Part shown: positions 1 to 57,527 of the stretch, piece after piece | How the letters are laid out: each line of letters opens with the position of its first letter | Position numbering within the stretch: position 1 is the first letter of the stretch | DNA from: a virus | Taxonomy: Duplodnaviria > Caudoviricetes | Direction: 5' to 3' (one strand) | IMG/VR virus record: IMGVR_UViG_3300032309_003728 | Span: 1-57,527 of that record | DNA length: 57,527 nt | Made by a program: the position numbers and the translations under genes | Notes under the pieces: model-generated | Told to the model about the DNA's origin: nothing | Database searches by the model: none | What the model saw: the letters and a program-made list of their open reading frames with translations, nothing else

Positions 1-102
1 TTACTCCTTTTTATCTTCATCTAAATGAATAGACACCTCTTGATAAGATTTGTTCATTTTATTTTCTTTCATTTTTCGAACATATGTCCAATCATTTAAC
101 AT
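1..102 (-). CDS. small hypothetical protein (33 aa, MLNDWTYVRK...DEDKKE)
   Basis: Read manually: ATG at 102, TAA at 1-3, GAGG Shine-Dalgarno upstream and a TTGTAT-17-TATAAT promoter at 119-147. Below the ORF-track cutoff. Confidence 0.4.
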   Translation of the reverse strand: MLNDWTYVRKMKENKMNKSYQEVSIHLDEDKKE

Positions 103-244
103 AAAATCCTCTATTACTATTATAGGGTAAATTTTGTTTATATACAATTTTATTTAAACAAGCGCTACAAGATACGATTAAATTAAGCCCAACTAATATT
201 GTTTTCGATTTCCAATTCCAGAGTTTACTTAATATTTTTTTCAC
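92..244 (-). CDS. possible 50-aa small membrane/lipoprotein (MKKILSKLWNWKSKTILVGLNLIVSCSAC...)
   Basis: Manual translation: GTG start overlapping the end of the upstream gene, basic N-terminus, then a hydrophobic stretch and Cys. Fills an otherwise empty gap. Confidence 0.25.
   Translation of the reverse strand: MKKILSKLWNWKSKTILVGLNLIVSCSACLNKIVYKQNLPYNSNRGFYVK
119..147 (-). promoter_or_regulatory. sigma70-type promoter TTGTAT-17-TATAAT
   Basis: -35 at 142-147 and -10 at 119-124 on the minus strand. Confidence 0.45.
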
Positions 245-1097
245 CTTCAGCTTGTTTGGCTTCAGTTTCTTGCTCTTTATTAAACATCACATAGTTGTGA
301 ATAGTAATCATATAGTCTTCTGCAAGTGCTGCCATTTGTTGTAAGAATGGTTCTGTAAGATTTTCTTTCACCATTGGATCATTTAATTTATTTAAAATGT
401 TTTGAGCGTGAACTTGAATCGAAGTGATAGAACCAACTATCATTTCATAAAAATCTTCTTTGTAATCTTCTAGGTCTTCAATTTCTTGTGCTTGAGATAA
501 GGAGGCATCAATTTTAATAAGTTCAGCTTGATCAAATTCTGTTTCTCCATCCCATTCATAATCTTCATTTTCATAATCTGAGCCTTGTGCTTTTTTAAGA
601 GCTTCTTGAGTTGGCCGATCTTTCGATCCTGGTTTTGCTGGACGATAGTTTTTTCCCATTCTTTTTTTCTTTTGTTGAATGTTGTACCAAAGACCTTTAT
701 TCTTAGCTTGAACATCTATTTCTAAAGTGACTTCTTCTTCATTTTGAACTGAACCACAATTTGGTTTACCGCATGATCCTGTGACTTTGCTAACTGGTTT
801 TGCGCTCCACATTTTGCAACTCCAATAATTAGCTTTATATTTTGGACCAGGATTATCGCAACCGTGCCTTGCTCTATAAGCTTTGCGCCTTTCGGGATTA
901 TCCCTTTTGATAGACATATTTGGATCGCCAAAAGTAACTTTTACAATATTACCTTTATCATTCTTTACATAAACGCCAAATTTCTTTTTGCTTCCAGAAG
1001 GAAGTCTAAAGGGTTTATTTAAAGGTGCTTTACCTTTTTTTGCCGCTTGAATATTGTTAGCAAAATCAATTTCCATAGAATGTTTAGGGATAGGCAT
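225..1097 (-). CDS. conserved phage hypothetical protein with basic domain(s) and acidic C-terminus
   Basis: 290 aa. The motif KVTFGDPNMSIKRDNPERRKAYRARHGC...ANYWSC resembles a widespread basic phage domain (DUF6321-like). Preceded by a GTGTAA motif. Confidence 0.7.
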   Translation of the reverse strand: MPIPKHSMEIDFANNIQAAKKGKAPLNKPFRLPSGSKKKFGVYVKNDKGNIVKVTFGDPNMSIKRDNPERRKAYRARHGCDNPGPKYKANYWSCKMWSAKPVSKVTGSCGKPNCGSVQNEEEVTLEIDVQAKNKGLWYNIQQKKKRMGKNYRPAKPGSKDRPTQEALKKAQGSDYENEDYEWDGETEFDQAELIKIDASLSQAQEIEDLEDYKEDFYEMIVGSITSIQVHAQNILNKLNDPMVKENLTEPFLQQMAALAEDYMITIHNYVMFNKEQETEAKQAEGEKNIK

Positions 1098-1106
1098 ACA
1101 TAATCA

Positions 1107-1112
1107 TTACAC
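1107..1112 (-). promoter_or_regulatory. GTGTAA motif, candidate phage late promoter
   Basis: TTACAC on +, 9 nt upstream of ATG 1097. Recurrent intergenic motif. Confidence 0.5.
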
Positions 1113-1298
1113 CTATTTTTTTTCTATGTAATAATTTTTCTTATTTTTTGGGGCTATTTTAGATATATAAGCTTGAGCTAATTTAAAGCCTTCTTTTGTG
1201 ACTGGAAAAACTCCATGAAGAAAATTATCATTTTTTGAGTAGACCCCATAATATTTTCTTTTTTTAGTTTTTGGCATATAAATTAATATTAATTGCAA
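1113..1298 (-). CDS. small basic hypothetical protein (true start probably the ATG at 1277, MPKTKK...)
   Basis: ORF track; packed between neighbouring genes. Confidence 0.55.
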   Translation of the reverse strand: MQLILIYMPKTKKRKYYGVYSKNDNFLHGVFPVTKEGFKLAQAYISKIAPKNKKNYYIEKK

Positions 1299-1495
1299 TT
1301 ATTAATTGTTACTTGAAGTAATTCTTTTAATAGTTTAAGATGGTACAAATCCCATGAGTCTCCATTTTCTAGTACTTTTTTAGACTTAAAATCATCTATT
1401 TGTTTCTTCTCAATAATTTGGTCTAAAAGTTTAAAGACTTTATCAATATCAATCCCCCAAGTGCTTGGATTAATTTCATTATGACTTGTACTCAT
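1289..1495 (-). CDS. hypothetical protein
   Basis: 68 aa; ATG lies 5 nt after a TATAAT -10 box (leaderless). Confidence 0.65.
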   Translation of the reverse strand: MSTSHNEINPSTWGIDIDKVFKLLDQIIEKKQIDDFKSKKVLENGDSWDLYHLKLLKELLQVTINNCN

Positions 1496-1500
1496 GTATT

Positions 1501-1529
1501 ATTATACAATAAAACTTGAATGTATTCAA
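1501..1529 (-). promoter_or_regulatory. sigma70-type promoter TTGAAT-17-TATAAT (leaderless, for 1289..1495)
   Basis: -35 at 1524-1529, -10 at 1501-1506. Overlaps the divergent tmRNA promoter through the inverted repeat TTGAATgtATTCAA. Confidence 0.6.
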
Positions 1530-1544
1530 AATATAGTGTATAAT
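1516..1544 (+). promoter_or_regulatory. tmRNA promoter TTGAAT-17-TATAAT
   Basis: -35 at 1516-1521, -10 at 1539-1544, 19 nt before the mature tmRNA 5' end. Confidence 0.65.
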
Positions 1545-1563
1545 TTAATAGTTCTTTCTTATT

Positions 1564-1952
1564 GGGCGCGTACTGGTTTCGACTTTAGAAATCGAAATTA
1601 AAATGCAAGTGGAGGTTGAATCGAGGACTCCTTAAAAAGTTTCAATTTATATTAACTGCCAAAACAGCAAAATATAAAGGTCATATTTCAGCAAGAGTTT
1701 CTCTTGTTGAGATGACCGAATCTGTAGCTTAAGTTCTACAGCGTGATACCCTTGAAGCATCTATTGGGATATTGCGTAATTAGATGTCTTATTATTAATA
1801 GTTTTTTTATTCTATTATTATTAAGTATTAAAAATAAAATCGCTAAATATGTTTGTTGTTTATCTATATGAAGCTAAAATTAAAAATAACTAAACTTGTA
1901 GTATTTTATTTTAGATTTTTAAAACACGAAGGTTCAACTCCTTCCGCGTCCA
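1564..1952 (+). ncRNA. ssrA: tmRNA (transfer-messenger RNA), one-piece, CCA not encoded
   Basis: 5' end GGGCGCGTACTGGTTTCGAC. Acceptor stem GGGCGCG/CGCGTCC with the G3:U alanine wobble, discriminator A1952. T-arm GAAGG-TTCAACT-CCTTC. pk1 from GGAG/CTCC and TTGAA/TTCAA. Resume context ATTAACT-GCC and tag ORF 1658-1732, AKTAKYKGHISARVSLVEMTESVA*. Confidence 0.93.
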
Positions 1953-1984
1953 AGTCCAAAACGATTCCCTCTAGCTCCAATTTT

Positions 1985-1990
1985 GTGTAA
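1985..1990 (+). promoter_or_regulatory. GTGTAA motif, candidate late promoter
   Basis: GTGTAATTATAATTATG, 8 nt before ATG 1999. Confidence 0.5.
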
Positions 1991-1998
1991 TTATAATT

Positions 1999-2541
1999 AT
2001 GATAACAAAAGTAAAAATAAAATGCAAACATTGTGGAAATGAAATTGAAAAAATAAAAGCTGAATACGACAGAAGGATAAAAAAGAAATCAGTTGGATTT
2101 TTTTGTAATTTAAAATGCTCTGGATTATTTTTTAAAGCTAAACATTTAGACAAATTCAAAGGAAATTACTCTCATTTAATTAAATATCAAAATAATAGAT
2201 TAGATCAATATAGTCCATTTAAATACCACGCAAATAAAGCAAGATCAAGAAGCAAACAAAAAGGTTATAAAACAGATTTAAATGCAGAATATTTAAAAGA
2301 AGTTTGGGATAATCAAAGTGGAATTTGCCCTTATACAGGAATAAAAATGGAAATTAGCAGAACAAGTAGAGACGAAGATATAAAAAAAACTCCAATAAAA
2401 GCGAGTCTTGATAGAATTGATCCTAATATAGGATATACAAAAGGAAATGTTGAATTTGTATGTTATTGCGTTAATGTAATGAAAAATGATTTCTCTAAAA
2501 AAGAAATGGTGAATTTTATTAATTTAATTAAAAATAATTAA
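1999..2541 (+). CDS. HNH/His-Me-finger-like endonuclease with N-terminal zinc-binding motif (putative free-standing homing endonuclease)
   Basis: CKHC...FFCNLKC at the N-terminus; CPYTG...ASLDRIDPNIGYTKGNVEFVCYCVNVMK, typical of phage SLDRID-type beta-beta-alpha-Me nucleases. Confidence 0.7.
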   Translation: MITKVKIKCKHCGNEIEKIKAEYDRRIKKKSVGFFCNLKCSGLFFKAKHLDKFKGNYSHLIKYQNNRLDQYSPFKYHANKARSRSKQKGYKTDLNAEYLKEVWDNQSGICPYTGIKMEISRTSRDEDIKKTPIKASLDRIDPNIGYTKGNVEFVCYCVNVMKNDFSKKEMVNFINLIKNN

Positions 2542-3551
2542 ATTTTACTTTTGTCGCCAGAGAATTTTATTTCAAAAGAATCTTCTATGTTTTGATATAT
2601 GTAGCTTTTTATAAAATCTTTCATATTTTGAAAAGAGTTGAAGTCTATTGAGTTGGGTCCTTCTTCTTTATTATCTAAAATAATTTTAAATTTACCAACC
2701 TTTTCTAAGACATCACATTTATTAATTATTAATTTATTTGTTCCAGATACTTTAATTGCTTTAACTAAATGATTTAATCTCAACCAATTAGCTAGCCTTT
2801 TTCTGCCAGTTGTAGATCCATATTCAACTCCTAAATTTATAATATTCTCTAAGTCTTTATCTTCCCATAATGAATTCGGGAATAAAGGATCTACCCCACT
2901 TTTTGTGTCATAAATTTTTGCTACACCAATTATATCTCTTATTTTTTTAGGACTAAAACCTAAAGAGCAAGCACTATATGGTAATGTTTCGCTGCTAGTA
3001 ACATAAGGATAATCACCATAATTGATGTCTAACCAAAAACTTTGAGCCCCTTCACATAAAATCTTTCCATGTAATTTTTCATCCCAAATATATTGTTTAT
3101 CAATATAATTTTTAGCTAATTTACCAACTCTTAACATTTTATCAGAATAGGCTGGAGCAATTCCTTGTCCAGTAGTTCCGAATATTTCTTTTAAATGAAG
3201 TTTATCGTAAATTAAATGTCTTTCAGTAATTATGTGAGCTTTTGGGCTGACCTTGACTAACGATGTATTGAACCCTTCTCTTTTTAGGTATTCAATTTCT
3301 TCGTAAAATTTTTCTACATTAACAACACAGTTTGGACCAATTACGCTTAATTTATTTTGAAATATACCACAAGGAATAATATGGGTTTTATATTTTTTTT
3401 CATTAATATATACAGTGTGTCCAGCATTTGGTCCACCATTCCATCTACATACTATATCATAGTCTTTTGAAATAGCATTACTAATTTTACCTTTTCCTTC
3501 ATCCCCCCATTGAAGGCCAAAAATAATGTCTACGTAATCAATTTGATTCAT
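2538..3551 (-). CDS. purA: adenylosuccinate synthetase (short form)
   Basis: GLQWGDEGKGK, RWNGGPNAGHT, GTTGQGIAPAY, EGAQ, DYPYVTSS, GSTTGRKR, NKCD. Start moved to ATG 3551 (MNQIDYVD) to reduce overlap with the upstream ORF. Confidence 0.93.
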   Translation of the reverse strand: MNQIDYVDIIFGLQWGDEGKGKISNAISKDYDIVCRWNGGPNAGHTVYINEKKYKTHIIPCGIFQNKLSVIGPNCVVNVEKFYEEIEYLKREGFNTSLVKVSPKAHIITERHLIYDKLHLKEIFGTTGQGIAPAYSDKMLRVGKLAKNYIDKQYIWDEKLHGKILCEGAQSFWLDINYGDYPYVTSSETLPYSACSLGFSPKKIRDIIGVAKIYDTKSGVDPLFPNSLWEDKDLENIINLGVEYGSTTGRKRLANWLRLNHLVKAIKVSGTNKLIINKCDVLEKVGKFKIILDNKEEGPNSIDFNSFQNMKDFIKSYIYQNIEDSFEIKFSGDKSKI

Positions 3552-3828
3552 TTGATGAACTAGATGATGCAAATGACTCTGAGGATTTTTCTAAGAAATT
3601 TGACAACATTTTATAACAAAAATTTCTCCCATCTTTTCCGCAACAATTTTTAAACTTTTTGTTTTCAAGAGAACAATATTCATTTCTACCAATTTTTGGT
3701 GCTATTCTATGGATTGGTCCACCCACAAAAGGACAGGTATATGGTTTTACTGAAGAAAAATCTACTTCTCCATTAGGAAGCTCTTGAGCTTCAACTTCTA
3801 TTGTCTTTTCTTCTTTATTGATATTCAT
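3538..3828 (-). CDS. SEC-C-like metal-binding motif protein
   Basis: KIGRNEYCSLENKKFKNCCG resembles the SecA C-terminal motif GRNDPCPCGSGKKFKKCCG. Confidence 0.65.
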   Translation of the reverse strand: MNINKEEKTIEVEAQELPNGEVDFSSVKPYTCPFVGGPIHRIAPKIGRNEYCSLENKKFKNCCGKDGRNFCYKMLSNFLEKSSESFASSSSSNESN

Positions 3829-4024
3829 TCGATGGAGACCTTAAATCAAAAATAGAAATTTTCTCTATTTCTCCAAGAGGAGATCTTACATTTACATTAT
3901 ATTCATCTACCACAGATTCAATCATACCATAGTAGTAACTCTTCTTAATATGATCTTTTATGATTACCATCTTTCTACCAACAATTTTTTTAAGTACATT
4001 TAGTTTTAAATTATTTTTAAACAT
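3815..4024 (-). CDS. hypothetical protein (small beta-barrel-like)
   Basis: 69 aa; leaderless after TTGACC-17-TACAAT. Confidence 0.65.
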   Translation of the reverse strand: MFKNNLKLNVLKKIVGRKMVIIKDHIKKSYYYGMIESVVDEYNVNVRSPLGEIEKISIFDLRSPSNEYQ

Positions 4025-4030
4025 AGAGAT

Positions 4031-4059
4031 ATTGTATTCTATATATTACGTTTGGTCAA
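4031..4059 (-). promoter_or_regulatory. sigma70-type promoter TTGACC-17-TACAAT (leaderless)
   Basis: -35 at 4054-4059, -10 at 4031-4036, ATG 6 nt downstream. Confidence 0.65.
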
Positions 4060-4061
4060 CA

Positions 4062-4493
4062 TTATTTTTCTTCTTGATTCTTATTTTTTAGAAAATTTAT
4101 TATAATTAATAAATTCCTGACATCTTTCTCTTGAATCATTTTAGGGTCACAAAAATCTGTTTGGGTTTTAAATAGTTCACAAAAATGATTTATTGTTTCT
4201 GCTATTTTATTAGCAGTAGAATAAGAAATCTCTATTTCTTGATTTACATTAGACAGGGGCTTGTATAATGCCCATATTTGATTCTTCTTATTTGTAGAAA
4301 TTTGCCTTATTATAGAATTTTTTTCCATCTCCTGTAGGGCTAAGAGAATCATAGCTTTTTCTTCGTCTAGATCATTTTCTGTAACCCCCAATAAATCTCT
4401 ATAGTTTTCTATTTTAAAAATTGATTTCTTTTCAAAATAATTTAAAAAAATAATTATATAATCTACTATTGTTTTATTATTTTCCATGAGCAA
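4062..4493 (-). CDS. hypothetical protein (possible winged-helix)
   Basis: 143 aa ORF overlapping the end of the upstream gene; the pattern LALQEMEKNSIIRQ...WAL is wHTH-like. Confidence 0.6.
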   Translation of the reverse strand: MLMENNKTIVDYIIIFLNYFEKKSIFKIENYRDLLGVTENDLDEEKAMILLALQEMEKNSIIRQISTNKKNQIWALYKPLSNVNQEIEISYSTANKIAETINHFCELFKTQTDFCDPKMIQEKDVRNLLIIINFLKNKNQEEK

Positions 4494-5583
4494 AGCTTTC
4501 GTACATATTATTAGCGGTAGTTTTTACTGCTATAATTTTATTAGTCCATAACCCTCCACGCATTTCTTCTATTGTTCTAAATCCAAGATAGCTCATAGCA
4601 CTTCTTAATCCGTTAGCAAAATCATATACTACATCTTCAATTGATCTGTTTTCTACAAGGGGAATCATTGTTTTTTCTCCTTCTACAAAAAGATTCTTTT
4701 TGCTACCATCATATAATTCGTAATCTTCTACAACATCTTTACTAGCCATTCCTCGATATACCGCGAATAATTTACCATCTTTTTCTACAATATTTTCTTC
4801 ATCGACAAGATCGCTAAGTCCAGCAAATATTCTTCCACAAATTACTCCATCCGCACCACTAGCAATAGCTTTAACTAAATCTCTTGGATTTCTAATTCCA
4901 CCATCAGCAAGAATACTTGGTCTATTTTCTTCTTTTGGGTTCTCTTGTCTAAAGTGATCTAAATTAGCTAATTGGTAATTTCTTATAGCAGTCCAAGCGT
5001 AAGATAAACCAGTTACGCTTGGGCATCCAATCCCAGTTTTAATTTGTGTCAGACACATACTTCCTGGTCCAATAAGATGCCTGAATCCATCGGCTCTTAA
5101 ATTAGCTAGCCTATGAACACTCGCCTTAGTAAGCGTGTTTCCAACAATAATATCTTGTTTATATTCAGATTGTTTGTACCATATTAAAAAGTCTTCAACA
5201 CTTTTCGCTAAACCATTTGCTGTATCTAAAAAGAATAGATCTGTATACCTAGATAATTCCTTGATTCTTTCTACCGCATCTTTTAAACCTATAGCAGATA
5301 TTGATTTACCGCTTTCATCTTTAATTTTTTTAGCTTTTAAAGATTGTTCCTCGATAGACATAAACCTATGCAAAACTCCAGCGCAGCCAATTTTATTGAC
5401 TTTAATACAAGACTTTACAGAAGATACTGTATCCATTGGTGACAATACTATTGGAATATCAATATAATTGTTTTTAGAAATTTTAGTTCTTGTGCTGACT
5501 TCTTTTCTTGAGACTATGTCTGAAAAATTAGGCAAAAGCGCGATATCATCGTATCCAATAGCTTCTTTAAAAGTTATTTGCAT
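4477..5583 (-). CDS. guaC: IMPDH/GMP reductase family enzyme without CBS domains, more likely GMP reductase
   Basis: YDDIALLP, SPMDTV, GVLHRF, DTANG, GPGSMCLT (catalytic Cys), ADGGI, GADGV, YRGMAS, EG, GLRSAMSYLG. The flap lacks the Arg-Tyr dyad typical of IMPDH. Family certain; guaC versus guaB is inferred. Confidence 0.7.
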   Translation of the reverse strand: MQITFKEAIGYDDIALLPNFSDIVSRKEVSTRTKISKNNYIDIPIVLSPMDTVSSVKSCIKVNKIGCAGVLHRFMSIEEQSLKAKKIKDESGKSISAIGLKDAVERIKELSRYTDLFFLDTANGLAKSVEDFLIWYKQSEYKQDIIVGNTLTKASVHRLANLRADGFRHLIGPGSMCLTQIKTGIGCPSVTGLSYAWTAIRNYQLANLDHFRQENPKEENRPSILADGGIRNPRDLVKAIASGADGVICGRIFAGLSDLVDEENIVEKDGKLFAVYRGMASKDVVEDYELYDGSKKNLFVEGEKTMIPLVENRSIEDVVYDFANGLRSAMSYLGFRTIEEMRGGLWTNKIIAVKTTANNMYESFAHGK

Positions 5584-5590
5584 TGTAAGA

Positions 5591-5619
5591 ATGATAATAC
5601 TAATATATTAATTAGTCAA
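5591..5619 (-). promoter_or_regulatory. sigma70-type promoter TTGACT-17-TATCAT (leaderless)
   Basis: -35 at 5614-5619, -10 at 5591-5596, ATG 5583. Confidence 0.6.
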
Positions 5620-6426
5620 GACCTTTTTTCCGTATTCAATAAGTGAATTTTTGCTTCTCATTCCATGAATAATCGCAGGGTTTACGATAAACTTCTCCAT
5701 CGTCATATAAGAAACCCATTCCCAAGGTCTATTTTTTGGGATACTATTATTAAAATTACTTGTCCAATCAGAAGCCCAATAGTTAAAATATTTTTCTGCA
5801 AATCTATTTTCTATATTTTTACTGGCTATATGAGATATATAACCTATTGATACTTCTTCTGGCACAATATGGTTTTTGCTTTTTAAATAATTGTGACATT
5901 TAAAAGCTAAATCAAAAGCTTCTTTTATAAAATCCTTTTTACATATCCAAAACCCACCATTAGTATTTCTTATCTCTTGATTAACAACTCCTAAATCTTT
6001 AAAATACAATTCTAGTTCATGATTTTTAATTCCCCACCAATCTTGTCTTTGAGTTTTGTAAGAATTAATTGGACTCTCTAAAAAAGAATGCCAAGAAGAA
6101 CCGTCGGATAAAATGTCTTTTATTTCTATTTCTGGTTTTCTAACAAAAAAATGATCAGCATCAATAAAAACAAATACATCATAATCTAATTTAGATATCT
6201 CTTTTAAGTAATGAAACTTAAAAAATTGTAATCTATCTAATTTTAGCGTAGGTATAAGATTATGATTTTCTGCATATTTTAATTTAATATCTGAGAAAAC
6301 ATGGAAATCTTCTTGCATTCCAACATCTTTAAATGATTTTAATAAAGATTGTAATATATAGCTATATTGTCCCCAAGATATTGACCAATAACATATCTTC
6401 ATAAAGATGAGAATATACTTTGCCAA
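5608..6426 (-). CDS. GT-A fold glycosyltransferase (true start probably ATG 6402, MKICYW)
   Basis: DxD motif VFVFIDADHFF, NTNGGFW, C-terminal IIHG. Confidence 0.7.
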   Translation of the reverse strand: MAKYILIFMKICYWSISWGQYSYILQSLLKSFKDVGMQEDFHVFSDIKLKYAENHNLIPTLKLDRLQFFKFHYLKEISKLDYDVFVFIDADHFFVRKPEIEIKDILSDGSSWHSFLESPINSYKTQRQDWWGIKNHELELYFKDLGVVNQEIRNTNGGFWICKKDFIKEAFDLAFKCHNYLKSKNHIVPEEVSIGYISHIASKNIENRFAEKYFNYWASDWTSNFNNSIPKNRPWEWVSYMTMEKFIVNPAIIHGMRSKNSLIEYGKKVLTN

Positions 6427-7418
6427 TCTTTTATGTGACTTTCTTTATCGCACCATATTTCTTTAGTTATTTTACTGCCTTTAAAACCCATTTCTTTTCT
6501 TAAAGAATAATTTTCTTCAAGCTCTTTACAGTGTGTTTTACATTCATCATAAGAATTATGAAGAAAACCTGTTTCTTTATCTATAATTTGTTTAGGAAAA
6601 TTATATTTATTTGGAGCGATAATCGGTAAGCCGTTTAAAGAGGCTTCTATAATTGCTCTACTTTGGTTTTCTATGAACGTATTGCAACTATTATAAACAT
6701 AAAGATCTAATGAGTTTAAAAAATTTGAAGTTTTTTCTTGGTTTGGCGCAAGCAAATCCCACTGATCATTGAAATTATGGGATACAAATCTTCTTTTGAA
6801 ATTATCAGAAACCCCCATGACTCTATATCTAGGATTTTTTAAGTTTAAATTCTCATAAAATAAAGGAAAATCATCTGAAAATTTTTCATCATCAGGTCTG
6901 CTATGTTTTCCTATAGTAAAAAAATTCCTGTTAGGTCTATCAAAATAATCGTAAGAATCTGCATCAAAATAATTAGGAATTATAAACTCTTTGGTTAAAA
7001 GTCTTGAGTCTTTTGTTTGCATTTTTTCTTTATGAAATTCACTAGTGTATAAATACGCATCAATCATTCCATCTCTTAAGGATTGGATTTCATAATCTGT
7101 GTGCCACATCATATCATTTGACCAAATAAATTTCAAGCCAGAGTCTTTAATTCTTTTGATTCTCCAATCTTCTGAAAATAACCTAAAATTACAAAAAGCT
7201 ATTCCTACTCCATCTAATTTTTTTGGAAGGTCGGACCAACTTAAATATTTAACGTTATATTTTTTAAAAAAATTAAGATTATCATTTTCTGATAATCTGG
7301 AATTATCATTTGGTATAGAGTATAGATTATGATCCTTACAAAGAAGTTTAATTAAATCTTTTAATCTTGTATCTGCCCCACCAAGTTCAGATATCCATTG
7401 AAAAAAATAAATGTTCAC
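6399..7418 (-). CDS. GT-B (GT4-like) glycosyltransferase
   Basis: GGADT N-terminal loop; IGKHSRPD..K; ENQSRAIIEASLNGLPII, ETGFL, RKEMG. Confidence 0.8.
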   Translation of the reverse strand: MNIYFFQWISELGGADTRLKDLIKLLCKDHNLYSIPNDNSRLSENDNLNFFKKYNVKYLSWSDLPKKLDGVGIAFCNFRLFSEDWRIKRIKDSGLKFIWSNDMMWHTDYEIQSLRDGMIDAYLYTSEFHKEKMQTKDSRLLTKEFIIPNYFDADSYDYFDRPNRNFFTIGKHSRPDDEKFSDDFPLFYENLNLKNPRYRVMGVSDNFKRRFVSHNFNDQWDLLAPNQEKTSNFLNSLDLYVYNSCNTFIENQSRAIIEASLNGLPIIAPNKYNFPKQIIDKETGFLHNSYDECKTHCKELEENYSLRKEMGFKGSKITKEIWCDKESHIKDWQSIFSSL

Positions 7419-7708
7419 TACAAATCAAATAAATGCTCGTTATTAATATTAATTATAATTTTATCTGTACCAATGTGATTTTTTAATTCTGTAATAATAT
7501 TTGAATCTCCATGAATATTTAATACTCTCAAGACTTCTAAGGCTTGAGATTCATTTTGAGTCTTCTTACAAGGACATCCACCATAAGCTATATCAAGAAA
7601 GTCTTTAATAATGCACATTTGAGGGTCTTTATAGATTATATCTTGGTTTTGGACTAATAAGGCGTATAAATCATTCATTGAATTAATTAAAATAGTTTTA
7701 TTGCTCAT
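7418..7708 (-). CDS. hypothetical protein (GGCPCK motif)
   Basis: 96 aa, translationally coupled to neighbours. Confidence 0.65.
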   Translation of the reverse strand: MSNKTILINSMNDLYALLVQNQDIIYKDPQMCIIKDFLDIAYGGCPCKKTQNESQALEVLRVLNIHGDSNIITELKNHIGTDKIIININNEHLFDL

Positions 7709-8040
7709 AAATAATTCTCCATTACTCTATAAGGAATTATAGAAAAAACATAATAAAATGGCAAATATAATATATCATTAAACAATAAACAAGAGCCAAC
7801 TGATATCCAGAAACCAATACAATAAGGACAAGTTATCAATTGGGTAAAGAAATTAGGGTATTTAATTTTTATAAAACTCAAATAATCTATAGAAGGATTT
7901 GTCTTCTTATACTCTTCAAAATTGATTATTTTAGTAATTTTTTTAATATTTAATAACGACATGTATTCTCTAAAAGCATTAGTTCTAAACCATATTAATA
8001 ATAGCATAATAATAAATGATATTTGATTTAAAATTTTCAT
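7705..8040 (-). CDS. membrane protein with CPYC motif (DUF1360-like)
   Basis: Hydrophobic segments; LITCPYCIGFWIS. Confidence 0.65.
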   Translation of the reverse strand: MKILNQISFIIMLLLIWFRTNAFREYMSLLNIKKITKIINFEEYKKTNPSIDYLSFIKIKYPNFFTQLITCPYCIGFWISVGSCLLFNDILYLPFYYVFSIIPYRVMENYL

Positions 8041-8047
8041 AAAAATG

Positions 8048-8076
8048 TTGACATTAAATTATATTTAAAATAGAAT
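8048..8076 (+). promoter_or_regulatory. sigma70-type promoter TTGACA-17-TAGAAT
   Basis: In the divergent gap before the dCMP deaminase gene. A possible opposing TTGAAA-16-TATAAT at 8058-8085 (-). Confidence 0.65.
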
Positions 8077-8094
8077 ATATTTCAAATATTTTTA

Positions 8095-8502
8095 ATGAAA
8101 GAAAAATTCATAATAATGGCTAAAAAAATTGGCCAAGAAATAGCTAAAACATCAGAAGATCCGCATAAAAAGGTGGGCGCTGTAGTCTTGAGAGAAGATG
8201 GGAGAATATTGTCTACTGGATACAATGGTCTCATGCAAAGTAAAAATGTGCATAATAAATTTTGGATAAATAGAGACGCTAGAAGAAGTTTTATGATTCA
8301 TGCAGAAGTTAACGCTTTGTCATGTATTTCTAGATATGATAATCCACATTTTATATATGTGACTCTTTTGCCATGTGGATATTGTGCTAATTTAATAGCT
8401 TGCTATGGAATCAAACATGTGGTATACTCTGAAGAATATGACAAAGACTGCTCTTGTAAAAAAATATTTAAATTTTACAACATAAAATATCAAAAAATTT
8501 AA
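8095..8502 (+). CDS. dCMP deaminase
   Basis: KVGAV, STGYNG, HAEVNAL and PCGYC zinc motifs. Confidence 0.9.
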   Translation: MKEKFIIMAKKIGQEIAKTSEDPHKKVGAVVLREDGRILSTGYNGLMQSKNVHNKFWINRDARRSFMIHAEVNALSCISRYDNPHFIYVTLLPCGYCANLIACYGIKHVVYSEEYDKDCSCKKIFKFYNIKYQKI

Positions 8503-9086
8503 TGAAAATTATAGGAATTTCTGGCGTAGCTACATCTGGTAAAGATACATTATGCTCTTTAATAGCAAGACATCTTAGTAGCAAGAATATTAAATCCCAA
8601 AGACTTGCTTTAGCTGATAATTTAAAAAATGATCTTAAAAATTTTATATGCGATAAATTTGATATTAATATATTAGAAGCATCATCACAAGAAAAAACTT
8701 TAATAAGACCAATTATGGTAGCTTATGGTAAAGTAAAAAGAACCTTATCTAAAGGTAAGCACTGGACTAATATGCTAGACTTATCTATAGAAGATTTAGT
8801 TAAAGAGGATACTGTTCCAATTGTTACTGACGTAAGATATATGGAGTATCCAGAGGATGAATTTTTTTGGCTTAAAAGTAGAAATGGTATTTTAGTGCAT
8901 ATTTCTAGATTAGATATGAACGGTAATTTAATTATGCCAGCTAATCTTGAAGAAAAAGAAAACGATACAAAAATAAAAGAGAAAGCAGATTTAAAACTTA
9001 TATGGGAAACAGAGGATGATATTGATTCTTTGTATTATAACCATTTAAATTTTTTAAAAAACATATATGAACAAATTATTTTATAA
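8502..9086 (+). CDS. deoxynucleoside monophosphate kinase (phage type)
   Basis: IIGISGVATSGKDT P-loop, LADNLK, VTDVRY..E. Confidence 0.8.
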   Translation: MKIIGISGVATSGKDTLCSLIARHLSSKNIKSQRLALADNLKNDLKNFICDKFDINILEASSQEKTLIRPIMVAYGKVKRTLSKGKHWTNMLDLSIEDLVKEDTVPIVTDVRYMEYPEDEFFWLKSRNGILVHISRLDMNGNLIMPANLEEKENDTKIKEKADLKLIWETEDDIDSLYYNHLNFLKNIYEQIIL

Positions 9087-9678
9087 CCAAAAAAACGATC
9101 TTGAATTAATAGAAGAAGTTAAATGCCAAAATTGTAGCGAAGCTATGAAAGAGCTTGAAACTAGGCATAGTGGAGTATGCTTTTCTATGATTAAAAAATA
9201 TTACAACGCTTTATCTTCTACGGGTCTAGATCCAAATGAAGTAGCTAAAGAAAAAGATTATGTTATGTATAAATCTATATTAAATTTTGATCCTTCAAAA
9301 AATATAAAATTTTCTACTTGGGTTGGTAATCAAATGAGATTTCATTGTCTTAACTCAATGAATAAAAACAACAATTCGATATCTATGGATAATGAAAATA
9401 TAAAAAATATCATAGAACGAAAACAATGTTTAGAAACTGCTAGATCAATAAATAAAGACAATTACGAATACATTTTTAATATATTATCTCAATTTAAAGA
9501 TAAAAGAATAGAAGAAATATTCAAAATGAGATATTTTTCGGATAAAAAAGTTGTATCTTGGAGTAAGATTGCTAAGAAATTAAAAATAAGCACTCAAACT
9601 GTAATTAACTTACATAACAAGGCTTTAAAATTTCTTAAAAATAAATTAGAAAGTAATCAATTTCAAGATACTATTTAA
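9067..9678 (+). CDS. phage RNA polymerase sigma70-family factor (regions 2 and 4)
   Basis: FDPSKNIKFSTWVGNQMR (region 2.3-2.4 like); IFKMRY...WSKIAKKLKISTQTVINLHNKALKFLK (region 4 HTH). Confidence 0.85.
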   Translation: MNKLFYNQKNDLELIEEVKCQNCSEAMKELETRHSGVCFSMIKKYYNALSSTGLDPNEVAKEKDYVMYKSILNFDPSKNIKFSTWVGNQMRFHCLNSMNKNNNSISMDNENIKNIIERKQCLETARSINKDNYEYIFNILSQFKDKRIEEIFKMRYFSDKKVVSWSKIAKKLKISTQTVINLHNKALKFLKNKLESNQFQDTI

Positions 9679-9716
9679 AAGGAGAAAAAATAAACAACAG
9701 AAAGATAAATACAAGT

Positions 9717-10067
9717 ATGAATACAAATAATAATAACACTAAACAAAATGATTGGGCTAAGAGAGATGTTGGCGCTCTTTGGAAAAGAGAAGGTCAAAAT
9801 CAAAAGTATCTATCAGGCTATGTAAAAGTAGACGAACTAGGTATTGAAAAAGAGCTTAAAATCGTTGTTTTTTCTAACAAGAATAAGAACAACAATGAGA
9901 AAGCTCCTGATTACAGAATCTATCTATCTAAACCCATGGATAAAACATCTGCAATTAATGCTACCGAAACAGTAAAAACAACTGTATCTAAAAAGGTTGC
10001 TCCTACGAAAGTTAAGGTTGCAGAAGTAATCGAAGAGGCAGAAGAAGTAGAAGACACATTATTGTGA
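9717..10067 (+). CDS. DUF736-like putative ssDNA-binding protein with acidic tail
   Basis: VGALWKR..KYLSG...NKN..APDYRIY; acidic C-terminus EEAEEVEDTLL. Confidence 0.65.
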   Translation: MNTNNNNTKQNDWAKRDVGALWKREGQNQKYLSGYVKVDELGIEKELKIVVFSNKNKNNNEKAPDYRIYLSKPMDKTSAINATETVKTTVSKKVAPTKVKVAEVIEEAEEVEDTLL

Positions 10068-11158
10068 AACTTTGTTTAAATTTACCAATCAATTCAGTAA
10101 GTTTTGGTCAAATTTCTACTTTACTATTAAGAGAGATTTATGAGTCTAAAAAAATAGATTCACACATTTTCTTAATTGGTAATCAAGTAGATTTATCTAG
10201 CCAAGAGAACATTGATAAAGAATTTGCTGATTGGTTGAGTCTTAATTTAAACAGAAGTCTAAAAGATCATAAACGATCCATAGATTCATTTAAGCTTTGG
10301 CACTTAAACGGGTCTATGGAGAGTTTATCCAACAATCAAACCTTACTAACATTTTACGAACTAGATTCACCAACAGAAGAAGAAATTAATATCGCAAATA
10401 ATCAAAAACAGGTATTATTCTCTTCACAAGACACTGTTGATTTATTTAATAAACGTGGATGCAAGAATGCTAAGTATATTCCTTTAGCTTTTGATCACTA
10501 TAATTTCAAGCAAACAAATAAAAAATATTTTAATGATGATAGAATCGTATTTAATTTATGTGGAAAATTAGAAAAAAGAAAAAATCACGAAAAAATTATA
10601 AAAACCTGGATTAAAAAATACGGAAATAATAGCAAATACTTTTTACAATGCTCTATTTTTAACCCTTTCATGAAACAAGAAGACCAAGAAAAAATTATTT
10701 TATCTATTCTAAGGGGTGAAAAATATTTTAATATATCATTTCTTGGTGGGATGCCAAAAAATGCAATGTATAATGACTATTTAAATAGTTCAAACATTAT
10801 CATTGGTATGAGCGGTGGAGAAGGATGGGGATTACCAGAATTTCAATCAGTAGCTTTAGGGAAATATGGCGTAATCATGAATGAACATGGATACAAAAGT
10901 TGGGCTAACAAAAATAATTCTGTACTTGTAAATTCAAGTAATAAAATTGAAGCCTATGATCAAATTTTCTTTCAAAAAGGTTCTCCTTTTAATCAAGGAA
11001 GTATTTTTGATTTTAACGAAGATGAATTTATTTCAGCTATGGAAAAAGCAGAGCAAAAAGTAAAAGATAATCCAGTTAATGAAGAAGGTCTTAAATTACA
11101 AAAAGAGTTTTCTTCTAAAAAGTTTCTTGATAATTTAACATCTATATTAAAAGAGTAA
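10064..11158 (+). CDS. GT4-like glycosyltransferase
   Basis: CGKLEKRKNH, GGEGWGLPEFQSVALGK. Confidence 0.8.
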   Translation: MKLCLNLPINSVSFGQISTLLLREIYESKKIDSHIFLIGNQVDLSSQENIDKEFADWLSLNLNRSLKDHKRSIDSFKLWHLNGSMESLSNNQTLLTFYELDSPTEEEINIANNQKQVLFSSQDTVDLFNKRGCKNAKYIPLAFDHYNFKQTNKKYFNDDRIVFNLCGKLEKRKNHEKIIKTWIKKYGNNSKYFLQCSIFNPFMKQEDQEKIILSILRGEKYFNISFLGGMPKNAMYNDYLNSSNIIIGMSGGEGWGLPEFQSVALGKYGVIMNEHGYKSWANKNNSVLVNSSNKIEAYDQIFFQKGSPFNQGSIFDFNEDEFISAMEKAEQKVKDNPVNEEGLKLQKEFSSKKFLDNLTSILKE

Positions 11159-11514
11159 TGCCTCAATATATTTATCAACACCCTAAAACTAAAAAAGTTA
11201 TAGAATTAACTCAAAGCATTCATGATAAACATGAATATATAGATAAAGATAGAGTTAAATGGAACAGAATATATACTGCACCAAAATTAAATACTGATGG
11301 AACATTAAAATCAACCTCGACACAGCAAGACTTTCTTGAATATACAAAAAATAAAAAAGGCACAATGGGCGACCTTTGGGATATGAGCGGAGAGTTGAGT
11401 GAAAAAAGATCTAGGTTATATGGAGGAGTAGATCCAGTAAAAACTGAGTATCAAAAGAAGTGGAGCAAAAAGAGAAAAGGTAAAAAGCATCCTGATAGTA
11501 AAAAAATAAATTAA
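11158..11514 (+). CDS. FmdB-like zinc-ribbon-derived protein (Cys ligands absent)
   Basis: MPQYIYQHP...WNRIYTAP N-terminus; basic tail. Confidence 0.55.
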   Translation: MPQYIYQHPKTKKVIELTQSIHDKHEYIDKDRVKWNRIYTAPKLNTDGTLKSTSTQQDFLEYTKNKKGTMGDLWDMSGELSEKRSRLYGGVDPVKTEYQKKWSKKRKGKKHPDSKKIN

Positions 11515-11524
11515 CTCCAATATT

Positions 11525-11530
11525 TTACAC
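11525..11530 (-). promoter_or_regulatory. GTGTAA motif at a convergent junction
   Basis: TTACAC between the stops at 11514 (+) and 11534 (-); points antisense into the + operon. Confidence 0.35.
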
Positions 11531-11533
11531 AAA

Positions 11534-11869
11534 TTATTTATCTTTTTTATTAATTAGAAAATTTTGAATAGACTCAAAATTTCTATCTAATTTAGACTCA
11601 ATTCTGTCGAAATAATCATCAAAAGATTCTTTTGTCACATAAGTTGTAGATATTTTTAAAGCTAAGTCAGCTATTTCTTGTTGATGTTTTCTGCCTTCAA
11701 TTTCCATCTCTTTTCTTAAAGCTATAAAATCATGAAAAGTTTTATCATTAATATCCTTTATAAGCTTTTCTTGTCTATCCATCATAGTAAAAATACGAGT
11801 AAAAACCCAACCAGAAAGAAAGGCTCCAATACCAAATGATATATTAAGCAACCACTGAAGATTATCCAT
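11534..11869 (-). CDS. single-TM coiled-coil membrane protein (holin/hemolysin XhlA-like architecture)
   Basis: N-terminal TM LQWLLNISFGIGAFLSGWVF, YVTKESF..RIESKLD; GTGTAA motif upstream. Confidence 0.6.
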   Translation of the reverse strand: MDNLQWLLNISFGIGAFLSGWVFTRIFTMMDRQEKLIKDINDKTFHDFIALRKEMEIEGRKHQQEIADLALKISTTYVTKESFDDYFDRIESKLDRNFESIQNFLINKKDK

Positions 11870-11879
11870 ACTCTAATAA

Positions 11880-11885
11880 TTACAC
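11880..11885 (-). promoter_or_regulatory. GTGTAA motif, candidate late promoter
   Basis: 10 nt upstream of ATG 11869. Confidence 0.5.
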
Positions 11886-11911
11886 TATTAGAGACGAATT
11901 TTTTATAAATA

Positions 11912-12976
11912 TTATAGTTTTAAATCATTAAAGTCATCATCAGATATATCAGTCTTTCTTGCACCAACCTTATAGGATGATATCTCTGTTTCTTGGGGAG
12001 CAACTTGTACCTTACTACTATCTAAATAGCTGTCATGCCATCCACCAATAGGGTTATCTTTTTGGTTAAATATCTTCTTGTACCCCAAACTTCTTAGTCT
12101 GCTATCGCAAAGCCACTTAGAGTAGCCATCTAAAACCTCTGCATTTAATCCAAGTAAACTGCCATTACTAAAGAGGTACTCAGACCATTCACTTTCATTC
12201 TTAGCGGCTTGTTCATAGAAAGCGTAGATTTTATCTTCATTTTTCTTTACTATACTTGTAAAGCCTTCTTTATCTTCGTCTCTTAAAATTTTAAGTAAAT
12301 TTTGACTAACTGCAAAATGCAAGGCTTCATCTCTTTGAATAAATTTAATAATCTTAGAATTACCTTCCATTTTACCACGGTATCCAAAATAGAAAGAGCA
12401 AGCAAAAGAGACATAAAACACAAGACCTTCCATTACATTAATAGAAAGAATAGCGTCAAAAATCTTTTGTTTAGGATCTTTCTTGTCATCATCTCCAAGA
12501 ATTTTATCAAAGTTACTTCTAATTAATTCTGCACGACTTATAATTTCTTTGTCTTCCATAATGCTATCAAAAAATTTAGTCGCATCTGGATATACATTAT
12601 TTAAAAGATAAGAATAAGAATAACTATGAATACCTTCAAATTGAGCCCATGTATTCATGCAAATCTCAAGTTCTGGATTGGTAACATAATCTTTAAGAGA
12701 ATGAATACTTCTAGAAAGCATACTATCCCCAAGAGTTTGAAATCTTAAATTACTATCAAAAACAAATCTTTCTGTATCTGTTAGATTGTTGTAATCGCTA
12801 CGATCTTTTCCTAAAGCTATTTCATGGGGCCACCAGAAATTTTCATTTTGTTTTTTGAATAACTCAAAAAATATTGGATACTTGAATCTATCATATCTTT
12901 GAAGATTTAAATCTTCTCCAAGGAATAATGGTTGTTTTGTGTGGTCTATATTTTTTATATTTAAAACGCTTTTCAT
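11912..12976 (-). CDS. nrdB: ribonucleotide reductase class Ia beta subunit
   Basis: FWWPHEI, QTLGDS, EGIHSYSY, EGLVFYVSF, RDEALH, QVAPQETEISSY. Confidence 0.95.
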   Translation of the reverse strand: MKSVLNIKNIDHTKQPLFLGEDLNLQRYDRFKYPIFFELFKKQNENFWWPHEIALGKDRSDYNNLTDTERFVFDSNLRFQTLGDSMLSRSIHSLKDYVTNPELEICMNTWAQFEGIHSYSYSYLLNNVYPDATKFFDSIMEDKEIISRAELIRSNFDKILGDDDKKDPKQKIFDAILSINVMEGLVFYVSFACSFYFGYRGKMEGNSKIIKFIQRDEALHFAVSQNLLKILRDEDKEGFTSIVKKNEDKIYAFYEQAAKNESEWSEYLFSNGSLLGLNAEVLDGYSKWLCDSRLRSLGYKKIFNQKDNPIGGWHDSYLDSSKVQVAPQETEISSYKVGARKTDISDDDFNDLKL

Positions 12977-13593
12977 AAAATATTATGTATATAGTTATTA
13001 TTACACCATAGGTCGTCTACATGAATTAAATTTGATTTCTCTCCACCGTAAAGTTCTGCTACTAAGGTATAATTATTATTATTTAAAAATTCTCTAGATT
13101 TATCTTTTACTTCTGAGTCTCTATAATAGTCTACCTCAAAAGATATTATGTTAAAATTAAAATTTGATTCAAATATTTTATAAAGTGTTTTTAAGGTTAG
13201 TTCTGGAGGGTCTAAATCTATTGATAAGTAATCTATTAATTTAGGAGAGTTATATTTTTCTAATACGCTCTTATAATCTATAGTTAAAGCATCTTGATTA
13301 ATATAATAAGTATTTTTTCTATGCACTTCCCATCCTTGATTAAAAGATGGGTCTATTTCAACAGCGACACCACTCCAGGCTCTTTCTTTCTCAAGGAAGA
13401 AAGAATTGCTTATATGTCTATAATCGTGAGCGCCTACGTCTAGAAAAAAACCATTAGTTTTAAATTTTAAAAAATTATCTACTATTTTATCTTGACCAGC
13501 TCTATATTCATTATCACTTAATTTAAATGAATTTATTAAGTCTACATTTAAACTCTCTTTGAAGAAGAGATAAAATTCTTGAGATTGATTCAT
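12973..13593 (-). CDS. FkbM-family SAM methyltransferase
   Basis: GFFLDVGAHD..SNS..LE...WSGVAVE; IDYLSID; ISFE. Confidence 0.8.
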   Translation of the reverse strand: MNQSQEFYLFFKESLNVDLINSFKLSDNEYRAGQDKIVDNFLKFKTNGFFLDVGAHDYRHISNSFFLEKERAWSGVAVEIDPSFNQGWEVHRKNTYYINQDALTIDYKSVLEKYNSPKLIDYLSIDLDPPELTLKTLYKIFESNFNFNIISFEVDYYRDSEVKDKSREFLNNNNYTLVAELYGGEKSNLIHVDDLWCNNNYIHNIL

Positions 13594-13595
13594 AT

Positions 13596-15860
13596 TTATA
13601 ATTTACATGCTCCAGAAGAACAGTCTTTATCCTCTTTCTCGTCTAAGGATTGCTCTCTGTCTCCATCATCTGTATTATTATAATAAAGGCTAATTAATCC
13701 AAGACTATATGCATATATAATTTCTTTCATAACTTTTGCGTCTGGAAGAATATTATTTTCATAATGGCTATAGTTGTAGTATACATTAGTTGATATGGCC
13801 ATGTCAATATATTTTTGAATAATAGCATTAATCTTTAATAACCCAATGTTATCTTTAAAGTCATATGCTAATTCATAATTTTCATCATATTTTCCTATGC
13901 CTGGAACTAGTACTGGAAGTTTACCCATTTTACTCATCTTATAAGTTATGAGACTTCTGATTGGTTCTACTCCATTTGTAGAAGATTGAATAACTGAACT
14001 ACTTTCGCATGGCATACAAGAAGATAGAGTTGAATGCCTTAAACCAAACTCTTTAATTTCTTTTCTTAATTTATCCCAGTCAAGAGAAAGTTTTCTTTTG
14101 CATAGTTCGTCTACTTTATCTTTGTATGTATCAATAGGTAATATACCTTTAGCGTATTTAGTTCTATCAAATTTTTCACATTTACCTTTTTCTTTAGCTA
14201 ATTCAAGACTTGATTTTAATAAATAAAATTGAAAATATTCCATCCATTCATCTAATACTGAAAGAGCTTTATCAGATGTATATTTTAATTCATTTTTCGC
14301 AAGAAAAGCGGCTAAATTAGTTATACCAACGCCAAGACTTCTTCTTTTTTTAGCAAAATTTTCAGCAGCAATATTAAAGTAATCTTGTAATTCAATAACT
14401 TCATCAAGAAATCTAACTATAAGATCACAAGTTTTTTCTAGATCTTGCCAGTTTTTAATCTCTAACATATTAACAGCAGAAAGAATGCACATGCCAATTT
14501 CTCCATCCTTGTCATGGTAATCTTTAAGTGGAATAGTAGGATGTATGACCTCAGTACATAAATTACTCATTGTCACTTTATCTAGCCAAGCGCCATGATC
14601 ATTAGCGTGATCAATGTTTAATATATAAATTCTTCCAGTTTCGACTCTTTCTTTAATAATGAGAGAGAATAATTTACGAGCAGATATTTTCTTTTTAATT
14701 TTAAGTTTTTTACTTTCGCACTCTTTATAGAGTTTGTCAAAATCTTTTGTGCCCCAAGCTTCGTAAAGTTCTGGTACTTCCGAATTATTAAACAAAGTAA
14801 TTTCTTCATCTTTTAGAACTCTATCATAAAACAATTTGCTCATACCAACCGTATAATCTAATTTGCGAACACGATTATCATCAGTACCAGCATTATTTTT
14901 TAATACTACAACATCTTCTATTTCGTAATGCCACCATTGAATATTACAAGTAGCACTGCCTCCTCTAAGACCATTTTGTTGCCAAGCTTTTACGCTACTT
15001 TCATATATTTTAAGAAAAGGTATAAGACCAGTATGAACGACTTCTCCATTTTTAATAGGAGAACCAATTGCTCTTATCTTACTAACGTCAATACCAATAC
15101 CGCATCTATTAGCAGTAGCCATACTAACAGCAGTAGCACTAGCTGTAATGCTTTCTCTGCTATCATCTACTCCAATTAAACAGCAACTAGCATAATTTTT
15201 ACTACTAGTGCGAACTCCTGCCATTACTGGTGTTGGAAGATTAATTTTATGCTTACTAATAGCGTCATAGAATTTTTTAATATAATTTATTCTAGTTTCA
15301 ATTGGATAATTCATAAAAGCATAAGCAGATATTAATATATAAGCAAATTGTGGAGTCTCATAAATAACATTAGTAGTTCTATTTTTAATTAAATATTTAT
15401 CACAAAGCTGTTTGATTCCAGCATAAGTAAAAATAAAATCTCTATCATGATCTATAAATTCTCCAATCTTGTTAAGCTCATCCTCTGTGTACTTAGAAGA
15501 AATTATTGGATCATAAATTTTATTCTTTATCCCGTTTTGGATTACTTCTATAAGTCGTGGTGCGTGTTTTCCTCTCCAAACATCTTTACGTAATTGATAA
15601 TTTAATAATCTGCTAGCTACATATTGATAATTTGGTTTTTCAACAGAAATTAAATTAGCAGCACTCTCAATTAATAATTTATGAATTTCTTTAGTTGTGA
15701 TTCCTTCGTGGATATTTATTTTAGCATTAATTTCAATATCAGTAAGACTTACTCCACTTAAGTTTTCTATTGCCCAATTTATTATTTTGTGAATTTTTTC
15801 TATATTAAATTTTTCTGAAACATTATTTCTTTTTTTAACATTTATAATTTTAGTCATCAT
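13596..15860 (-). CDS. nrdA: ribonucleotide reductase class Ia alpha subunit with ATP cone
   Basis: VKKRN ATP cone, PTPVMAG, ASCC, QNGLRGG, SNLCTE, MPCESSS, YY, C-terminal CSSGAC. No intein or intron visible. Confidence 0.96.
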   Translation of the reverse strand: MMTKIINVKKRNNVSEKFNIEKIHKIINWAIENLSGVSLTDIEINAKINIHEGITTKEIHKLLIESAANLISVEKPNYQYVASRLLNYQLRKDVWRGKHAPRLIEVIQNGIKNKIYDPIISSKYTEDELNKIGEFIDHDRDFIFTYAGIKQLCDKYLIKNRTTNVIYETPQFAYILISAYAFMNYPIETRINYIKKFYDAISKHKINLPTPVMAGVRTSSKNYASCCLIGVDDSRESITASATAVSMATANRCGIGIDVSKIRAIGSPIKNGEVVHTGLIPFLKIYESSVKAWQQNGLRGGSATCNIQWWHYEIEDVVVLKNNAGTDDNRVRKLDYTVGMSKLFYDRVLKDEEITLFNNSEVPELYEAWGTKDFDKLYKECESKKLKIKKKISARKLFSLIIKERVETGRIYILNIDHANDHGAWLDKVTMSNLCTEVIHPTIPLKDYHDKDGEIGMCILSAVNMLEIKNWQDLEKTCDLIVRFLDEVIELQDYFNIAAENFAKKRRSLGVGITNLAAFLAKNELKYTSDKALSVLDEWMEYFQFYLLKSSLELAKEKGKCEKFDRTKYAKGILPIDTYKDKVDELCKRKLSLDWDKLRKEIKEFGLRHSTLSSCMPCESSSVIQSSTNGVEPIRSLITYKMSKMGKLPVLVPGIGKYDENYELAYDFKDNIGLLKINAIIQKYIDMAISTNVYYNYSHYENNILPDAKVMKEIIYAYSLGLISLYYNNTDDGDREQSLDEKEDKDCSSGACKL

Positions 15861-15984
15861 TTCCCCTTATTTAAACAGTATAGTATGTTACATCATATTT
15901 ATACTTAAATAAAGAAAATTATTGTTTGTTATTAACAAAAGATATAACTTAACCAATCAAGTGTATCAATACCTTAATATAAAT

Positions 15985-16276
15985 TAACTTCCCAATGAGT
16001 TCTTCAAAGCGGAGCTTTCCCTGTGTTTTTCACAAAGTTAGCAAAGCCTATTAGTTCTACTTCCCAATTGAGTCTATAAGCCTTTCGGCCCCTAACACTT
16101 ATCGGATGTCGGTAGAATCATCCATCGCGCGTTAGCCCTTACACCTACACTCCCACTATTACTAGTGGTTATCTGGGTCGCAAGCTCCTATAGCGTTGCC
16201 CACGTTTCGAACTAATAAGACTTATCGTTTTTTTTGGAGTACGACAAACCTTATCCGCTAATTGGGCGGTATGTAT
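15985..16276 (-). ncRNA. unidentified highly structured non-coding RNA or long nrdA leader (boundaries approximate)
   Basis: About 44% GC (hand count 105/240 over 16021-16260). Own TTGACA-17-TAGTAT promoter with no ATG following. GNRA hairpins, a long-range helix and two possible pseudoknots. No ORF of 60 aa or more. Confidence 0.6.
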
Positions 16277-16281
16277 GCTCT

Positions 16282-16310
16282 ATACTATAAACTATTTATC
16301 TTTTTGTCAA
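16282..16310 (-). promoter_or_regulatory. sigma70-type promoter TTGACA-17-TAGTAT driving the structured RNA/nrdA
   Basis: -35 at 16305-16310, -10 at 16282-16287. Confidence 0.7.
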
Positions 16311-16318
16311 AAATTATT

Positions 16319-16347
16319 TTGACTTTAAAATATTTTTATTTTATAAT
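16319..16347 (+). promoter_or_regulatory. sigma70-type promoter TTGACT-17-TATAAT (leaderless)
   Basis: ATG 16354 is 6 nt after the -10 box; back-to-back with the minus-strand promoter. Confidence 0.7.
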
Positions 16348-16353
16348 TTAAAT

Positions 16354-16992
16354 ATGCGAATTAAAGTAATACAACATTCAGATGATAGGTTTTTAAATGC
16401 TCTTAATATTACTAAACCTAAAAACATAGAATACTGTAAAAAGTATAATTACGATTATCAAGACTATATAGGAGATTTTGTACCAAAGGATATAACTAGC
16501 GAAAGAAGAGTTTACTGGAATAAGCCATATATTTTAAAATCTATAATAGAAAATGAAGATTATGATTGGATTTTTTATCTCGATGCAGATGCCGTATTTG
16601 TAGATTTTGATTTAGACTTAAAAAGATTCATAAATTTCTCTGATATTGGAACGGAATTTATAGTATGTTACGTTAATCAACAACCAGAATGTAGATATTT
16701 TAATTTTAATTTTGGGGTATTCTTTTGCAAATCTTCTAATTATATGAATTCTATAATGGAGGAGTTAATAAGAATATGCGAAGTAAACAATGGAGCCATA
16801 GACGATCAGCCCATTTTTCATCAATTATTAAGAACTAATTACAAAAACGTTGCTCAAAAAACAGCTATATTTCCATCTATAGCATTTAATCATCATGGAA
16901 GTTTTATATATCACGCAGTAGGATTAGATGGAGTAAATAATACTGGTAATGAAATTTCAAAATTAGATCAATTAAAACAAATTATTAAATAA
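16354..16992 (+). CDS. GT34-like (galactosyl/xylosyltransferase family) glycosyltransferase
   Basis: YCKKYNYDY, YWNKP, YDWIFYLDADA, NFGVF, DDQ, FIYHAVG. Confidence 0.8.
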   Translation: MRIKVIQHSDDRFLNALNITKPKNIEYCKKYNYDYQDYIGDFVPKDITSERRVYWNKPYILKSIIENEDYDWIFYLDADAVFVDFDLDLKRFINFSDIGTEFIVCYVNQQPECRYFNFNFGVFFCKSSNYMNSIMEELIRICEVNNGAIDDQPIFHQLLRTNYKNVAQKTAIFPSIAFNHHGSFIYHAVGLDGVNNTGNEISKLDQLKQIIK

Positions 16993-18128
16993 TGAAAAAT
17001 TTTCAAGAAACATATTATGGTAAAAAAATAGATACCGCAAATATACTCAATATAGAAGACGCTGCAAAAATAATCAATAAAAGAAAAACAGTAGTGATCA
17101 CTGGTGTAACGGGTCAAGACGGAAGCATTATGGTAGATTTTTTATTAAAAAATACAGACTATTTAATATTTGGAGGAGTAAGAAGATTAAGTGTTTATAA
17201 CCATAAAAACGTAAAGCACATTAATTCAGATAGATTTCATTTGATAAATTTTGATCTAAATGATTCTCACGCTATATCTAGAACTGTTGAAAAATTGCAA
17301 CCAGATTATTTTATAAATTTTGCGGCTCAAAGTTTTGTTGCAAGTAGTTGGGATTTCGCTAGACAAACTTGGTCCACAAACTCAACTAGCGTTCTTGACA
17401 TATTAGAAGCAATTAGATTATATAAGCCTTCTTGCAGATTATATCAAGCTGGATCAAGCGAAGAATTTGGGAATGTATTATATACTCCACAGGACGAAAA
17501 CCATCCACTTAGGCCAAGGAGTCCATATGGTGCTAGTAAAGCAGCCTCGAGACAGCTTATAAAAGTTTATAGAGATTCCTATGGTCTTTATGCTATTCAA
17601 GGATGGTTATTTAATCACGAAGGCCCAAGAAGAGGAGAAGAGTTTGTCACAAGAAAAATAACTAAAAATATTGCAAGAATTCATGATGCTATAAAAAATA
17701 ATCAAGATTTTACACCAATGGAATTAGGAAACATTAACGCAAAAAGAGATTGGAGCGACGCAGAAGATTTTATAGAAGGCGTATGGATGATGCTTAATCA
17801 GGATATATATAATAAAAATTATAATGGAAATCCAAATGAATACGTTTTTTCTTCGAACGAAACTCACACTATAAAAGAATTCGTTCAAAAAGCTTTTGAA
17901 ATCGCTAGTATAAAAGGTAATTGGGTAGGAGAAAATGAAAATGCAAAATACATTTCTAATGACGGTAAAGTATTAGTTGAAGTTAATCCTAAATTTTATA
18001 GACCAGCAGAAGTAGAATTACTGTTGGGCAACTCTTCAAAAGCAAGAGAAGAGCTTTGTTGGCAACCAAAAATATCATTCGAACAATTAATTAAAAAAAT
18101 GGTAGAAAACGATATACAAAATTTATGA
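16992..18128 (+). CDS. gmd: GDP-mannose 4,6-dehydratase
   Basis: ITGVTGQDGS, AAQSFV, YQAGSSEEFG, PRSPYGASK, LFNHE.PRRGEEFVTRKI, KRDW, FYRPAEVELLLG. Confidence 0.93.
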   Translation: MKNFQETYYGKKIDTANILNIEDAAKIINKRKTVVITGVTGQDGSIMVDFLLKNTDYLIFGGVRRLSVYNHKNVKHINSDRFHLINFDLNDSHAISRTVEKLQPDYFINFAAQSFVASSWDFARQTWSTNSTSVLDILEAIRLYKPSCRLYQAGSSEEFGNVLYTPQDENHPLRPRSPYGASKAASRQLIKVYRDSYGLYAIQGWLFNHEGPRRGEEFVTRKITKNIARIHDAIKNNQDFTPMELGNINAKRDWSDAEDFIEGVWMMLNQDIYNKNYNGNPNEYVFSSNETHTIKEFVQKAFEIASIKGNWVGENENAKYISNDGKVLVEVNPKFYRPAEVELLLGNSSKAREELCWQPKISFEQLIKKMVENDIQNL

Positions 18129-18748
18129 ACTTTACAAACGCGGATTTAATAGTAGCTAGATACAATGAAGATATATCTTGGATAAAGTCTAATTACGATA
18201 ACGTTTTTGTTTATAACAAAGGGCAAGATAATTTAATGACAAATTTTAATTTAAAAAAATTAAATAATGTAGGAAGAGAGTCTCAGACTTATTTATATCA
18301 TATAGTGCAAAATTACAATAATCTTAACAAGATAAATATTTTTACTCAAGGAGCAATACTAGATCATGGCATGAATGAATCAGTATTATTTAATTATTAT
18401 ATCGAAGCAATAAAGTATGGAGCTTCATTAAATAAAAACTTTTATCCAGAATGGGTTGAAAAATTTGGTGGTTACAAGAATTTCAGGATTGATGAACATG
18501 CAGGTAAAAAAGTTTCTAAATCTAAATATTCATTATATGAATGGAAAAAGAATTTCAATATATCAGATGACGATCAACCATTTAAATGGTATCAAAAAGC
18601 TGTATTTGCAATTTCTAAAGATTCTATCCACACCAGAGATTTACAGTTTTATCAAAATTTACTAAATGACCCTGAACTAAACCAATTAGATCCAGAGATA
18701 GGGCATTACTACGAGAGATCTTGGGCCAAAATCTTTAATATAGAATGA
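18125..18748 (+). CDS. DUF3431-like (glycosyltransferase-associated) protein
   Basis: LIVARYNEDISW, VYNKG, NVGRESQTYLYHI, GHYYERSW. Confidence 0.75.
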   Translation: MNFTNADLIVARYNEDISWIKSNYDNVFVYNKGQDNLMTNFNLKKLNNVGRESQTYLYHIVQNYNNLNKINIFTQGAILDHGMNESVLFNYYIEAIKYGASLNKNFYPEWVEKFGGYKNFRIDEHAGKKVSKSKYSLYEWKKNFNISDDDQPFKWYQKAVFAISKDSIHTRDLQFYQNLLNDPELNQLDPEIGHYYERSWAKIFNIE

Positions 18749-19836
18749 TTTACGATTTCTTAATTGTAGGTTGTGGTTTGTTTGGAGCTACTTTCGCAAA
18801 TAGAGCTAAAGCTAAAGGCTATAAATGTATAGTGATTGATTCAAGAGATCATATTGGTGGAAACTGCTTTACAGAAGAAGTAGAGAAAATAAATATACAT
18901 AAATATGGCCCACATATTTTTCACACTAATAATTCAGAAATATGGAACTATGTTAATAAATTCGCTAAATTTAATAATTTTATAAATAGACCAAAAGTAA
19001 ATTATAAAAATAGAATATATTCTTTCCCTATAAATCTAATGACATTTCATCAGCTTTGGGGGATCAATACCCCAAAAGAAGCTGAAGAGAAATTGAACGA
19101 AATTAAAATAAAAATAGACAATCCCTCTAATTTAGAAGAATGGGTTTTGTCTCAAGTTGGTGAAGAAATTTATTATACTTTTATTCATGGCTATACCAAG
19201 AAGCAATGGAATAGAAACCCCAAAGAATTAAATAGCTCAATAATTAAAAGACTACCAATAAGATTGAGTTTTAATGATAATTATTTTTTCGACGTACATC
19301 AAGGCATACCTATTGGAGGATATACTAAAATGATAGAAAATATGTTAGAAGGTATAGACGTTTTAACAAATGAAAACTATTTCAATAGAAGAGACTACTG
19401 GAATACAAAATCTAAACGTATAGTCTACACTGGGAAAATTGATGAATTTTATGATTACAAATATGGAGAGTTAGAATATAGATCTCTCAGATTTGAAACA
19501 GAAAAACACTCAATAAAAGATTATCAAGGAAATGCAGTTGTAAACTATACGGAGGACAATATACCATTCACAAGAATAGTAGAGCATAAACACTTTGAAT
19601 TTGGAGATCATAATTATACATATATAACAAAAGAGTATCCAGAAGAATACTCTAAAGATAAAATTCCATACTATCCAATTAATGATGAAAAAAATAGTTA
19701 TACTTACAACAAGTATAAAGATTTAAATCAAAAAAGTAATATAATTTTTGGTGGAAGATTAGCTGAATATAAGTACTATGATATGCATCAAATAATAGGT
19801 TCGGCAATAAATAAAATGGAGAAATTAAATGAATAA
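18745..19836 (+). CDS. glf: UDP-galactopyranose mutase
   Basis: VGCGLFGA FAD motif, HIGGNC, HKYGPHIFHT, GYTKKQW, LEYRSL, TRIVEHKHF, PYYP, GRLAEYKYYDMHQ. Confidence 0.95.
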   Translation: MIYDFLIVGCGLFGATFANRAKAKGYKCIVIDSRDHIGGNCFTEEVEKINIHKYGPHIFHTNNSEIWNYVNKFAKFNNFINRPKVNYKNRIYSFPINLMTFHQLWGINTPKEAEEKLNEIKIKIDNPSNLEEWVLSQVGEEIYYTFIHGYTKKQWNRNPKELNSSIIKRLPIRLSFNDNYFFDVHQGIPIGGYTKMIENMLEGIDVLTNENYFNRRDYWNTKSKRIVYTGKIDEFYDYKYGELEYRSLRFETEKHSIKDYQGNAVVNYTEDNIPFTRIVEHKHFEFGDHNYTYITKEYPEEYSKDKIPYYPINDEKNSYTYNKYKDLNQKSNIIFGGRLAEYKYYDMHQIIGSAINKMEKLNE

Positions 19837-20563
19837 CTTTATAGAATACCTAGAATCATTAAACAGCAAAGACTTATCAGACAGAAACAACCTTGAAGAC
19901 AAGGTCCTAATAGATTTAGGATTAAATAATGAAGCGCTGAATGAGCAGCCATCTCATCTAAGTGAATTTTACGGCAAAGGCCATGAGTTAAAAATTTGGC
20001 AGTATCCTAACCAATTTTCAAAATATTTATCATTTTTGTCAAAACACGCACATAAGATAAACTCTTATTTAGAGATTGGATGTAGACATGGAGGAACATT
20101 CATATTAACTTCAGAATTAATACATAAACTTAATTTTAATTTTGATAAATCTATAGCGTTAGATTTAATAGACGAAAGCGAAAACATACAAAAATACAGA
20201 GAAAAAAGAAAATTTATCCAATTTAAAAAAGAAGATTCAAATTCTGAAATTTTTAAAAATTATATTAAAACTAATTTTTTTGATTTAATTTTTATTGATG
20301 GTGATCACTCTTATGAAGGGGTTAAAAGCGATGGAGAAAATACAAGGGAGCATTGTAATATTCAAGTCTATCACGACATATCTAATGATGCTTGCCCTGG
20401 AGTTATTAGATACTGGAACGAATTAAAACACAGAAATAAAGATATTTATAATTTTTATGAATTTACTGATCAATATTATGAAGTTATAAAAAGAACAAAT
20501 CGTACATATTTAGGAATAGGTGTAGCAATTAAAAAAACTTTTGATAATTATCTTGCATTATAA
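19829..20563 (+). CDS. class I SAM-dependent methyltransferase (Methyltransf_24-like)
   Basis: YLEIGCRHGGT, DLIFIDGDHSYEGVKSD, YHDI, GIG. Confidence 0.85.
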   Translation: MNNFIEYLESLNSKDLSDRNNLEDKVLIDLGLNNEALNEQPSHLSEFYGKGHELKIWQYPNQFSKYLSFLSKHAHKINSYLEIGCRHGGTFILTSELIHKLNFNFDKSIALDLIDESENIQKYREKRKFIQFKKEDSNSEIFKNYIKTNFFDLIFIDGDHSYEGVKSDGENTREHCNIQVYHDISNDACPGVIRYWNELKHRNKDIYNFYEFTDQYYEVIKRTNRTYLGIGVAIKKTFDNYLAL

Positions 20564-20588
20564 TTAAATATATGTATTATTATTAATA

Positions 20589-20939
20589 ATGACAAATCAT
20601 AAACTCTGTCAATTTATAGTTAAAAAATATCTTCAGAATAATGTTAATTGGGCAAGAGAAATAAAAATAGCTCAAAAATTAATAAAAAAACATAAAGATT
20701 ATAGCTTTTGGAATAATTTAAGACAGGTAAAATTGCCAAGTTTAGCTTGGCTTCTTACCGAAGAAGGCATAGCCTTTTTAAATATTGGGCATAAAGTCCA
20801 AGGGATGAAAGAGCAAGCTAAAGAAAAGCATTCAATATTAGATAATAAAATTGGAGAAGATAAAAAGACTTGCCAAAAACCTAAGAATATCATACAATTT
20901 ATAAGATCATGGGAAGAAGACCAAAAGAAGAAAACGTAA
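20589..20939 (+). CDS. hypothetical protein
   Basis: 116 aa; weak upstream promoter (TTGCAT at 20553, TATTAT at 20575); overlaps the RecA-like gene start. Confidence 0.6.
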   Translation: MTNHKLCQFIVKKYLQNNVNWAREIKIAQKLIKKHKDYSFWNNLRQVKLPSLAWLLTEEGIAFLNIGHKVQGMKEQAKEKHSILDNKIGEDKKTCQKPKNIIQFIRSWEEDQKKKT

Positions 20940-22057
20940 CAGATCAAAATCTTGGACCATCTGCAAAGAGTCGATTAGCCTCTTTCTTGAAAGAAAACAA
21001 GGATGACCATTATAATTTTGAAGACGAAATACATTATAAAGTATCAACTGGTAGCTTAAATCTTGATATAGCAACTAGTGGAGGACTATGCCCAGGATTA
21101 CATAGATTTATCGGCATGAACGAAGGGGGGAAAACTTCTGAAGCTTTAGAGGTTGCAAAAAACTTTTTAAATAACATAAAAGATTCAAGAGCATTACTAA
21201 TCAAAGCCGAAGGAAGACTTGGCAAAGAGGTTAAGGAAAGATCTGGAATAAAATTTATTTCTAATCCAGATGAGTGGGAGGATGGAACATGTTTTGTTTT
21301 TGAGTCTAATATTTTTGAAACTATTTCAGAACTAATGAAAGATCTTATTCAAAATAATGATGAGAATAAGAGATATATATTTATTCTTGATTCAGTTGAT
21401 GGATTAATGACTAAGGGCGATTCTCAAAAAAGCATGACGGAAGCAACTAAAGTCGCTGGAGGAGCGGTCATCTCATCAATGTTGATGAAGAAGATTTCTC
21501 TAGCTCTTTCTAAACGCGGTCATATGGCGATTTTTATTAGTCAAGTACGATCAGATATTAAACTTGATCCCTACGCAGCAAACAAGGATATTAGACAAAC
21601 GACTGCAACTGGTGGAAATGCATTGTTGCATTTTGCTAATTGGATTTTGGAATTTGAACCAAGATTTAATAAAGATCTTATTCTAGAAAAGCCTAATGAG
21701 AGATATGATTCTATTAAAAATAAAATAATAGGACATAACGTAAAAATAACTATTAAAAAGTCTACAAATGAAACCACTAATTCAAAAATTCAATACCCAA
21801 TTAAATATGGCAGAAAGAATGGTTCTTCTGTGTGGAAAGAGTACGAAATAATTGATCAAATTCTTTCTTGGGAGTTTGCTACAGCCAAAGGTGCTTGGGT
21901 TACTTTTAACGATGAGATTATTGAAGAGCTTAAGAAAGAAAATATTGAGTTAAAAAAACAACACCAAGGAATTGACAATCTTCGCTTATATCTAGAAGAG
22001 AACAAACAGATAGTAGACCATTTTTACACAAAATTCATCAATACTCTAGCGTCATGA
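20909..22057 (+). CDS. recA: RecA/UvsX-like recombinase
   Basis: STGSLNLDIA..GG, Walker A GMNEGGKTS, Walker B FILDSV, IFISQVR, TGGNALLHFA, KGAW. Confidence 0.85.
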   Translation: MGRRPKEENVTDQNLGPSAKSRLASFLKENKDDHYNFEDEIHYKVSTGSLNLDIATSGGLCPGLHRFIGMNEGGKTSEALEVAKNFLNNIKDSRALLIKAEGRLGKEVKERSGIKFISNPDEWEDGTCFVFESNIFETISELMKDLIQNNDENKRYIFILDSVDGLMTKGDSQKSMTEATKVAGGAVISSMLMKKISLALSKRGHMAIFISQVRSDIKLDPYAANKDIRQTTATGGNALLHFANWILEFEPRFNKDLILEKPNERYDSIKNKIIGHNVKITIKKSTNETTNSKIQYPIKYGRKNGSSVWKEYEIIDQILSWEFATAKGAWVTFNDEIIEELKKENIELKKQHQGIDNLRLYLEENKQIVDHFYTKFINTLAS

Positions 22058-22473
22058 GGTTATTAAATATTAACGGAAAACTCGTTAATAAAAACGTAAG
22101 AAAAAACCTTGTAAATTGGGACACAAAAAGTAGAAGTAATTTGCAATATCAATTTAAACAATTTTTTCATATATATTGGAAGAATCATATAGTATATGAA
22201 GAGTTTCCAGTTTATGGGAGTATGCTTAAAGTCGATTTTTTAAATGCTACAAAAAAGATAGCGGTTGAAATACAAGGTAATCAACATGAATCCTTTAACA
22301 AATTTTTTCACGACAACTCAAGATTAAAATACTTACAAAGCATAAAAAGAGATGTGCAAAAAAGTAAATGGCTTGAAATGAATAATTTTAAATTTCTAGA
22401 ATTGTACGAAAATGACCTAAAAAAATTGTCACCACAATATATAGAAGAAAAATGCGGAATTTTAATTATTTAA
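22054..22473 (+). CDS. PD-(D/E)XK Vsr/DUF559-like endonuclease
   Basis: EEFPV...VDF....IAVEIQGNQH...RD..K. Confidence 0.75.
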   Translation: MRLLNINGKLVNKNVRKNLVNWDTKSRSNLQYQFKQFFHIYWKNHIVYEEFPVYGSMLKVDFLNATKKIAVEIQGNQHESFNKFFHDNSRLKYLQSIKRDVQKSKWLEMNNFKFLELYENDLKKLSPQYIEEKCGILII

Positions 22474-22479
22474 GTGTAA
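22474..22479 (+). promoter_or_regulatory. GTGTAA motif, candidate late promoter
   Basis: Immediately after stop 22473 and 9 nt before GTG 22489. Confidence 0.45.
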
Positions 22480-22488
22480 AACGATTTA

Positions 22489-22767
22489 GTGACTAATAAA
22501 AAAAAATTCACCTTTCCTAGTAATCTACTCAAGCAATTAGACGAATGCAGTTTCGGCGGATATATTTTATTTAATTTTAACTCCAAAGGTGATCCTCAAG
22601 TTTTTACCAAATTTGATAATCAAATGAATGCTATGGCCCTTTTATATTATGTAGGTTCATGGATAAGTACTGTTGATCAAATGAATATGGATGCAACAGC
22701 AGATGCTATAAATAAAGAAAACGATAAATACGATCAAAGTGAAGAGCGAGACGAAGATAACGATTAA
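22489..22767 (+). CDS. hypothetical protein, acidic tail
   Basis: 92 aa, GTG start. Confidence 0.65.
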   Translation: MTNKKKFTFPSNLLKQLDECSFGGYILFNFNSKGDPQVFTKFDNQMNAMALLYYVGSWISTVDQMNMDATADAINKENDKYDQSEERDEDND

Positions 22768-22779
22768 TATATACTTTAC

Positions 22780-22808
22780 TTGACTTTTAAAATATAAACA
22801 GTTATTAT
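22780..22808 (+). promoter_or_regulatory. sigma70-type promoter TTGACT-17-TATTAT (leaderless dnaB)
   Basis: ATG 22816 is 7 nt after the -10 box. Confidence 0.65.
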
Positions 22809-22815
22809 TATATAC

Positions 22816-24300
22816 ATGATTTATTCTCTTCAAATAGAGAGGCATGTATTAAGCGGCCTTATAAAATATCAGAATTTATTTCCAGATATAGATGTATTTT
22901 TATCTGAAGATGACTTTTATCATGAAGTCCATTCCACCATATATGCTGTATATAAAAACACTAAATACAAGGGAGAGAAAATAGATAAAGTTTTATTAGC
23001 TGAAAAAATTAAAAATCTTGGAATTTCATTTAAAGATGATATTAATATTTATGATTATATAGATAACTTGAGCTTTTCTCAAATTACAGAGGAAGCCACA
23101 ATGAATGCTTGTAAAGAGTTAATGAAACTGAGAATAAGAAGAGAAATAGGTCAAACCGCAGAAAAATTAAAACAATACGTAACCAAAAACGGAGAAGAGA
23201 CCATAGATAAAATAATATCCGAAGCAGATGCTATTTATAATAATAAAATCTCTTCTTACGAATCAAATGAAGAGCCAATTAATTTATTTGAAAATATAGA
23301 AGACATTATTGAAGAAATCGGAAACTCTCCAAGAGAAGAAGTCGGACTAGTAACTCCATATCAAGAGTTTAATAAATTATATGGAGGTTTAAAAAATGGA
23401 AACATTTACGCAATCGTAAGTAGACCTGGACAAGGGAAATCTACTTGGATAAATGATATGTGTTTTAATACAAGCAAGATCCCACAGAATAGAACTAAGA
23501 CTTTAGTTTTAGATACAGAAATGCAAACTTTAGATATTCAATTAAGAATGGTATCATCTATGACAGATGTTCCTATGTGGTATTTAGAAACTGGTAATTG
23601 GAGAAAAAATCCAGAAATGACAACAAAAGTAAGAGCTGCATGGGAGAATATAAAAGCTCATGATTATTTTCATTATCATGTAGGCAGTAAAAATATAGAC
23701 CAAATTTGTTCGATAATCAGAAGATGGTATCTTTCAAAAGTTGGTAGAGGAAATCAAGCTTTGATAGCTTATGATTATGTAAAATTAACTGGAGAAAAAG
23801 TTGGCCAAAACTGGGCAGAGCATCAAGCTATTGGTGATAAAATTGACAAATTAAAAAGAATATCCGAAGAAATACAATGCCCAGTTATCACGGCTATGCA
23901 GCTAAATAGAACAGGAGAGAATTTCAATCGTTCATCTACAAATGTTGTTGATGATAGCTCTGTCATTGCTTTATCAGATAGATTACAATGGTTCGCTTCT
24001 TTTGTAGCGATCTTTAGAAGGAAAACTTTAGATGAATTAGCCTTGGATGGACAAGAGTTTGGAACACATAAATTAATACCAACAAAGACAAGATTCCAAG
24101 GTAAAGAAGCTGCGGGGCATCAAGACTTAGTAAGAAGACTAGACCCAAGCGGTAAACAAGTCTGGTCACAGAATTATTTAAATTATAATGTCCACAATTT
24201 TAAAATAGAAGAAAGAGGCTCATTATTAACTATAACCCAAAGACAAAGAGAGCAGTATGAGCTTAATGATAGAAATCAAAATGATGGAGAAATCCTATGA
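22816..24300 (+). CDS. dnaB: replicative DNA helicase, DnaB family
   Basis: N-terminal E..VL...DFY..H..IY; Walker A SRPGQGKST; DTEM; YDYVKL; AMQLNR. Confidence 0.92.
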   Translation: MIYSLQIERHVLSGLIKYQNLFPDIDVFLSEDDFYHEVHSTIYAVYKNTKYKGEKIDKVLLAEKIKNLGISFKDDINIYDYIDNLSFSQITEEATMNACKELMKLRIRREIGQTAEKLKQYVTKNGEETIDKIISEADAIYNNKISSYESNEEPINLFENIEDIIEEIGNSPREEVGLVTPYQEFNKLYGGLKNGNIYAIVSRPGQGKSTWINDMCFNTSKIPQNRTKTLVLDTEMQTLDIQLRMVSSMTDVPMWYLETGNWRKNPEMTTKVRAAWENIKAHDYFHYHVGSKNIDQICSIIRRWYLSKVGRGNQALIAYDYVKLTGEKVGQNWAEHQAIGDKIDKLKRISEEIQCPVITAMQLNRTGENFNRSSTNVVDDSSVIALSDRLQWFASFVAIFRRKTLDELALDGQEFGTHKLIPTKTRFQGKEAAGHQDLVRRLDPSGKQVWSQNYLNYNVHNFKIEERGSLLTITQRQREQYELNDRNQNDGEIL

Positions 24301-24956
24301 ACGTAAAATTAATATCATTAACAGATGCTAATATAGAGGGAGTTTTAAATTCAGAAGATCTTGTCGCTTATTGTGCTAGAGTCAGTAATCCGTCAAACCA
24401 AATGAATACTGAAACTGCACCAAAACTTTTAAAATTTTTAATCAAACACAAACATTGGTCACCATTAGAAATGGTAGACATGACAGTAGAAATTAAAACG
24501 AGCAGAGCGATAGCTGCTCAAATTTTAAGACACAGATCATTTTCGTTTCAAGAATTTAGTTTAAGATATAGTTTAGCTACAGAATATGAAGATATAGAAC
24601 TCAGACTTCAGGGTGATAAAAATAGACAAGTAGGAGAAAATTTATTGCCAAAAAAAGACACAGCTTATAATTCTATTACAAATTTAATTTCAGAAAGTTT
24701 AGCTTTAAGCGAGCACTGTTATCAAACTATGATTGATAATGGAATAGCGAAAGAAGTTGCCAGAATGATTCTACCATTGACTACTCAGACTACTATGTAT
24801 ATGAAAGGAACACTGAGGTCTTGGATACATTATATAGAATTGAGAACAGAGGAAAATACTCAAAAAGAACACAGGCTTATAGCGGAAGAATGCAAGAGTA
24901 TTTTTATGAAAAAATTTCCAATCATATCGGAGGCATTAGAATGGAAGAAAACGTAA
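24297..24956 (+). CDS. thyX: FAD-dependent thymidylate synthase
   Basis: AYCARVS, HWSPLE, QILRHRSFSFQEFSLRY, KEVARMILP, LRSWIHYIELR, QKEH. Confidence 0.95.
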   Translation: MNVKLISLTDANIEGVLNSEDLVAYCARVSNPSNQMNTETAPKLLKFLIKHKHWSPLEMVDMTVEIKTSRAIAAQILRHRSFSFQEFSLRYSLATEYEDIELRLQGDKNRQVGENLLPKKDTAYNSITNLISESLALSEHCYQTMIDNGIAKEVARMILPLTTQTTMYMKGTLRSWIHYIELRTEENTQKEHRLIAEECKSIFMKKFPIISEALEWKKT

Positions 24957-25852
24957 ATAGCATATACCAAATATTAACTAATATAGGATATTCCCTAAAA
25001 GATTGTGGGAAAGAGTATAGGACTAAACCTATTTATAGGGATAGTGATAATGATACTGTGCTAAGGATATATAAGGATACAGGATTTTGGGTAGATTTTA
25101 AAGAAAATATAAGTGGAGACTTTCCCTCGTTAATTAAAAAAAGTTTAAAACTTGACACAGAAGATCAAGCTAAAAGTTGGCTTAAGGACAAAAACTATTC
25201 AACTATAAACTATCAATCAGAAATTCAACCTAAAATAAAAGAGAAAAAGACGTTTGATAAAGAACTTCTTTTAAAGCTTGAGAAAAAGCACGAGTATTGG
25301 ATAAATAGAAATGTGAATGAAGAAACCTTGCATCTTTTTAAGGGTGGATTAGCCAAAGCTGGAAAGATGAAGAATAGGTATGTATTCCCAATTTTTAATA
25401 ATAAACAAGAGATAATAGGATTTTCTGGAAGAGATGTAACGAATGAAAGTAAAATTAAATGGAAGCATTTAGGGGATAAATCTAATTGGTGCTATCCTTT
25501 GTTCTTGAATCTAGAAACCTTAAAACAAGAAAAAGAAATTTTTATAATAGAAAGCATAGGAGATTGCTTATCCCTATGGGATGCTGGTGTACAAAATACT
25601 ATTGTAACATTTGGTTTAGAAATTAGTACTGCCATATTAAATGTATTACTAAAAATAGATCCAAATAAAATTTATATATCATTCAATAATGATTCAAGCA
25701 AAAACAACGCAGGAAATAATGCTTCTGAAAAAGCCGTGAATAAACTTTTGAGATATTTCGATAAGAATCAAATTAAAATAAAATTACCTGTTAAAAAAGA
25801 TTTCGGAGAAATGTCCATAGAAGAAATAAAAGAATGGAAAATTAAAACTTGA
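24941..25852 (+). CDS. dnaG: DnaG-type DNA primase (TOPRIM)
   Basis: Start reassigned to ATG 24941 (GGAGG SD at 24929-24933). NRYVFPI...IIGFSGR...KW; IIESIGD; FNND...AG; KKDFGE. Confidence 0.85.
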   Translation: MEENVNSIYQILTNIGYSLKDCGKEYRTKPIYRDSDNDTVLRIYKDTGFWVDFKENISGDFPSLIKKSLKLDTEDQAKSWLKDKNYSTINYQSEIQPKIKEKKTFDKELLLKLEKKHEYWINRNVNEETLHLFKGGLAKAGKMKNRYVFPIFNNKQEIIGFSGRDVTNESKIKWKHLGDKSNWCYPLFLNLETLKQEKEIFIIESIGDCLSLWDAGVQNTIVTFGLEISTAILNVLLKIDPNKIYISFNNDSSKNNAGNNASEKAVNKLLRYFDKNQIKIKLPVKKDFGEMSIEEIKEWKIKT

Positions 25853-26793
25853 AAGTTCTATCAGCTTCAAGAATAAAAACCTTAGAAACCTGTTCATGGG
25901 TTTATTGGAATAATTATCACACTAAAGTTCCACAGACTCAAAATGATGGAGCCTTGAGGGGTACTATTTGTCATACAGTCTTTGAATTGCTTTTGAATCC
26001 AAAACATAAGAAGCATTACAATAAAATTATAAAACAAAATTCTATCACTGGAAGCAAAGCGATGGAAAGATTAGTTAAGAAATTAAAAGCAAAAGTTGGG
26101 CTAGATCCCTCTAATTTTGAAATATTAGACCAAATGATTATGGTTGGATTAAAGCATGACTTTTTTGGAGAAGGAGGCAAAATAGTAAAACCTGAATTTC
26201 CTTTTGAGATAAAGAATGATAGTCCAAAATATCATATTAAAGGTTTTATAGATAAACCAATTAAAAAGAAAAAAGAAATGCATATAGTTGATTATAAAAG
26301 CTCTAAATATAAATTTAGAGGAGATGACTTAGAAGCTAATATTCAAGCTATGATGTATAGTTTGGCTAGTTTAAAAATTTGGCCAAAGTTAAAACCTATA
26401 GTTAAATTTTTATTTTTAAGATTCCCAAAACAACCAATACAACAGCTTTCTTTTACAGAAGAACAAATTAAAGGTTTTGAATATTATTTAGAGCATATAA
26501 ACAATTATATAAATAATTTTGATGAAGATACTGCTCAAGCAAATTTTGCTGCGGATAACGAAAAGAATAAATGGATGTGTCAAATTGGTGGATGGAAATG
26601 CCCATACAAGGATTCATATGAGTATTATGTAAAATTAAACACAGAAGGAGAAGTGATTGAATCTAATTTTGATGGAAATTTTAAAGAAACAAAAGGGTTT
26701 GTAATAGAGAAAAGATCTTATGAAGGTTGCCCAAAGTGGAAACGAAGTCCAGACACACCTAACACAATTATTAAAGACGAATTTTTAGATTGA
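25849..26793 (+). CDS. PD-(D/E)XK RecB/Cas4-like exonuclease
   Basis: LSASRIKT..C, GTICH..E, E..F, KGFIDK, IVDYKSS, Q..MY, C-terminal Cys cluster. Confidence 0.85.
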   Translation: MKVLSASRIKTLETCSWVYWNNYHTKVPQTQNDGALRGTICHTVFELLLNPKHKKHYNKIIKQNSITGSKAMERLVKKLKAKVGLDPSNFEILDQMIMVGLKHDFFGEGGKIVKPEFPFEIKNDSPKYHIKGFIDKPIKKKKEMHIVDYKSSKYKFRGDDLEANIQAMMYSLASLKIWPKLKPIVKFLFLRFPKQPIQQLSFTEEQIKGFEYYLEHINNYINNFDEDTAQANFAADNEKNKWMCQIGGWKCPYKDSYEYYVKLNTEGEVIESNFDGNFKETKGFVIEKRSYEGCPKWKRSPDTPNTIIKDEFLD

Positions 26794-26817
26794 CAAGATA
26801 TATATTATAATTATAAT
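26790..26817 (+). promoter_or_regulatory. sigma70-type promoter TTGACA-16-TATAAT (leaderless)
   Basis: ATG 26824 is 6 nt after the -10 box. Confidence 0.65.
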
Positions 26818-26823
26818 AAGGTT

Positions 26824-27588
26824 ATGGATATTATTCCTTTATTTAAATCTCACTATAGTATAGGAAGGTCTATACTTACTCTTGAGGATGAAGACCATAA
26901 TAATACTTATCCAGATTCAATTATTAATATAATAAAAGAAAATAACTTAAAAAGCCTTTATCTTGTAGAGGATAATATGTCCTCTTTTCTACAAGCTTAT
27001 ACTAATACTAAAAAGAATAATATAAATTTAAGATATGGATTAAGAATTACTGTCACAGATAATATGGAAGATAAAAGCGATGAGAGTAGAGTCAAAAATT
27101 GTAAATTTATTATATTTTTTAAAAATAATGAAGGCTACAGAAAATTAATTAAAATATTTAGTATAGCTGCAAAAAACGGTTTCTATTACGAACCAAGAAT
27201 AGACTACAAAACCTTGAAATCATTATGGGATAATAAAGACTTACTTTTATGCGTGCCATTTTATGATTCATTTATTTTTAATAATTTATTAAGAAATTCG
27301 CTGTGCACACCCCAACTCGATTTCTGTTCACCGACTTTCTTTATAGAAGACAATGGCATCCCTTTTGATTCTTTAATAAAATCAAAAGTATTAGATTATT
27401 GTGATAAAAATAAAAACGATACAATGAACGTAAAAAGCGTATTTTATAAAACAAAATCTGACTTTAAAGCTTATTTAACTTTTAGATGCATAAATGTCAG
27501 AACAACTTTAAATAAACCAGAAATAGAGCATATGACAAGTGATACTTTTTGCTTTGAAAGCTGGATGGAGAAAATCAAAAATGGATGA
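26824..27588 (+). CDS. stand-alone PHP domain of DNA polymerase III alpha (N-terminal part of split DnaE)
   Basis: FKSHYSIGRSIL, KNNEGYRKLIKI.S.A...GFYYEPRID match the DnaE PHP-domain pattern. Confidence 0.8.
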   Translation: MDIIPLFKSHYSIGRSILTLEDEDHNNTYPDSIINIIKENNLKSLYLVEDNMSSFLQAYTNTKKNNINLRYGLRITVTDNMEDKSDESRVKNCKFIIFFKNNEGYRKLIKIFSIAAKNGFYYEPRIDYKTLKSLWDNKDLLLCVPFYDSFIFNNLLRNSLCTPQLDFCSPTFFIEDNGIPFDSLIKSKVLDYCDKNKNDTMNVKSVFYKTKSDFKAYLTFRCINVRTTLNKPEIEHMTSDTFCFESWMEKIKNG

Positions 27589-28219
27589 ACATCTTTTAAG
27601 ATACGATAAAAATAAAAGCTTTATTTTTATAGACTTTGAAACTTTTAATCTATGTTTAAATTTTTGCCATAATTTACCTTGGCAGATTGGAATGCTTAAA
27701 GTAAAAGGCGACACAAAAATGGACAGTAAAAACTATTATATAAATTGGGATACTGCTTTAAGAATAAGTGATGACGCTGCAAGAATCACCAGATACGATC
27801 ATAATAAAGTTAAAAAATTAGGAGTAAAAATAGAAGAGATATTTCCAACAATTAAAGATTGGTTAGATCATACCGATTATATTGTGGGGCATAATATATT
27901 GGGTTTTGATTTATATTTAATAAAAGAGCTTTATAAAAAAATGGGATGTCATTGGGAGCATTTGACCGAAAAAATAATAGATACAAATTGTGTCGCCAGA
28001 GGTATTAAATACAACTTACCATACAAAAGATCAGATAATTTCTTAGAATATCAATACAAAATTTATCATACCAGAAGAAAAGACGTAAAAAGTTCTCTTA
28101 CATTTTTAGGAAAAGAATCTGCGATAGATCATGATTACGAAAAGCTTCATGACGCATTAAATGATCTTGACTTAAATTTAAAAATATGGAATAAATTGAA
28201 ATGGCAGGTAGACTTATAA
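27581..28219 (+). CDS. DEDDh 3'-5' exonuclease (DnaQ/epsilon-like)
   Basis: IDFET, VGHNILGFD, IDT, LHDALND. Start reassigned to ATG 27581 with a GGAG SD. Confidence 0.88.
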   Translation: MDEHLLRYDKNKSFIFIDFETFNLCLNFCHNLPWQIGMLKVKGDTKMDSKNYYINWDTALRISDDAARITRYDHNKVKKLGVKIEEIFPTIKDWLDHTDYIVGHNILGFDLYLIKELYKKMGCHWEHLTEKIIDTNCVARGIKYNLPYKRSDNFLEYQYKIYHTRRKDVKSSLTFLGKESAIDHDYEKLHDALNDLDLNLKIWNKLKWQVDL

Positions 28220-28220
28220 T

Positions 28221-28436
28221 ATGGCTTCACTAGATGACATTTATGACGCGCTAGATGTATTAGACAAAGCTGATGCAGAATACATGCTTATAACTATACA
28301 AAAAGGAAAAAAGCAAGGAAAGGCAGATGTATTTTTTAATCTAAAAAATGAAGATTCCTTGAAAATACTTTCTAAAGGATTAAAAACCTTTAGCGAGGAA
28401 ATAGATAGAAAGAAAGAAAATGGAGACTTTAATTAA
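28221..28436 (+). CDS. small hypothetical protein within the polymerase cluster
   Basis: 71 aa, coupled to both neighbours. Confidence 0.6.
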   Translation: MASLDDIYDALDVLDKADAEYMLITIQKGKKQGKADVFFNLKNEDSLKILSKGLKTFSEEIDRKKENGDFN

Positions 28437-30993
28437 CTCAAAAAAATTCGAAGAGAACTTCTCTCAAGTAAACTTACCCCTTCATGGTGTAAGGCTCCCT
28501 GAGTTTCATATAGACAATAAGTACAAGCACGAATTAAATATAAGCGAAGATTCTTCGAATTATGATTTTCTTCGAGCTTTAACATTAAAAGGTTTAAAAA
28601 ACTTAAATCTAAAAAATGATTCTAAAGAATACCATAATTATATTAGTAGAATCAAACATGAGTTAGACACAATTAAAGAGCTTGGATTTATTGATTATAT
28701 ATTACTGGTTTGGCACGTTATCAACTATTGCAAAGAGAATAATATACCAGTTGGTCTTGGCAGAGGGTCTGCTGCGGGTTCATTAATTTTATTTTTAATA
28801 GGCGTGACAAGAATAGACAGCTTAAAATATAACCTTTATTTCGAAAGATTTATATCCAAGATTAGAGCTAAAAAGCAAGAAGTCGATGGGGTAATGTACT
28901 TGGATGGTACATTAATGTGCGACGTAGATTTAGATATATGTTATTATAATAGACAAAAGGTTCTACAACATTTAGAGGAAAAATTCAAAGGAAAAACAAG
29001 TAAGATTTTAACTCTTAATAGTTTAAGTGGAAGGCTTTTGATGAAAGAGTGCGGGAAAATAATTGGAGAAAAATCAGACCAAGAAATGACTGAGATATCA
29101 GCCCTAATACCTAAAGTTTATGGTCAAGTCAAAGATATTCAAGAAGCTTATGAAGATGTACCCAAGTTTAAAAAATGGTGCGATGAGAATAAAGAAATTT
29201 ATGGAACTGCTCTTAAGTTAAGAAACCTTATTAAGAATAAGGGTGTTCACCCTTCTGGAGTTTTGTTGTCTTATAATAAGTTAGAGGAATCTTGCCCGAC
29301 TGAATTTTCTAGCGACAAAGAACCTGTATCATCTTTCGATATGAATTGGGTTTCTTTATTCAATATCAAATTAGATATATTAGGCTTGAGAAGCGTTTCT
29401 GTTGTTGATGACGTTTGCAAGCAGATAGGCGTAAAAATAACTGATATAGATTTAAATGATTTGTCAATATACAGATCTTTGCAAGAGCTTAAAACCCCAC
29501 ACGGATTATTTCAAATTGAAGCTGATACAAATTTTAGAGTCTGCAAACAAGTAAAACCAAAAAATCTAGAAGAATTAAGTGCTGTTTTGGCTTTGGCTAG
29601 ACCTGGGGCTTTACAATTCGCAGAAACGTATGCTCGTTATACTAATACTCAGCAATACGAAGGTATACATCCATTCTTCGATGATATTTTAAAACAAACA
29701 GGTGGAGTTGCTTTGTATCAAGAACAATTGATGCAAATGGCAAATAAAATTGGTTTTACTCTAGATGAAGCGGAAATCTTAAGAAGAATTGTAGGCAAGA
29801 AGAAAACTGAAGAGATCAAAACTTGGAAAAAGAAAATCGAAAATAAGATTAAAGAAAATAACTTGCCAAAAGAAGTAGGAGATATTTTATGGAAAATTTT
29901 AGAAGACTCAGCGAATTATTCGTTTAATAAATCTCATTCAATTGCTTATGCGGCTTTGGCTGCTTGTACTGTGTATTTAAAATTTAATTATCCAAAAGAA
30001 TTTTTCTTGTCTCTATTAAAAATGACTAGGCACGAACCAGATTCAATAGGAGAGATTTCAAAAATTCAAAAAGAAATGAGCGCCTTCAATATCAAGTTGT
30101 TGCGCCCACACATTATAAAATCTGATATGGATTTTTCTATTGAAGGAAATGATATTAGATTTGGATTACTATCTGTTAAAGGGATTTCTGATAAATCAAT
30201 TGAAAAGTTGAACAGCTTTAGAAATAGATACTCTAATAAATTTGAAATCTTTCAAGCTGCTGAAGAGGCAGATTTAAATATTGGAGTTCTTTGCTCTTTA
30301 ATTCAAGCAGGTGCTTTGACTGGATTCAAGCAATCAAGAAGTAAGATTGTTCTAGAGGCTCAATTATGGAATATTTTAAATGCAAAAGAAAAGAAGTTCT
30401 GTATTTCTTTTGGTGAAAGATTTGAATATGATTTAATTAAAATTATAAAACATTTAAACAAGTTTACTGATGAAAAAAATAAGGTAGTAATAAAGGACTC
30501 TAGATTAGAGACTATTAAAAAGAAGTATGATCCATACCTAAATATATATAACCAAAATAGTAAAAGCGAAAGTTTCGCTAATTGGTATTACGAAAGAAGA
30601 TTATTAGGGTATACTTATGAAAAAACTTTAAAAGATATTTTCCATGATAAAAGACAAAATCTTCAAACCGTGGAAGAGATTTGGGATACTCCAGCTGGCT
30701 CAAAAGTGTTTTTTGTTGGAGAAATAGTTGATGTATATAATGGAATAGCTAAAAACGAGAGAAAGACTAAATTTTGTAGAGTATCAATTACTGATGAAAC
30801 AGATACTATTGATACTCTTTTATTTAATGATTTTATTGAAAGTAATAAATCTTTAAACAACAATAAGAATTACGAAGAAAAGAATATAGTCATAGTAAAA
30901 GGTACTAAAAAGGAAGATGCTGTATTTGGAGAAATTATAGCAATACAAGACCAAAGAATATATATGAAATTAAGTGAATTAAAAATCAAATAA
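28420..30993 (+). CDS. dnaE: DNA polymerase III alpha catalytic core (lacks the PHP domain)
   Basis: GLGRGSAAGSL, FERF, CDVDLD (PDIDxD equivalent), HPSGV, KLDILGL, GLFQ, LARPG, YQEQ.M, YSFNKSH..AYA, IRFGL..KGI, C-terminal OB fold. Confidence 0.93.
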   Translation: METLINSKKFEENFSQVNLPLHGVRLPEFHIDNKYKHELNISEDSSNYDFLRALTLKGLKNLNLKNDSKEYHNYISRIKHELDTIKELGFIDYILLVWHVINYCKENNIPVGLGRGSAAGSLILFLIGVTRIDSLKYNLYFERFISKIRAKKQEVDGVMYLDGTLMCDVDLDICYYNRQKVLQHLEEKFKGKTSKILTLNSLSGRLLMKECGKIIGEKSDQEMTEISALIPKVYGQVKDIQEAYEDVPKFKKWCDENKEIYGTALKLRNLIKNKGVHPSGVLLSYNKLEESCPTEFSSDKEPVSSFDMNWVSLFNIKLDILGLRSVSVVDDVCKQIGVKITDIDLNDLSIYRSLQELKTPHGLFQIEADTNFRVCKQVKPKNLEELSAVLALARPGALQFAETYARYTNTQQYEGIHPFFDDILKQTGGVALYQEQLMQMANKIGFTLDEAEILRRIVGKKKTEEIKTWKKKIENKIKENNLPKEVGDILWKILEDSANYSFNKSHSIAYAALAACTVYLKFNYPKEFFLSLLKMTRHEPDSIGEISKIQKEMSAFNIKLLRPHIIKSDMDFSIEGNDIRFGLLSVKGISDKSIEKLNSFRNRYSNKFEIFQAAEEADLNIGVLCSLIQAGALTGFKQSRSKIVLEAQLWNILNAKEKKFCISFGERFEYDLIKIIKHLNKFTDEKNKVVIKDSRLETIKKKYDPYLNIYNQNSKSESFANWYYERRLLGYTYEKTLKDIFHDKRQNLQTVEEIWDTPAGSKVFFVGEIVDVYNGIAKNERKTKFCRVSITDETDTIDTLLFNDFIESNKSLNNNKNYEEKNIVIVKGTKKEDAVFGEIIAIQDQRIYMKLSELKIK

Positions 30994-30998
30994 TAAAC

Positions 30999-31027
30999 TT
31001 GACAAAAATTCAAATTAATTATATTAT
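30999..31027 (+). promoter_or_regulatory. sigma70-type promoter TTGACA-17-TATTAT (leaderless)
   Basis: ATG 31034 is 6 nt after the -10 box. Confidence 0.7.
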
Positions 31028-31033
31028 CTAAAT

Positions 31034-31579
31034 ATGTTAGCATTTTATAAACCTAATAGTAAAAACACTGGTACAGCTTGTAGCTTTTCTGTTAATCCAA
31101 GAGATTGCTCTATATGGAGCTCCTTAATTAAGCAAAGCTCATGGAATGAATCTAAAAAAATAGGATCATTTTTGGAAAATCAAAATAATCCAAATAAAAG
31201 TGTAAAAATCAAATTCACACTTACCGAAACAGCTGGTCTTTTGGATGCTCTAGAAAGAAATACAGAATTTTCAGCTTATCATACCTCAGAAAAACAATCT
31301 ACACAAATTAAATTATCCCCTTATATTAGAGATAATAAACAGGTTGGTTTCTCTTATATAGTTAATAAAACTGATAAACAAAATAGTGAAAATAAACAAA
31401 GTTATTTAATAGGCTTTTATTTTAATGAATCAAGGCTTTTAAAACAATTTCTAGAATATTCTTTAAATACAGTTTTTGAATCCCAAAGGATAGAAGCAAT
31501 CAAAAAGATTAAAAATAATAAAAATAATTATAAAGAAAATGAACCAGATGCTGTTGCTGAAGAATCCGATCTTTGGTAA
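31034..31579 (+). CDS. hypothetical protein, possible PC4/Whirly-like ssDNA-binding protein
   Basis: FYKPN...G.ACSF, beta-rich core, acidic tail ending EESDLW; follows the polymerase gene. Confidence 0.55.
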   Translation: MLAFYKPNSKNTGTACSFSVNPRDCSIWSSLIKQSSWNESKKIGSFLENQNNPNKSVKIKFTLTETAGLLDALERNTEFSAYHTSEKQSTQIKLSPYIRDNKQVGFSYIVNKTDKQNSENKQSYLIGFYFNESRLLKQFLEYSLNTVFESQRIEAIKKIKNNKNNYKENEPDAVAEESDLW

Positions 31580-31584
31580 AATAA

Positions 31585-33504
31585 ATGTCGAAAAAAAAGA
31601 AATTAGTATATCAATCCGATTTTAGTTTAGCCAAAACAGGTTTTGGAAGAGCAGCAAAAACCCTGCTTTCTTATTTGTATTCTACTGGAAAATATGACAT
31701 AACTCATTATTCTTGCGGTCTCCCATATAATCATCCAGAATTCGAAAAGACTCCTTGGAAAACAATTGGCTCTTTGCCGAATAATCAAATGGAAATCCAG
31801 GAAATAAATAAAGACCCAAATCTAGCCAGACTAGCTAGCTATGGTTCGTATTATTTAGATAAAGTAATACAAGACGAAAAACCAGACATTTATATTGCTG
31901 TTCAAGACATATGGGGAATAGACTTTGCTGTTAATAAAAAATGGTTTAAAAAGATAACGTCTGTTCTGTGGACGACGTTAGATTCACTACCAATTTTGCC
32001 TACTGCTGTAGAAGCTGCAAAAAAAGTTAAAAATTATTGGATTTGGAGTAAATTCGCAACAGATGCTTTGCATGACATGGGATTTAAGGACGTTAAAACT
32101 GTTCATGGACCATTAGAGACTAAAAGTTTTTTTAAATTAAGTAATGAAAACAAACGAAATTTAAGATCAAAATTCAATATACCTGAAGACGCATTTATAG
32201 TAGGATTTGTTTTTAGAAATCAATTAAGAAAAAGTGTGCCTAATTTGCTAGAAGGATACGCTTTATGGAAAAGATCTAATCCAAGTATTAAAAATTCTTT
32301 TCTATTATTACATACTCATTGGGGCGAAGGATGGAATATTTATAAGCTAGCGGATGAATATAATGTTGATAAAAGAGAGATTTTGACTACCTATGTATGT
32401 AAAAATTGTGGTGATTATGAAATTAAAAATTTTCAAGGACAAGATTTAAATTGTAAATTTTGTGGAACCGAAAAAGCTCAAATAACTACAAACGTAGGAC
32501 TAGGCGTAACAGAAGAGCAACTTAATGAAGTTTATAATTTGATGGACGTTTATTGTCATCCTTTTACGAGTGGTGGGCAAGAAATACCAATACAAGAAGC
32601 AAAACTAACCGAGTTAATAACTTTGGTAACAAATTATTCATGCGGAGAAGAGTTGTGCGACAACGAAGCCGCTTCTCTTCCATTGGAGTGGTCTGAATAT
32701 AGAGAGCATGGAACAGAATTTAGAAAGGCTTCAACTAAACCAAATTCTATAGCTAAACAATTAAATAAAGTCTATAATATGACTAAGCAAAAAAGAGATG
32801 AAATGGGTAAAAAAGCTAGAGATTGGACCATAGATAATTATTCCATAGAAAAGATCGGAAAAGATTTAGAAGACTTTATTGACAATGCTCCTTTTACAGA
32901 ATACGATTTTTCATTAAAAGAAGAAAAAAGAGACCCAACTCATGTGATTCCAAAAATAGAATCTAATAGTGATTGGATTATTTACATGTATCATAACATT
33001 CTAAAAATGAAAGATGTAAACGAAAATGATGAAGGTTTCAAATATTGGATGGATCAATTAAGCAAAGGCGCTAATAGAAATGACATAGAAAAATACTTTA
33101 GACAAATGGCAATAAAAGAGAATCAAGAAAATGAAAAAGTATTATTTGATCACCTTTTAGATCCAGACGATGAAGGCAAAAGAATTTTATTAGTAATGCC
33201 TCAAAGTGCTGGTGACGTCTTCTGGTGTACATCATTATTTCCTTCTATTAAAGAAACTTATCCAGATTATAATTTATATTTTGCGACAAAAAAAGAGTAT
33301 ATGGAGATTTTAGATGGCAATGAATATCTTCATAAAATCATAGAGTATAATCCTGTAATGGATAATTTAATTTGGTCGGAAGGGCAAGGAAACCATAAAG
33401 GGTATTTTGATATCACATTTTTGCCATATATAGGCACACAAAAGATTTTAAATTATCTTCATAATGGAAAAGATAAATTAGCTTTTGATATTAAAGCTTT
33501 TTGA
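31585..33504 (+). CDS. multidomain glycosyltransferase: GT4 with zinc-ribbon insert, DUF4214-like domain and GT9-like N-terminal domain
   Basis: TGFGR, FRNQLRK, CKNC..CKFC insert, GGQEIPIQEA; YMYHNIL..DEGFKYW; RILLVMPQSAGDVFW..LFPSIKETYPD. Confidence 0.8.
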   Translation: MSKKKKLVYQSDFSLAKTGFGRAAKTLLSYLYSTGKYDITHYSCGLPYNHPEFEKTPWKTIGSLPNNQMEIQEINKDPNLARLASYGSYYLDKVIQDEKPDIYIAVQDIWGIDFAVNKKWFKKITSVLWTTLDSLPILPTAVEAAKKVKNYWIWSKFATDALHDMGFKDVKTVHGPLETKSFFKLSNENKRNLRSKFNIPEDAFIVGFVFRNQLRKSVPNLLEGYALWKRSNPSIKNSFLLLHTHWGEGWNIYKLADEYNVDKREILTTYVCKNCGDYEIKNFQGQDLNCKFCGTEKAQITTNVGLGVTEEQLNEVYNLMDVYCHPFTSGGQEIPIQEAKLTELITLVTNYSCGEELCDNEAASLPLEWSEYREHGTEFRKASTKPNSIAKQLNKVYNMTKQKRDEMGKKARDWTIDNYSIEKIGKDLEDFIDNAPFTEYDFSLKEEKRDPTHVIPKIESNSDWIIYMYHNILKMKDVNENDEGFKYWMDQLSKGANRNDIEKYFRQMAIKENQENEKVLFDHLLDPDDEGKRILLVMPQSAGDVFWCTSLFPSIKETYPDYNLYFATKKEYMEILDGNEYLHKIIEYNPVMDNLIWSEGQGNHKGYFDITFLPYIGTQKILNYLHNGKDKLAFDIKAF

Positions 33505-33507
33505 AAC

Positions 33508-33885
33508 ATGAATTTGTATTCTGAAATATCTGCTGGAGAATTAATAGATAAAATTTCTATACTTGAAATAAAATCTGAAAAAATAAAAGATCAAGTTAAA
33601 TTAGATCATATAACCAGAGAAAAACATACCCTTCTTAAAGAGGCTCAAAAACTAAATCTTTATGAAAAATGGTTAGATAAAATAAAAGAAGTCAATTTGA
33701 AATTGTGGAAAATAGAAGACGATATCAGAGAGAAGGAAAGAAAAAAAGAGTTTGACCAAGAATTTATTGAATTGGCTAGAGCCGTTTACTTCACCAATGA
33801 CGAAAGGTTTAATATAAAGAATCAAATTAATTCATGGTACAACTCAAATATAGTAGAACAAAAGAGCTACGAAAAATATAATTAA
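33508..33885 (+). CDS. DUF6165-like protein
   Basis: EISAGELIDKISILEIK, VN..LW.IEDDIR, FIELARAVY.TND.R..IK.IN, EQKSY. Confidence 0.75.
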   Translation: MNLYSEISAGELIDKISILEIKSEKIKDQVKLDHITREKHTLLKEAQKLNLYEKWLDKIKEVNLKLWKIEDDIREKERKKEFDQEFIELARAVYFTNDERFNIKNQINSWYNSNIVEQKSYEKYN

Positions 33886-33888
33886 TAT

Positions 33889-35070
33889 ATGCACATACTA
33901 GAGCAGTACGCAGTAAATTGTGGAGTAAAAATTGGTAAACCTTTTATATCTCCAGAATTTTATCCTTTAAATTTTCAAGGAAAATACATATGCCTTCATG
34001 CAGGTAGTGGTATGGATTCTAAAAATTATGATTACTTCGATGAGGTAGTTGATTTAATTCGACCTCATTTGGAGCAAAAAAATATTAAAATAGTACAAAT
34101 AGGTGGACCAAAAGAAAGATTAGTCAAGGGTTGCTATCCAGCACTTGGTTCGACTAAAAGACAAATGGCTTATTTATTGCAAAATTCAGAATTATATTTT
34201 GGTAACGATACAATGAGTTTACATTTCGCTTCCCATTTTCAAAAGAAAATAGTATGCGTATCAACAGTTTTGTACACATCTAATTTTTATCCCTATTGGA
34301 GTAGAAAAGATGACTACTCTATTATTGAGTCCCATAGAAACGGAAATAAACCAACATTTTCTGCTTTTGAATCTCCTAAGTCAATAAACTTCATAAACCC
34401 AGAAGAGATAGCCAAAGAAATATTAAAGTTTTTAAATATAAAAAACAATTTAGAAATTTACAAAACACTCAATATTGGACAATTTTATAACACAAAAGGA
34501 TTTAATGTAATACCAGATCATGTTGTCTCTCCTGAGTTTACACAAAATGTAGTATATAGAATGGATATAGCACATAATGAAGAGAATTTATATAACCAAA
34601 GTAAAATATTAAAAACAGTTATAAACTGTAATCAAAAAATAGATTTAAATATATTAAAAGAAAATAAAGATAATATTGTTGGAATAAATGTATTTGTACA
34701 AGATGATGAGAATTTAGACTTTGTAAAAGAAATTAAAAAATTAAATATAAAATATCAAATATTCTCTTATTTAGATGATAAAGATTTAAATAAATATAAA
34801 ATAAAATTTATTGATTATGGAGCTATTTTGAAGCTGAAGACAAGTTTTCCTGAACTTGAAGAGAAGCTGAAGAACGTAAAAACGCCACTTTTTTATAAAA
34901 GTAATACCTTTATATTAAGCAAAGGGGATATTTATTTGAGTGAAAAAGCATTTTTCGACCAAAAACCAATATCATCTTTTAATGAAAACATTCAAGAGTT
35001 TTATGATTTTAATATTCTAAGAGAAAATCCAGACAAATTTTATATATTCACAATGGACTTGACAAGTTAA
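33889..35070 (+). CDS. GT9 (heptosyltransferase-like) C-terminal domain protein
   Basis: YICLHAGSG..KNY, IVQIGG, YFGNDT..LHFA....KKIV; I.PEEI. Confidence 0.75.
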   Translation: MHILEQYAVNCGVKIGKPFISPEFYPLNFQGKYICLHAGSGMDSKNYDYFDEVVDLIRPHLEQKNIKIVQIGGPKERLVKGCYPALGSTKRQMAYLLQNSELYFGNDTMSLHFASHFQKKIVCVSTVLYTSNFYPYWSRKDDYSIIESHRNGNKPTFSAFESPKSINFINPEEIAKEILKFLNIKNNLEIYKTLNIGQFYNTKGFNVIPDHVVSPEFTQNVVYRMDIAHNEENLYNQSKILKTVINCNQKIDLNILKENKDNIVGINVFVQDDENLDFVKEIKKLNIKYQIFSYLDDKDLNKYKIKFIDYGAILKLKTSFPELEEKLKNVKTPLFYKSNTFILSKGDIYLSEKAFFDQKPISSFNENIQEFYDFNILRENPDKFYIFTMDLTS

Positions 35071-35087
35071 TAAAAGTAGTTTAATAT
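35059..35087 (+). promoter_or_regulatory. sigma70-type promoter TTGACA-17-TAATAT (leaderless)
   Basis: ATG 35094 is 6 nt after the -10 box. Confidence 0.6.
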
Positions 35088-35093
35088 CGTTAA

Positions 35094-35873
35094 ATGGATA
35101 ATAAAACTTCTACAACAGTAATTGGACCAAATATAGAGATCCTTAATCAAGACTCATCAAACCCTTGCAAGAATTGCCCTCCTAAAACTGTTACAAGAAA
35201 CATTTATGGTCTTCTAGAAGATCAAGAAATAAATTATATATTCAATGATGATGGCCAAATAAATTGGAGAGGTATGGTAAAGCACCAATATCTTGTTCCA
35301 AATAGACAAAGAACTCAAGAAACAGATGTATCTAAATTAGAAGATAAAGATCTATTAATCCTTTTGGGTGGAATTAAAGAGTTAGCTCAAATAAGAGGAT
35401 ACACAGATGTATCTTATAAAGTTGTAGCTGCATCAGAAAATTATTTCGCTACAAGTTGCAAAATAACTTGGATACCAAATTATGAAACTCAAGGAAGAGT
35501 AGTCACCTTTGAGGCTTTGGCAGATGCATCAATGCAGAATACGAAAAGTTTTGCAAGGTTTTTCTTGGCTGCAATTGCAGAAAATAGAGCTTTCGTAAGA
35601 TGCGTGAGGAACTTTCTGAAAATCAATATTGTGTCTCAAGAAGAACTTGGAGACGCGAAATTAATCGAAGACACTGTAGTAGTAGAAAATCCTACTTCTC
35701 CTCATGCTCTATTAGAGAAGATAATGAAAGAGAAAAGTCTATCTTTAGATGCTTTAAAAAATAAATTGATTAAAGAGAATTTTGAGAATGCAGAAGGTAT
35801 TAATAATATAACAGATATACCAAAGACAAAAATATTTGAGCTGATAGAAAGAATTAAAAAAATTAAAAAATAG
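35094..35873 (+). CDS. conserved phage protein, possible Rad52/Sak-like ssDNA-annealing fold
   Basis: LLGGIKELAQIRG, ADAS..N, AIAENRAFVRCVRNFL.I..V..EE resembles the Rad52/22-like AETRA..RA..R motif. Confidence 0.55.
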   Translation: MDNKTSTTVIGPNIEILNQDSSNPCKNCPPKTVTRNIYGLLEDQEINYIFNDDGQINWRGMVKHQYLVPNRQRTQETDVSKLEDKDLLILLGGIKELAQIRGYTDVSYKVVAASENYFATSCKITWIPNYETQGRVVTFEALADASMQNTKSFARFFLAAIAENRAFVRCVRNFLKINIVSQEELGDAKLIEDTVVVENPTSPHALLEKIMKEKSLSLDALKNKLIKENFENAEGINNITDIPKTKIFELIERIKKIKK

Positions 35874-35880
35874 TTAAAAC

Positions 35881-35886
35881 TTACAC
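35881..35886 (-). promoter_or_regulatory. GTGTAA motif at a convergent junction
   Basis: TTACAC in the 14-bp gap between stops 35873 (+) and 35888 (-). Confidence 0.35.
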
Positions 35887-35887
35887 T

Positions 35888-37210
35888 TTAACCTAATGGA
35901 AAATTCTTAGGCGGACTCACTGGCAGAGTAAGTGCTTCGGAGCTATATCCACCTGTTCCAATAGCTAATGGGAAAAAAACTCCAGCTGATGCAAGAAGAA
36001 TTACTAACATTTTAAATGGAAATTCACCTAAATTTACTACTGGCACAACTCCGCCAAATAAATATAGTCCCCCTTTATACTCATTGCCCATAATATTTAA
36101 AGGCTTCCAAGTACTCCAACTTGGACAAGATATATATATTCTTGGATATATTAGCCAACTGGATCTTGATCTGCAAATATATGGACCAAAAATAGATTTC
36201 TCTTTTGAAGGATTTGCCAAATCTTTTCTTAAAGGCCTTGTTAAGAAACTTAGGCCAAGATCTCTTTTAGCTACAATATAATCTGTAAAATCTATATCTA
36301 TAGATAGAGAACTTTTAGCGCTCCATCCAATACCAACTCCAGTTAAATAGTTTTTTTTCATAGATTCCAAAAGGTTTTCCTCATTACTTTTGTAAGTTGC
36401 TGTAGGCTTGATTGACCATTTATTCATATTAGTACTATATTTTTTATTTAGGTTTGCTTTGAGATTATTTATATACTTTATAAAATTTGCAGCGTCGGAA
36501 CCTTTAGTGTCAAAAGATTTTCTTATTATATCTGTGCTAAAACCAGATCCACCTAATAATTCTGATTTACTCATTGCTGAATCTAAATCAGCTTGGCCTA
36601 AATTTTTAATAAATTCATCAAACGTACTTAAATTAATAATTTTTTTCTTAAATAAATTAACTCCATCTGCGGCTAAATTATTTCTATTAATCATTTCACC
36701 ATCTCTTTTATAAGCATACATACGGCTTGTTCCTATTTTTGGTATTTTAGCTCCGACAAAACTATAAAAACTAGAGAAAAATGCAGCTTCTAGCATAAGT
36801 TTAACTTGCATAGCTATTAATAAACCCATCATATTGCCTGTAGGTATACCAAAAAAAAGAGCTACAATAAATACGTCAAGAAATCCAATTGGTATAGAAC
36901 CCGCTAAAAAATTAAAATCTTCAGAATTATAATAATAATCTGAAAATTGCTGTTCGCTAAAAGATAATGGACGTAAACTGAGTGGGCCATATCTTGTAGC
37001 TTCTACTCTTTTTGATTCTTTATCTATAGATTCTTTTAATTCAGGTGGAATTAAATCTCCATTTAAACTTTTTTTATAGGATCCATTTTTAAAATACATA
37101 TAAGAATTATTAATTGGAATATTCCCAAAAGCAGAACTCTTGCTATAATTTTTTGTATTTTTTGTTCCGCAACTATTATTCCAAACAGAAGATATGATTG
37201 ATTTACTCAT
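35888..37210 (-). CDS. hypothetical membrane-associated protein
   Basis: 440 aa with two hydrophobic regions; last gene of the minus-strand structural block. Confidence 0.65.
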   Translation of the reverse strand: MSKSIISSVWNNSCGTKNTKNYSKSSAFGNIPINNSYMYFKNGSYKKSLNGDLIPPELKESIDKESKRVEATRYGPLSLRPLSFSEQQFSDYYYNSEDFNFLAGSIPIGFLDVFIVALFFGIPTGNMMGLLIAMQVKLMLEAAFFSSFYSFVGAKIPKIGTSRMYAYKRDGEMINRNNLAADGVNLFKKKIINLSTFDEFIKNLGQADLDSAMSKSELLGGSGFSTDIIRKSFDTKGSDAANFIKYINNLKANLNKKYSTNMNKWSIKPTATYKSNEENLLESMKKNYLTGVGIGWSAKSSLSIDIDFTDYIVAKRDLGLSFLTRPLRKDLANPSKEKSIFGPYICRSRSSWLIYPRIYISCPSWSTWKPLNIMGNEYKGGLYLFGGVVPVVNLGEFPFKMLVILLASAGVFFPLAIGTGGYSSEALTLPVSPPKNFPLG

Positions 37211-38493
37211 TATATTTTGTTAAACATTGGGCCAATTGGAGCTTCTAAAGGATAAGCTACAGGCTGTCCGTCATACAAGAAAGTATGCATCATTAAATTA
37301 TTACACAAAACCCTAACTAAAACTTGTTGTTTTTTACCAGCATTAAAACTAACAGATTCTCCTTCTTGATTTAAATCATCAGTCAAATATGCTATTGGTA
37401 TAATCGCAGAAGTTTGTCTTCTATAAGAATAGTTTCCTGTATCGATTCCAGCAGATTGGTCTATGATTAAAGGGGGATTGTATATAAATGGATCAGGATA
37501 TCCAGGCCAGGAAGCGCTACTTAATATTTCTGCTCCAGTAGGATATAAATTAGGATTTACCGAAACTTTTAAATAAACTATATCATTAGGGTTTATTCTT
37601 ATATTTTGAAGAAGGTTATTTATAGCATGCCCACTTATAGATCCTTCTGTGGCCTCTACTTTACTTTTCATATCATCAGAAATGAACCCAGTCCAAACCA
37701 TCATATCTTTTAAATTAAAAGATCTATAAACAACTCCAGGTTCAACATTAACGTAATTGTCTTGTCCAGAAACAACAACATTTGGTCTAAACCAATCACA
37801 ATCACAAAATGATCCTGCGTTTAAATTCATGCCAGATACTTTATAAGAATTAAAAAATGGACCTATAGTAGTTTCTAAAGGATAAGACACAAATTGTCCA
37901 TCATAGATAAAATTATGCATCATTAAATTGTTGCATAAAACTCTAACTAAAACTTGTTGATCTTGACCAGCGTTAAAATTAACAGATTCTCCGTTTTGAG
38001 TTAAATCGTTAGTCAAATACGCTATTGGAACCATACAATGAGTTGGTCTTCTATTTAAATAGTCTCCAATCGGAATATATGTATCTGGATCAACCTTAAG
38101 TGGAGGACTATATATAAATGGTTCAGGGTATCCACTCCAAGGAGAGCTATCTTTATAATTACCAGCTAATACTTCTGCTCCAGTAGCAAAAAGATTTGGT
38201 CCTATGCCAATTTTTAAATAAATAACATCATAGGGTTTTATTTTTATATTTTCTAGAAGATTATTTATAGCATGTCCGCTTATTGTTCCTTCGCTTGATT
38301 GTAATTGACTTACTCCACTTGGAGGAATTATTCCAGTCCAAACCATCATATCTTTTAAATTAAAAGATTTATAAATTACCCCAGGATTAATATTTACATA
38401 ATAATCTTGCCCAGAAAAAATAACATCTGGCTTAAACCAATCTGAATCACAACATCCTCCCTGAGTGTAAGTGCTTAGTGCTTTAAAAAACAT
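37210..38493 (-). CDS. hypothetical protein made of two tandem copies of a ~205-aa domain
   Basis: Both halves read C.(C/S)DWF.P.V..SGQD.YVN..PGV.Y.SFNLKDMMVWTG...PIAYLT.DL.Q.GESV.FNAG..QQVLVRVLCNNLMMH.F.YDGQ. Confidence 0.75.
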   Translation of the reverse strand: MFFKALSTYTQGGCCDSDWFKPDVIFSGQDYYVNINPGVIYKSFNLKDMMVWTGIIPPSGVSQLQSSEGTISGHAINNLLENIKIKPYDVIYLKIGIGPNLFATGAEVLAGNYKDSSPWSGYPEPFIYSPPLKVDPDTYIPIGDYLNRRPTHCMVPIAYLTNDLTQNGESVNFNAGQDQQVLVRVLCNNLMMHNFIYDGQFVSYPLETTIGPFFNSYKVSGMNLNAGSFCDCDWFRPNVVVSGQDNYVNVEPGVVYRSFNLKDMMVWTGFISDDMKSKVEATEGSISGHAINNLLQNIRINPNDIVYLKVSVNPNLYPTGAEILSSASWPGYPDPFIYNPPLIIDQSAGIDTGNYSYRRQTSAIIPIAYLTDDLNQEGESVSFNAGKKQQVLVRVLCNNLMMHTFLYDGQPVAYPLEAPIGPMFNKI

Positions 38494-38499
38494 ATTATA

Positions 38500-39204
38500 T
38501 TATGGAGTAAATAAACCGCTATTTGTTCCGCTTTCATATACAAAATTAAAAAATGGTCTTTGGATTGGAGCTTTTACTCCATAAGTAACACTATTTCCAT
38601 CGTAATTAAATTTTTGCATTAATATATTATGGCACAAAGTCCTTACTAAATATCTTTGTTTTGGAACCTCTTTAGTCCCAAAATCTATTGATTCTCCTTC
38701 TTGTTTGCCATTTGCTGTTAAATACGCTATAGGAAATATTGCACTTTTTTGCATATTTTTCTCTATTTTATTTACTTTTCCGTCATCAGAAACATCTAAA
38801 GAAGGATAAAAAGTAAAAGGTTCTGGAAAGCCTGACCAACATTTTCCTGTAACAATTATTTCGGCGCTACTTGGATCCCTTGCGTTTTTATTAATATTAA
38901 CATTCAAATAAATAATATCATCTTCTTTTAATTGTTTATCTTCCATTAAACCACTGATTGAAAAATTTTTTAATATTCCTGAACTATTCAAAAAGTCTAT
39001 TGTATTTTGATCCATGTATCCTGTCCAAGTCATAAAATCTTTAGGATTTAAAGATCTATATATAACTCCTGGTAAAATTTTCACATAAACAGTCGAACTT
39101 GTTTCTGATCCACTTACAGTTACTTCAGGTTTAAACCAAGAGCACTGACAATAATTTGATCCTCCTCCTATTGTCCAATTACCGCTAAAATTAGTAGTAG
39201 CCAT
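38500..39204 (-). CDS. hypothetical protein, single-domain paralog of 37210..38493
   Basis: CQCSWFKPEV..SG, PGVIYRS, MTWTG, W.G.PEPF, PIAYLT..QEGES, LVRTLCHN. Confidence 0.75.
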   Translation of the reverse strand: MATTNFSGNWTIGGGSNYCQCSWFKPEVTVSGSETSSTVYVKILPGVIYRSLNPKDFMTWTGYMDQNTIDFLNSSGILKNFSISGLMEDKQLKEDDIIYLNVNINKNARDPSSAEIIVTGKCWSGFPEPFTFYPSLDVSDDGKVNKIEKNMQKSAIFPIAYLTANGKQEGESIDFGTKEVPKQRYLVRTLCHNILMQKFNYDGNSVTYGVKAPIQRPFFNFVYESGTNSGLFTP

Positions 39205-39209
39205 ATAAA

Positions 39210-42143
39210 TTAAATACTATTACCAGTTATATCAATATATTTATAAATAACATCATTTAATCCAATTTTTAATTGAGCAACATCTTTTTCTAAAAATCCT
39301 TGGTTATTGTATCCTATTCTTACATTATAACTATTAACTGTAGGATCATCTATAAAATCTCCAGTAAATCTAATTCCTGTTAGAGATTTCCTATTTGGAC
39401 TATTAAGAGCTAAATAGGATATATTATCATCTGATACTAAAATATTCCATATTCTTCCAGATTCTTGATTGAATGTTCTATATCCAACTATTCCTGATAC
39501 ATTTCCTGTTATAATATCTGAATAATTCTCCAGCATATATCCAGTTGCAAGTACTTGCTCAAATATATATCCTGTTAGTAATCCTGTAAAATACATATTT
39601 GGATAGAAATTTTGACCACTAAATAAAGTTTCGCCTGTTTGTAAAATTGGTCTAGTTTCTCCGCCAAAGGTTGTTATAGATATATTATCTCCTAAAGTTC
39701 CAGAATCTAAAGCTGCAGAAAGTTTTAATCTGTTATTAGGTAAATCTAATTCAGAAGCTATTCCGTATTCATCTTTACCAGAATTAATAATATTATGTAA
39801 TTCAGTAATATTTTTAAAATAATCAGGAGGATTAAAGAATGTTTCTGGAGAATATATTAAAGTTTTTATAGTATCTCTATTTGAATTTTGTATAGTAATA
39901 GAGTCTAATTCTACAGGATTATTATAACTTAAATAATTGAATGAATTAATATATCCTGTTGCTTGGTTTTGTTTTCCTATTAATTTATATCCTGTGATTA
40001 TTTGATCAAAAATAAATACTCCGCTATTTATATAGTCTACAAATCCAGTGAGTTTTCCTGTTATGTAATTAAATCCAGAAACATTTTTTCTTAATATACC
40101 AACAGAAGGTATATATCCCACAACATTTTCATATCCACTTTTATGAATATAACCGCTTCCTTCTAATAAAATTTTATTTAAAATATTAATTCCTGGTACT
40201 TCTCCAAGACTCTTAGCTTCTCTACTAACCACTAATTCTGAAGTTTCCCATCCGCTTCCTCCTACAACAACATAACTTACATTTTTAAAGAAATTAACTT
40301 TATAAGATTCTGGATCATAAAAGTTTTCTGTTATAGTTTGAATTCCACTGTATTTTCCTGTATAAAGGTTTTCTCTATACAAAGAGAAAGGAGGCAAGGT
40401 TACATCTTCATTTTTAGAAAATTCATTGAACTCTTCTGGTTTTAAATCAGTTCTATTTAAAAGATTTCCACTCTCTAATAAACTAGCTCTAGGTTTATAA
40501 CGAGCAGCATTTTGTTTTATTATATAGTAATCTTCTATAGGAGTTATTTTTCTATTTTTTGAATCTACAAAATTTTGATTATTTAATAATTTTCCTGTTG
40601 TGTAACCAGAAGCATTTAAGACTCCAAATGAATCTGTTGGGCCTATATCTCTATATTCAACAAACCCTTTGATTCTATGGAAAATATCTCCAGAATAATA
40701 AGAGTTATTAATATTATCTACTCCTGTTAAAATAATTGAATTTATTTCTGGATTAAAATTATATTTTGAAAAAAGACTTATGTTTTTGACTATTAATTTA
40801 TTTACTAATTGTTCCTTATATTCCTGATTTTCTGTTTTTTTAATAACAGGAGCAGTTCTAAAACCGCTCATGTATACTCTTGCGTATTTATATTTATTTG
40901 AAAATTCAGTAGGCTTTTCTGGCAAAAACACAAAATTGTTTGAAGAAGAACTACTTGAAGAAGAACTACTTGAAGAAGAACTTGAAGAAGGACAAGCTGG
41001 AGGATTAACTTGACCCCAATCATTATGTCCCCAAGCAGTTACGCTGCCATCTTTAAGAAGAGCAAGAGAATGACGATCTCCTGCAGCTATTTCTACTGCA
41101 TTAGTTCCTATACCAATTGGAATAGTAGTTTGGCCATAAGCATTATAGCCCCAACCAGTTACAGACCCATCTTTAAGAAGAGCAAGAGAATGACTACTTG
41201 CAGCAGCTATAGCTGTAGCATTATTTCCTATTCCAACTGGAATATTAGTTTGACCATTAAAATTATACCCCCAACCAGTTACTGTTCCATCTTTTAATAA
41301 GGCAAGAGAAAAATTATATCCTGCAGCTATTCCTGTCGCATTATTGCCTATTCCAACTGGAATATCTATTTGACCATAATTTTCCTCACCGACTACTCCC
41401 CACCCAGTGACTCTACCATCTTTTAGTAATGCAAGAGAATGAAACTTTCCACCAGCTATTCCTGTTGCGTTGTTGCCTATTCCAACTGGAATAGTAGTTT
41501 GACCATAAGTATTATCTCCCCAACCAGTTACGCTGCCATCTTTAAGAAGAGCAAGAAAATGAAAAAATCCAGCAGCTATTCCTGTTGCGTTGTTGCCTAT
41601 TCCAACTGGAATATCTATTTGACCATAACTATTAATTCCCCAACCAGTTACGCTGCCATCTTTAAGAAGAGCCAAAGAATTAAATTGTCCATAAGCAGCT
41701 ATTTTTGCAACATTACCTTGTATATCTTGGGGAACATTTAATTGGCCCTCGTTATTATATCCATAACCAACCACAGTCCCATCTTTTAGAAGTGAAAGAG
41801 AATAATCCTGTCCTGCAGTTATTGCAGAAACATTATTACATTTAGAAACAATGTTTATAGTCCCAGCCATGAGACTATGATGTTCACAGTTGTAATATAG
41901 AATACTTGGAGCACTAGCGTCAACAGTAAATGTTAATGTGCTATTAGTAGTTCCGTTATTTGTGATCCCTATATTGTATTGATTTATTGATCCTATATTC
42001 TTGGTTGTTTTGATCCAGAAAGGATGATTAGGAGCATTAATAGTAAATGTATATGTTTGTCCTCGAATTAACGTTAATACAGGATTACTAGCTCCATCTA
42101 TGATGTAAGCTGCGGCACCATTATTTGTTACTGAAAAATTCAT
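39210..42143 (-). CDS. putative virion surface/tail protein: cupredoxin-like domain, RCC1/BLIP-II 7-blade propeller, poly-Ser linker, TG-rich C-terminus
   Basis: NPVLTLIRGQTYTF..HPF..LYYNCEHHSLMAG; 7 IAAG..HSLALLKDG.VTGWG.N..GQ repeats; about 16 Ser. Confidence 0.75.
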   Translation of the reverse strand: MNFSVTNNGAAAYIIDGASNPVLTLIRGQTYTFTINAPNHPFWIKTTKNIGSINQYNIGITNNGTTNSTLTFTVDASAPSILYYNCEHHSLMAGTINIVSKCNNVSAITAGQDYSLSLLKDGTVVGYGYNNEGQLNVPQDIQGNVAKIAAYGQFNSLALLKDGSVTGWGINSYGQIDIPVGIGNNATGIAAGFFHFLALLKDGSVTGWGDNTYGQTTIPVGIGNNATGIAGGKFHSLALLKDGRVTGWGVVGEENYGQIDIPVGIGNNATGIAAGYNFSLALLKDGTVTGWGYNFNGQTNIPVGIGNNATAIAAASSHSLALLKDGSVTGWGYNAYGQTTIPIGIGTNAVEIAAGDRHSLALLKDGSVTAWGHNDWGQVNPPACPSSSSSSSSSSSSSSSSNNFVFLPEKPTEFSNKYKYARVYMSGFRTAPVIKKTENQEYKEQLVNKLIVKNISLFSKYNFNPEINSIILTGVDNINNSYYSGDIFHRIKGFVEYRDIGPTDSFGVLNASGYTTGKLLNNQNFVDSKNRKITPIEDYYIIKQNAARYKPRASLLESGNLLNRTDLKPEEFNEFSKNEDVTLPPFSLYRENLYTGKYSGIQTITENFYDPESYKVNFFKNVSYVVVGGSGWETSELVVSREAKSLGEVPGINILNKILLEGSGYIHKSGYENVVGYIPSVGILRKNVSGFNYITGKLTGFVDYINSGVFIFDQIITGYKLIGKQNQATGYINSFNYLSYNNPVELDSITIQNSNRDTIKTLIYSPETFFNPPDYFKNITELHNIINSGKDEYGIASELDLPNNRLKLSAALDSGTLGDNISITTFGGETRPILQTGETLFSGQNFYPNMYFTGLLTGYIFEQVLATGYMLENYSDIITGNVSGIVGYRTFNQESGRIWNILVSDDNISYLALNSPNRKSLTGIRFTGDFIDDPTVNSYNVRIGYNNQGFLEKDVAQLKIGLNDVIYKYIDITGNSI
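40941..40988 (-). repeat. poly-Ser-encoding microsatellite (about 16 Ser)
   Basis: Tandem TGAAGAAGAACTACT-type units. Confidence 0.85.
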
Positions 42144-42188
42144 TTTTTATTTTCCTTTAATATGTTATATGGATAGTTCATTTTAATT

Positions 42189-44564
42189 TTATAGACTAAC
42201 TGTTAAAACTTTAGAAACTGTGACTGGATCATAATTAATATTTCCAGCTTGACTAGCAGTAATAGTCGTATTTCCAGCCGCTAATATAACAACAGTTCCA
42301 TTAGAATTTACTGTAGCCACACTAGTGTTACTACTCGAATATGTTATTGGTATACTATTATTATCACTTGTGACGTTAAGATTAAAATTAGCATTATTAA
42401 TATATTTTTGAGCTATATTTGGAAAAGTTATAGTTTGAGCAATTTTTCCTATTATAAATATTTTGCTTACAGATTGGTCACAAAACTCATTGTAACCAGA
42501 TACTGTAGCACTAATCACAGATAATCCTCCCCCTACAACCGTAAGAATTCCTTCAGGACTTACTGTTGCTACGCCTGTATTACTACTTCTATAAACTATT
42601 GGAGCCCCATTAGTGTTGTTAACTACCCCAAGATCAAATGGTGGAGAATTATAAGTTTTAGCTGGTATATCTGGGAAAGTGAGTCTTATAGTTTTATAAG
42701 TATTATAATCATTTAACTCTTTAAAACTTTGATTTACTAAATAAACAGAGTCTTTGCCAAAGATTCCTTCTCCAAGTTGTGCAATTTTTTCAAAAAATAA
42801 AGTATCTTCATTTGGTTTTTGGCTAGTGTAAATTACATTTATTTTTAAATTACTTAAATTAGTTTTGAGAGTTTTTATTTTATTTAAAACGCCAGAATAA
42901 GATATACTAATTGGTGGGCTAAATAATGGATCTTTTGATATACAATCTTCTTGGTTGTATTCGGGTAATAACAATGGAGAATTATTCGTGAAGATATTAA
43001 TTACTTTAGTATAATATGGTGTCCAAGATAAACCTGTGGCATAATCTAAAGCGCCAGTTAAATCTGACCCTTCATATCTTTTTTGCTTTTTTAAAGTTAA
43101 ACCTGAAATAGAAGAAAATAATAAATCCTTATCATTGGTGAAATCATTACCAGTCAAAAGATTTGGATCATCAGAGTACCAAATGTTTCCTACTGAATTA
43201 AAACAATTTTGATCTAGAAAATCATTTAATAAACTTCTAAAACCATTTTTAAACAAACAAAGGCCTTTTTCATTTCCGTAAGAGTAATCAACAATATTTA
43301 AAATTTCTATACCTTTATTTTCTTGATTTATAAATTCTGAATTATCATTATATATTGTGCGTACTTGGGTTTTAAAATTTCCTGAATTAAATATTCCCGA
43401 ATATGAAACTATTTCATCCTGGTTATATTCAGTATATGGACTCTCGTAAAATGGAAGATAACCACTAGAAGAGTTTTTTAATAATACTAATTTATGTTTT
43501 GAATCGTATAATGGAGTAAAATCTTTTTCTCCTTTTAAAGTGATACTAAAATTATTTTTTAATTCATTACAGTTATCAGAAGAAGAACTACTTGAAGAAG
43601 AACTTGAAGAAGAACTTGAAGAACTACTTGAAGAAGAACTTGAAGAAGAACTTGAAGAACTACTTGAAGAAGAACTTGAAGAAGAACTTGAAGAAGGACA
43701 AGCTGGAGGATTAGTTTGACCATGAGTATTCTCTCCCCAACCAGTTACAGTTCCATCTTTTAATAAAGCAAGAGAATAAGAGAATCCAGCATCTATAGCT
43801 ATTGCATTGGTTCCTATTCCAACTGGAGTAGTACTTTGACCAAAAACATCACTTCCCCAACCAATTACAGTTCCATTTTTGAGAAGAGCAAGAGAATGAT
43901 AAAGTCCAGCGCTTATTCCTGTTGCATTGTTACCTATTCCAACTGGAATATCTATTTGACCAAGATCACTTCTTCCCCAACCAATTACAGTTCCATTTTT
44001 GAGAAGAGCAAGAGAATGAAAACCTCCAGCAGCTATTCCCACTGCATTAGTTCCTATACCAACTGGAATATCTATTTGACCATTGGATGCGACCGATGTG
44101 ACTCCCCAACCAGTTACCCTACCATCTTTTAATAATGCAAGAGAATGATACCACCCTGCACTTATAGCAGCAGCATTAGTTCCTATACCAACTGGAATAT
44201 TTAATTGGCCATAAGAGTTATTTCCCCAACCAATTACAGTTCCATTTTTGAGAAGAGCAAGAGAATGTGAGAACGTCGAGGATGAAAATGCAGCAGCTAT
44301 TCCTGCTACATTACCTTGTATTTCCTGTGGAATATTAATTTCATCTGCCACCAGACCTCCCCAACCAGTTACCCTACCATCTTTTAATAATGCAAGAGAA
44401 TGATCAAATCCAGCAGCTATTTCCACTGCATTAGTTCCTATACCAACTGGAATATTTATTTGACCAAGATCATTTCTTCCCCAACCAGTTACAGTTCCAT
44501 CTTTTAATAACGCAAGAGAATAAAAACCTCCAGCAACTATTTTAGCATAATTATAACAACTCAT
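42189..44564 (-). CDS. putative virion surface protein: RCC1-like 7-blade propeller, poly-Ser, two Ig-like (Big_2-type) domains
   Basis: 7 GWG repeats; about 39 Ser; YRSSNTGVATV and YSSSNTSVATV Ig motifs. Confidence 0.75.
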   Translation of the reverse strand: MSCYNYAKIVAGGFYSLALLKDGTVTGWGRNDLGQINIPVGIGTNAVEIAAGFDHSLALLKDGRVTGWGGLVADEINIPQEIQGNVAGIAAAFSSSTFSHSLALLKNGTVIGWGNNSYGQLNIPVGIGTNAAAISAGWYHSLALLKDGRVTGWGVTSVASNGQIDIPVGIGTNAVGIAAGGFHSLALLKNGTVIGWGRSDLGQIDIPVGIGNNATGISAGLYHSLALLKNGTVIGWGSDVFGQSTTPVGIGTNAIAIDAGFSYSLALLKDGTVTGWGENTHGQTNPPACPSSSSSSSSSSSSSSSSSSSSSSSSSSSSSSSSSSSSSSSDNCNELKNNFSITLKGEKDFTPLYDSKHKLVLLKNSSSGYLPFYESPYTEYNQDEIVSYSGIFNSGNFKTQVRTIYNDNSEFINQENKGIEILNIVDYSYGNEKGLCLFKNGFRSLLNDFLDQNCFNSVGNIWYSDDPNLLTGNDFTNDKDLLFSSISGLTLKKQKRYEGSDLTGALDYATGLSWTPYYTKVINIFTNNSPLLLPEYNQEDCISKDPLFSPPISISYSGVLNKIKTLKTNLSNLKINVIYTSQKPNEDTLFFEKIAQLGEGIFGKDSVYLVNQSFKELNDYNTYKTIRLTFPDIPAKTYNSPPFDLGVVNNTNGAPIVYRSSNTGVATVSPEGILTVVGGGLSVISATVSGYNEFCDQSVSKIFIIGKIAQTITFPNIAQKYINNANFNLNVTSDNNSIPITYSSSNTSVATVNSNGTVVILAAGNTTITASQAGNINYDPVTVSKVLTVSL
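43578..43694 (-). repeat. poly-Ser-encoding microsatellite (about 39 Ser)
   Basis: Tandem GAAGAAGAACTT and GAAGAACTACTT 12-bp-type units. Confidence 0.85.
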
Positions 44565-44593
44565 TTTATATTTTTTCCTTTTTCCATCATAAA

Positions 44594-44599
44594 TTACAC
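44594..44599 (-). promoter_or_regulatory. GTGTAA motif, candidate late promoter
   Basis: GTGTAATTTATG...AAAAAGGAAAAAATATAAAATG before 44564. Confidence 0.55.
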
Positions 44600-44606
44600 C
44601 CTTAAA

Positions 44607-47600
44607 TTATGAATTATAATCATAAAATCCTAGTCTAAATACATTAACATCTTTCTTTACCTCTATGGTTTCTTCCTTTTTATTTTCGTCAACTGGGGCA
44701 TCAGTAATATCTTCGCATGGTTTACATCCAATTTCATTTACTCCATTTTGATATATACCAGAGCAACACCAACCAGTAGGTCTTTTTATAGGATCGTATA
44801 TTCCTGAGCAACAATTTCCACTATATCCTAAATATTTAGGCTTATTAATTAATTCTGGATCACACTTCAAGGATAAATAATCTCCACTAGGTTTCCAAAT
44901 TCCACAATCTTCTGGTTCTTCTTCTGATACAGTACATTTAAATCCTCCTTTTTCAGAAACGTTACCTATTATAAAGTCTGTATATCCCTTTCCACAAAGA
45001 ATACCTGACCCAGTAATTGAAGGAATACATATTAAACTGTTATTATTACTACTGTTACCTAAATAATTCTTGTTGCCTGTGTTATATGGAGAGACGCTCC
45101 ATAATCCAGTAGCTAATCCAGAAAGATCTTCGATATCTGAAGTGTTTTTATTTTGAGAAGATGTTTCTGAAGATATGGTAATTTTTTGGGTTATAGTAAT
45201 AGTCTCGTCTTGTAGATTTTCGTATTTGATATTAGTATCTTCTATAGGTGGAAAAACGGTATCATTAGGAGAGTTTAAGTAAGTATTAATAGGTTGTCTA
45301 TCTTCTGAGGAAACCACATCAATCCAATTTTCTCCATCTTCAGATATTTGAAGTTTTATAATTTTAGGAACCATATAACTATAAACTTTATTTCTAGGAG
45401 TTAATTCTAATTTGATATTAAAAGCTCCAAATTTTCCGCTATTTAAAGCAACCAAATTTATTATCTCTTCATTGTTTGAATTAAGTCCTCCGTTTTGACC
45501 ACTTAATAATGGGCCATAATTGAATTCAATATTTGGATTGTTTTTGAATGGAATCCAAGTATAGTATTTTTTAAAAGCCAATTCATTATTAATTTTATTA
45601 ATCAGATCATTTTTACCACTAAAGTAATTTTGTCCAGTTAAATTTTCTGAAAAGATAAACTCTTTTGCAACAGCTTGTTTTTCAAAAGGTATATCATCTA
45701 CATCATATACGCCTTTAAATACAGCATTAAAATCAAATTGATATTGATTAAATAGTACCTTATCTCCTTCTTCAAATGCTTTATAAGTGATTTGTCCAGA
45801 ATAGTAAGAGTTGTTGTATTTTAAGTCTAAACCTTTTGGACTTATATCATCCATAAAATATACATTATTGTATATTGCATCTCCACTATCTGAAACTGAA
45901 ATTCCACTATATATTTGTCCTTGTATATAAGCAGTTGGATCTTCCCAATCATCTTCTCCTTTACAATAACAGCATGTATCTTTTAAGTTGTCATCAATAG
46001 CTATAGTATAATAATTAGGATCAGCAGGATCCTCTAAATAAGTTAATAAAGTTCTTTCTAAAGTATCTGTTTCTAATTGTTTTGTAATATCTGTTGATGT
46101 ATTAATTGGAGAAGGACCTATTACATTATATTTAGATTTAGGAAAGTTGTTTCTTGGTATGTCCATTTGTCTAAAACCAGAAAGTTCATAACTAGCGCCT
46201 AATCTGCAAATAAACCGTAAAGATTTAGTGCATATAGGATCTGAAATTATTATTCTTGTAGAAGAGCTGCAATTATTTTCGTAATACCCAGTATATTCCT
46301 TAAAAGATAAACTTGGAGACTCAATACTTCCACTAGTATTTCTTTCAAAATCAATATTAAAAGCAATTGGCGCTTGATTATTTAAAGCATAAGATCCAGA
46401 AGGAAGATCTCTGTAATCCAAATAATAACTTGCCCAAACTTCATCGTAATTCTGCTTGTATATTTCTCTTATTTTTTGTTCTGTAAGAGATTTAATATTT
46501 AATGAAACAGCATGTAAATTTTCATTCTTTTTATTTCGATTTGTTTCATTTATTAAAAAGTCTTTTTCGTTTCCAGATAGAATTAAATTATATTTTCCAG
46601 GATTTAGAAAAGTGAAAAATCCAGTTTCAGTTCCTGTTATAAAATTCCCATCTTTAATTTTATTATCATTTTCATCAAATATAGCAAGAGAGTATTCGCC
46701 GATATTATAAGCTAAATTACTTACTGGATTTTTGTATTCAAAAAGTAAAGGATAAGGTATATTCTTTCCCCTAGAAGCTGCTGGTTTTGATATAAATATT
46801 TCATTTTTAATAAAATTAAATCTTTTATCTGAATATATGGTATTATTTTTATAATAAGAAGTATTATAATGTAAAGTGTTATTTACTTGAATGTTCTTGA
46901 GAATGTTTCTTTCTTTTAAGATATCATTTATATCAAATAAAATTCCAGTTGGAGGCAGAAGATTTTTTATTTCAACATTTAAAATGGTTGGATTTTTTAC
47001 AACTTCGCCAAAGAGACCTGTTTTTAAAATAAAAGCATTCATCTCTATATCACAATCTGCCATGTCGTCCTCATCAAACCCATAAAGATTAAGATCTAAT
47101 AATAATGTATGAGACTCATAAGCTTTTGGTAAATATAAATTATAAATTTCATTATCAATTCTATTTGAATATTTTTGAGCACTATAATTTGTATAAAAAC
47201 GAGACTGCTCTATAGGCTCTATAGTTAATAGACTTTTATCTATAAAAAGTTCTCTTGAAATTGAATTTTGAAAAAATGAAGTAGTTTCATTTTGTTTTGC
47301 TGTTATCGTAACTGTTCCAGCTTTTAGGATAGTAACATCTCCGATAGAGGAAACTTGAGCTATGCTACTATCAGAACTTTGATATTGTATATTAACTTCA
47401 TTATTATCAGTAGTAACATTTAAGTTAAAAGATGGATCTTCTAATTTTTTATATTCTATTTTTGGAAATTCTAATTTAGAAGTTTTTTTAATTACAATTG
47501 ATGCAGTAGTTTCAGCGGCGATCCAATTTTGATCGTCTTCTTGATAAGCTGTAATTGCAACTATTCCAATATCATTTATAGTTGCTAAATTACCTTGTAT

Positions 47601-50177
47601 AGTAAGGATTGGATTATTGGATGAAAAATAAATAGGTAAATTTGAATTAGAATTAGCTTGTAAATTAAAAGGTAAATCACCTAAACTTTTAAAAGATGGA
47701 ATATTTAATTCTATAAATTGATTTTTTTTGTTTATTGTTAAATTTTGACTAACAGAAACAGCGCTATTATAGTTACTATTGCCCGCTTGACTTGCTGTTA
47801 TAACAACACTTCCTACACCCACAACAGTAACAGTACTTCCGTTTATGGTTGCAACATTGGTATTGCTACTAGTATAAGTTACTGGAAGACTTGAGCTTGC
47901 TGTTGCAGTTAAAGAGAAAGAAGAATCTCCGTAAGTTTTAGTTGGTATACTTGAGAAAGTGATAGTTTGGTTGAGTTTATTAACACTAAAACTTCTGCTT
48001 ACTGGAATTGCTGGTTCAAAATTTGAATTCCCAGTTTGACTTGCAGTTATAGTAACATTTCCAACATTGTTGACTTGTATGCCACTGCCACTTATTATGC
48101 TTGCTATACTAGAATTACTACTGCTATAAGTTAATGGCAAATTAGAATCAGAAAATCCAGAGAGATAAAAAGGAGAAGTTCCGTAATTTTTATCTGAGAT
48201 CTCTGGGAAAGTTATGTTTTGATAAGGTTTGCCAAAAGTACAGTTTGCGACTTTAGGAACATTGAGTTGACCTTGAGTATTATGTCCCCAACCAGTTACT
48301 ATTCCATTTTTTAGTAACGCAAGAGAATGATAATGTCCAGCGACTATGCTAGTCGCATTATTTCCTATTCCAACTGGAGTAGTACTTTGACCAAACGCAT
48401 TATTTCCCCAACCAGTTACTCTTCCATCTTTTAATAGCGCCAAGTTATGATTTTCTCCTCCATCTATACCAACTACTCCAGTTAAACTATTTCCACCTAG
48501 AACTTGGCCATACCCATTATATCCCCAACCAGTAACTCTTCCATTGTCTAATAGCGCCAAGCCATGTATCCCTCCTGCACTTATACCAACTACTCCAGTT
48601 AAACTATTTCCACCTAGAGCCTGACCAAACGAATTATCTCCCCAACCAGTAACTCTTCCATTGTCTAATAGCACCAAGCCATGAAAATTTCCTGCACTTA
48701 CACTAACTACTCCAGTTAAACTATTTCCACCTAGAGCTTGGCCACGACTATTATCTCCCCAACCAGTAACTCTTCCATCTTTTAATAGCGCCAAGCTATG
48801 ATCGTATCCTAAACTTATATCAACTACTCCAGTTAAACTATTTCCACCTAGAGCCTTGTTAAACTTATTATCTCCCCAACCAGTAACTCTTCCATCTTTT
48901 AATAGCGCCAAGCTATGATATTGTCCTGCAGTTACACCAACTACTCCAGTTAAACTATTTCCACCAAGAGCTTGACCACTATTATTCAATCCCCAACCAG
49001 TTATCCTTTCATTTTTAAACAGCGCTAAACTATAAGCATATCCTGCAGCTATTTTTTTTACATAATCACAAACTACATTAAAACTTCTGCTTACTGGAAT
49101 TGCTGGTTCAAAATTTGAATCTCCATTTTGACTTGCAGTTATAGTAACACTTCCAACATTGTTAATCTTTACTTCAGTTGCGCCAGATATACTTGCGATT
49201 AGAGGATTACTGCTACTATAACTTAGCGGCAAGTTAGAGTCTGAAAAACCTGAAAGAAGAAAAACAGGGTCTGCAAAACTCTTGTCTGAGATTTCTGGAA
49301 AAGTTATAGATTGAATACATTTAGGATTAAAAATATTAGTTTGACCAAACTCATTGTATCCCCATCCAGTGACTCTACCATCTTTTAATAACGCAATAGA
49401 ATGCACTAATCCCGCACTAATTTGAGCAGCACCTGTTCCTATACCAACTGGAATAGTAGTTTGACCATAATCACTCCTTCCCCAACCAGTGACCTTGCCA
49501 TCTTTTAGTAATGCAAGAGAAAAACGATATCCTGCTGCAATTTGTATAACACCAGTTAAATTATTCCCTTCTAGAGCTTGACCACCATTATTACTTCCCC
49601 AACCAGTTACAGTTCCATCTTTTAATAACGCAAGAGAATGATCATATCCTGCAGCTACTCCAGCAGCATTAGTTCCTATACCAACTGGAATAGTAATTTG
49701 ACCAAAATCATTACTTCCCCAACCAGTTACTCTACCATCTTTGAGTAACGCAAGAACATATTGATTTCCAGCAGCTATTCCTGTTGCATTATTTCCTATT
49801 CCTACTGGAATAGTAGTTTGACCATCAAGATTATTTCCCCAACCAGTTACTCTACCATCTTTTAGAAGAACGATAGAAAAAGAATCTCCAGCACTTACTG
49901 CTATTGCATTATTTCCTATTCCTACTGGAATATTATTTACATTATAATTATTATTTCCCCAACCAGTTACAGTTCCATTTTTTAATAATGCGATAGAATT
50001 ACTGTCTCCACCAGCTATTGCTGCAGCACCAGTTCCAATACCAATTGGAATATTAATTTGACCACCATCATTTCTTCCCCAACCAGTTACTCTTCCATCT
50101 TTAAAAATAGCAAGAGAAAAAAAATCTCCAGCAGCTATTTTAACAAAATTACCACATACATGACTTTGATAACTCAT
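44607..50177 (-). CDS. large putative tail fibre/adhesin: two RCC1-like 7-blade propellers, multiple Ig-like domains, Cys-rich C-terminus
   Basis: 1856 aa; 2 x 7 GWG repeats; about 5 Q.ITF...Y.SSN..(V/I)A...G..TITA.Q Ig repeats. Confidence 0.78.
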   Translation of the reverse strand: MSYQSHVCGNFVKIAAGDFFSLAIFKDGRVTGWGRNDGGQINIPIGIGTGAAAIAGGDSNSIALLKNGTVTGWGNNNYNVNNIPVGIGNNAIAVSAGDSFSIVLLKDGRVTGWGNNLDGQTTIPVGIGNNATGIAAGNQYVLALLKDGRVTGWGSNDFGQITIPVGIGTNAAGVAAGYDHSLALLKDGTVTGWGSNNGGQALEGNNLTGVIQIAAGYRFSLALLKDGKVTGWGRSDYGQTTIPVGIGTGAAQISAGLVHSIALLKDGRVTGWGYNEFGQTNIFNPKCIQSITFPEISDKSFADPVFLLSGFSDSNLPLSYSSSNPLIASISGATEVKINNVGSVTITASQNGDSNFEPAIPVSRSFNVVCDYVKKIAAGYAYSLALFKNERITGWGLNNSGQALGGNSLTGVVGVTAGQYHSLALLKDGRVTGWGDNKFNKALGGNSLTGVVDISLGYDHSLALLKDGRVTGWGDNSRGQALGGNSLTGVVSVSAGNFHGLVLLDNGRVTGWGDNSFGQALGGNSLTGVVGISAGGIHGLALLDNGRVTGWGYNGYGQVLGGNSLTGVVGIDGGENHNLALLKDGRVTGWGNNAFGQSTTPVGIGNNATSIVAGHYHSLALLKNGIVTGWGHNTQGQLNVPKVANCTFGKPYQNITFPEISDKNYGTSPFYLSGFSDSNLPLTYSSSNSSIASIISGSGIQVNNVGNVTITASQTGNSNFEPAIPVSRSFSVNKLNQTITFSSIPTKTYGDSSFSLTATASSSLPVTYTSSNTNVATINGSTVTVVGVGSVVITASQAGNSNYNSAVSVSQNLTINKKNQFIELNIPSFKSLGDLPFNLQANSNSNLPIYFSSNNPILTIQGNLATINDIGIVAITAYQEDDQNWIAAETTASIVIKKTSKLEFPKIEYKKLEDPSFNLNVTTDNNEVNIQYQSSDSSIAQVSSIGDVTILKAGTVTITAKQNETTSFFQNSISRELFIDKSLLTIEPIEQSRFYTNYSAQKYSNRIDNEIYNLYLPKAYESHTLLLDLNLYGFDEDDMADCDIEMNAFILKTGLFGEVVKNPTILNVEIKNLLPPTGILFDINDILKERNILKNIQVNNTLHYNTSYYKNNTIYSDKRFNFIKNEIFISKPAASRGKNIPYPLLFEYKNPVSNLAYNIGEYSLAIFDENDNKIKDGNFITGTETGFFTFLNPGKYNLILSGNEKDFLINETNRNKKNENLHAVSLNIKSLTEQKIREIYKQNYDEVWASYYLDYRDLPSGSYALNNQAPIAFNIDFERNTSGSIESPSLSFKEYTGYYENNCSSSTRIIISDPICTKSLRFICRLGASYELSGFRQMDIPRNNFPKSKYNVIGPSPINTSTDITKQLETDTLERTLLTYLEDPADPNYYTIAIDDNLKDTCCYCKGEDDWEDPTAYIQGQIYSGISVSDSGDAIYNNVYFMDDISPKGLDLKYNNSYYSGQITYKAFEEGDKVLFNQYQFDFNAVFKGVYDVDDIPFEKQAVAKEFIFSENLTGQNYFSGKNDLINKINNELAFKKYYTWIPFKNNPNIEFNYGPLLSGQNGGLNSNNEEIINLVALNSGKFGAFNIKLELTPRNKVYSYMVPKIIKLQISEDGENWIDVVSSEDRQPINTYLNSPNDTVFPPIEDTNIKYENLQDETITITQKITISSETSSQNKNTSDIEDLSGLATGLWSVSPYNTGNKNYLGNSSNNNSLICIPSITGSGILCGKGYTDFIIGNVSEKGGFKCTVSEEEPEDCGIWKPSGDYLSLKCDPELINKPKYLGYSGNCCSGIYDPIKRPTGWCCSGIYQNGVNEIGCKPCEDITDAPVDENKKEETIEVKKDVNVFRLGFYDYNS
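48400..49000 (-). repeat. 117-bp near-identical tandem repeats (GGNSLTGVV-type RCC1 blades)
   Basis: CCCCAACCAGTAACTCTTCCAT recurs at about 48523, 48640, 48757 and 48874 (period 117). Confidence 0.85.
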
Positions 50178-50208
50178 CTTATTTTATTTCCTTTTACCTT
50201 TTATTAAA

Positions 50209-50214
50209 TTACAC
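50209..50214 (-). promoter_or_regulatory. GTGTAA motif, candidate late promoter
   Basis: GTGTAATTTAATAAAAGGTAAAAGGAAAT...ATG 50177. Confidence 0.55.
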
Positions 50215-50225
50215 TTCATGGTTTT

Positions 50226-51911
50226 TTAATTACTAGAAGAACTAGAAGAAATAATACTATTATAAAACTCTGTGTTATTATTTTTATAAATTTTTGGCAA
50301 ACCATCAAAATCTGAATCATACTCTAATGGCTCTATTCCTTTGTACAAACCACTATATATGTGTCCAAAATAACCTTCTAATGGTATAAAAGATATATCT
50401 TCTAGTATTTTGTATCCTCTTAGATTTAAATATTCAAGCTCATAAGGTGAGTTTACATATTTTACAATATCATTTTTATTTTCATTTATTTGGCCAGTTG
50501 TATAATTGTTGTATTCATTATTTTTGTATAAAGGTTTTAGTTTTTTATTAGGGATTTGAATATTACTTAAAAGTAAAAATTCTCCTGAATTATTTAAATC
50601 AAAACCAAAATTTATGCTACTTGAACTACTCGAACTACTACTTGAACTACTACTACTACTACTCGAACTACTACTAGAAGATTCTTGGTATCCAGAAAAA
50701 ATATAAGCAGATCCTGCGACAACTATACCTGGTGCGTTTGCGTCTGCTGCTCCAATCAATAAAATATTACCTTCAGAGTTTATACTAACACTTCTACCAA
50801 AAGCGTTATACGCTGAAGTATCGTTTGCTGTTATTTTTTTAATCTCAACCCAATTATTTCCATTTTTTGAAAAAATATAACAACTACCCCCATCAATAAT
50901 TCCTCCTATATTATCTAAAGGCGCACCAATAACAACAGTATCTCCAGCCTCATTTATATCTACATCTCTGCCAAAACGAGTCTCAGTTTTTCCTCCTAAA
51001 TCAAAATCACTTCCTTCTAAATTAGCTGTTTCAACCCAATCATTTTGATCATAAGAGAAAATATAAGCTCCTCCAGCTCGGCTCATTCCTTTTACGTCTT
51101 TGAAATAACACCCAATCGCTAAAGTATTTCCAGCTGTATTCATAGAACAACTTCTTCCAAAACGAGCATTTTGCAATTTGTCGCTTGCTGTTATCTTTTT
51201 ACTTTGAGTCCAATTTGTTCCATATCCTGTAAAGATATAAGCGCACCCTGCGTTTGTGATACCATCAGGATCTGCGCTATAAGCTGTTATTGCTGCAACA
51301 TTACCTTGACCATTCAAACAAACGCTTGTTCCAAAATTATCATCAGCTTTAGAGTCACTTCCTGTTATTTTTGCTACTTGAGTCCAATTTAATCCATATC
51401 CTGTAAAAATATAAGCGCTACCTGCATTTGTGGTATTATTTGGGTCAGAAAAATATGATCCAATTACAGCAACATTTCCAGCGGAATTCAAAGCCACACT
51501 AAAACCAAATTCATCATAAGCTTGAGAGTCACTTGCTGTTATTTTTGCTACTTGAGTCCAATCATTTCCATTTTTAGATCCAGTAAATATATAAGCCGCA
51601 CCAGCTCTTATTAAATTATTTACAGTTTTATAATGTGCTCCAACAATAGCAATATTTCCAGAAGAATTTAAAGCGACACTAAAACCAAATCCATCATTAG
51701 CTACAGCATCATTAGACTTTAATTCTGCTACTGAATACCAATTATCGTAGTAATTACTAAAAATATAGGCGCCGTTAGGAGTTGTAGCCTCATCTTCTGT
51801 TCCTATAATCGCTATATCGCCCAATCTATTAAGAGATAATGATTGACTAAATGTTCCATTCGCTTTTGGTGAAGGGCTTTGTATTTTATATTTTTGTATA
51901 TAATTTTGCAT
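50226..51911 (-). CDS. FG-GAP (integrin-alpha-like) beta-propeller protein with poly-Ser linker
   Basis: Repeats FG.SV.LN..G...(V/I)GA......AG.AYIF; about 22 Ser at 50616-50681. Confidence 0.8.
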   Translation of the reverse strand: MQNYIQKYKIQSPSPKANGTFSQSLSLNRLGDIAIIGTEDEATTPNGAYIFSNYYDNWYSVAELKSNDAVANDGFGFSVALNSSGNIAIVGAHYKTVNNLIRAGAAYIFTGSKNGNDWTQVAKITASDSQAYDEFGFSVALNSAGNVAVIGSYFSDPNNTTNAGSAYIFTGYGLNWTQVAKITGSDSKADDNFGTSVCLNGQGNVAAITAYSADPDGITNAGCAYIFTGYGTNWTQSKKITASDKLQNARFGRSCSMNTAGNTLAIGCYFKDVKGMSRAGGAYIFSYDQNDWVETANLEGSDFDLGGKTETRFGRDVDINEAGDTVVIGAPLDNIGGIIDGGSCYIFSKNGNNWVEIKKITANDTSAYNAFGRSVSINSEGNILLIGAADANAPGIVVAGSAYIFSGYQESSSSSSSSSSSSSSSSSSSSSSINFGFDLNNSGEFLLLSNIQIPNKKLKPLYKNNEYNNYTTGQINENKNDIVKYVNSPYELEYLNLRGYKILEDISFIPLEGYFGHIYSGLYKGIEPLEYDSDFDGLPKIYKNNNTEFYNSIISSSSSSN

Positions 51912-51913
51912 AA

Positions 51914-54900
51914 TTATAACTTTCTTTCAATTTGATAATTTTCGTCAGAGTAAAATTCTTTTTCGTATTTAAAAATTCCGCTTAATTTTTGATTGAAGAA
52001 TACAAAATCTCCTGTTTCAATGTTTTCTTGATTAATATTAAGTAATTTATTAACTGTATAATCATTTATTATTTTTGTTGGGTTATAGTATATTTGTATA
52101 TCTCCAGAAAACATATTATTTAAACCTGTTGTTAAACTAATTCTTGAAACACAATTTGGGCAATATGAAAGCTTATAACCTGGAGGTTGGTAAAGATTGT
52201 CTTCATCAAGACTATTATAACTAGAAAAGGTAATATTTGACACTATATCATAAAGCTGTTTAATATCTTTAAATTCATAAGTGTATTTTCCAGTAGGATT
52301 TAAAGTATAATTTAAAGATTGCCCAAAATAATCAAAAGAAAATGGATAATCTATAATAGCACCATCATATTTCACTAAATTAACACTTAATGTATCTTTT
52401 CTATTGTATAGATTAGACTCAAAAGTATTTCCACCTGTTGGTGTAGATAAAAGAGCAAGAACACCAACTTTATTAGAGCTTATAAAAGAATTTTCTTCTG
52501 AAACAAGAAAAGAAGACGCAGATAGTAATTTGTTTGGTATAAAATATCTTGAACCATTATGTTGAGCCCCAAAGCAAAGTAATTTAATATTATGTTTTAA
52601 TTTATATTCTTTAGATATAATTTTTATTTCTCCTCCAAAATAATCATTATTTTCGCTCATATAATACAAAGTTTTAGTTGATTTAAATTCTTTTGGTATA
52701 TTAATTGTTAAAAGCCTATCTACACCAGGAGATCCTTTTATAGTTATGTATTTGTCTAGTTTTTTATTTTTTAAAGGGTCAAAATATATATTCAATGGAT
52801 TACTAGAATTACTAGGGTCTAATTGATCTATTATATAAGTTTTGCCTTTTTCTAAATAAATAATTGGGGCTTCTGTATCGTTGATTGAATAAGTCTGTGG
52901 ATGGCCCATTTTATAATATATATTACCTGCTGTTTTATTAAAAACCCTAACTGTGAAATTAGCGCCAACATAAAATAATAAAGTTTTACTTGATTGTCCT
53001 TCGTCGTTGTAACATGTTATTTGTACATTGTAAGACCCAATATGTCTTGGTTGGCACATTCCTGATATTAGACCAGTTAATTGATTAATTTTTAATCCTA
53101 TAGGTAAATTTTGAGCGATAAATTTTTTAGCTCCAGGAGCATCTACTTGATAGGAAAATTTTTTTTCAATATACGCTTGTATTCTATTTCCATCATAACT
53201 TATTAAAGGTGGAATTTTTAATATAATATTTTTTTGAGAAGATATATTATTTCTTGTAGCAGTAATTATAACTGTGTATTTTCCATTTATTAATTTGCTT
53301 GTTATTTTTCCTGTTATTAATTTTGTTGTTTGATTAAAGCTTAAACCGTTTGGTAGGTTCTGAACGATAATAATTGTTTCACCGTCAAATTCGGTACCAT
53401 TATTATCGTATGATATTAGTAAATTATAGTTTTGATTATGGATTATAGCTATTTCTAATTCACTATTTAATATTCTTGGAGCAACAGAAATATTTAAATC
53501 TTTTGTATATTCAATATTATTTTTTGTTATTTTTAAAGTTATAGGTTCTAGAGTCTGTCCAGCTTCTGCGTTTAAGATGCCAGTTATTTTTTTTGTTGAA
53601 TTATCAAAATTTAAAAATGAATGTAAATTATCTACTTCAAAAGTATCTGGTTCTCCTAAAGCTTTAATTTCATAAGAAAATAATTCGTTGGTTGCAGATA
53701 TCACATTAGAAGCGCTAATAATATCTAAAAAATATAATTTAAGTATTTTTGTAGCTTCAATATCATTAAATTTTGCTTTAATTTCTATCTCATATGTTCC
53801 TGGTTGATTTAAAATCCCAGATATAACTCCATTATCTTGGTCTATATCTAGTCCTAAAGTATTTATATTACTTCCATTTTTAAGTTTAGCTTCATATTTG
53901 GTTGCTGAACCTTGTACTTCTATATTATACTCTACTTCTCCATTTACTAACGAAACGGCTTCAAGTGAACTTATAATTTTAGGCTTTATTTTTATATTTA
54001 AAACTTTTGTGTCACGATAAACTTTATTGTTTTCTTCTTTTTCTACGCTCAATAGAATTGAAAATTCTCCAACATCTGAAATTGATCCAATTATTTTATC
54101 GTTGTTTAATACCAAACCGTTTGGAAGATTTCCAATGACTGAATATTTTGTGGGCATTCCTTCGGCTATTATGTTGTATTCTATTTGTTCGTTGTATTCA
54201 TATTCTACATTTAATGGACTTATAATTTGTATTTTATCTGTTCTAAAAGCTATAGAAATATTTTTATAAAAATCTCTGGTTTTTATATCTATTCCTTTTC
54301 CAGGAATAAAGTCTCCTTGTCTTTTAATGCTATTTTCTCCAGCAAAAGCTATAGCTTTAAGATTAGTATTATTGGTGCTTGTAGTTAGATTTATTTTTAT
54401 TATCTTTGATTCTTCTGATTGGCTGCTTTTTTTACATGTGTATAAATTTTGTTCGCGATCATCTAAAATTATTTTTGAATTTACGCTAAAAACATCTCCT
54501 TCTCCAAAAGTTTCGCTTTCTTTTTCTATATTTACTATATAATTAGTTTTAAGCATTTCTTTCGCGGCTAATTCTGGAGAAGCTGAACCTAATATAAAAT
54601 TTAAATTTATTTTTCTTAATTTTAAATCTTTGGATACAAAATAGAGATCTCCATTTTTTGATACTACAAAATCCACAATATAGTTAGAAGAATTTATAGT
54701 TTTTACGTTTCCATTTAAATCTATTCTTCTTAGTTGACGATTATCATTGTCTAAGATATATAAATAATTATTAAAATATTTGATGTTTTTAGGGCTATAG
54801 AATAAAACGTTATCCTTATTGCCATCTTTATATTGATTGTATTGAGCTAATAATTCATTTGGTCCAAGAAATGTATCAGATGGTTGACCACATAATTTTG

Positions 54901-55414
54901 ATATTACCCCAGAAGATATTTTATAAATAGCATAAGATCCATTTAATATAACATAAATATTATTGTTATCATCTACAGCTATACTTTCTATAGATGTTAA
55001 ATCAGGAAAATTTGTATCGTATTCTTTTTTATTATTAACGTATCCTCCTACATCTGAATTATTATTTTTATCATAATAAGTAGGATAATTAAAAATAGTA
55101 GATATATTATTATCAATATCTATTTTATTTATTTTTCTATCTATAGAGGAACAAGTATATAAGTTTCCATATTTATCTGAGCAAATATTATTTGGGTTTC
55201 TTGCTAAACCATCTTTAGCTACAGTAATTAATCCATTACTTCTAGTAGCACAAATTAAATAATTTTTATTAGTAACTTGCCAATTTTCATTAATTATAGG
55301 AGAAGAGCACAGATTATCCTTTACTTTCCATAAAATTCCTACTGAATTTATAGGGCTATTCCCATTATAAATAGGGTCTAAGCCTAATCTATCATCAATT
55401 ACATATAATGCCAT
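51914..55414 (-). CDS. putative virion protein: NHL-like propeller, He_PIG-type Ig repeats, degenerate cupredoxin-like domain
   Basis: NPNNICSDKYGNLY, SIAVDDNNNIYV, YSPKNI; LP.GL.(I/F)N..TG.I.G Ig repeats; LEKGKTY..D..DPSN..NPL. Confidence 0.72.
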   Translation of the reverse strand: MALYVIDDRLGLDPIYNGNSPINSVGILWKVKDNLCSSPIINENWQVTNKNYLICATRSNGLITVAKDGLARNPNNICSDKYGNLYTCSSIDRKINKIDIDNNISTIFNYPTYYDKNNNSDVGGYVNNKKEYDTNFPDLTSIESIAVDDNNNIYVILNGSYAIYKISSGVISKLCGQPSDTFLGPNELLAQYNQYKDGNKDNVLFYSPKNIKYFNNYLYILDNDNRQLRRIDLNGNVKTINSSNYIVDFVVSKNGDLYFVSKDLKLRKINLNFILGSASPELAAKEMLKTNYIVNIEKESETFGEGDVFSVNSKIILDDREQNLYTCKKSSQSEESKIIKINLTTSTNNTNLKAIAFAGENSIKRQGDFIPGKGIDIKTRDFYKNISIAFRTDKIQIISPLNVEYEYNEQIEYNIIAEGMPTKYSVIGNLPNGLVLNNDKIIGSISDVGEFSILLSVEKEENNKVYRDTKVLNIKIKPKIISSLEAVSLVNGEVEYNIEVQGSATKYEAKLKNGSNINTLGLDIDQDNGVISGILNQPGTYEIEIKAKFNDIEATKILKLYFLDIISASNVISATNELFSYEIKALGEPDTFEVDNLHSFLNFDNSTKKITGILNAEAGQTLEPITLKITKNNIEYTKDLNISVAPRILNSELEIAIIHNQNYNLLISYDNNGTEFDGETIIIVQNLPNGLSFNQTTKLITGKITSKLINGKYTVIITATRNNISSQKNIILKIPPLISYDGNRIQAYIEKKFSYQVDAPGAKKFIAQNLPIGLKINQLTGLISGMCQPRHIGSYNVQITCYNDEGQSSKTLLFYVGANFTVRVFNKTAGNIYYKMGHPQTYSINDTEAPIIYLEKGKTYIIDQLDPSNSSNPLNIYFDPLKNKKLDKYITIKGSPGVDRLLTINIPKEFKSTKTLYYMSENNDYFGGEIKIISKEYKLKHNIKLLCFGAQHNGSRYFIPNKLLSASSFLVSEENSFISSNKVGVLALLSTPTGGNTFESNLYNRKDTLSVNLVKYDGAIIDYPFSFDYFGQSLNYTLNPTGKYTYEFKDIKQLYDIVSNITFSSYNSLDEDNLYQPPGYKLSYCPNCVSRISLTTGLNNMFSGDIQIYYNPTKIINDYTVNKLLNINQENIETGDFVFFNQKLSGIFKYEKEFYSDENYQIERKL

Positions 55415-55438
55415 ACATCCTTTTTCCTTTAATGTAAT

Positions 55439-55444
55439 TTACAC
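55439..55444 (-). promoter_or_regulatory. GTGTAA motif, candidate late promoter
   Basis: GTGTAAATTACATTAAAGGAAAAAGGATGTATG before 55414. Confidence 0.55.
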
Positions 55445-55451
55445 TTATAAA

Positions 55452-57527
55452 TTATACTCTATTTCCATCTTGATTAAATAAATACCAATCCTGACTTACT
55501 CCTGAAGGGTTATTAATTGATGTGTCTTTAGTATAATAATAAGCAGGACGACCATTTATTGTTAAATAATTTGCGTTGATAACTTCAGAATATGCATATC
55601 CAATATTTGCGTTTACATCTGCTTCTTTGTCTAGGGTGCCTTCTACTATTACGAGATTCCAAGGGTTTGTAGTAACACTTATAGATAAATCAAAATTAAA
55701 TGCTTGATAACGTATTTGGTCATTTGGGATAAATCTTGCTGGATAAATAAAAGTTCCTAAGTTTAAAACTCTTAAATTAGTATTTGCCCAAACAAAAGAT
55801 CCAGGAACACTTGCGGCACCACTTAAAATTAGAGAATAAGACAATTTTTGTCCATTAAAAATTGATTGAGCTTGAGGTTGAGTAGTAATAGTAGGTAATC
55901 TTTTTAAAATATTTAAATTTTGAATAACTGGAGTTGCAGCATTGTAAAGATCGTTACCAGTTTGACTAGCAGTTATTTGAACTAATCCAGGTTCTAATAC
56001 TGTTGCTATATTTCCATTTATTGTTAAAGAATTTGTGTTATTACCACTATATGTTATAGGAAGGTTTGAGTCTGAAGATCCTTGCAAAATAAAATCTGGA
56101 TCTAAATAACTTTTATTTGATAAGGCGGAAAATGTTATGATTTGATCGCCTTTTGTGATAGTTAATCTTTGAGATACAGGATCAGCTATATTATAATTAT
56201 TATTACCAACTTGATAACCAGTCAAATCCACAACTCCTGTATTTATGAATTTAATGAAAGTATCATCTAATACTCCACTAGCAATACCAGAGTCGCTACT
56301 AGTATAACTAACTGCTAAATTAGAAGAAGCAGATGCTCCAGGATTATATGGTATATCAACAAATTTTGTAGTTGCTACGCTTGTGAAGGTTAAAGTTTGA
56401 TTTAATTTATTAACCAATAAATCTTGAGTTACAGGCTGTGAGGTTTTATAAAAAATATTTCCAACTTGAGTAGCAGTAATAGTAGTAGTCCCAGCTCCAA
56501 CGATACTAACAGTACTTCCATTTATGGTTGCAACATTGGTATTGCTACTAGTATAAGTTACTGCAAGATTCGAACTTGCTGTTGCAGTCAAAGAAAAAGC
56601 GGTGTCTCCGTAAGTTTTGTCTGGTATACTTGAGAAAGTGATAGTTTGATCTAATTTGTTAACAAACAAATTTCTTACTGAAGATGTTGGATTGTAAATA
56701 CTATCTCCAGCTTGAGTAGCAGTAATAATAGTAGTACCACCTCCAACTATTGTAACAGTACTTCCATTTATGGTTGCAACATTGGTGTTGCTACTAGTAT
56801 AAGTTACTGGAAGACTTGAGCTTGCTGTTGCAGTTAAAGAGAAAGCGGAATCTCCGTAAGTTTTATCTGGTATATCTACAAAGTTTATAATTTGGTTAAG
56901 TTTATTAACTGTAAAAGTTTGACTTACTGAAGTTGCAGCAGCGTAACTACTATCTCCAGCTTGAGTAGCAGTTATAGTTATTATTCCAACATTAACAATA
57001 GTAACAGTGCTTCCATCTATGGTTGCAACATTAGTATTGCTACTAGTATAAGTTACTGCAAGATTTGAGCTTGCTGTTGCAGTTAAAGAGAAAGGAGAAT
57101 CTCCGTAAGTTTTATCTGGTATACTTGAGAAAGTGATAGTTTGATTTAGTTTATTAACTGATAAAGTTTTTGTTAAAGAAACTTGATCGTAAGAATCATC
57201 TCCAGCTTGAGTAGCAGTAATAATAGTAGTACCACCTCCAACTATTGTAACAGTACTTCCATTTATGGTTGCAACATTGGTATTGCTACTAGTATAAGTT
57301 ACTGGAAGACTTGAGCTTGCTGTTGCAGTTAAAGAGAAAGGAGCGTCTCCGTAAGTTTTTGATAAATCTGTAAAGTTTGTTAAACTTTGAGGAATTCTAC
57401 TAATATAAACTCCTTGGTTTGTGATTATTTTATCTCCGCTTCCAACAACATCAAAATATTTACCAAATTGAGTGTTGTATCCACCTGCACCTGTTATTTT
57501 GTGACATAAAATCCAATTATTATTTTG
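55452..57527 (-). CDS. large Ig-repeat virion/adhesin protein, 5' end beyond the window edge
   Basis: Manual translation shows the frame of ORF 55452..56669 stays open to 57527 (QNNNWILCHKITG...KTYGD.PFSLTATASS.L.VTYTSSNTNVATI repeats). The TTG start in the ORF track is internal. Confidence 0.8.
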   Translation of the reverse strand, partial: QNNNWILCHKITGAGGYNTQFGKYFDVVGSGDKIITNQGVYISRIPQSLTNFTDLSKTYGDAPFSLTATASSSLPVTYTSSNTNVATINGSTVTIVGGGTTIITATQAGDDSYDQVSLTKTLSVNKLNQTITFSSIPDKTYGDSPFSLTATASSNLAVTYTSSNTNVATIDGSTVTIVNVGIITITATQAGDSSYAAATSVSQTFTVNKLNQIINFVDIPDKTYGDSAFSLTATASSSLPVTYTSSNTNVATINGSTVTIVGGGTTIITATQAGDSIYNPTSSVRNLFVNKLDQTITFSSIPDKTYGDTAFSLTATASSNLAVTYTSSNTNVATINGSTVSIVGAGTTTITATQVGNIFYKTSQPVTQDLLVNKLNQTLTFTSVATTKFVDIPYNPGASASSNLAVSYTSSDSGIASGVLDDTFIKFINTGVVDLTGYQVGNNNYNIADPVSQRLTITKGDQIITFSALSNKSYLDPDFILQGSSDSNLPITYSGNNTNSLTINGNIATVLEPGLVQITASQTGNDLYNAATPVIQNLNILKRLPTITTQPQAQSIFNGQKLSYSLILSGAASVPGSFVWANTNLRVLNLGTFIYPARFIPNDQIRYQAFNFDLSISVTTNPWNLVIVEGTLDKEADVNANIGYAYSEVINANYLTINGRPAYYYTKDTSINNPSGVSQDWYLFNQDGNRV
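56400..57390 (-). repeat. four ~246-249-bp tandem repeats encoding Ig-like domains
   Basis: The GTAAG of CTCCGTAAG sits at 56610, 56856, 57105 and 57351, with near-identical flanks. Confidence 0.85.

Follow-up and report, generated by a model that had tools for sequence, protein, structure and literature searches.

A structured, pseudoknotted non-coding RNA family with twin identical segments in one clade of large freshwater phages

Large, intricately folded RNAs are rare in bacteria and phages, and the known functions of such RNAs are those of ribozymes, riboswitches and ribonucleoprotein cores, which makes every additional class a possible source of new biochemistry. Cobalamin riboswitches occur upstream of nrd genes. 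In bacterial type A RNase P RNA, the CR-I strand (5') and the CR-V strand (3') make up helix P4 and flank the specificity domain. Type III antitoxin RNAs (ToxI-like) consist of repeats arranged in tandem, head to tail, immediately upstream of a gene for an endoribonuclease toxin. Among the ornate RNAs, GOLLD is longer than ROOL. In PMC5737381, GOLLD and ROOL are described as phage-borne and adjoining tRNA-type genes, with a ROOL length of ~580 nt, and 10.1101/2024.12.08.627333 names GOLLD, ROOL and OLE among RNA-only complexes seen by cryo-EM. The ncRNAs of the reverse-transcriptase defence systems DRT2 and DRT10 are reported to serve as repeat-generating templates. A survey of IMG/VR (PMC10690425) reports motifs of 29–151 nt, and its main text makes no mention of nrd.

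The DNA analysed here, called the window, is the whole 57,527-nt stretch of IMG/VR virus record IMGVR_UViG_3300032309_003728. Its minus strand encodes, at 16275–15985, a promoter-driven, non-coding, strongly structured RNA. This RNA is a member of a previously undescribed family of ~300 nt, which belongs to the core gene set of a single clade of large, uncultivated freshwater phages with contigs of ~120–150 kb. The gene and its surroundings are as follows.

15985–16275, minus strand: the RNA, with 5' and 3' ends placed by inference
16305–16310, minus strand: −35 hexamer TTGACA of the RNA's own promoter
16282–16287, minus strand: −10 hexamer TAGTAT of the same promoter
~15861–15965: nrdA's own conserved upstream region
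13596–15860, minus strand: nrdA, class I ribonucleotide reductase large subunit with ATP-cone, a neighbour outside the RNA unit
1564–1953, plus strand: phage tmRNA gene, 14 kb from the RNA in the window

The initial annotation of this DNA had described a GC island downstream of a minus-strand TTGACA-17-TAGTAT promoter, and both features were recovered. The 300-nt segment 16001–16300 had the highest GC content (0.427) of 58 such segments sampled, the others ranging from 0.213 to 0.413, and the promoter is present at 16310–16282. Moreover, among the 46 distinct sequences upstream of family members, 43 contain an exact TTGACA N16–18 TAnnnT. The RNA probably begins ~7 nt past the −10 hexamer, at a conserved ACAUA, and probably ends directly past the second copy of the repeated segment described below (twin B); the covariance-model match in the window spans 16283–15970. 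A recognisable terminator is absent from most family members, and four members carry a hairpin and T-run 5 nt past twin B. TGTAAYATA, considered as a general promoter motif of the window, was rejected.

No ORF of at least 20 aa was found on the minus strand within 15975–16285, and the plus strand of this interval holds three TTG ORFs of 21–29 aa and nothing else. Variable columns of the RNA alignment lacked 3-base periodicity (49/53/52), and indels were chiefly of 1–2 nt (100 and 58) versus 12 of 3 nt. A small ORF with codon-type conservation, named in the initial annotation as the outcome that would speak against an RNA, was thus not found in the region: it contains neither a conserved ORF nor codon-type substitutions. 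The minus strand folds with a minimum free energy of −85.9 kcal/mol (z −2.74), equalled by 0 of 200 shuffles; for the plus strand z was −0.91, and 36 of 200 shuffles were as good. Two RNA-library runs matched small shares of the stretch, as contigs only, and DNA carry-over in these runs is possible because one contig extends upstream past the RNA's promoter.

A search of the whole window with Rfam 15 at gathering score returned the tmRNA at 1564–1953 as the only match, so that the covariance-model comparison proposed in the initial annotation found no Rfam 15 family for the RNA. On the RNA region at E ≤ 10, only Ref70 appeared, on the other strand and with 16.4 bits versus a gathering score of 115; three loci of the family (L012, L013 and L069), searched at E ≤ 5, gave nothing beyond tmRNA, tRNA and a pair of chance matches elsewhere. 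A group I intron is not indicated, as no model matched and the element lies between genes under a promoter of its own. Literature searches found no published description of the RNA, PMC10690425 being judged from its main text. The absence of any Rfam family at gathering score, the strong covariation described below and the conserved promoter bear out the suggestion of a new class of phage ncRNA.

Homologues were found in at least 75 IMG/VR contigs, all of one clade, and were absent elsewhere among the places searched. The RNA is single-copy and ~290–340 nt long across the family. A covariance model built from 38 window-type sequences alone (R1) found 52 full-length members in 87 sources, all diverged subfamilies included, with E values of 1e-12 to 1e-120. 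The window-type RNA was found at 19 of 80 nrdA loci, and loci seemingly without the RNA have it elsewhere on the same contig. At the nucleotide level, the RNA had no match among GenBank phages. In cellular genomes, one search pattern gave 0 matches and a second gave 7, all in GC-rich genomes and about the number expected by chance, and an nhmmer profile matched none. A wider degenerate pattern in IMG/VR yielded 46 new loci, with 0 members by R1. Three of 31 metagenome matches (L116, L123 and L125) were discarded as GC-rich chance matches, and 33 of the 79 loci searched from a scan with an A-rich 17-mer were chance matches too. In a distant phage clade (NrdA 77–79%), no member was found by BLAST, or by R1 at E ≤ 1 in 5 contigs, one of them a complete 217-kb genome. 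The stretch upstream of tmRNA in that genome looks protein-coding, as judged by reading. The closest cultured NrdA is that of Pelagibacter phage HTVC008M (52% identity), and the DnaE-like polymerase has distant phage relatives only.

In the window lineage the RNA resembles the riboswitch leaders of nrd operons in being structured and upstream of nrdA on the same strand, and a cis-regulatory leader for nrdAB had been proposed. As a leader, the RNA would stand at the start of an early nrdAB transcript, and its folding, possibly coupled to recognition of a nucleotide or cofactor, would govern read-through into nrdA or nrdA translation. All window-type members with enough downstream DNA, bar L066, lie on the nrdA strand, 110–140 nt upstream of that gene, as do 5 members of subfamily v2a and the v3 member; read-through into nrdA is possible in the ~34 members at a distance of 120–140 nt. 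Furthermore, no intrinsic terminator separates the RNA from nrdA in the window, and in a relative an RNA-library contig, which may be DNA, joins the 3' half of the RNA to the nrdA start. Against this, the RNA lies head-to-head with the tmRNA gene at 33 of 47 v2 loci, often on the strand opposite nrdA, and directly upstream of nrdA at 5 of 47; the RNA and tmRNA are likewise divergent at 21 of 24 v2b/c nrdA loci. In most relatives the RNA is on the other strand, head-to-head with tmRNA, and a downstream gene is sometimes absent. In L012 the RNA runs up against a convergent ORF, the two 3' ends abutting, with no co-oriented gene downstream, in L149 an unrelated ORF follows, and in L066 the RNA is 1.2 kb away from nrdA. 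The nrdA-proximal ~100 nt, moreover, is conserved at loci with and without the RNA. Unlike nrd-operon riboswitches, the RNA matched no riboswitch family, and no conserved expression platform was found in it: no alternative pairing is conserved across subfamilies, and the candidate hairpins seen in the window type do not occur in v2. Homologues therefore do not always precede nrdA, and no consistent 5' UTR position is seen across the family. The site upstream of nrdA is one of two alternative positions, and a leader function for nrdAB is improbable.

The neighbours of the RNA are nrdA, a glycosyltransferase, or a 69-aa ORF (orf69) together with tmRNA. No Pfam family was found for orf69, which lies between the RNA and tmRNA, or for flanking ORFs, and orf69 was not found in the window. 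In predictions of RNA–tmRNA pairing, unbounded duplexes were no better than those of shuffles.

The predicted fold, as shown by covariation, is a compact body closed by helix P1. Besides P1, the body has ten helices, a pair of hairpins with GNRA caps, and two pseudoknots (PK1 and PK2). Its elements, all on the minus strand, are given below.

16255–16269, minus strand: H1, variable 5' hairpin CCGC/GCGG; 4 of 4 pairs vary on both sides
16246–16251, minus strand: 5' strand of P1 (AGGUUU), pairing with 16004–15998 and closing the fold
16224–16245, minus strand: P2 hairpin GUCGU/ACGAU with A-rich loop; 5 of 5 pairs vary on both sides (alignment A3)
16209–16223, minus strand: 5' strands of P3 (AAGUC) and P4 (UUAGUUC), with partners at 16048–16044 and 16057–16051
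16174–16202, minus strand: P5/P5a hairpin, UGGG-CAA-CGC, loop, GCG-A-CCCA; 100% paired, the loop carrying the PK1 5' strand
16153–16168, minus strand: P6 hairpin CCACUA-GUAA-UAGUGG, loop mostly GNRA; covariation
16092–16135, minus strand: P7 (CUAACGC/GUGUUAG) around P8 (GGAUG/CAUCC); covariation
16080–16089, minus strand: P9 hairpin GCC-GAAA-GGC; covariation
16019–16037, minus strand: P10 hairpin CUUUGUG/CACAGGG; covariation
16182–16188, minus strand: PK1 5' strand GGAGCUU, in the P5a loop
16011–16017, minus strand: PK1 3' strand AAGCUCC, in the strand past P10 and preceded by GGGAA
16144–16148, minus strand: putative PK2 5' strand GUAGG, within the conserved J6/7 (GUGUAGGUGUAAGGG)
16116–16112, minus strand: putative PK2 3' strand UCUAC, the P8 loop

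The accuracy of this fold was evaluated using two alignments of member sequences, which are not independent because all come from one phage clade. In alignment A2, 93.5% of cells were paired versus 32–48% in slid controls, and 29 of 69 pairs varied on both sides versus 3–6 in the controls; one of five measures (further pair types, 53 versus a shuffled mean of 60.7) was not above shuffles. In alignment A3, which leans towards the model structure because it was fitted to that structure, 95.5% of cells were paired versus 34–43%, and 52 of 61 nested pairs varied on both sides versus 17–23. Here every pair of P4 (7/7) and P3 (5/5) varied on both sides, and P1 was 94% paired, with one pair occurring as GC in 21 cases and UA in 12. 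The covariation among homologues anticipated in the initial annotation is accordingly strong in both alignments. Of the hairpins named there, CCGC/GCGG, CCACUA/UAGUGG and GCC-GAAA-GGC exist and are kept by compensatory change, and the same holds for GGAUG/CAUCC nested within CUAACGC/GUGUUAG; the UUGUCGU/ACGAUAA hairpin narrows to its core, GUCGU/ACGAU. The proposed long-range helix corresponds to P3 plus P4 (16223–16209 with 16057–16044) and is also kept by compensatory change.

The pseudoknot between GGAGCUU and AAGCUCC (PK1) was strongly confirmed: the 35 distinct combinations include 14 different versions with full complementarity, and A2 shows 3 covarying pairs. The second, PK2, in which GUAGG would pair with the P8 loop, is a new candidate that the earlier reading did not include. 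Six complementary versions point to it, and the pairing gained little from having the true partner instead of a swapped one (5.17 versus 4.57), making it weaker than PK1. A further pseudoknot once proposed between CCCAAUU in the loop of the 5' hairpin and AAUUGGG can be drawn in the window, but it is absent from the L036 and L047 types and from other subfamilies, and the pairing fails to track changes in the supposed partner (L063 and L070); it is therefore unsupported.

The size of the RNA, its two pseudoknots, its GNRA loops and its many invariant unpaired nucleotides resemble those of large ribozymes. Such an activity could be RNase P-like processing of phage tmRNA and tRNA precursors; alternatively, the RNA could excise itself from a longer transcript, in which case the lack of terminators would be accounted for. 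The RNA shares its size class and two long-range pseudoknot-type helices with RNase P RNA (RF00010), and it adjoins would-be substrates: in L012, both the tmRNA gene and a tRNA-Thr gene. In addition, the lead-in to PK1, GRGGRAAAG (GAGGGAAAGUC in subfamily v2c), is reminiscent of the CR-I/P4 strand of RNase P. The topology differs, however. The GGRAAAG-bearing strand is the 3' partner in PK1, reversing the strand order of P4, and the other strand sits in the P5a hairpin loop; moreover, there is no equivalent of the specificity domain and no room for one. A permuted RNase P was rejected on these topological grounds. RF00010 alone gave no match on the window at E ≤ 10, with control genomes matched, and no ribozyme family was found at E ≤ 10 on the region or at E ≤ 5 on three subfamilies. 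Catalysis of either kind is considered quite unlikely.

Within the folded body, one sequence occurs twice.

16059–16074, minus strand: twin motif copy A, GACUCAAUUGGGAAGU, single-stranded, in the P4 multiloop
15987–16002, minus strand: twin motif copy B, GAACUCAUUGGGAAGU, its first bases in the P1 3' strand and the remainder forming the 3' tail

Copies A and B were identical to each other in 114 of 114 sequences, across nine versions of the motif. The segments are purine-rich, single-stranded and ~13–20 nt long, and they bound a unit of 65–75 nt. No consistent partner for the motif was found within the RNA, within 150 nt on either side, in the window, or around the tmRNA genes of five subfamilies. 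Upstream of nrdA, a T-rich element is compatible with the v2 motif, and it was rejected as the partner because it does not change along with the motif. The RNA differs from ToxI-like antitoxins in that its two repeats lie 69–75 nt apart in a folded body, and its neighbours are nrdA, a glycosyltransferase or orf69/tmRNA.

A pair of exposed segments could also serve self-assembly, the RNA forming a homo-oligomer through contacts between the twins or between palindromic loops. The RNA resembles GOLLD and ROOL in being phage-borne, with a complex pseudoknotted fold, its own transcription unit and tRNA-type neighbours (PMC5737381), a genomic habit that is not a definition of those families, and GOLLD, ROOL and OLE are cited as RNA-only cryo-EM complexes (10.1101/2024.12.08.627333). 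Short palindromes (AAUU, UGCA and UAAUUA) occur in several H1 loops, although AT-rich 4-nt palindromes are expected by chance. The RNA did not match the GOLLD/ROOL covariance models in sequence or structure, measures ~300 nt, half their size or less, and occurs in one freshwater phage clade. To our knowledge, twin identical single-stranded segments like these have not been described for GOLLD or ROOL, and self-assembly leaves the required identity between them unexplained. We assign this explanation a low probability.

Exact identity through nine versions is what re-annealing would select for. The RNA might thus act as a template for a polymerase, the twins bounding a ~70-nt stretch and the nascent copy re-annealing at the other repeat, by copy-choice or rolling synthesis as in reverse-transcriptase defence, either for use by the phage or as a decoy. 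The twins do bound a 65–75-nt unit, and DRT2 and DRT10 offer a reported precedent, an ncRNA serving as a repeat-generating template; the RNA shares with these a structured form of ~300 nt and short repeats bounding a unit. Unlike them, it is phage-encoded and not part of a host defence locus. A reverse transcriptase gene is absent nearby and in near-complete relatives, with no RVT_1 domain in the window or in four relatives that are 77–87% complete. Furthermore, the supposed template contains strands paired in P1, P3, P4 and PK1, and the unit has no open frame: in most members its length is not divisible by 3, and a neo-gene-like frame in concatemers was rejected, with stops in most frames. 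A templating role is very improbable.

Taken together, we consider it fairly probable that the locus is a single-copy, free-standing gene for a trans-acting ncRNA offering two identical sites to a partner, and not an nrdAB leader. As the conserved promoter suggests, the host RNA polymerase would transcribe the RNA from a near-consensus sigma-70 promoter. As covariation shows, the RNA folds into the P1-closed body, PK1 joining the P5a loop to the strand past P10 and the putative PK2 pairing J6/7 with the P8 loop, and it presents the two purine-rich, mutually identical single-stranded segments. It may then work in trans as a rigid, bivalent decoy or scaffold: each segment would engage one copy of the same sequence-specific partner, whether nucleic acid or dimeric protein, and that partner would co-vary with the phage lineage. 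The usual position beside phage tmRNA/tRNA genes hints at a possible role in the sphere of translation or RNA processing. A more specific and distinctly speculative proposal, which we regard as rather unlikely, is a bivalent guide or realignment RNA of a kind undescribed in phages, a rigid double-pseudoknotted holder showing one guide-like sequence twice. The twin copies would then pair with two identical nucleic-acid sites, or a nascent strand would re-anneal between them, and the guide sequence would drift between phage lineages with its two copies always kept identical.

With compensatory changes in nearly every helix, the RNA family is unusually well supported for a single phage clade. A position upstream of a given gene in one genome can mislead, and it was the family-wide view that removed the riboswitch reading. 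Two segments kept letter-for-letter identical through nine versions call for a mechanism, and the RNA, as a neighbour of the phage tmRNA gene, may have a bearing on the reason for translation-rescue RNAs in large phages.

The 493 nt separating nrdA from the divergent glycosyltransferase gene include the segment with the highest G+C content of those sampled (0.427 vs. 0.21–0.41), in agreement with the GC island described in the initial annotation, and two sigma-70-type promoters lie back to back at 16282-16347. The genes and promoter concerned are as follows.

1564-1953, plus strand, one-piece tmRNA gene
11912-12976, minus strand, NrdB, class I ribonucleotide reductase
13596-15860, minus strand, NrdA, class I ribonucleotide reductase
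within 16282-16347, minus strand, TTGACA-17-TAGTAT promoter of the RNA
16354-16992, plus strand, glycosyltransferase gene, divergent from nrdA

The minus-strand promoter, already noticed in the initial annotation, was confirmed across the RNA family: an exact TTGACA N16-18 TAnnnT was present in 43 of the 46 distinct upstream regions, a 44th was recognized by eye, and ACAUA is conserved near the start of every member. The possibility of a small ORF was also assessed. No minus-strand ORF of 20 aa or longer was found in 15975-16285, which spans the predicted RNA (16275-15985), the variable columns were spread evenly over the codon positions (49, 53, and 52) with no bias, and the alignment indels were chiefly 1 or 2 nt. 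In addition, the minus-strand fold surpassed its shuffles (z = −2.74, 0 of 200 equally good), and the plus-strand fold showed no advantage over shuffles (z = −0.91). By these sequence measures, the RNA region is non-coding.

All helices drawn previously were recovered in place, and the complete fold reads from 5′ to 3′ as follows.

H1: 5′-most hairpin, variable
P1: closing helix of the RNA body; its 3′ strand follows GGRAAAG-N6-8
P2: hairpin after the P1 5′ strand
P3 and P4: together one long stem
P5/P5a: hairpin within the P3/P4 stem, UGGG-CAA-CGC ... GCG-A-CCCA
P6: hairpin within the P3/P4 stem, GNRA in most
J6/7: conserved strand within the P3/P4 stem, after P6
P7 around P8: within the P3/P4 stem
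P9: hairpin within the P3/P4 stem, GAAA or other GNRA
Conserved single strand: within the P3/P4 stem, after P9
P10: hairpin 3′ of P3, then the GGRAAAG-N6-8 strand
Conserved 3′ tail: last element of the fold

In the MAFFT alignment of window-type sequences, for which the structure model was drawn by hand, 93.5% of cells were paired, compared with 32–48% with slid partners, and both sides had changed in 29 of 69 pairs, compared with 3–6 in the slid controls. None of 500 shuffles reached the observed values for four of five measures, and the fifth (further pair types) was not above shuffles. In the alignment of all subfamilies, 95.5% of cells were paired (34–43% in controls), both-side changes occurred in 52 of 61 pairs (17–23 in controls), and the covariation score was 0.617 (0.05–0.10 in controls). 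Because the latter alignment is biased towards the structure used for fitting and the sequences are related, these figures should be taken as strong support, not as probabilities.

The proposed GGAGCUU/AAGCUCC pseudoknot (PK1), in which the P5a loop pairs with a strand 3′ of P10, was well supported, with 14 different fully complementary versions of 6–10 bp among 35 distinct combinations and a score of 7.5 for own partners against 5.1 for swapped ones. A second pseudoknot (PK2), overlooked in the initial annotation, forms between J6/7 and the P8 loop. Of the 35 combinations, 27 fall into six complementary versions (GUAGG/CCUAC, GUAGGU/ACCUAC, GUAGCU/AGCUAC, GUGGCU/AGCCAC, GUGGAU/AUCCAC, and GUAGUU/AACUAC), and two more, the window's among them, pair with a G-U. 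Since PK2 has just 3–4 bp in six combinations and its scores differ little (5.2 for own vs. 4.6 for swapped partners), it is likely real but less secure than PK1. The CCCAAUU/AAUUGGG pairing suggested for the H1 loop was unsupported, being limited to the window type: the loop differs in the L036 and L047 types, v2a, v2c, and v3, and the AAUUGGG side varies in L063 and L070 with no accompanying change in the loop.

By single-sequence and profile nhmmer searches, 19 of the 80 nrdA loci retained from IMG/VR carry the element, always upstream of nrdA on the same strand and about 130 nt away, except in L066 (1.2 kb). A motif scan of IMG/VR returned 28 stretches, nine from new contigs; eight of these were full-length matches, with nrdA directly downstream in seven and too little DNA in the eighth. 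The metagenome scan returned 31 stretches, 28 of them members, with nrdA downstream wherever DNA sufficed; many of these contigs are shared with IMG/VR, and the two hit sets partly duplicate each other. Reading the upstream regions of 'negative' nrdA loci revealed diverged versions of the RNA (v2a in L013, L014, L027, L029, and L057; v3 in L069), and a v2a query found 24 further members (v2b and v2c) in nrdA loci. A covariance model (313 positions) built from 38 distinct window-type sequences only gave full-length matches to 52 elements among 87 sources, with E-values of 1e-12 to 1e-23 for the diverged subfamilies; therefore, sequence and structure jointly indicate that these and the window type are one family. 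Furthermore, scanning IMG/VR for a v2 motif yielded 103 stretches, and of 79 loci searched from these at least 46 were members by the model among the matches listed.

The family occupies at least 75 IMG/VR contigs, these counts being lower bounds, and all known members belong to one phage clade. No member was found in 185,579 prokaryote genomes (two motif scans), in the next phage clade (five contigs with NrdA at 77–79%, including a complete 217-kb genome), or, among the matches listed, in 46 further loci from a looser IMG/VR motif; GenBank phages gave no match to the RNA. The nearest cultured NrdA, from Pelagibacter phage HTVC008M, is only 52% identical. NrdA relatives that are 86–91% identical are carried by many contigs from metagenomes of lakes and other fresh waters, the longest contig measuring 148 kb.

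The 57.5-kb IMG/VR record (estimated completeness 38%) carries a large-phage gene set, including a DnaE-like polymerase, DnaB, sugar-nucleotide enzymes, and giant RCC1-repeat proteins. Its provirus label may stem from the tmRNA gene rather than from host flank. An FkbM-type methyltransferase ORF (12973-13593, minus strand) separates nrdA from nrdB, unlike in L012, where the two are adjacent. The sugar-nucleotide operon (16354-19836, plus strand) encodes a GT34-like transferase, GDP-mannose 4,6-dehydratase, DUF3431, and UDP-galactopyranose mutase; the GT34 and DUF3431 families are mainly eukaryotic. The very large repeat proteins at 39210-55414 (minus strand) are likely tail-fibre or adhesin-like: three carry RCC1-repeat/Big_2 domains (977, 791, and 1856 aa), one is FG-GAP (561 aa), and one He_PIG (1166 aa). 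The cumulative GC-skew minimum (about 16000-16350) coincides with the divergent promoter pair, where gene orientation switches; a replication origin is one possible cause, transcription direction alone another.

Among the readings offered in the initial annotation was a cis-regulatory leader of nrdAB, which would keep the RNA ahead of nrdA. The 24 v2b and v2c members lie 2–5 kb past nrdAB on the opposite strand, and 21 are head-to-head with the tmRNA gene; one of the other three leaves no room to judge. Among the matches listed from the v2 motif scan, which share some contigs with these 24, 33 of 47 loci were tmRNA-divergent, five had the RNA directly upstream of nrdA, two neither, and in seven the upstream DNA was shorter than 500 nt. 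Locus L012 starts with nrdA, nrdB, and small ORFs (plus), followed by the RNA (minus) and then by orf69, tmRNA (9080-9467), and tRNA-Thr (plus); the 3′ end of the RNA runs up against the stop codon of a convergent ORF, and it therefore leads no gene there. In L149 (tmRNA at 829-1216), a different, unannotated ORF follows. In four v2b members (L044, L052, L054, and L058), a 10-bp AT-rich hairpin with a T-run begins 5 nt beyond the conserved 3′ tail, the sole clear terminator-like signal after any family member. G001 and G010, which seemed to lack the RNA, have it elsewhere on the contig beside tmRNA, and several more contigs of the motif scan, judged by name, do likewise. No second copy lies beside the window tmRNA.

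The gap between RNA and tmRNA in v2b and v2c, mostly about 290 nt (767 nt in one), contains the conserved 69-aa orf69, of no known family, which precedes tmRNA in the relatives, where tRNA-Thr follows tmRNA; orf69 was not found in the window. The phage tmRNA tag, AKTAKYKGHISARVSLVEMTESVA, has an unusual VA ending; the usual ending is AA.

The roughly 100 nt immediately upstream of nrdA (window about 15861-15965, minus strand) hold a conserved series of GTACAC, TTGTTAATAAC, TTTTTCTTT, and TGTAAYATA, which probably serves nrdA specifically as a promoter or operator; TGTAAYATA is no commoner in the window than chance would give (3 matches vs. 2.8 expected). The series is kept in close loci (L002-L071 and L077) with or without the RNA. 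Given this and the position beside tmRNA in most v2 loci, the RNA is a core, single-copy gene of the clade with two alternative positions, independent of nrdA. The nrdA-leader identity thus failed on position across the family, and we regard it as improbable; nor is the RNA a riboswitch of any known class.

In habit, GOLLD and ROOL resemble this RNA in being phage-borne, ornate, beside tRNA-type genes, and of no known function, but it matches neither family model; that it is a self-assembling RNA seems doubtful. The GAGGGAAAGUC strand before PK1 in v2c resembles the CR-I/P4 strand of RNase P. However, no RNase P model matched, the strand order is reversed, and the specificity domain is absent. 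We consider a ribozyme unlikely.

The most interesting feature of the RNA is a pair of identical single-stranded segments.

16074-16059, minus strand, twin copy A, conserved single strand within the P4 multiloop
16002-15987, minus strand, twin copy B, 3′ tail

The copies are the same bar one additional purine in A, without which A equalled B over 12–13 nt in 114 of 114 parsed sequences, a set redundant through trimming. Nine versions occur (UCAUUGGGAAGU, UCAUUGGAAAGU, UCACUGGGAAGU, ..GGGAAAU, ..GGGAAGA, ..GGGAAAA, UCAAAGAAAAGU, UUAAAGAAAAGU, and UCAGGGAAAAAGU), differing by single letters or wholesale, and the flank R-G-A-N-C-U also changes in both copies in concert. Tolerated variation would yield discordant pairs and none was seen among the 114; therefore, the identity is either selected or kept up by copying. 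A partial third copy of the motif start lies in the P2 loop (window 16240-16231; v2a/v2b L013 and L012) and differs by subfamily (ACUCCAAAA in v1, the window type; AGUCAAAUAA in v2). Searches for a reverse transcriptase in the window and four relatives, for an open frame in repeats of the A–B interval, and for a complementary partner consistent across subfamilies found none; we consider a polymerase template very improbable.

We lean towards a trans-acting bivalent scaffold or decoy. The host polymerase would transcribe the RNA early in infection, the product would act in trans, and the twin segments would bind two copies of one partner. Its neighbourhood hints at a possible link to tmRNA/tRNA biology.
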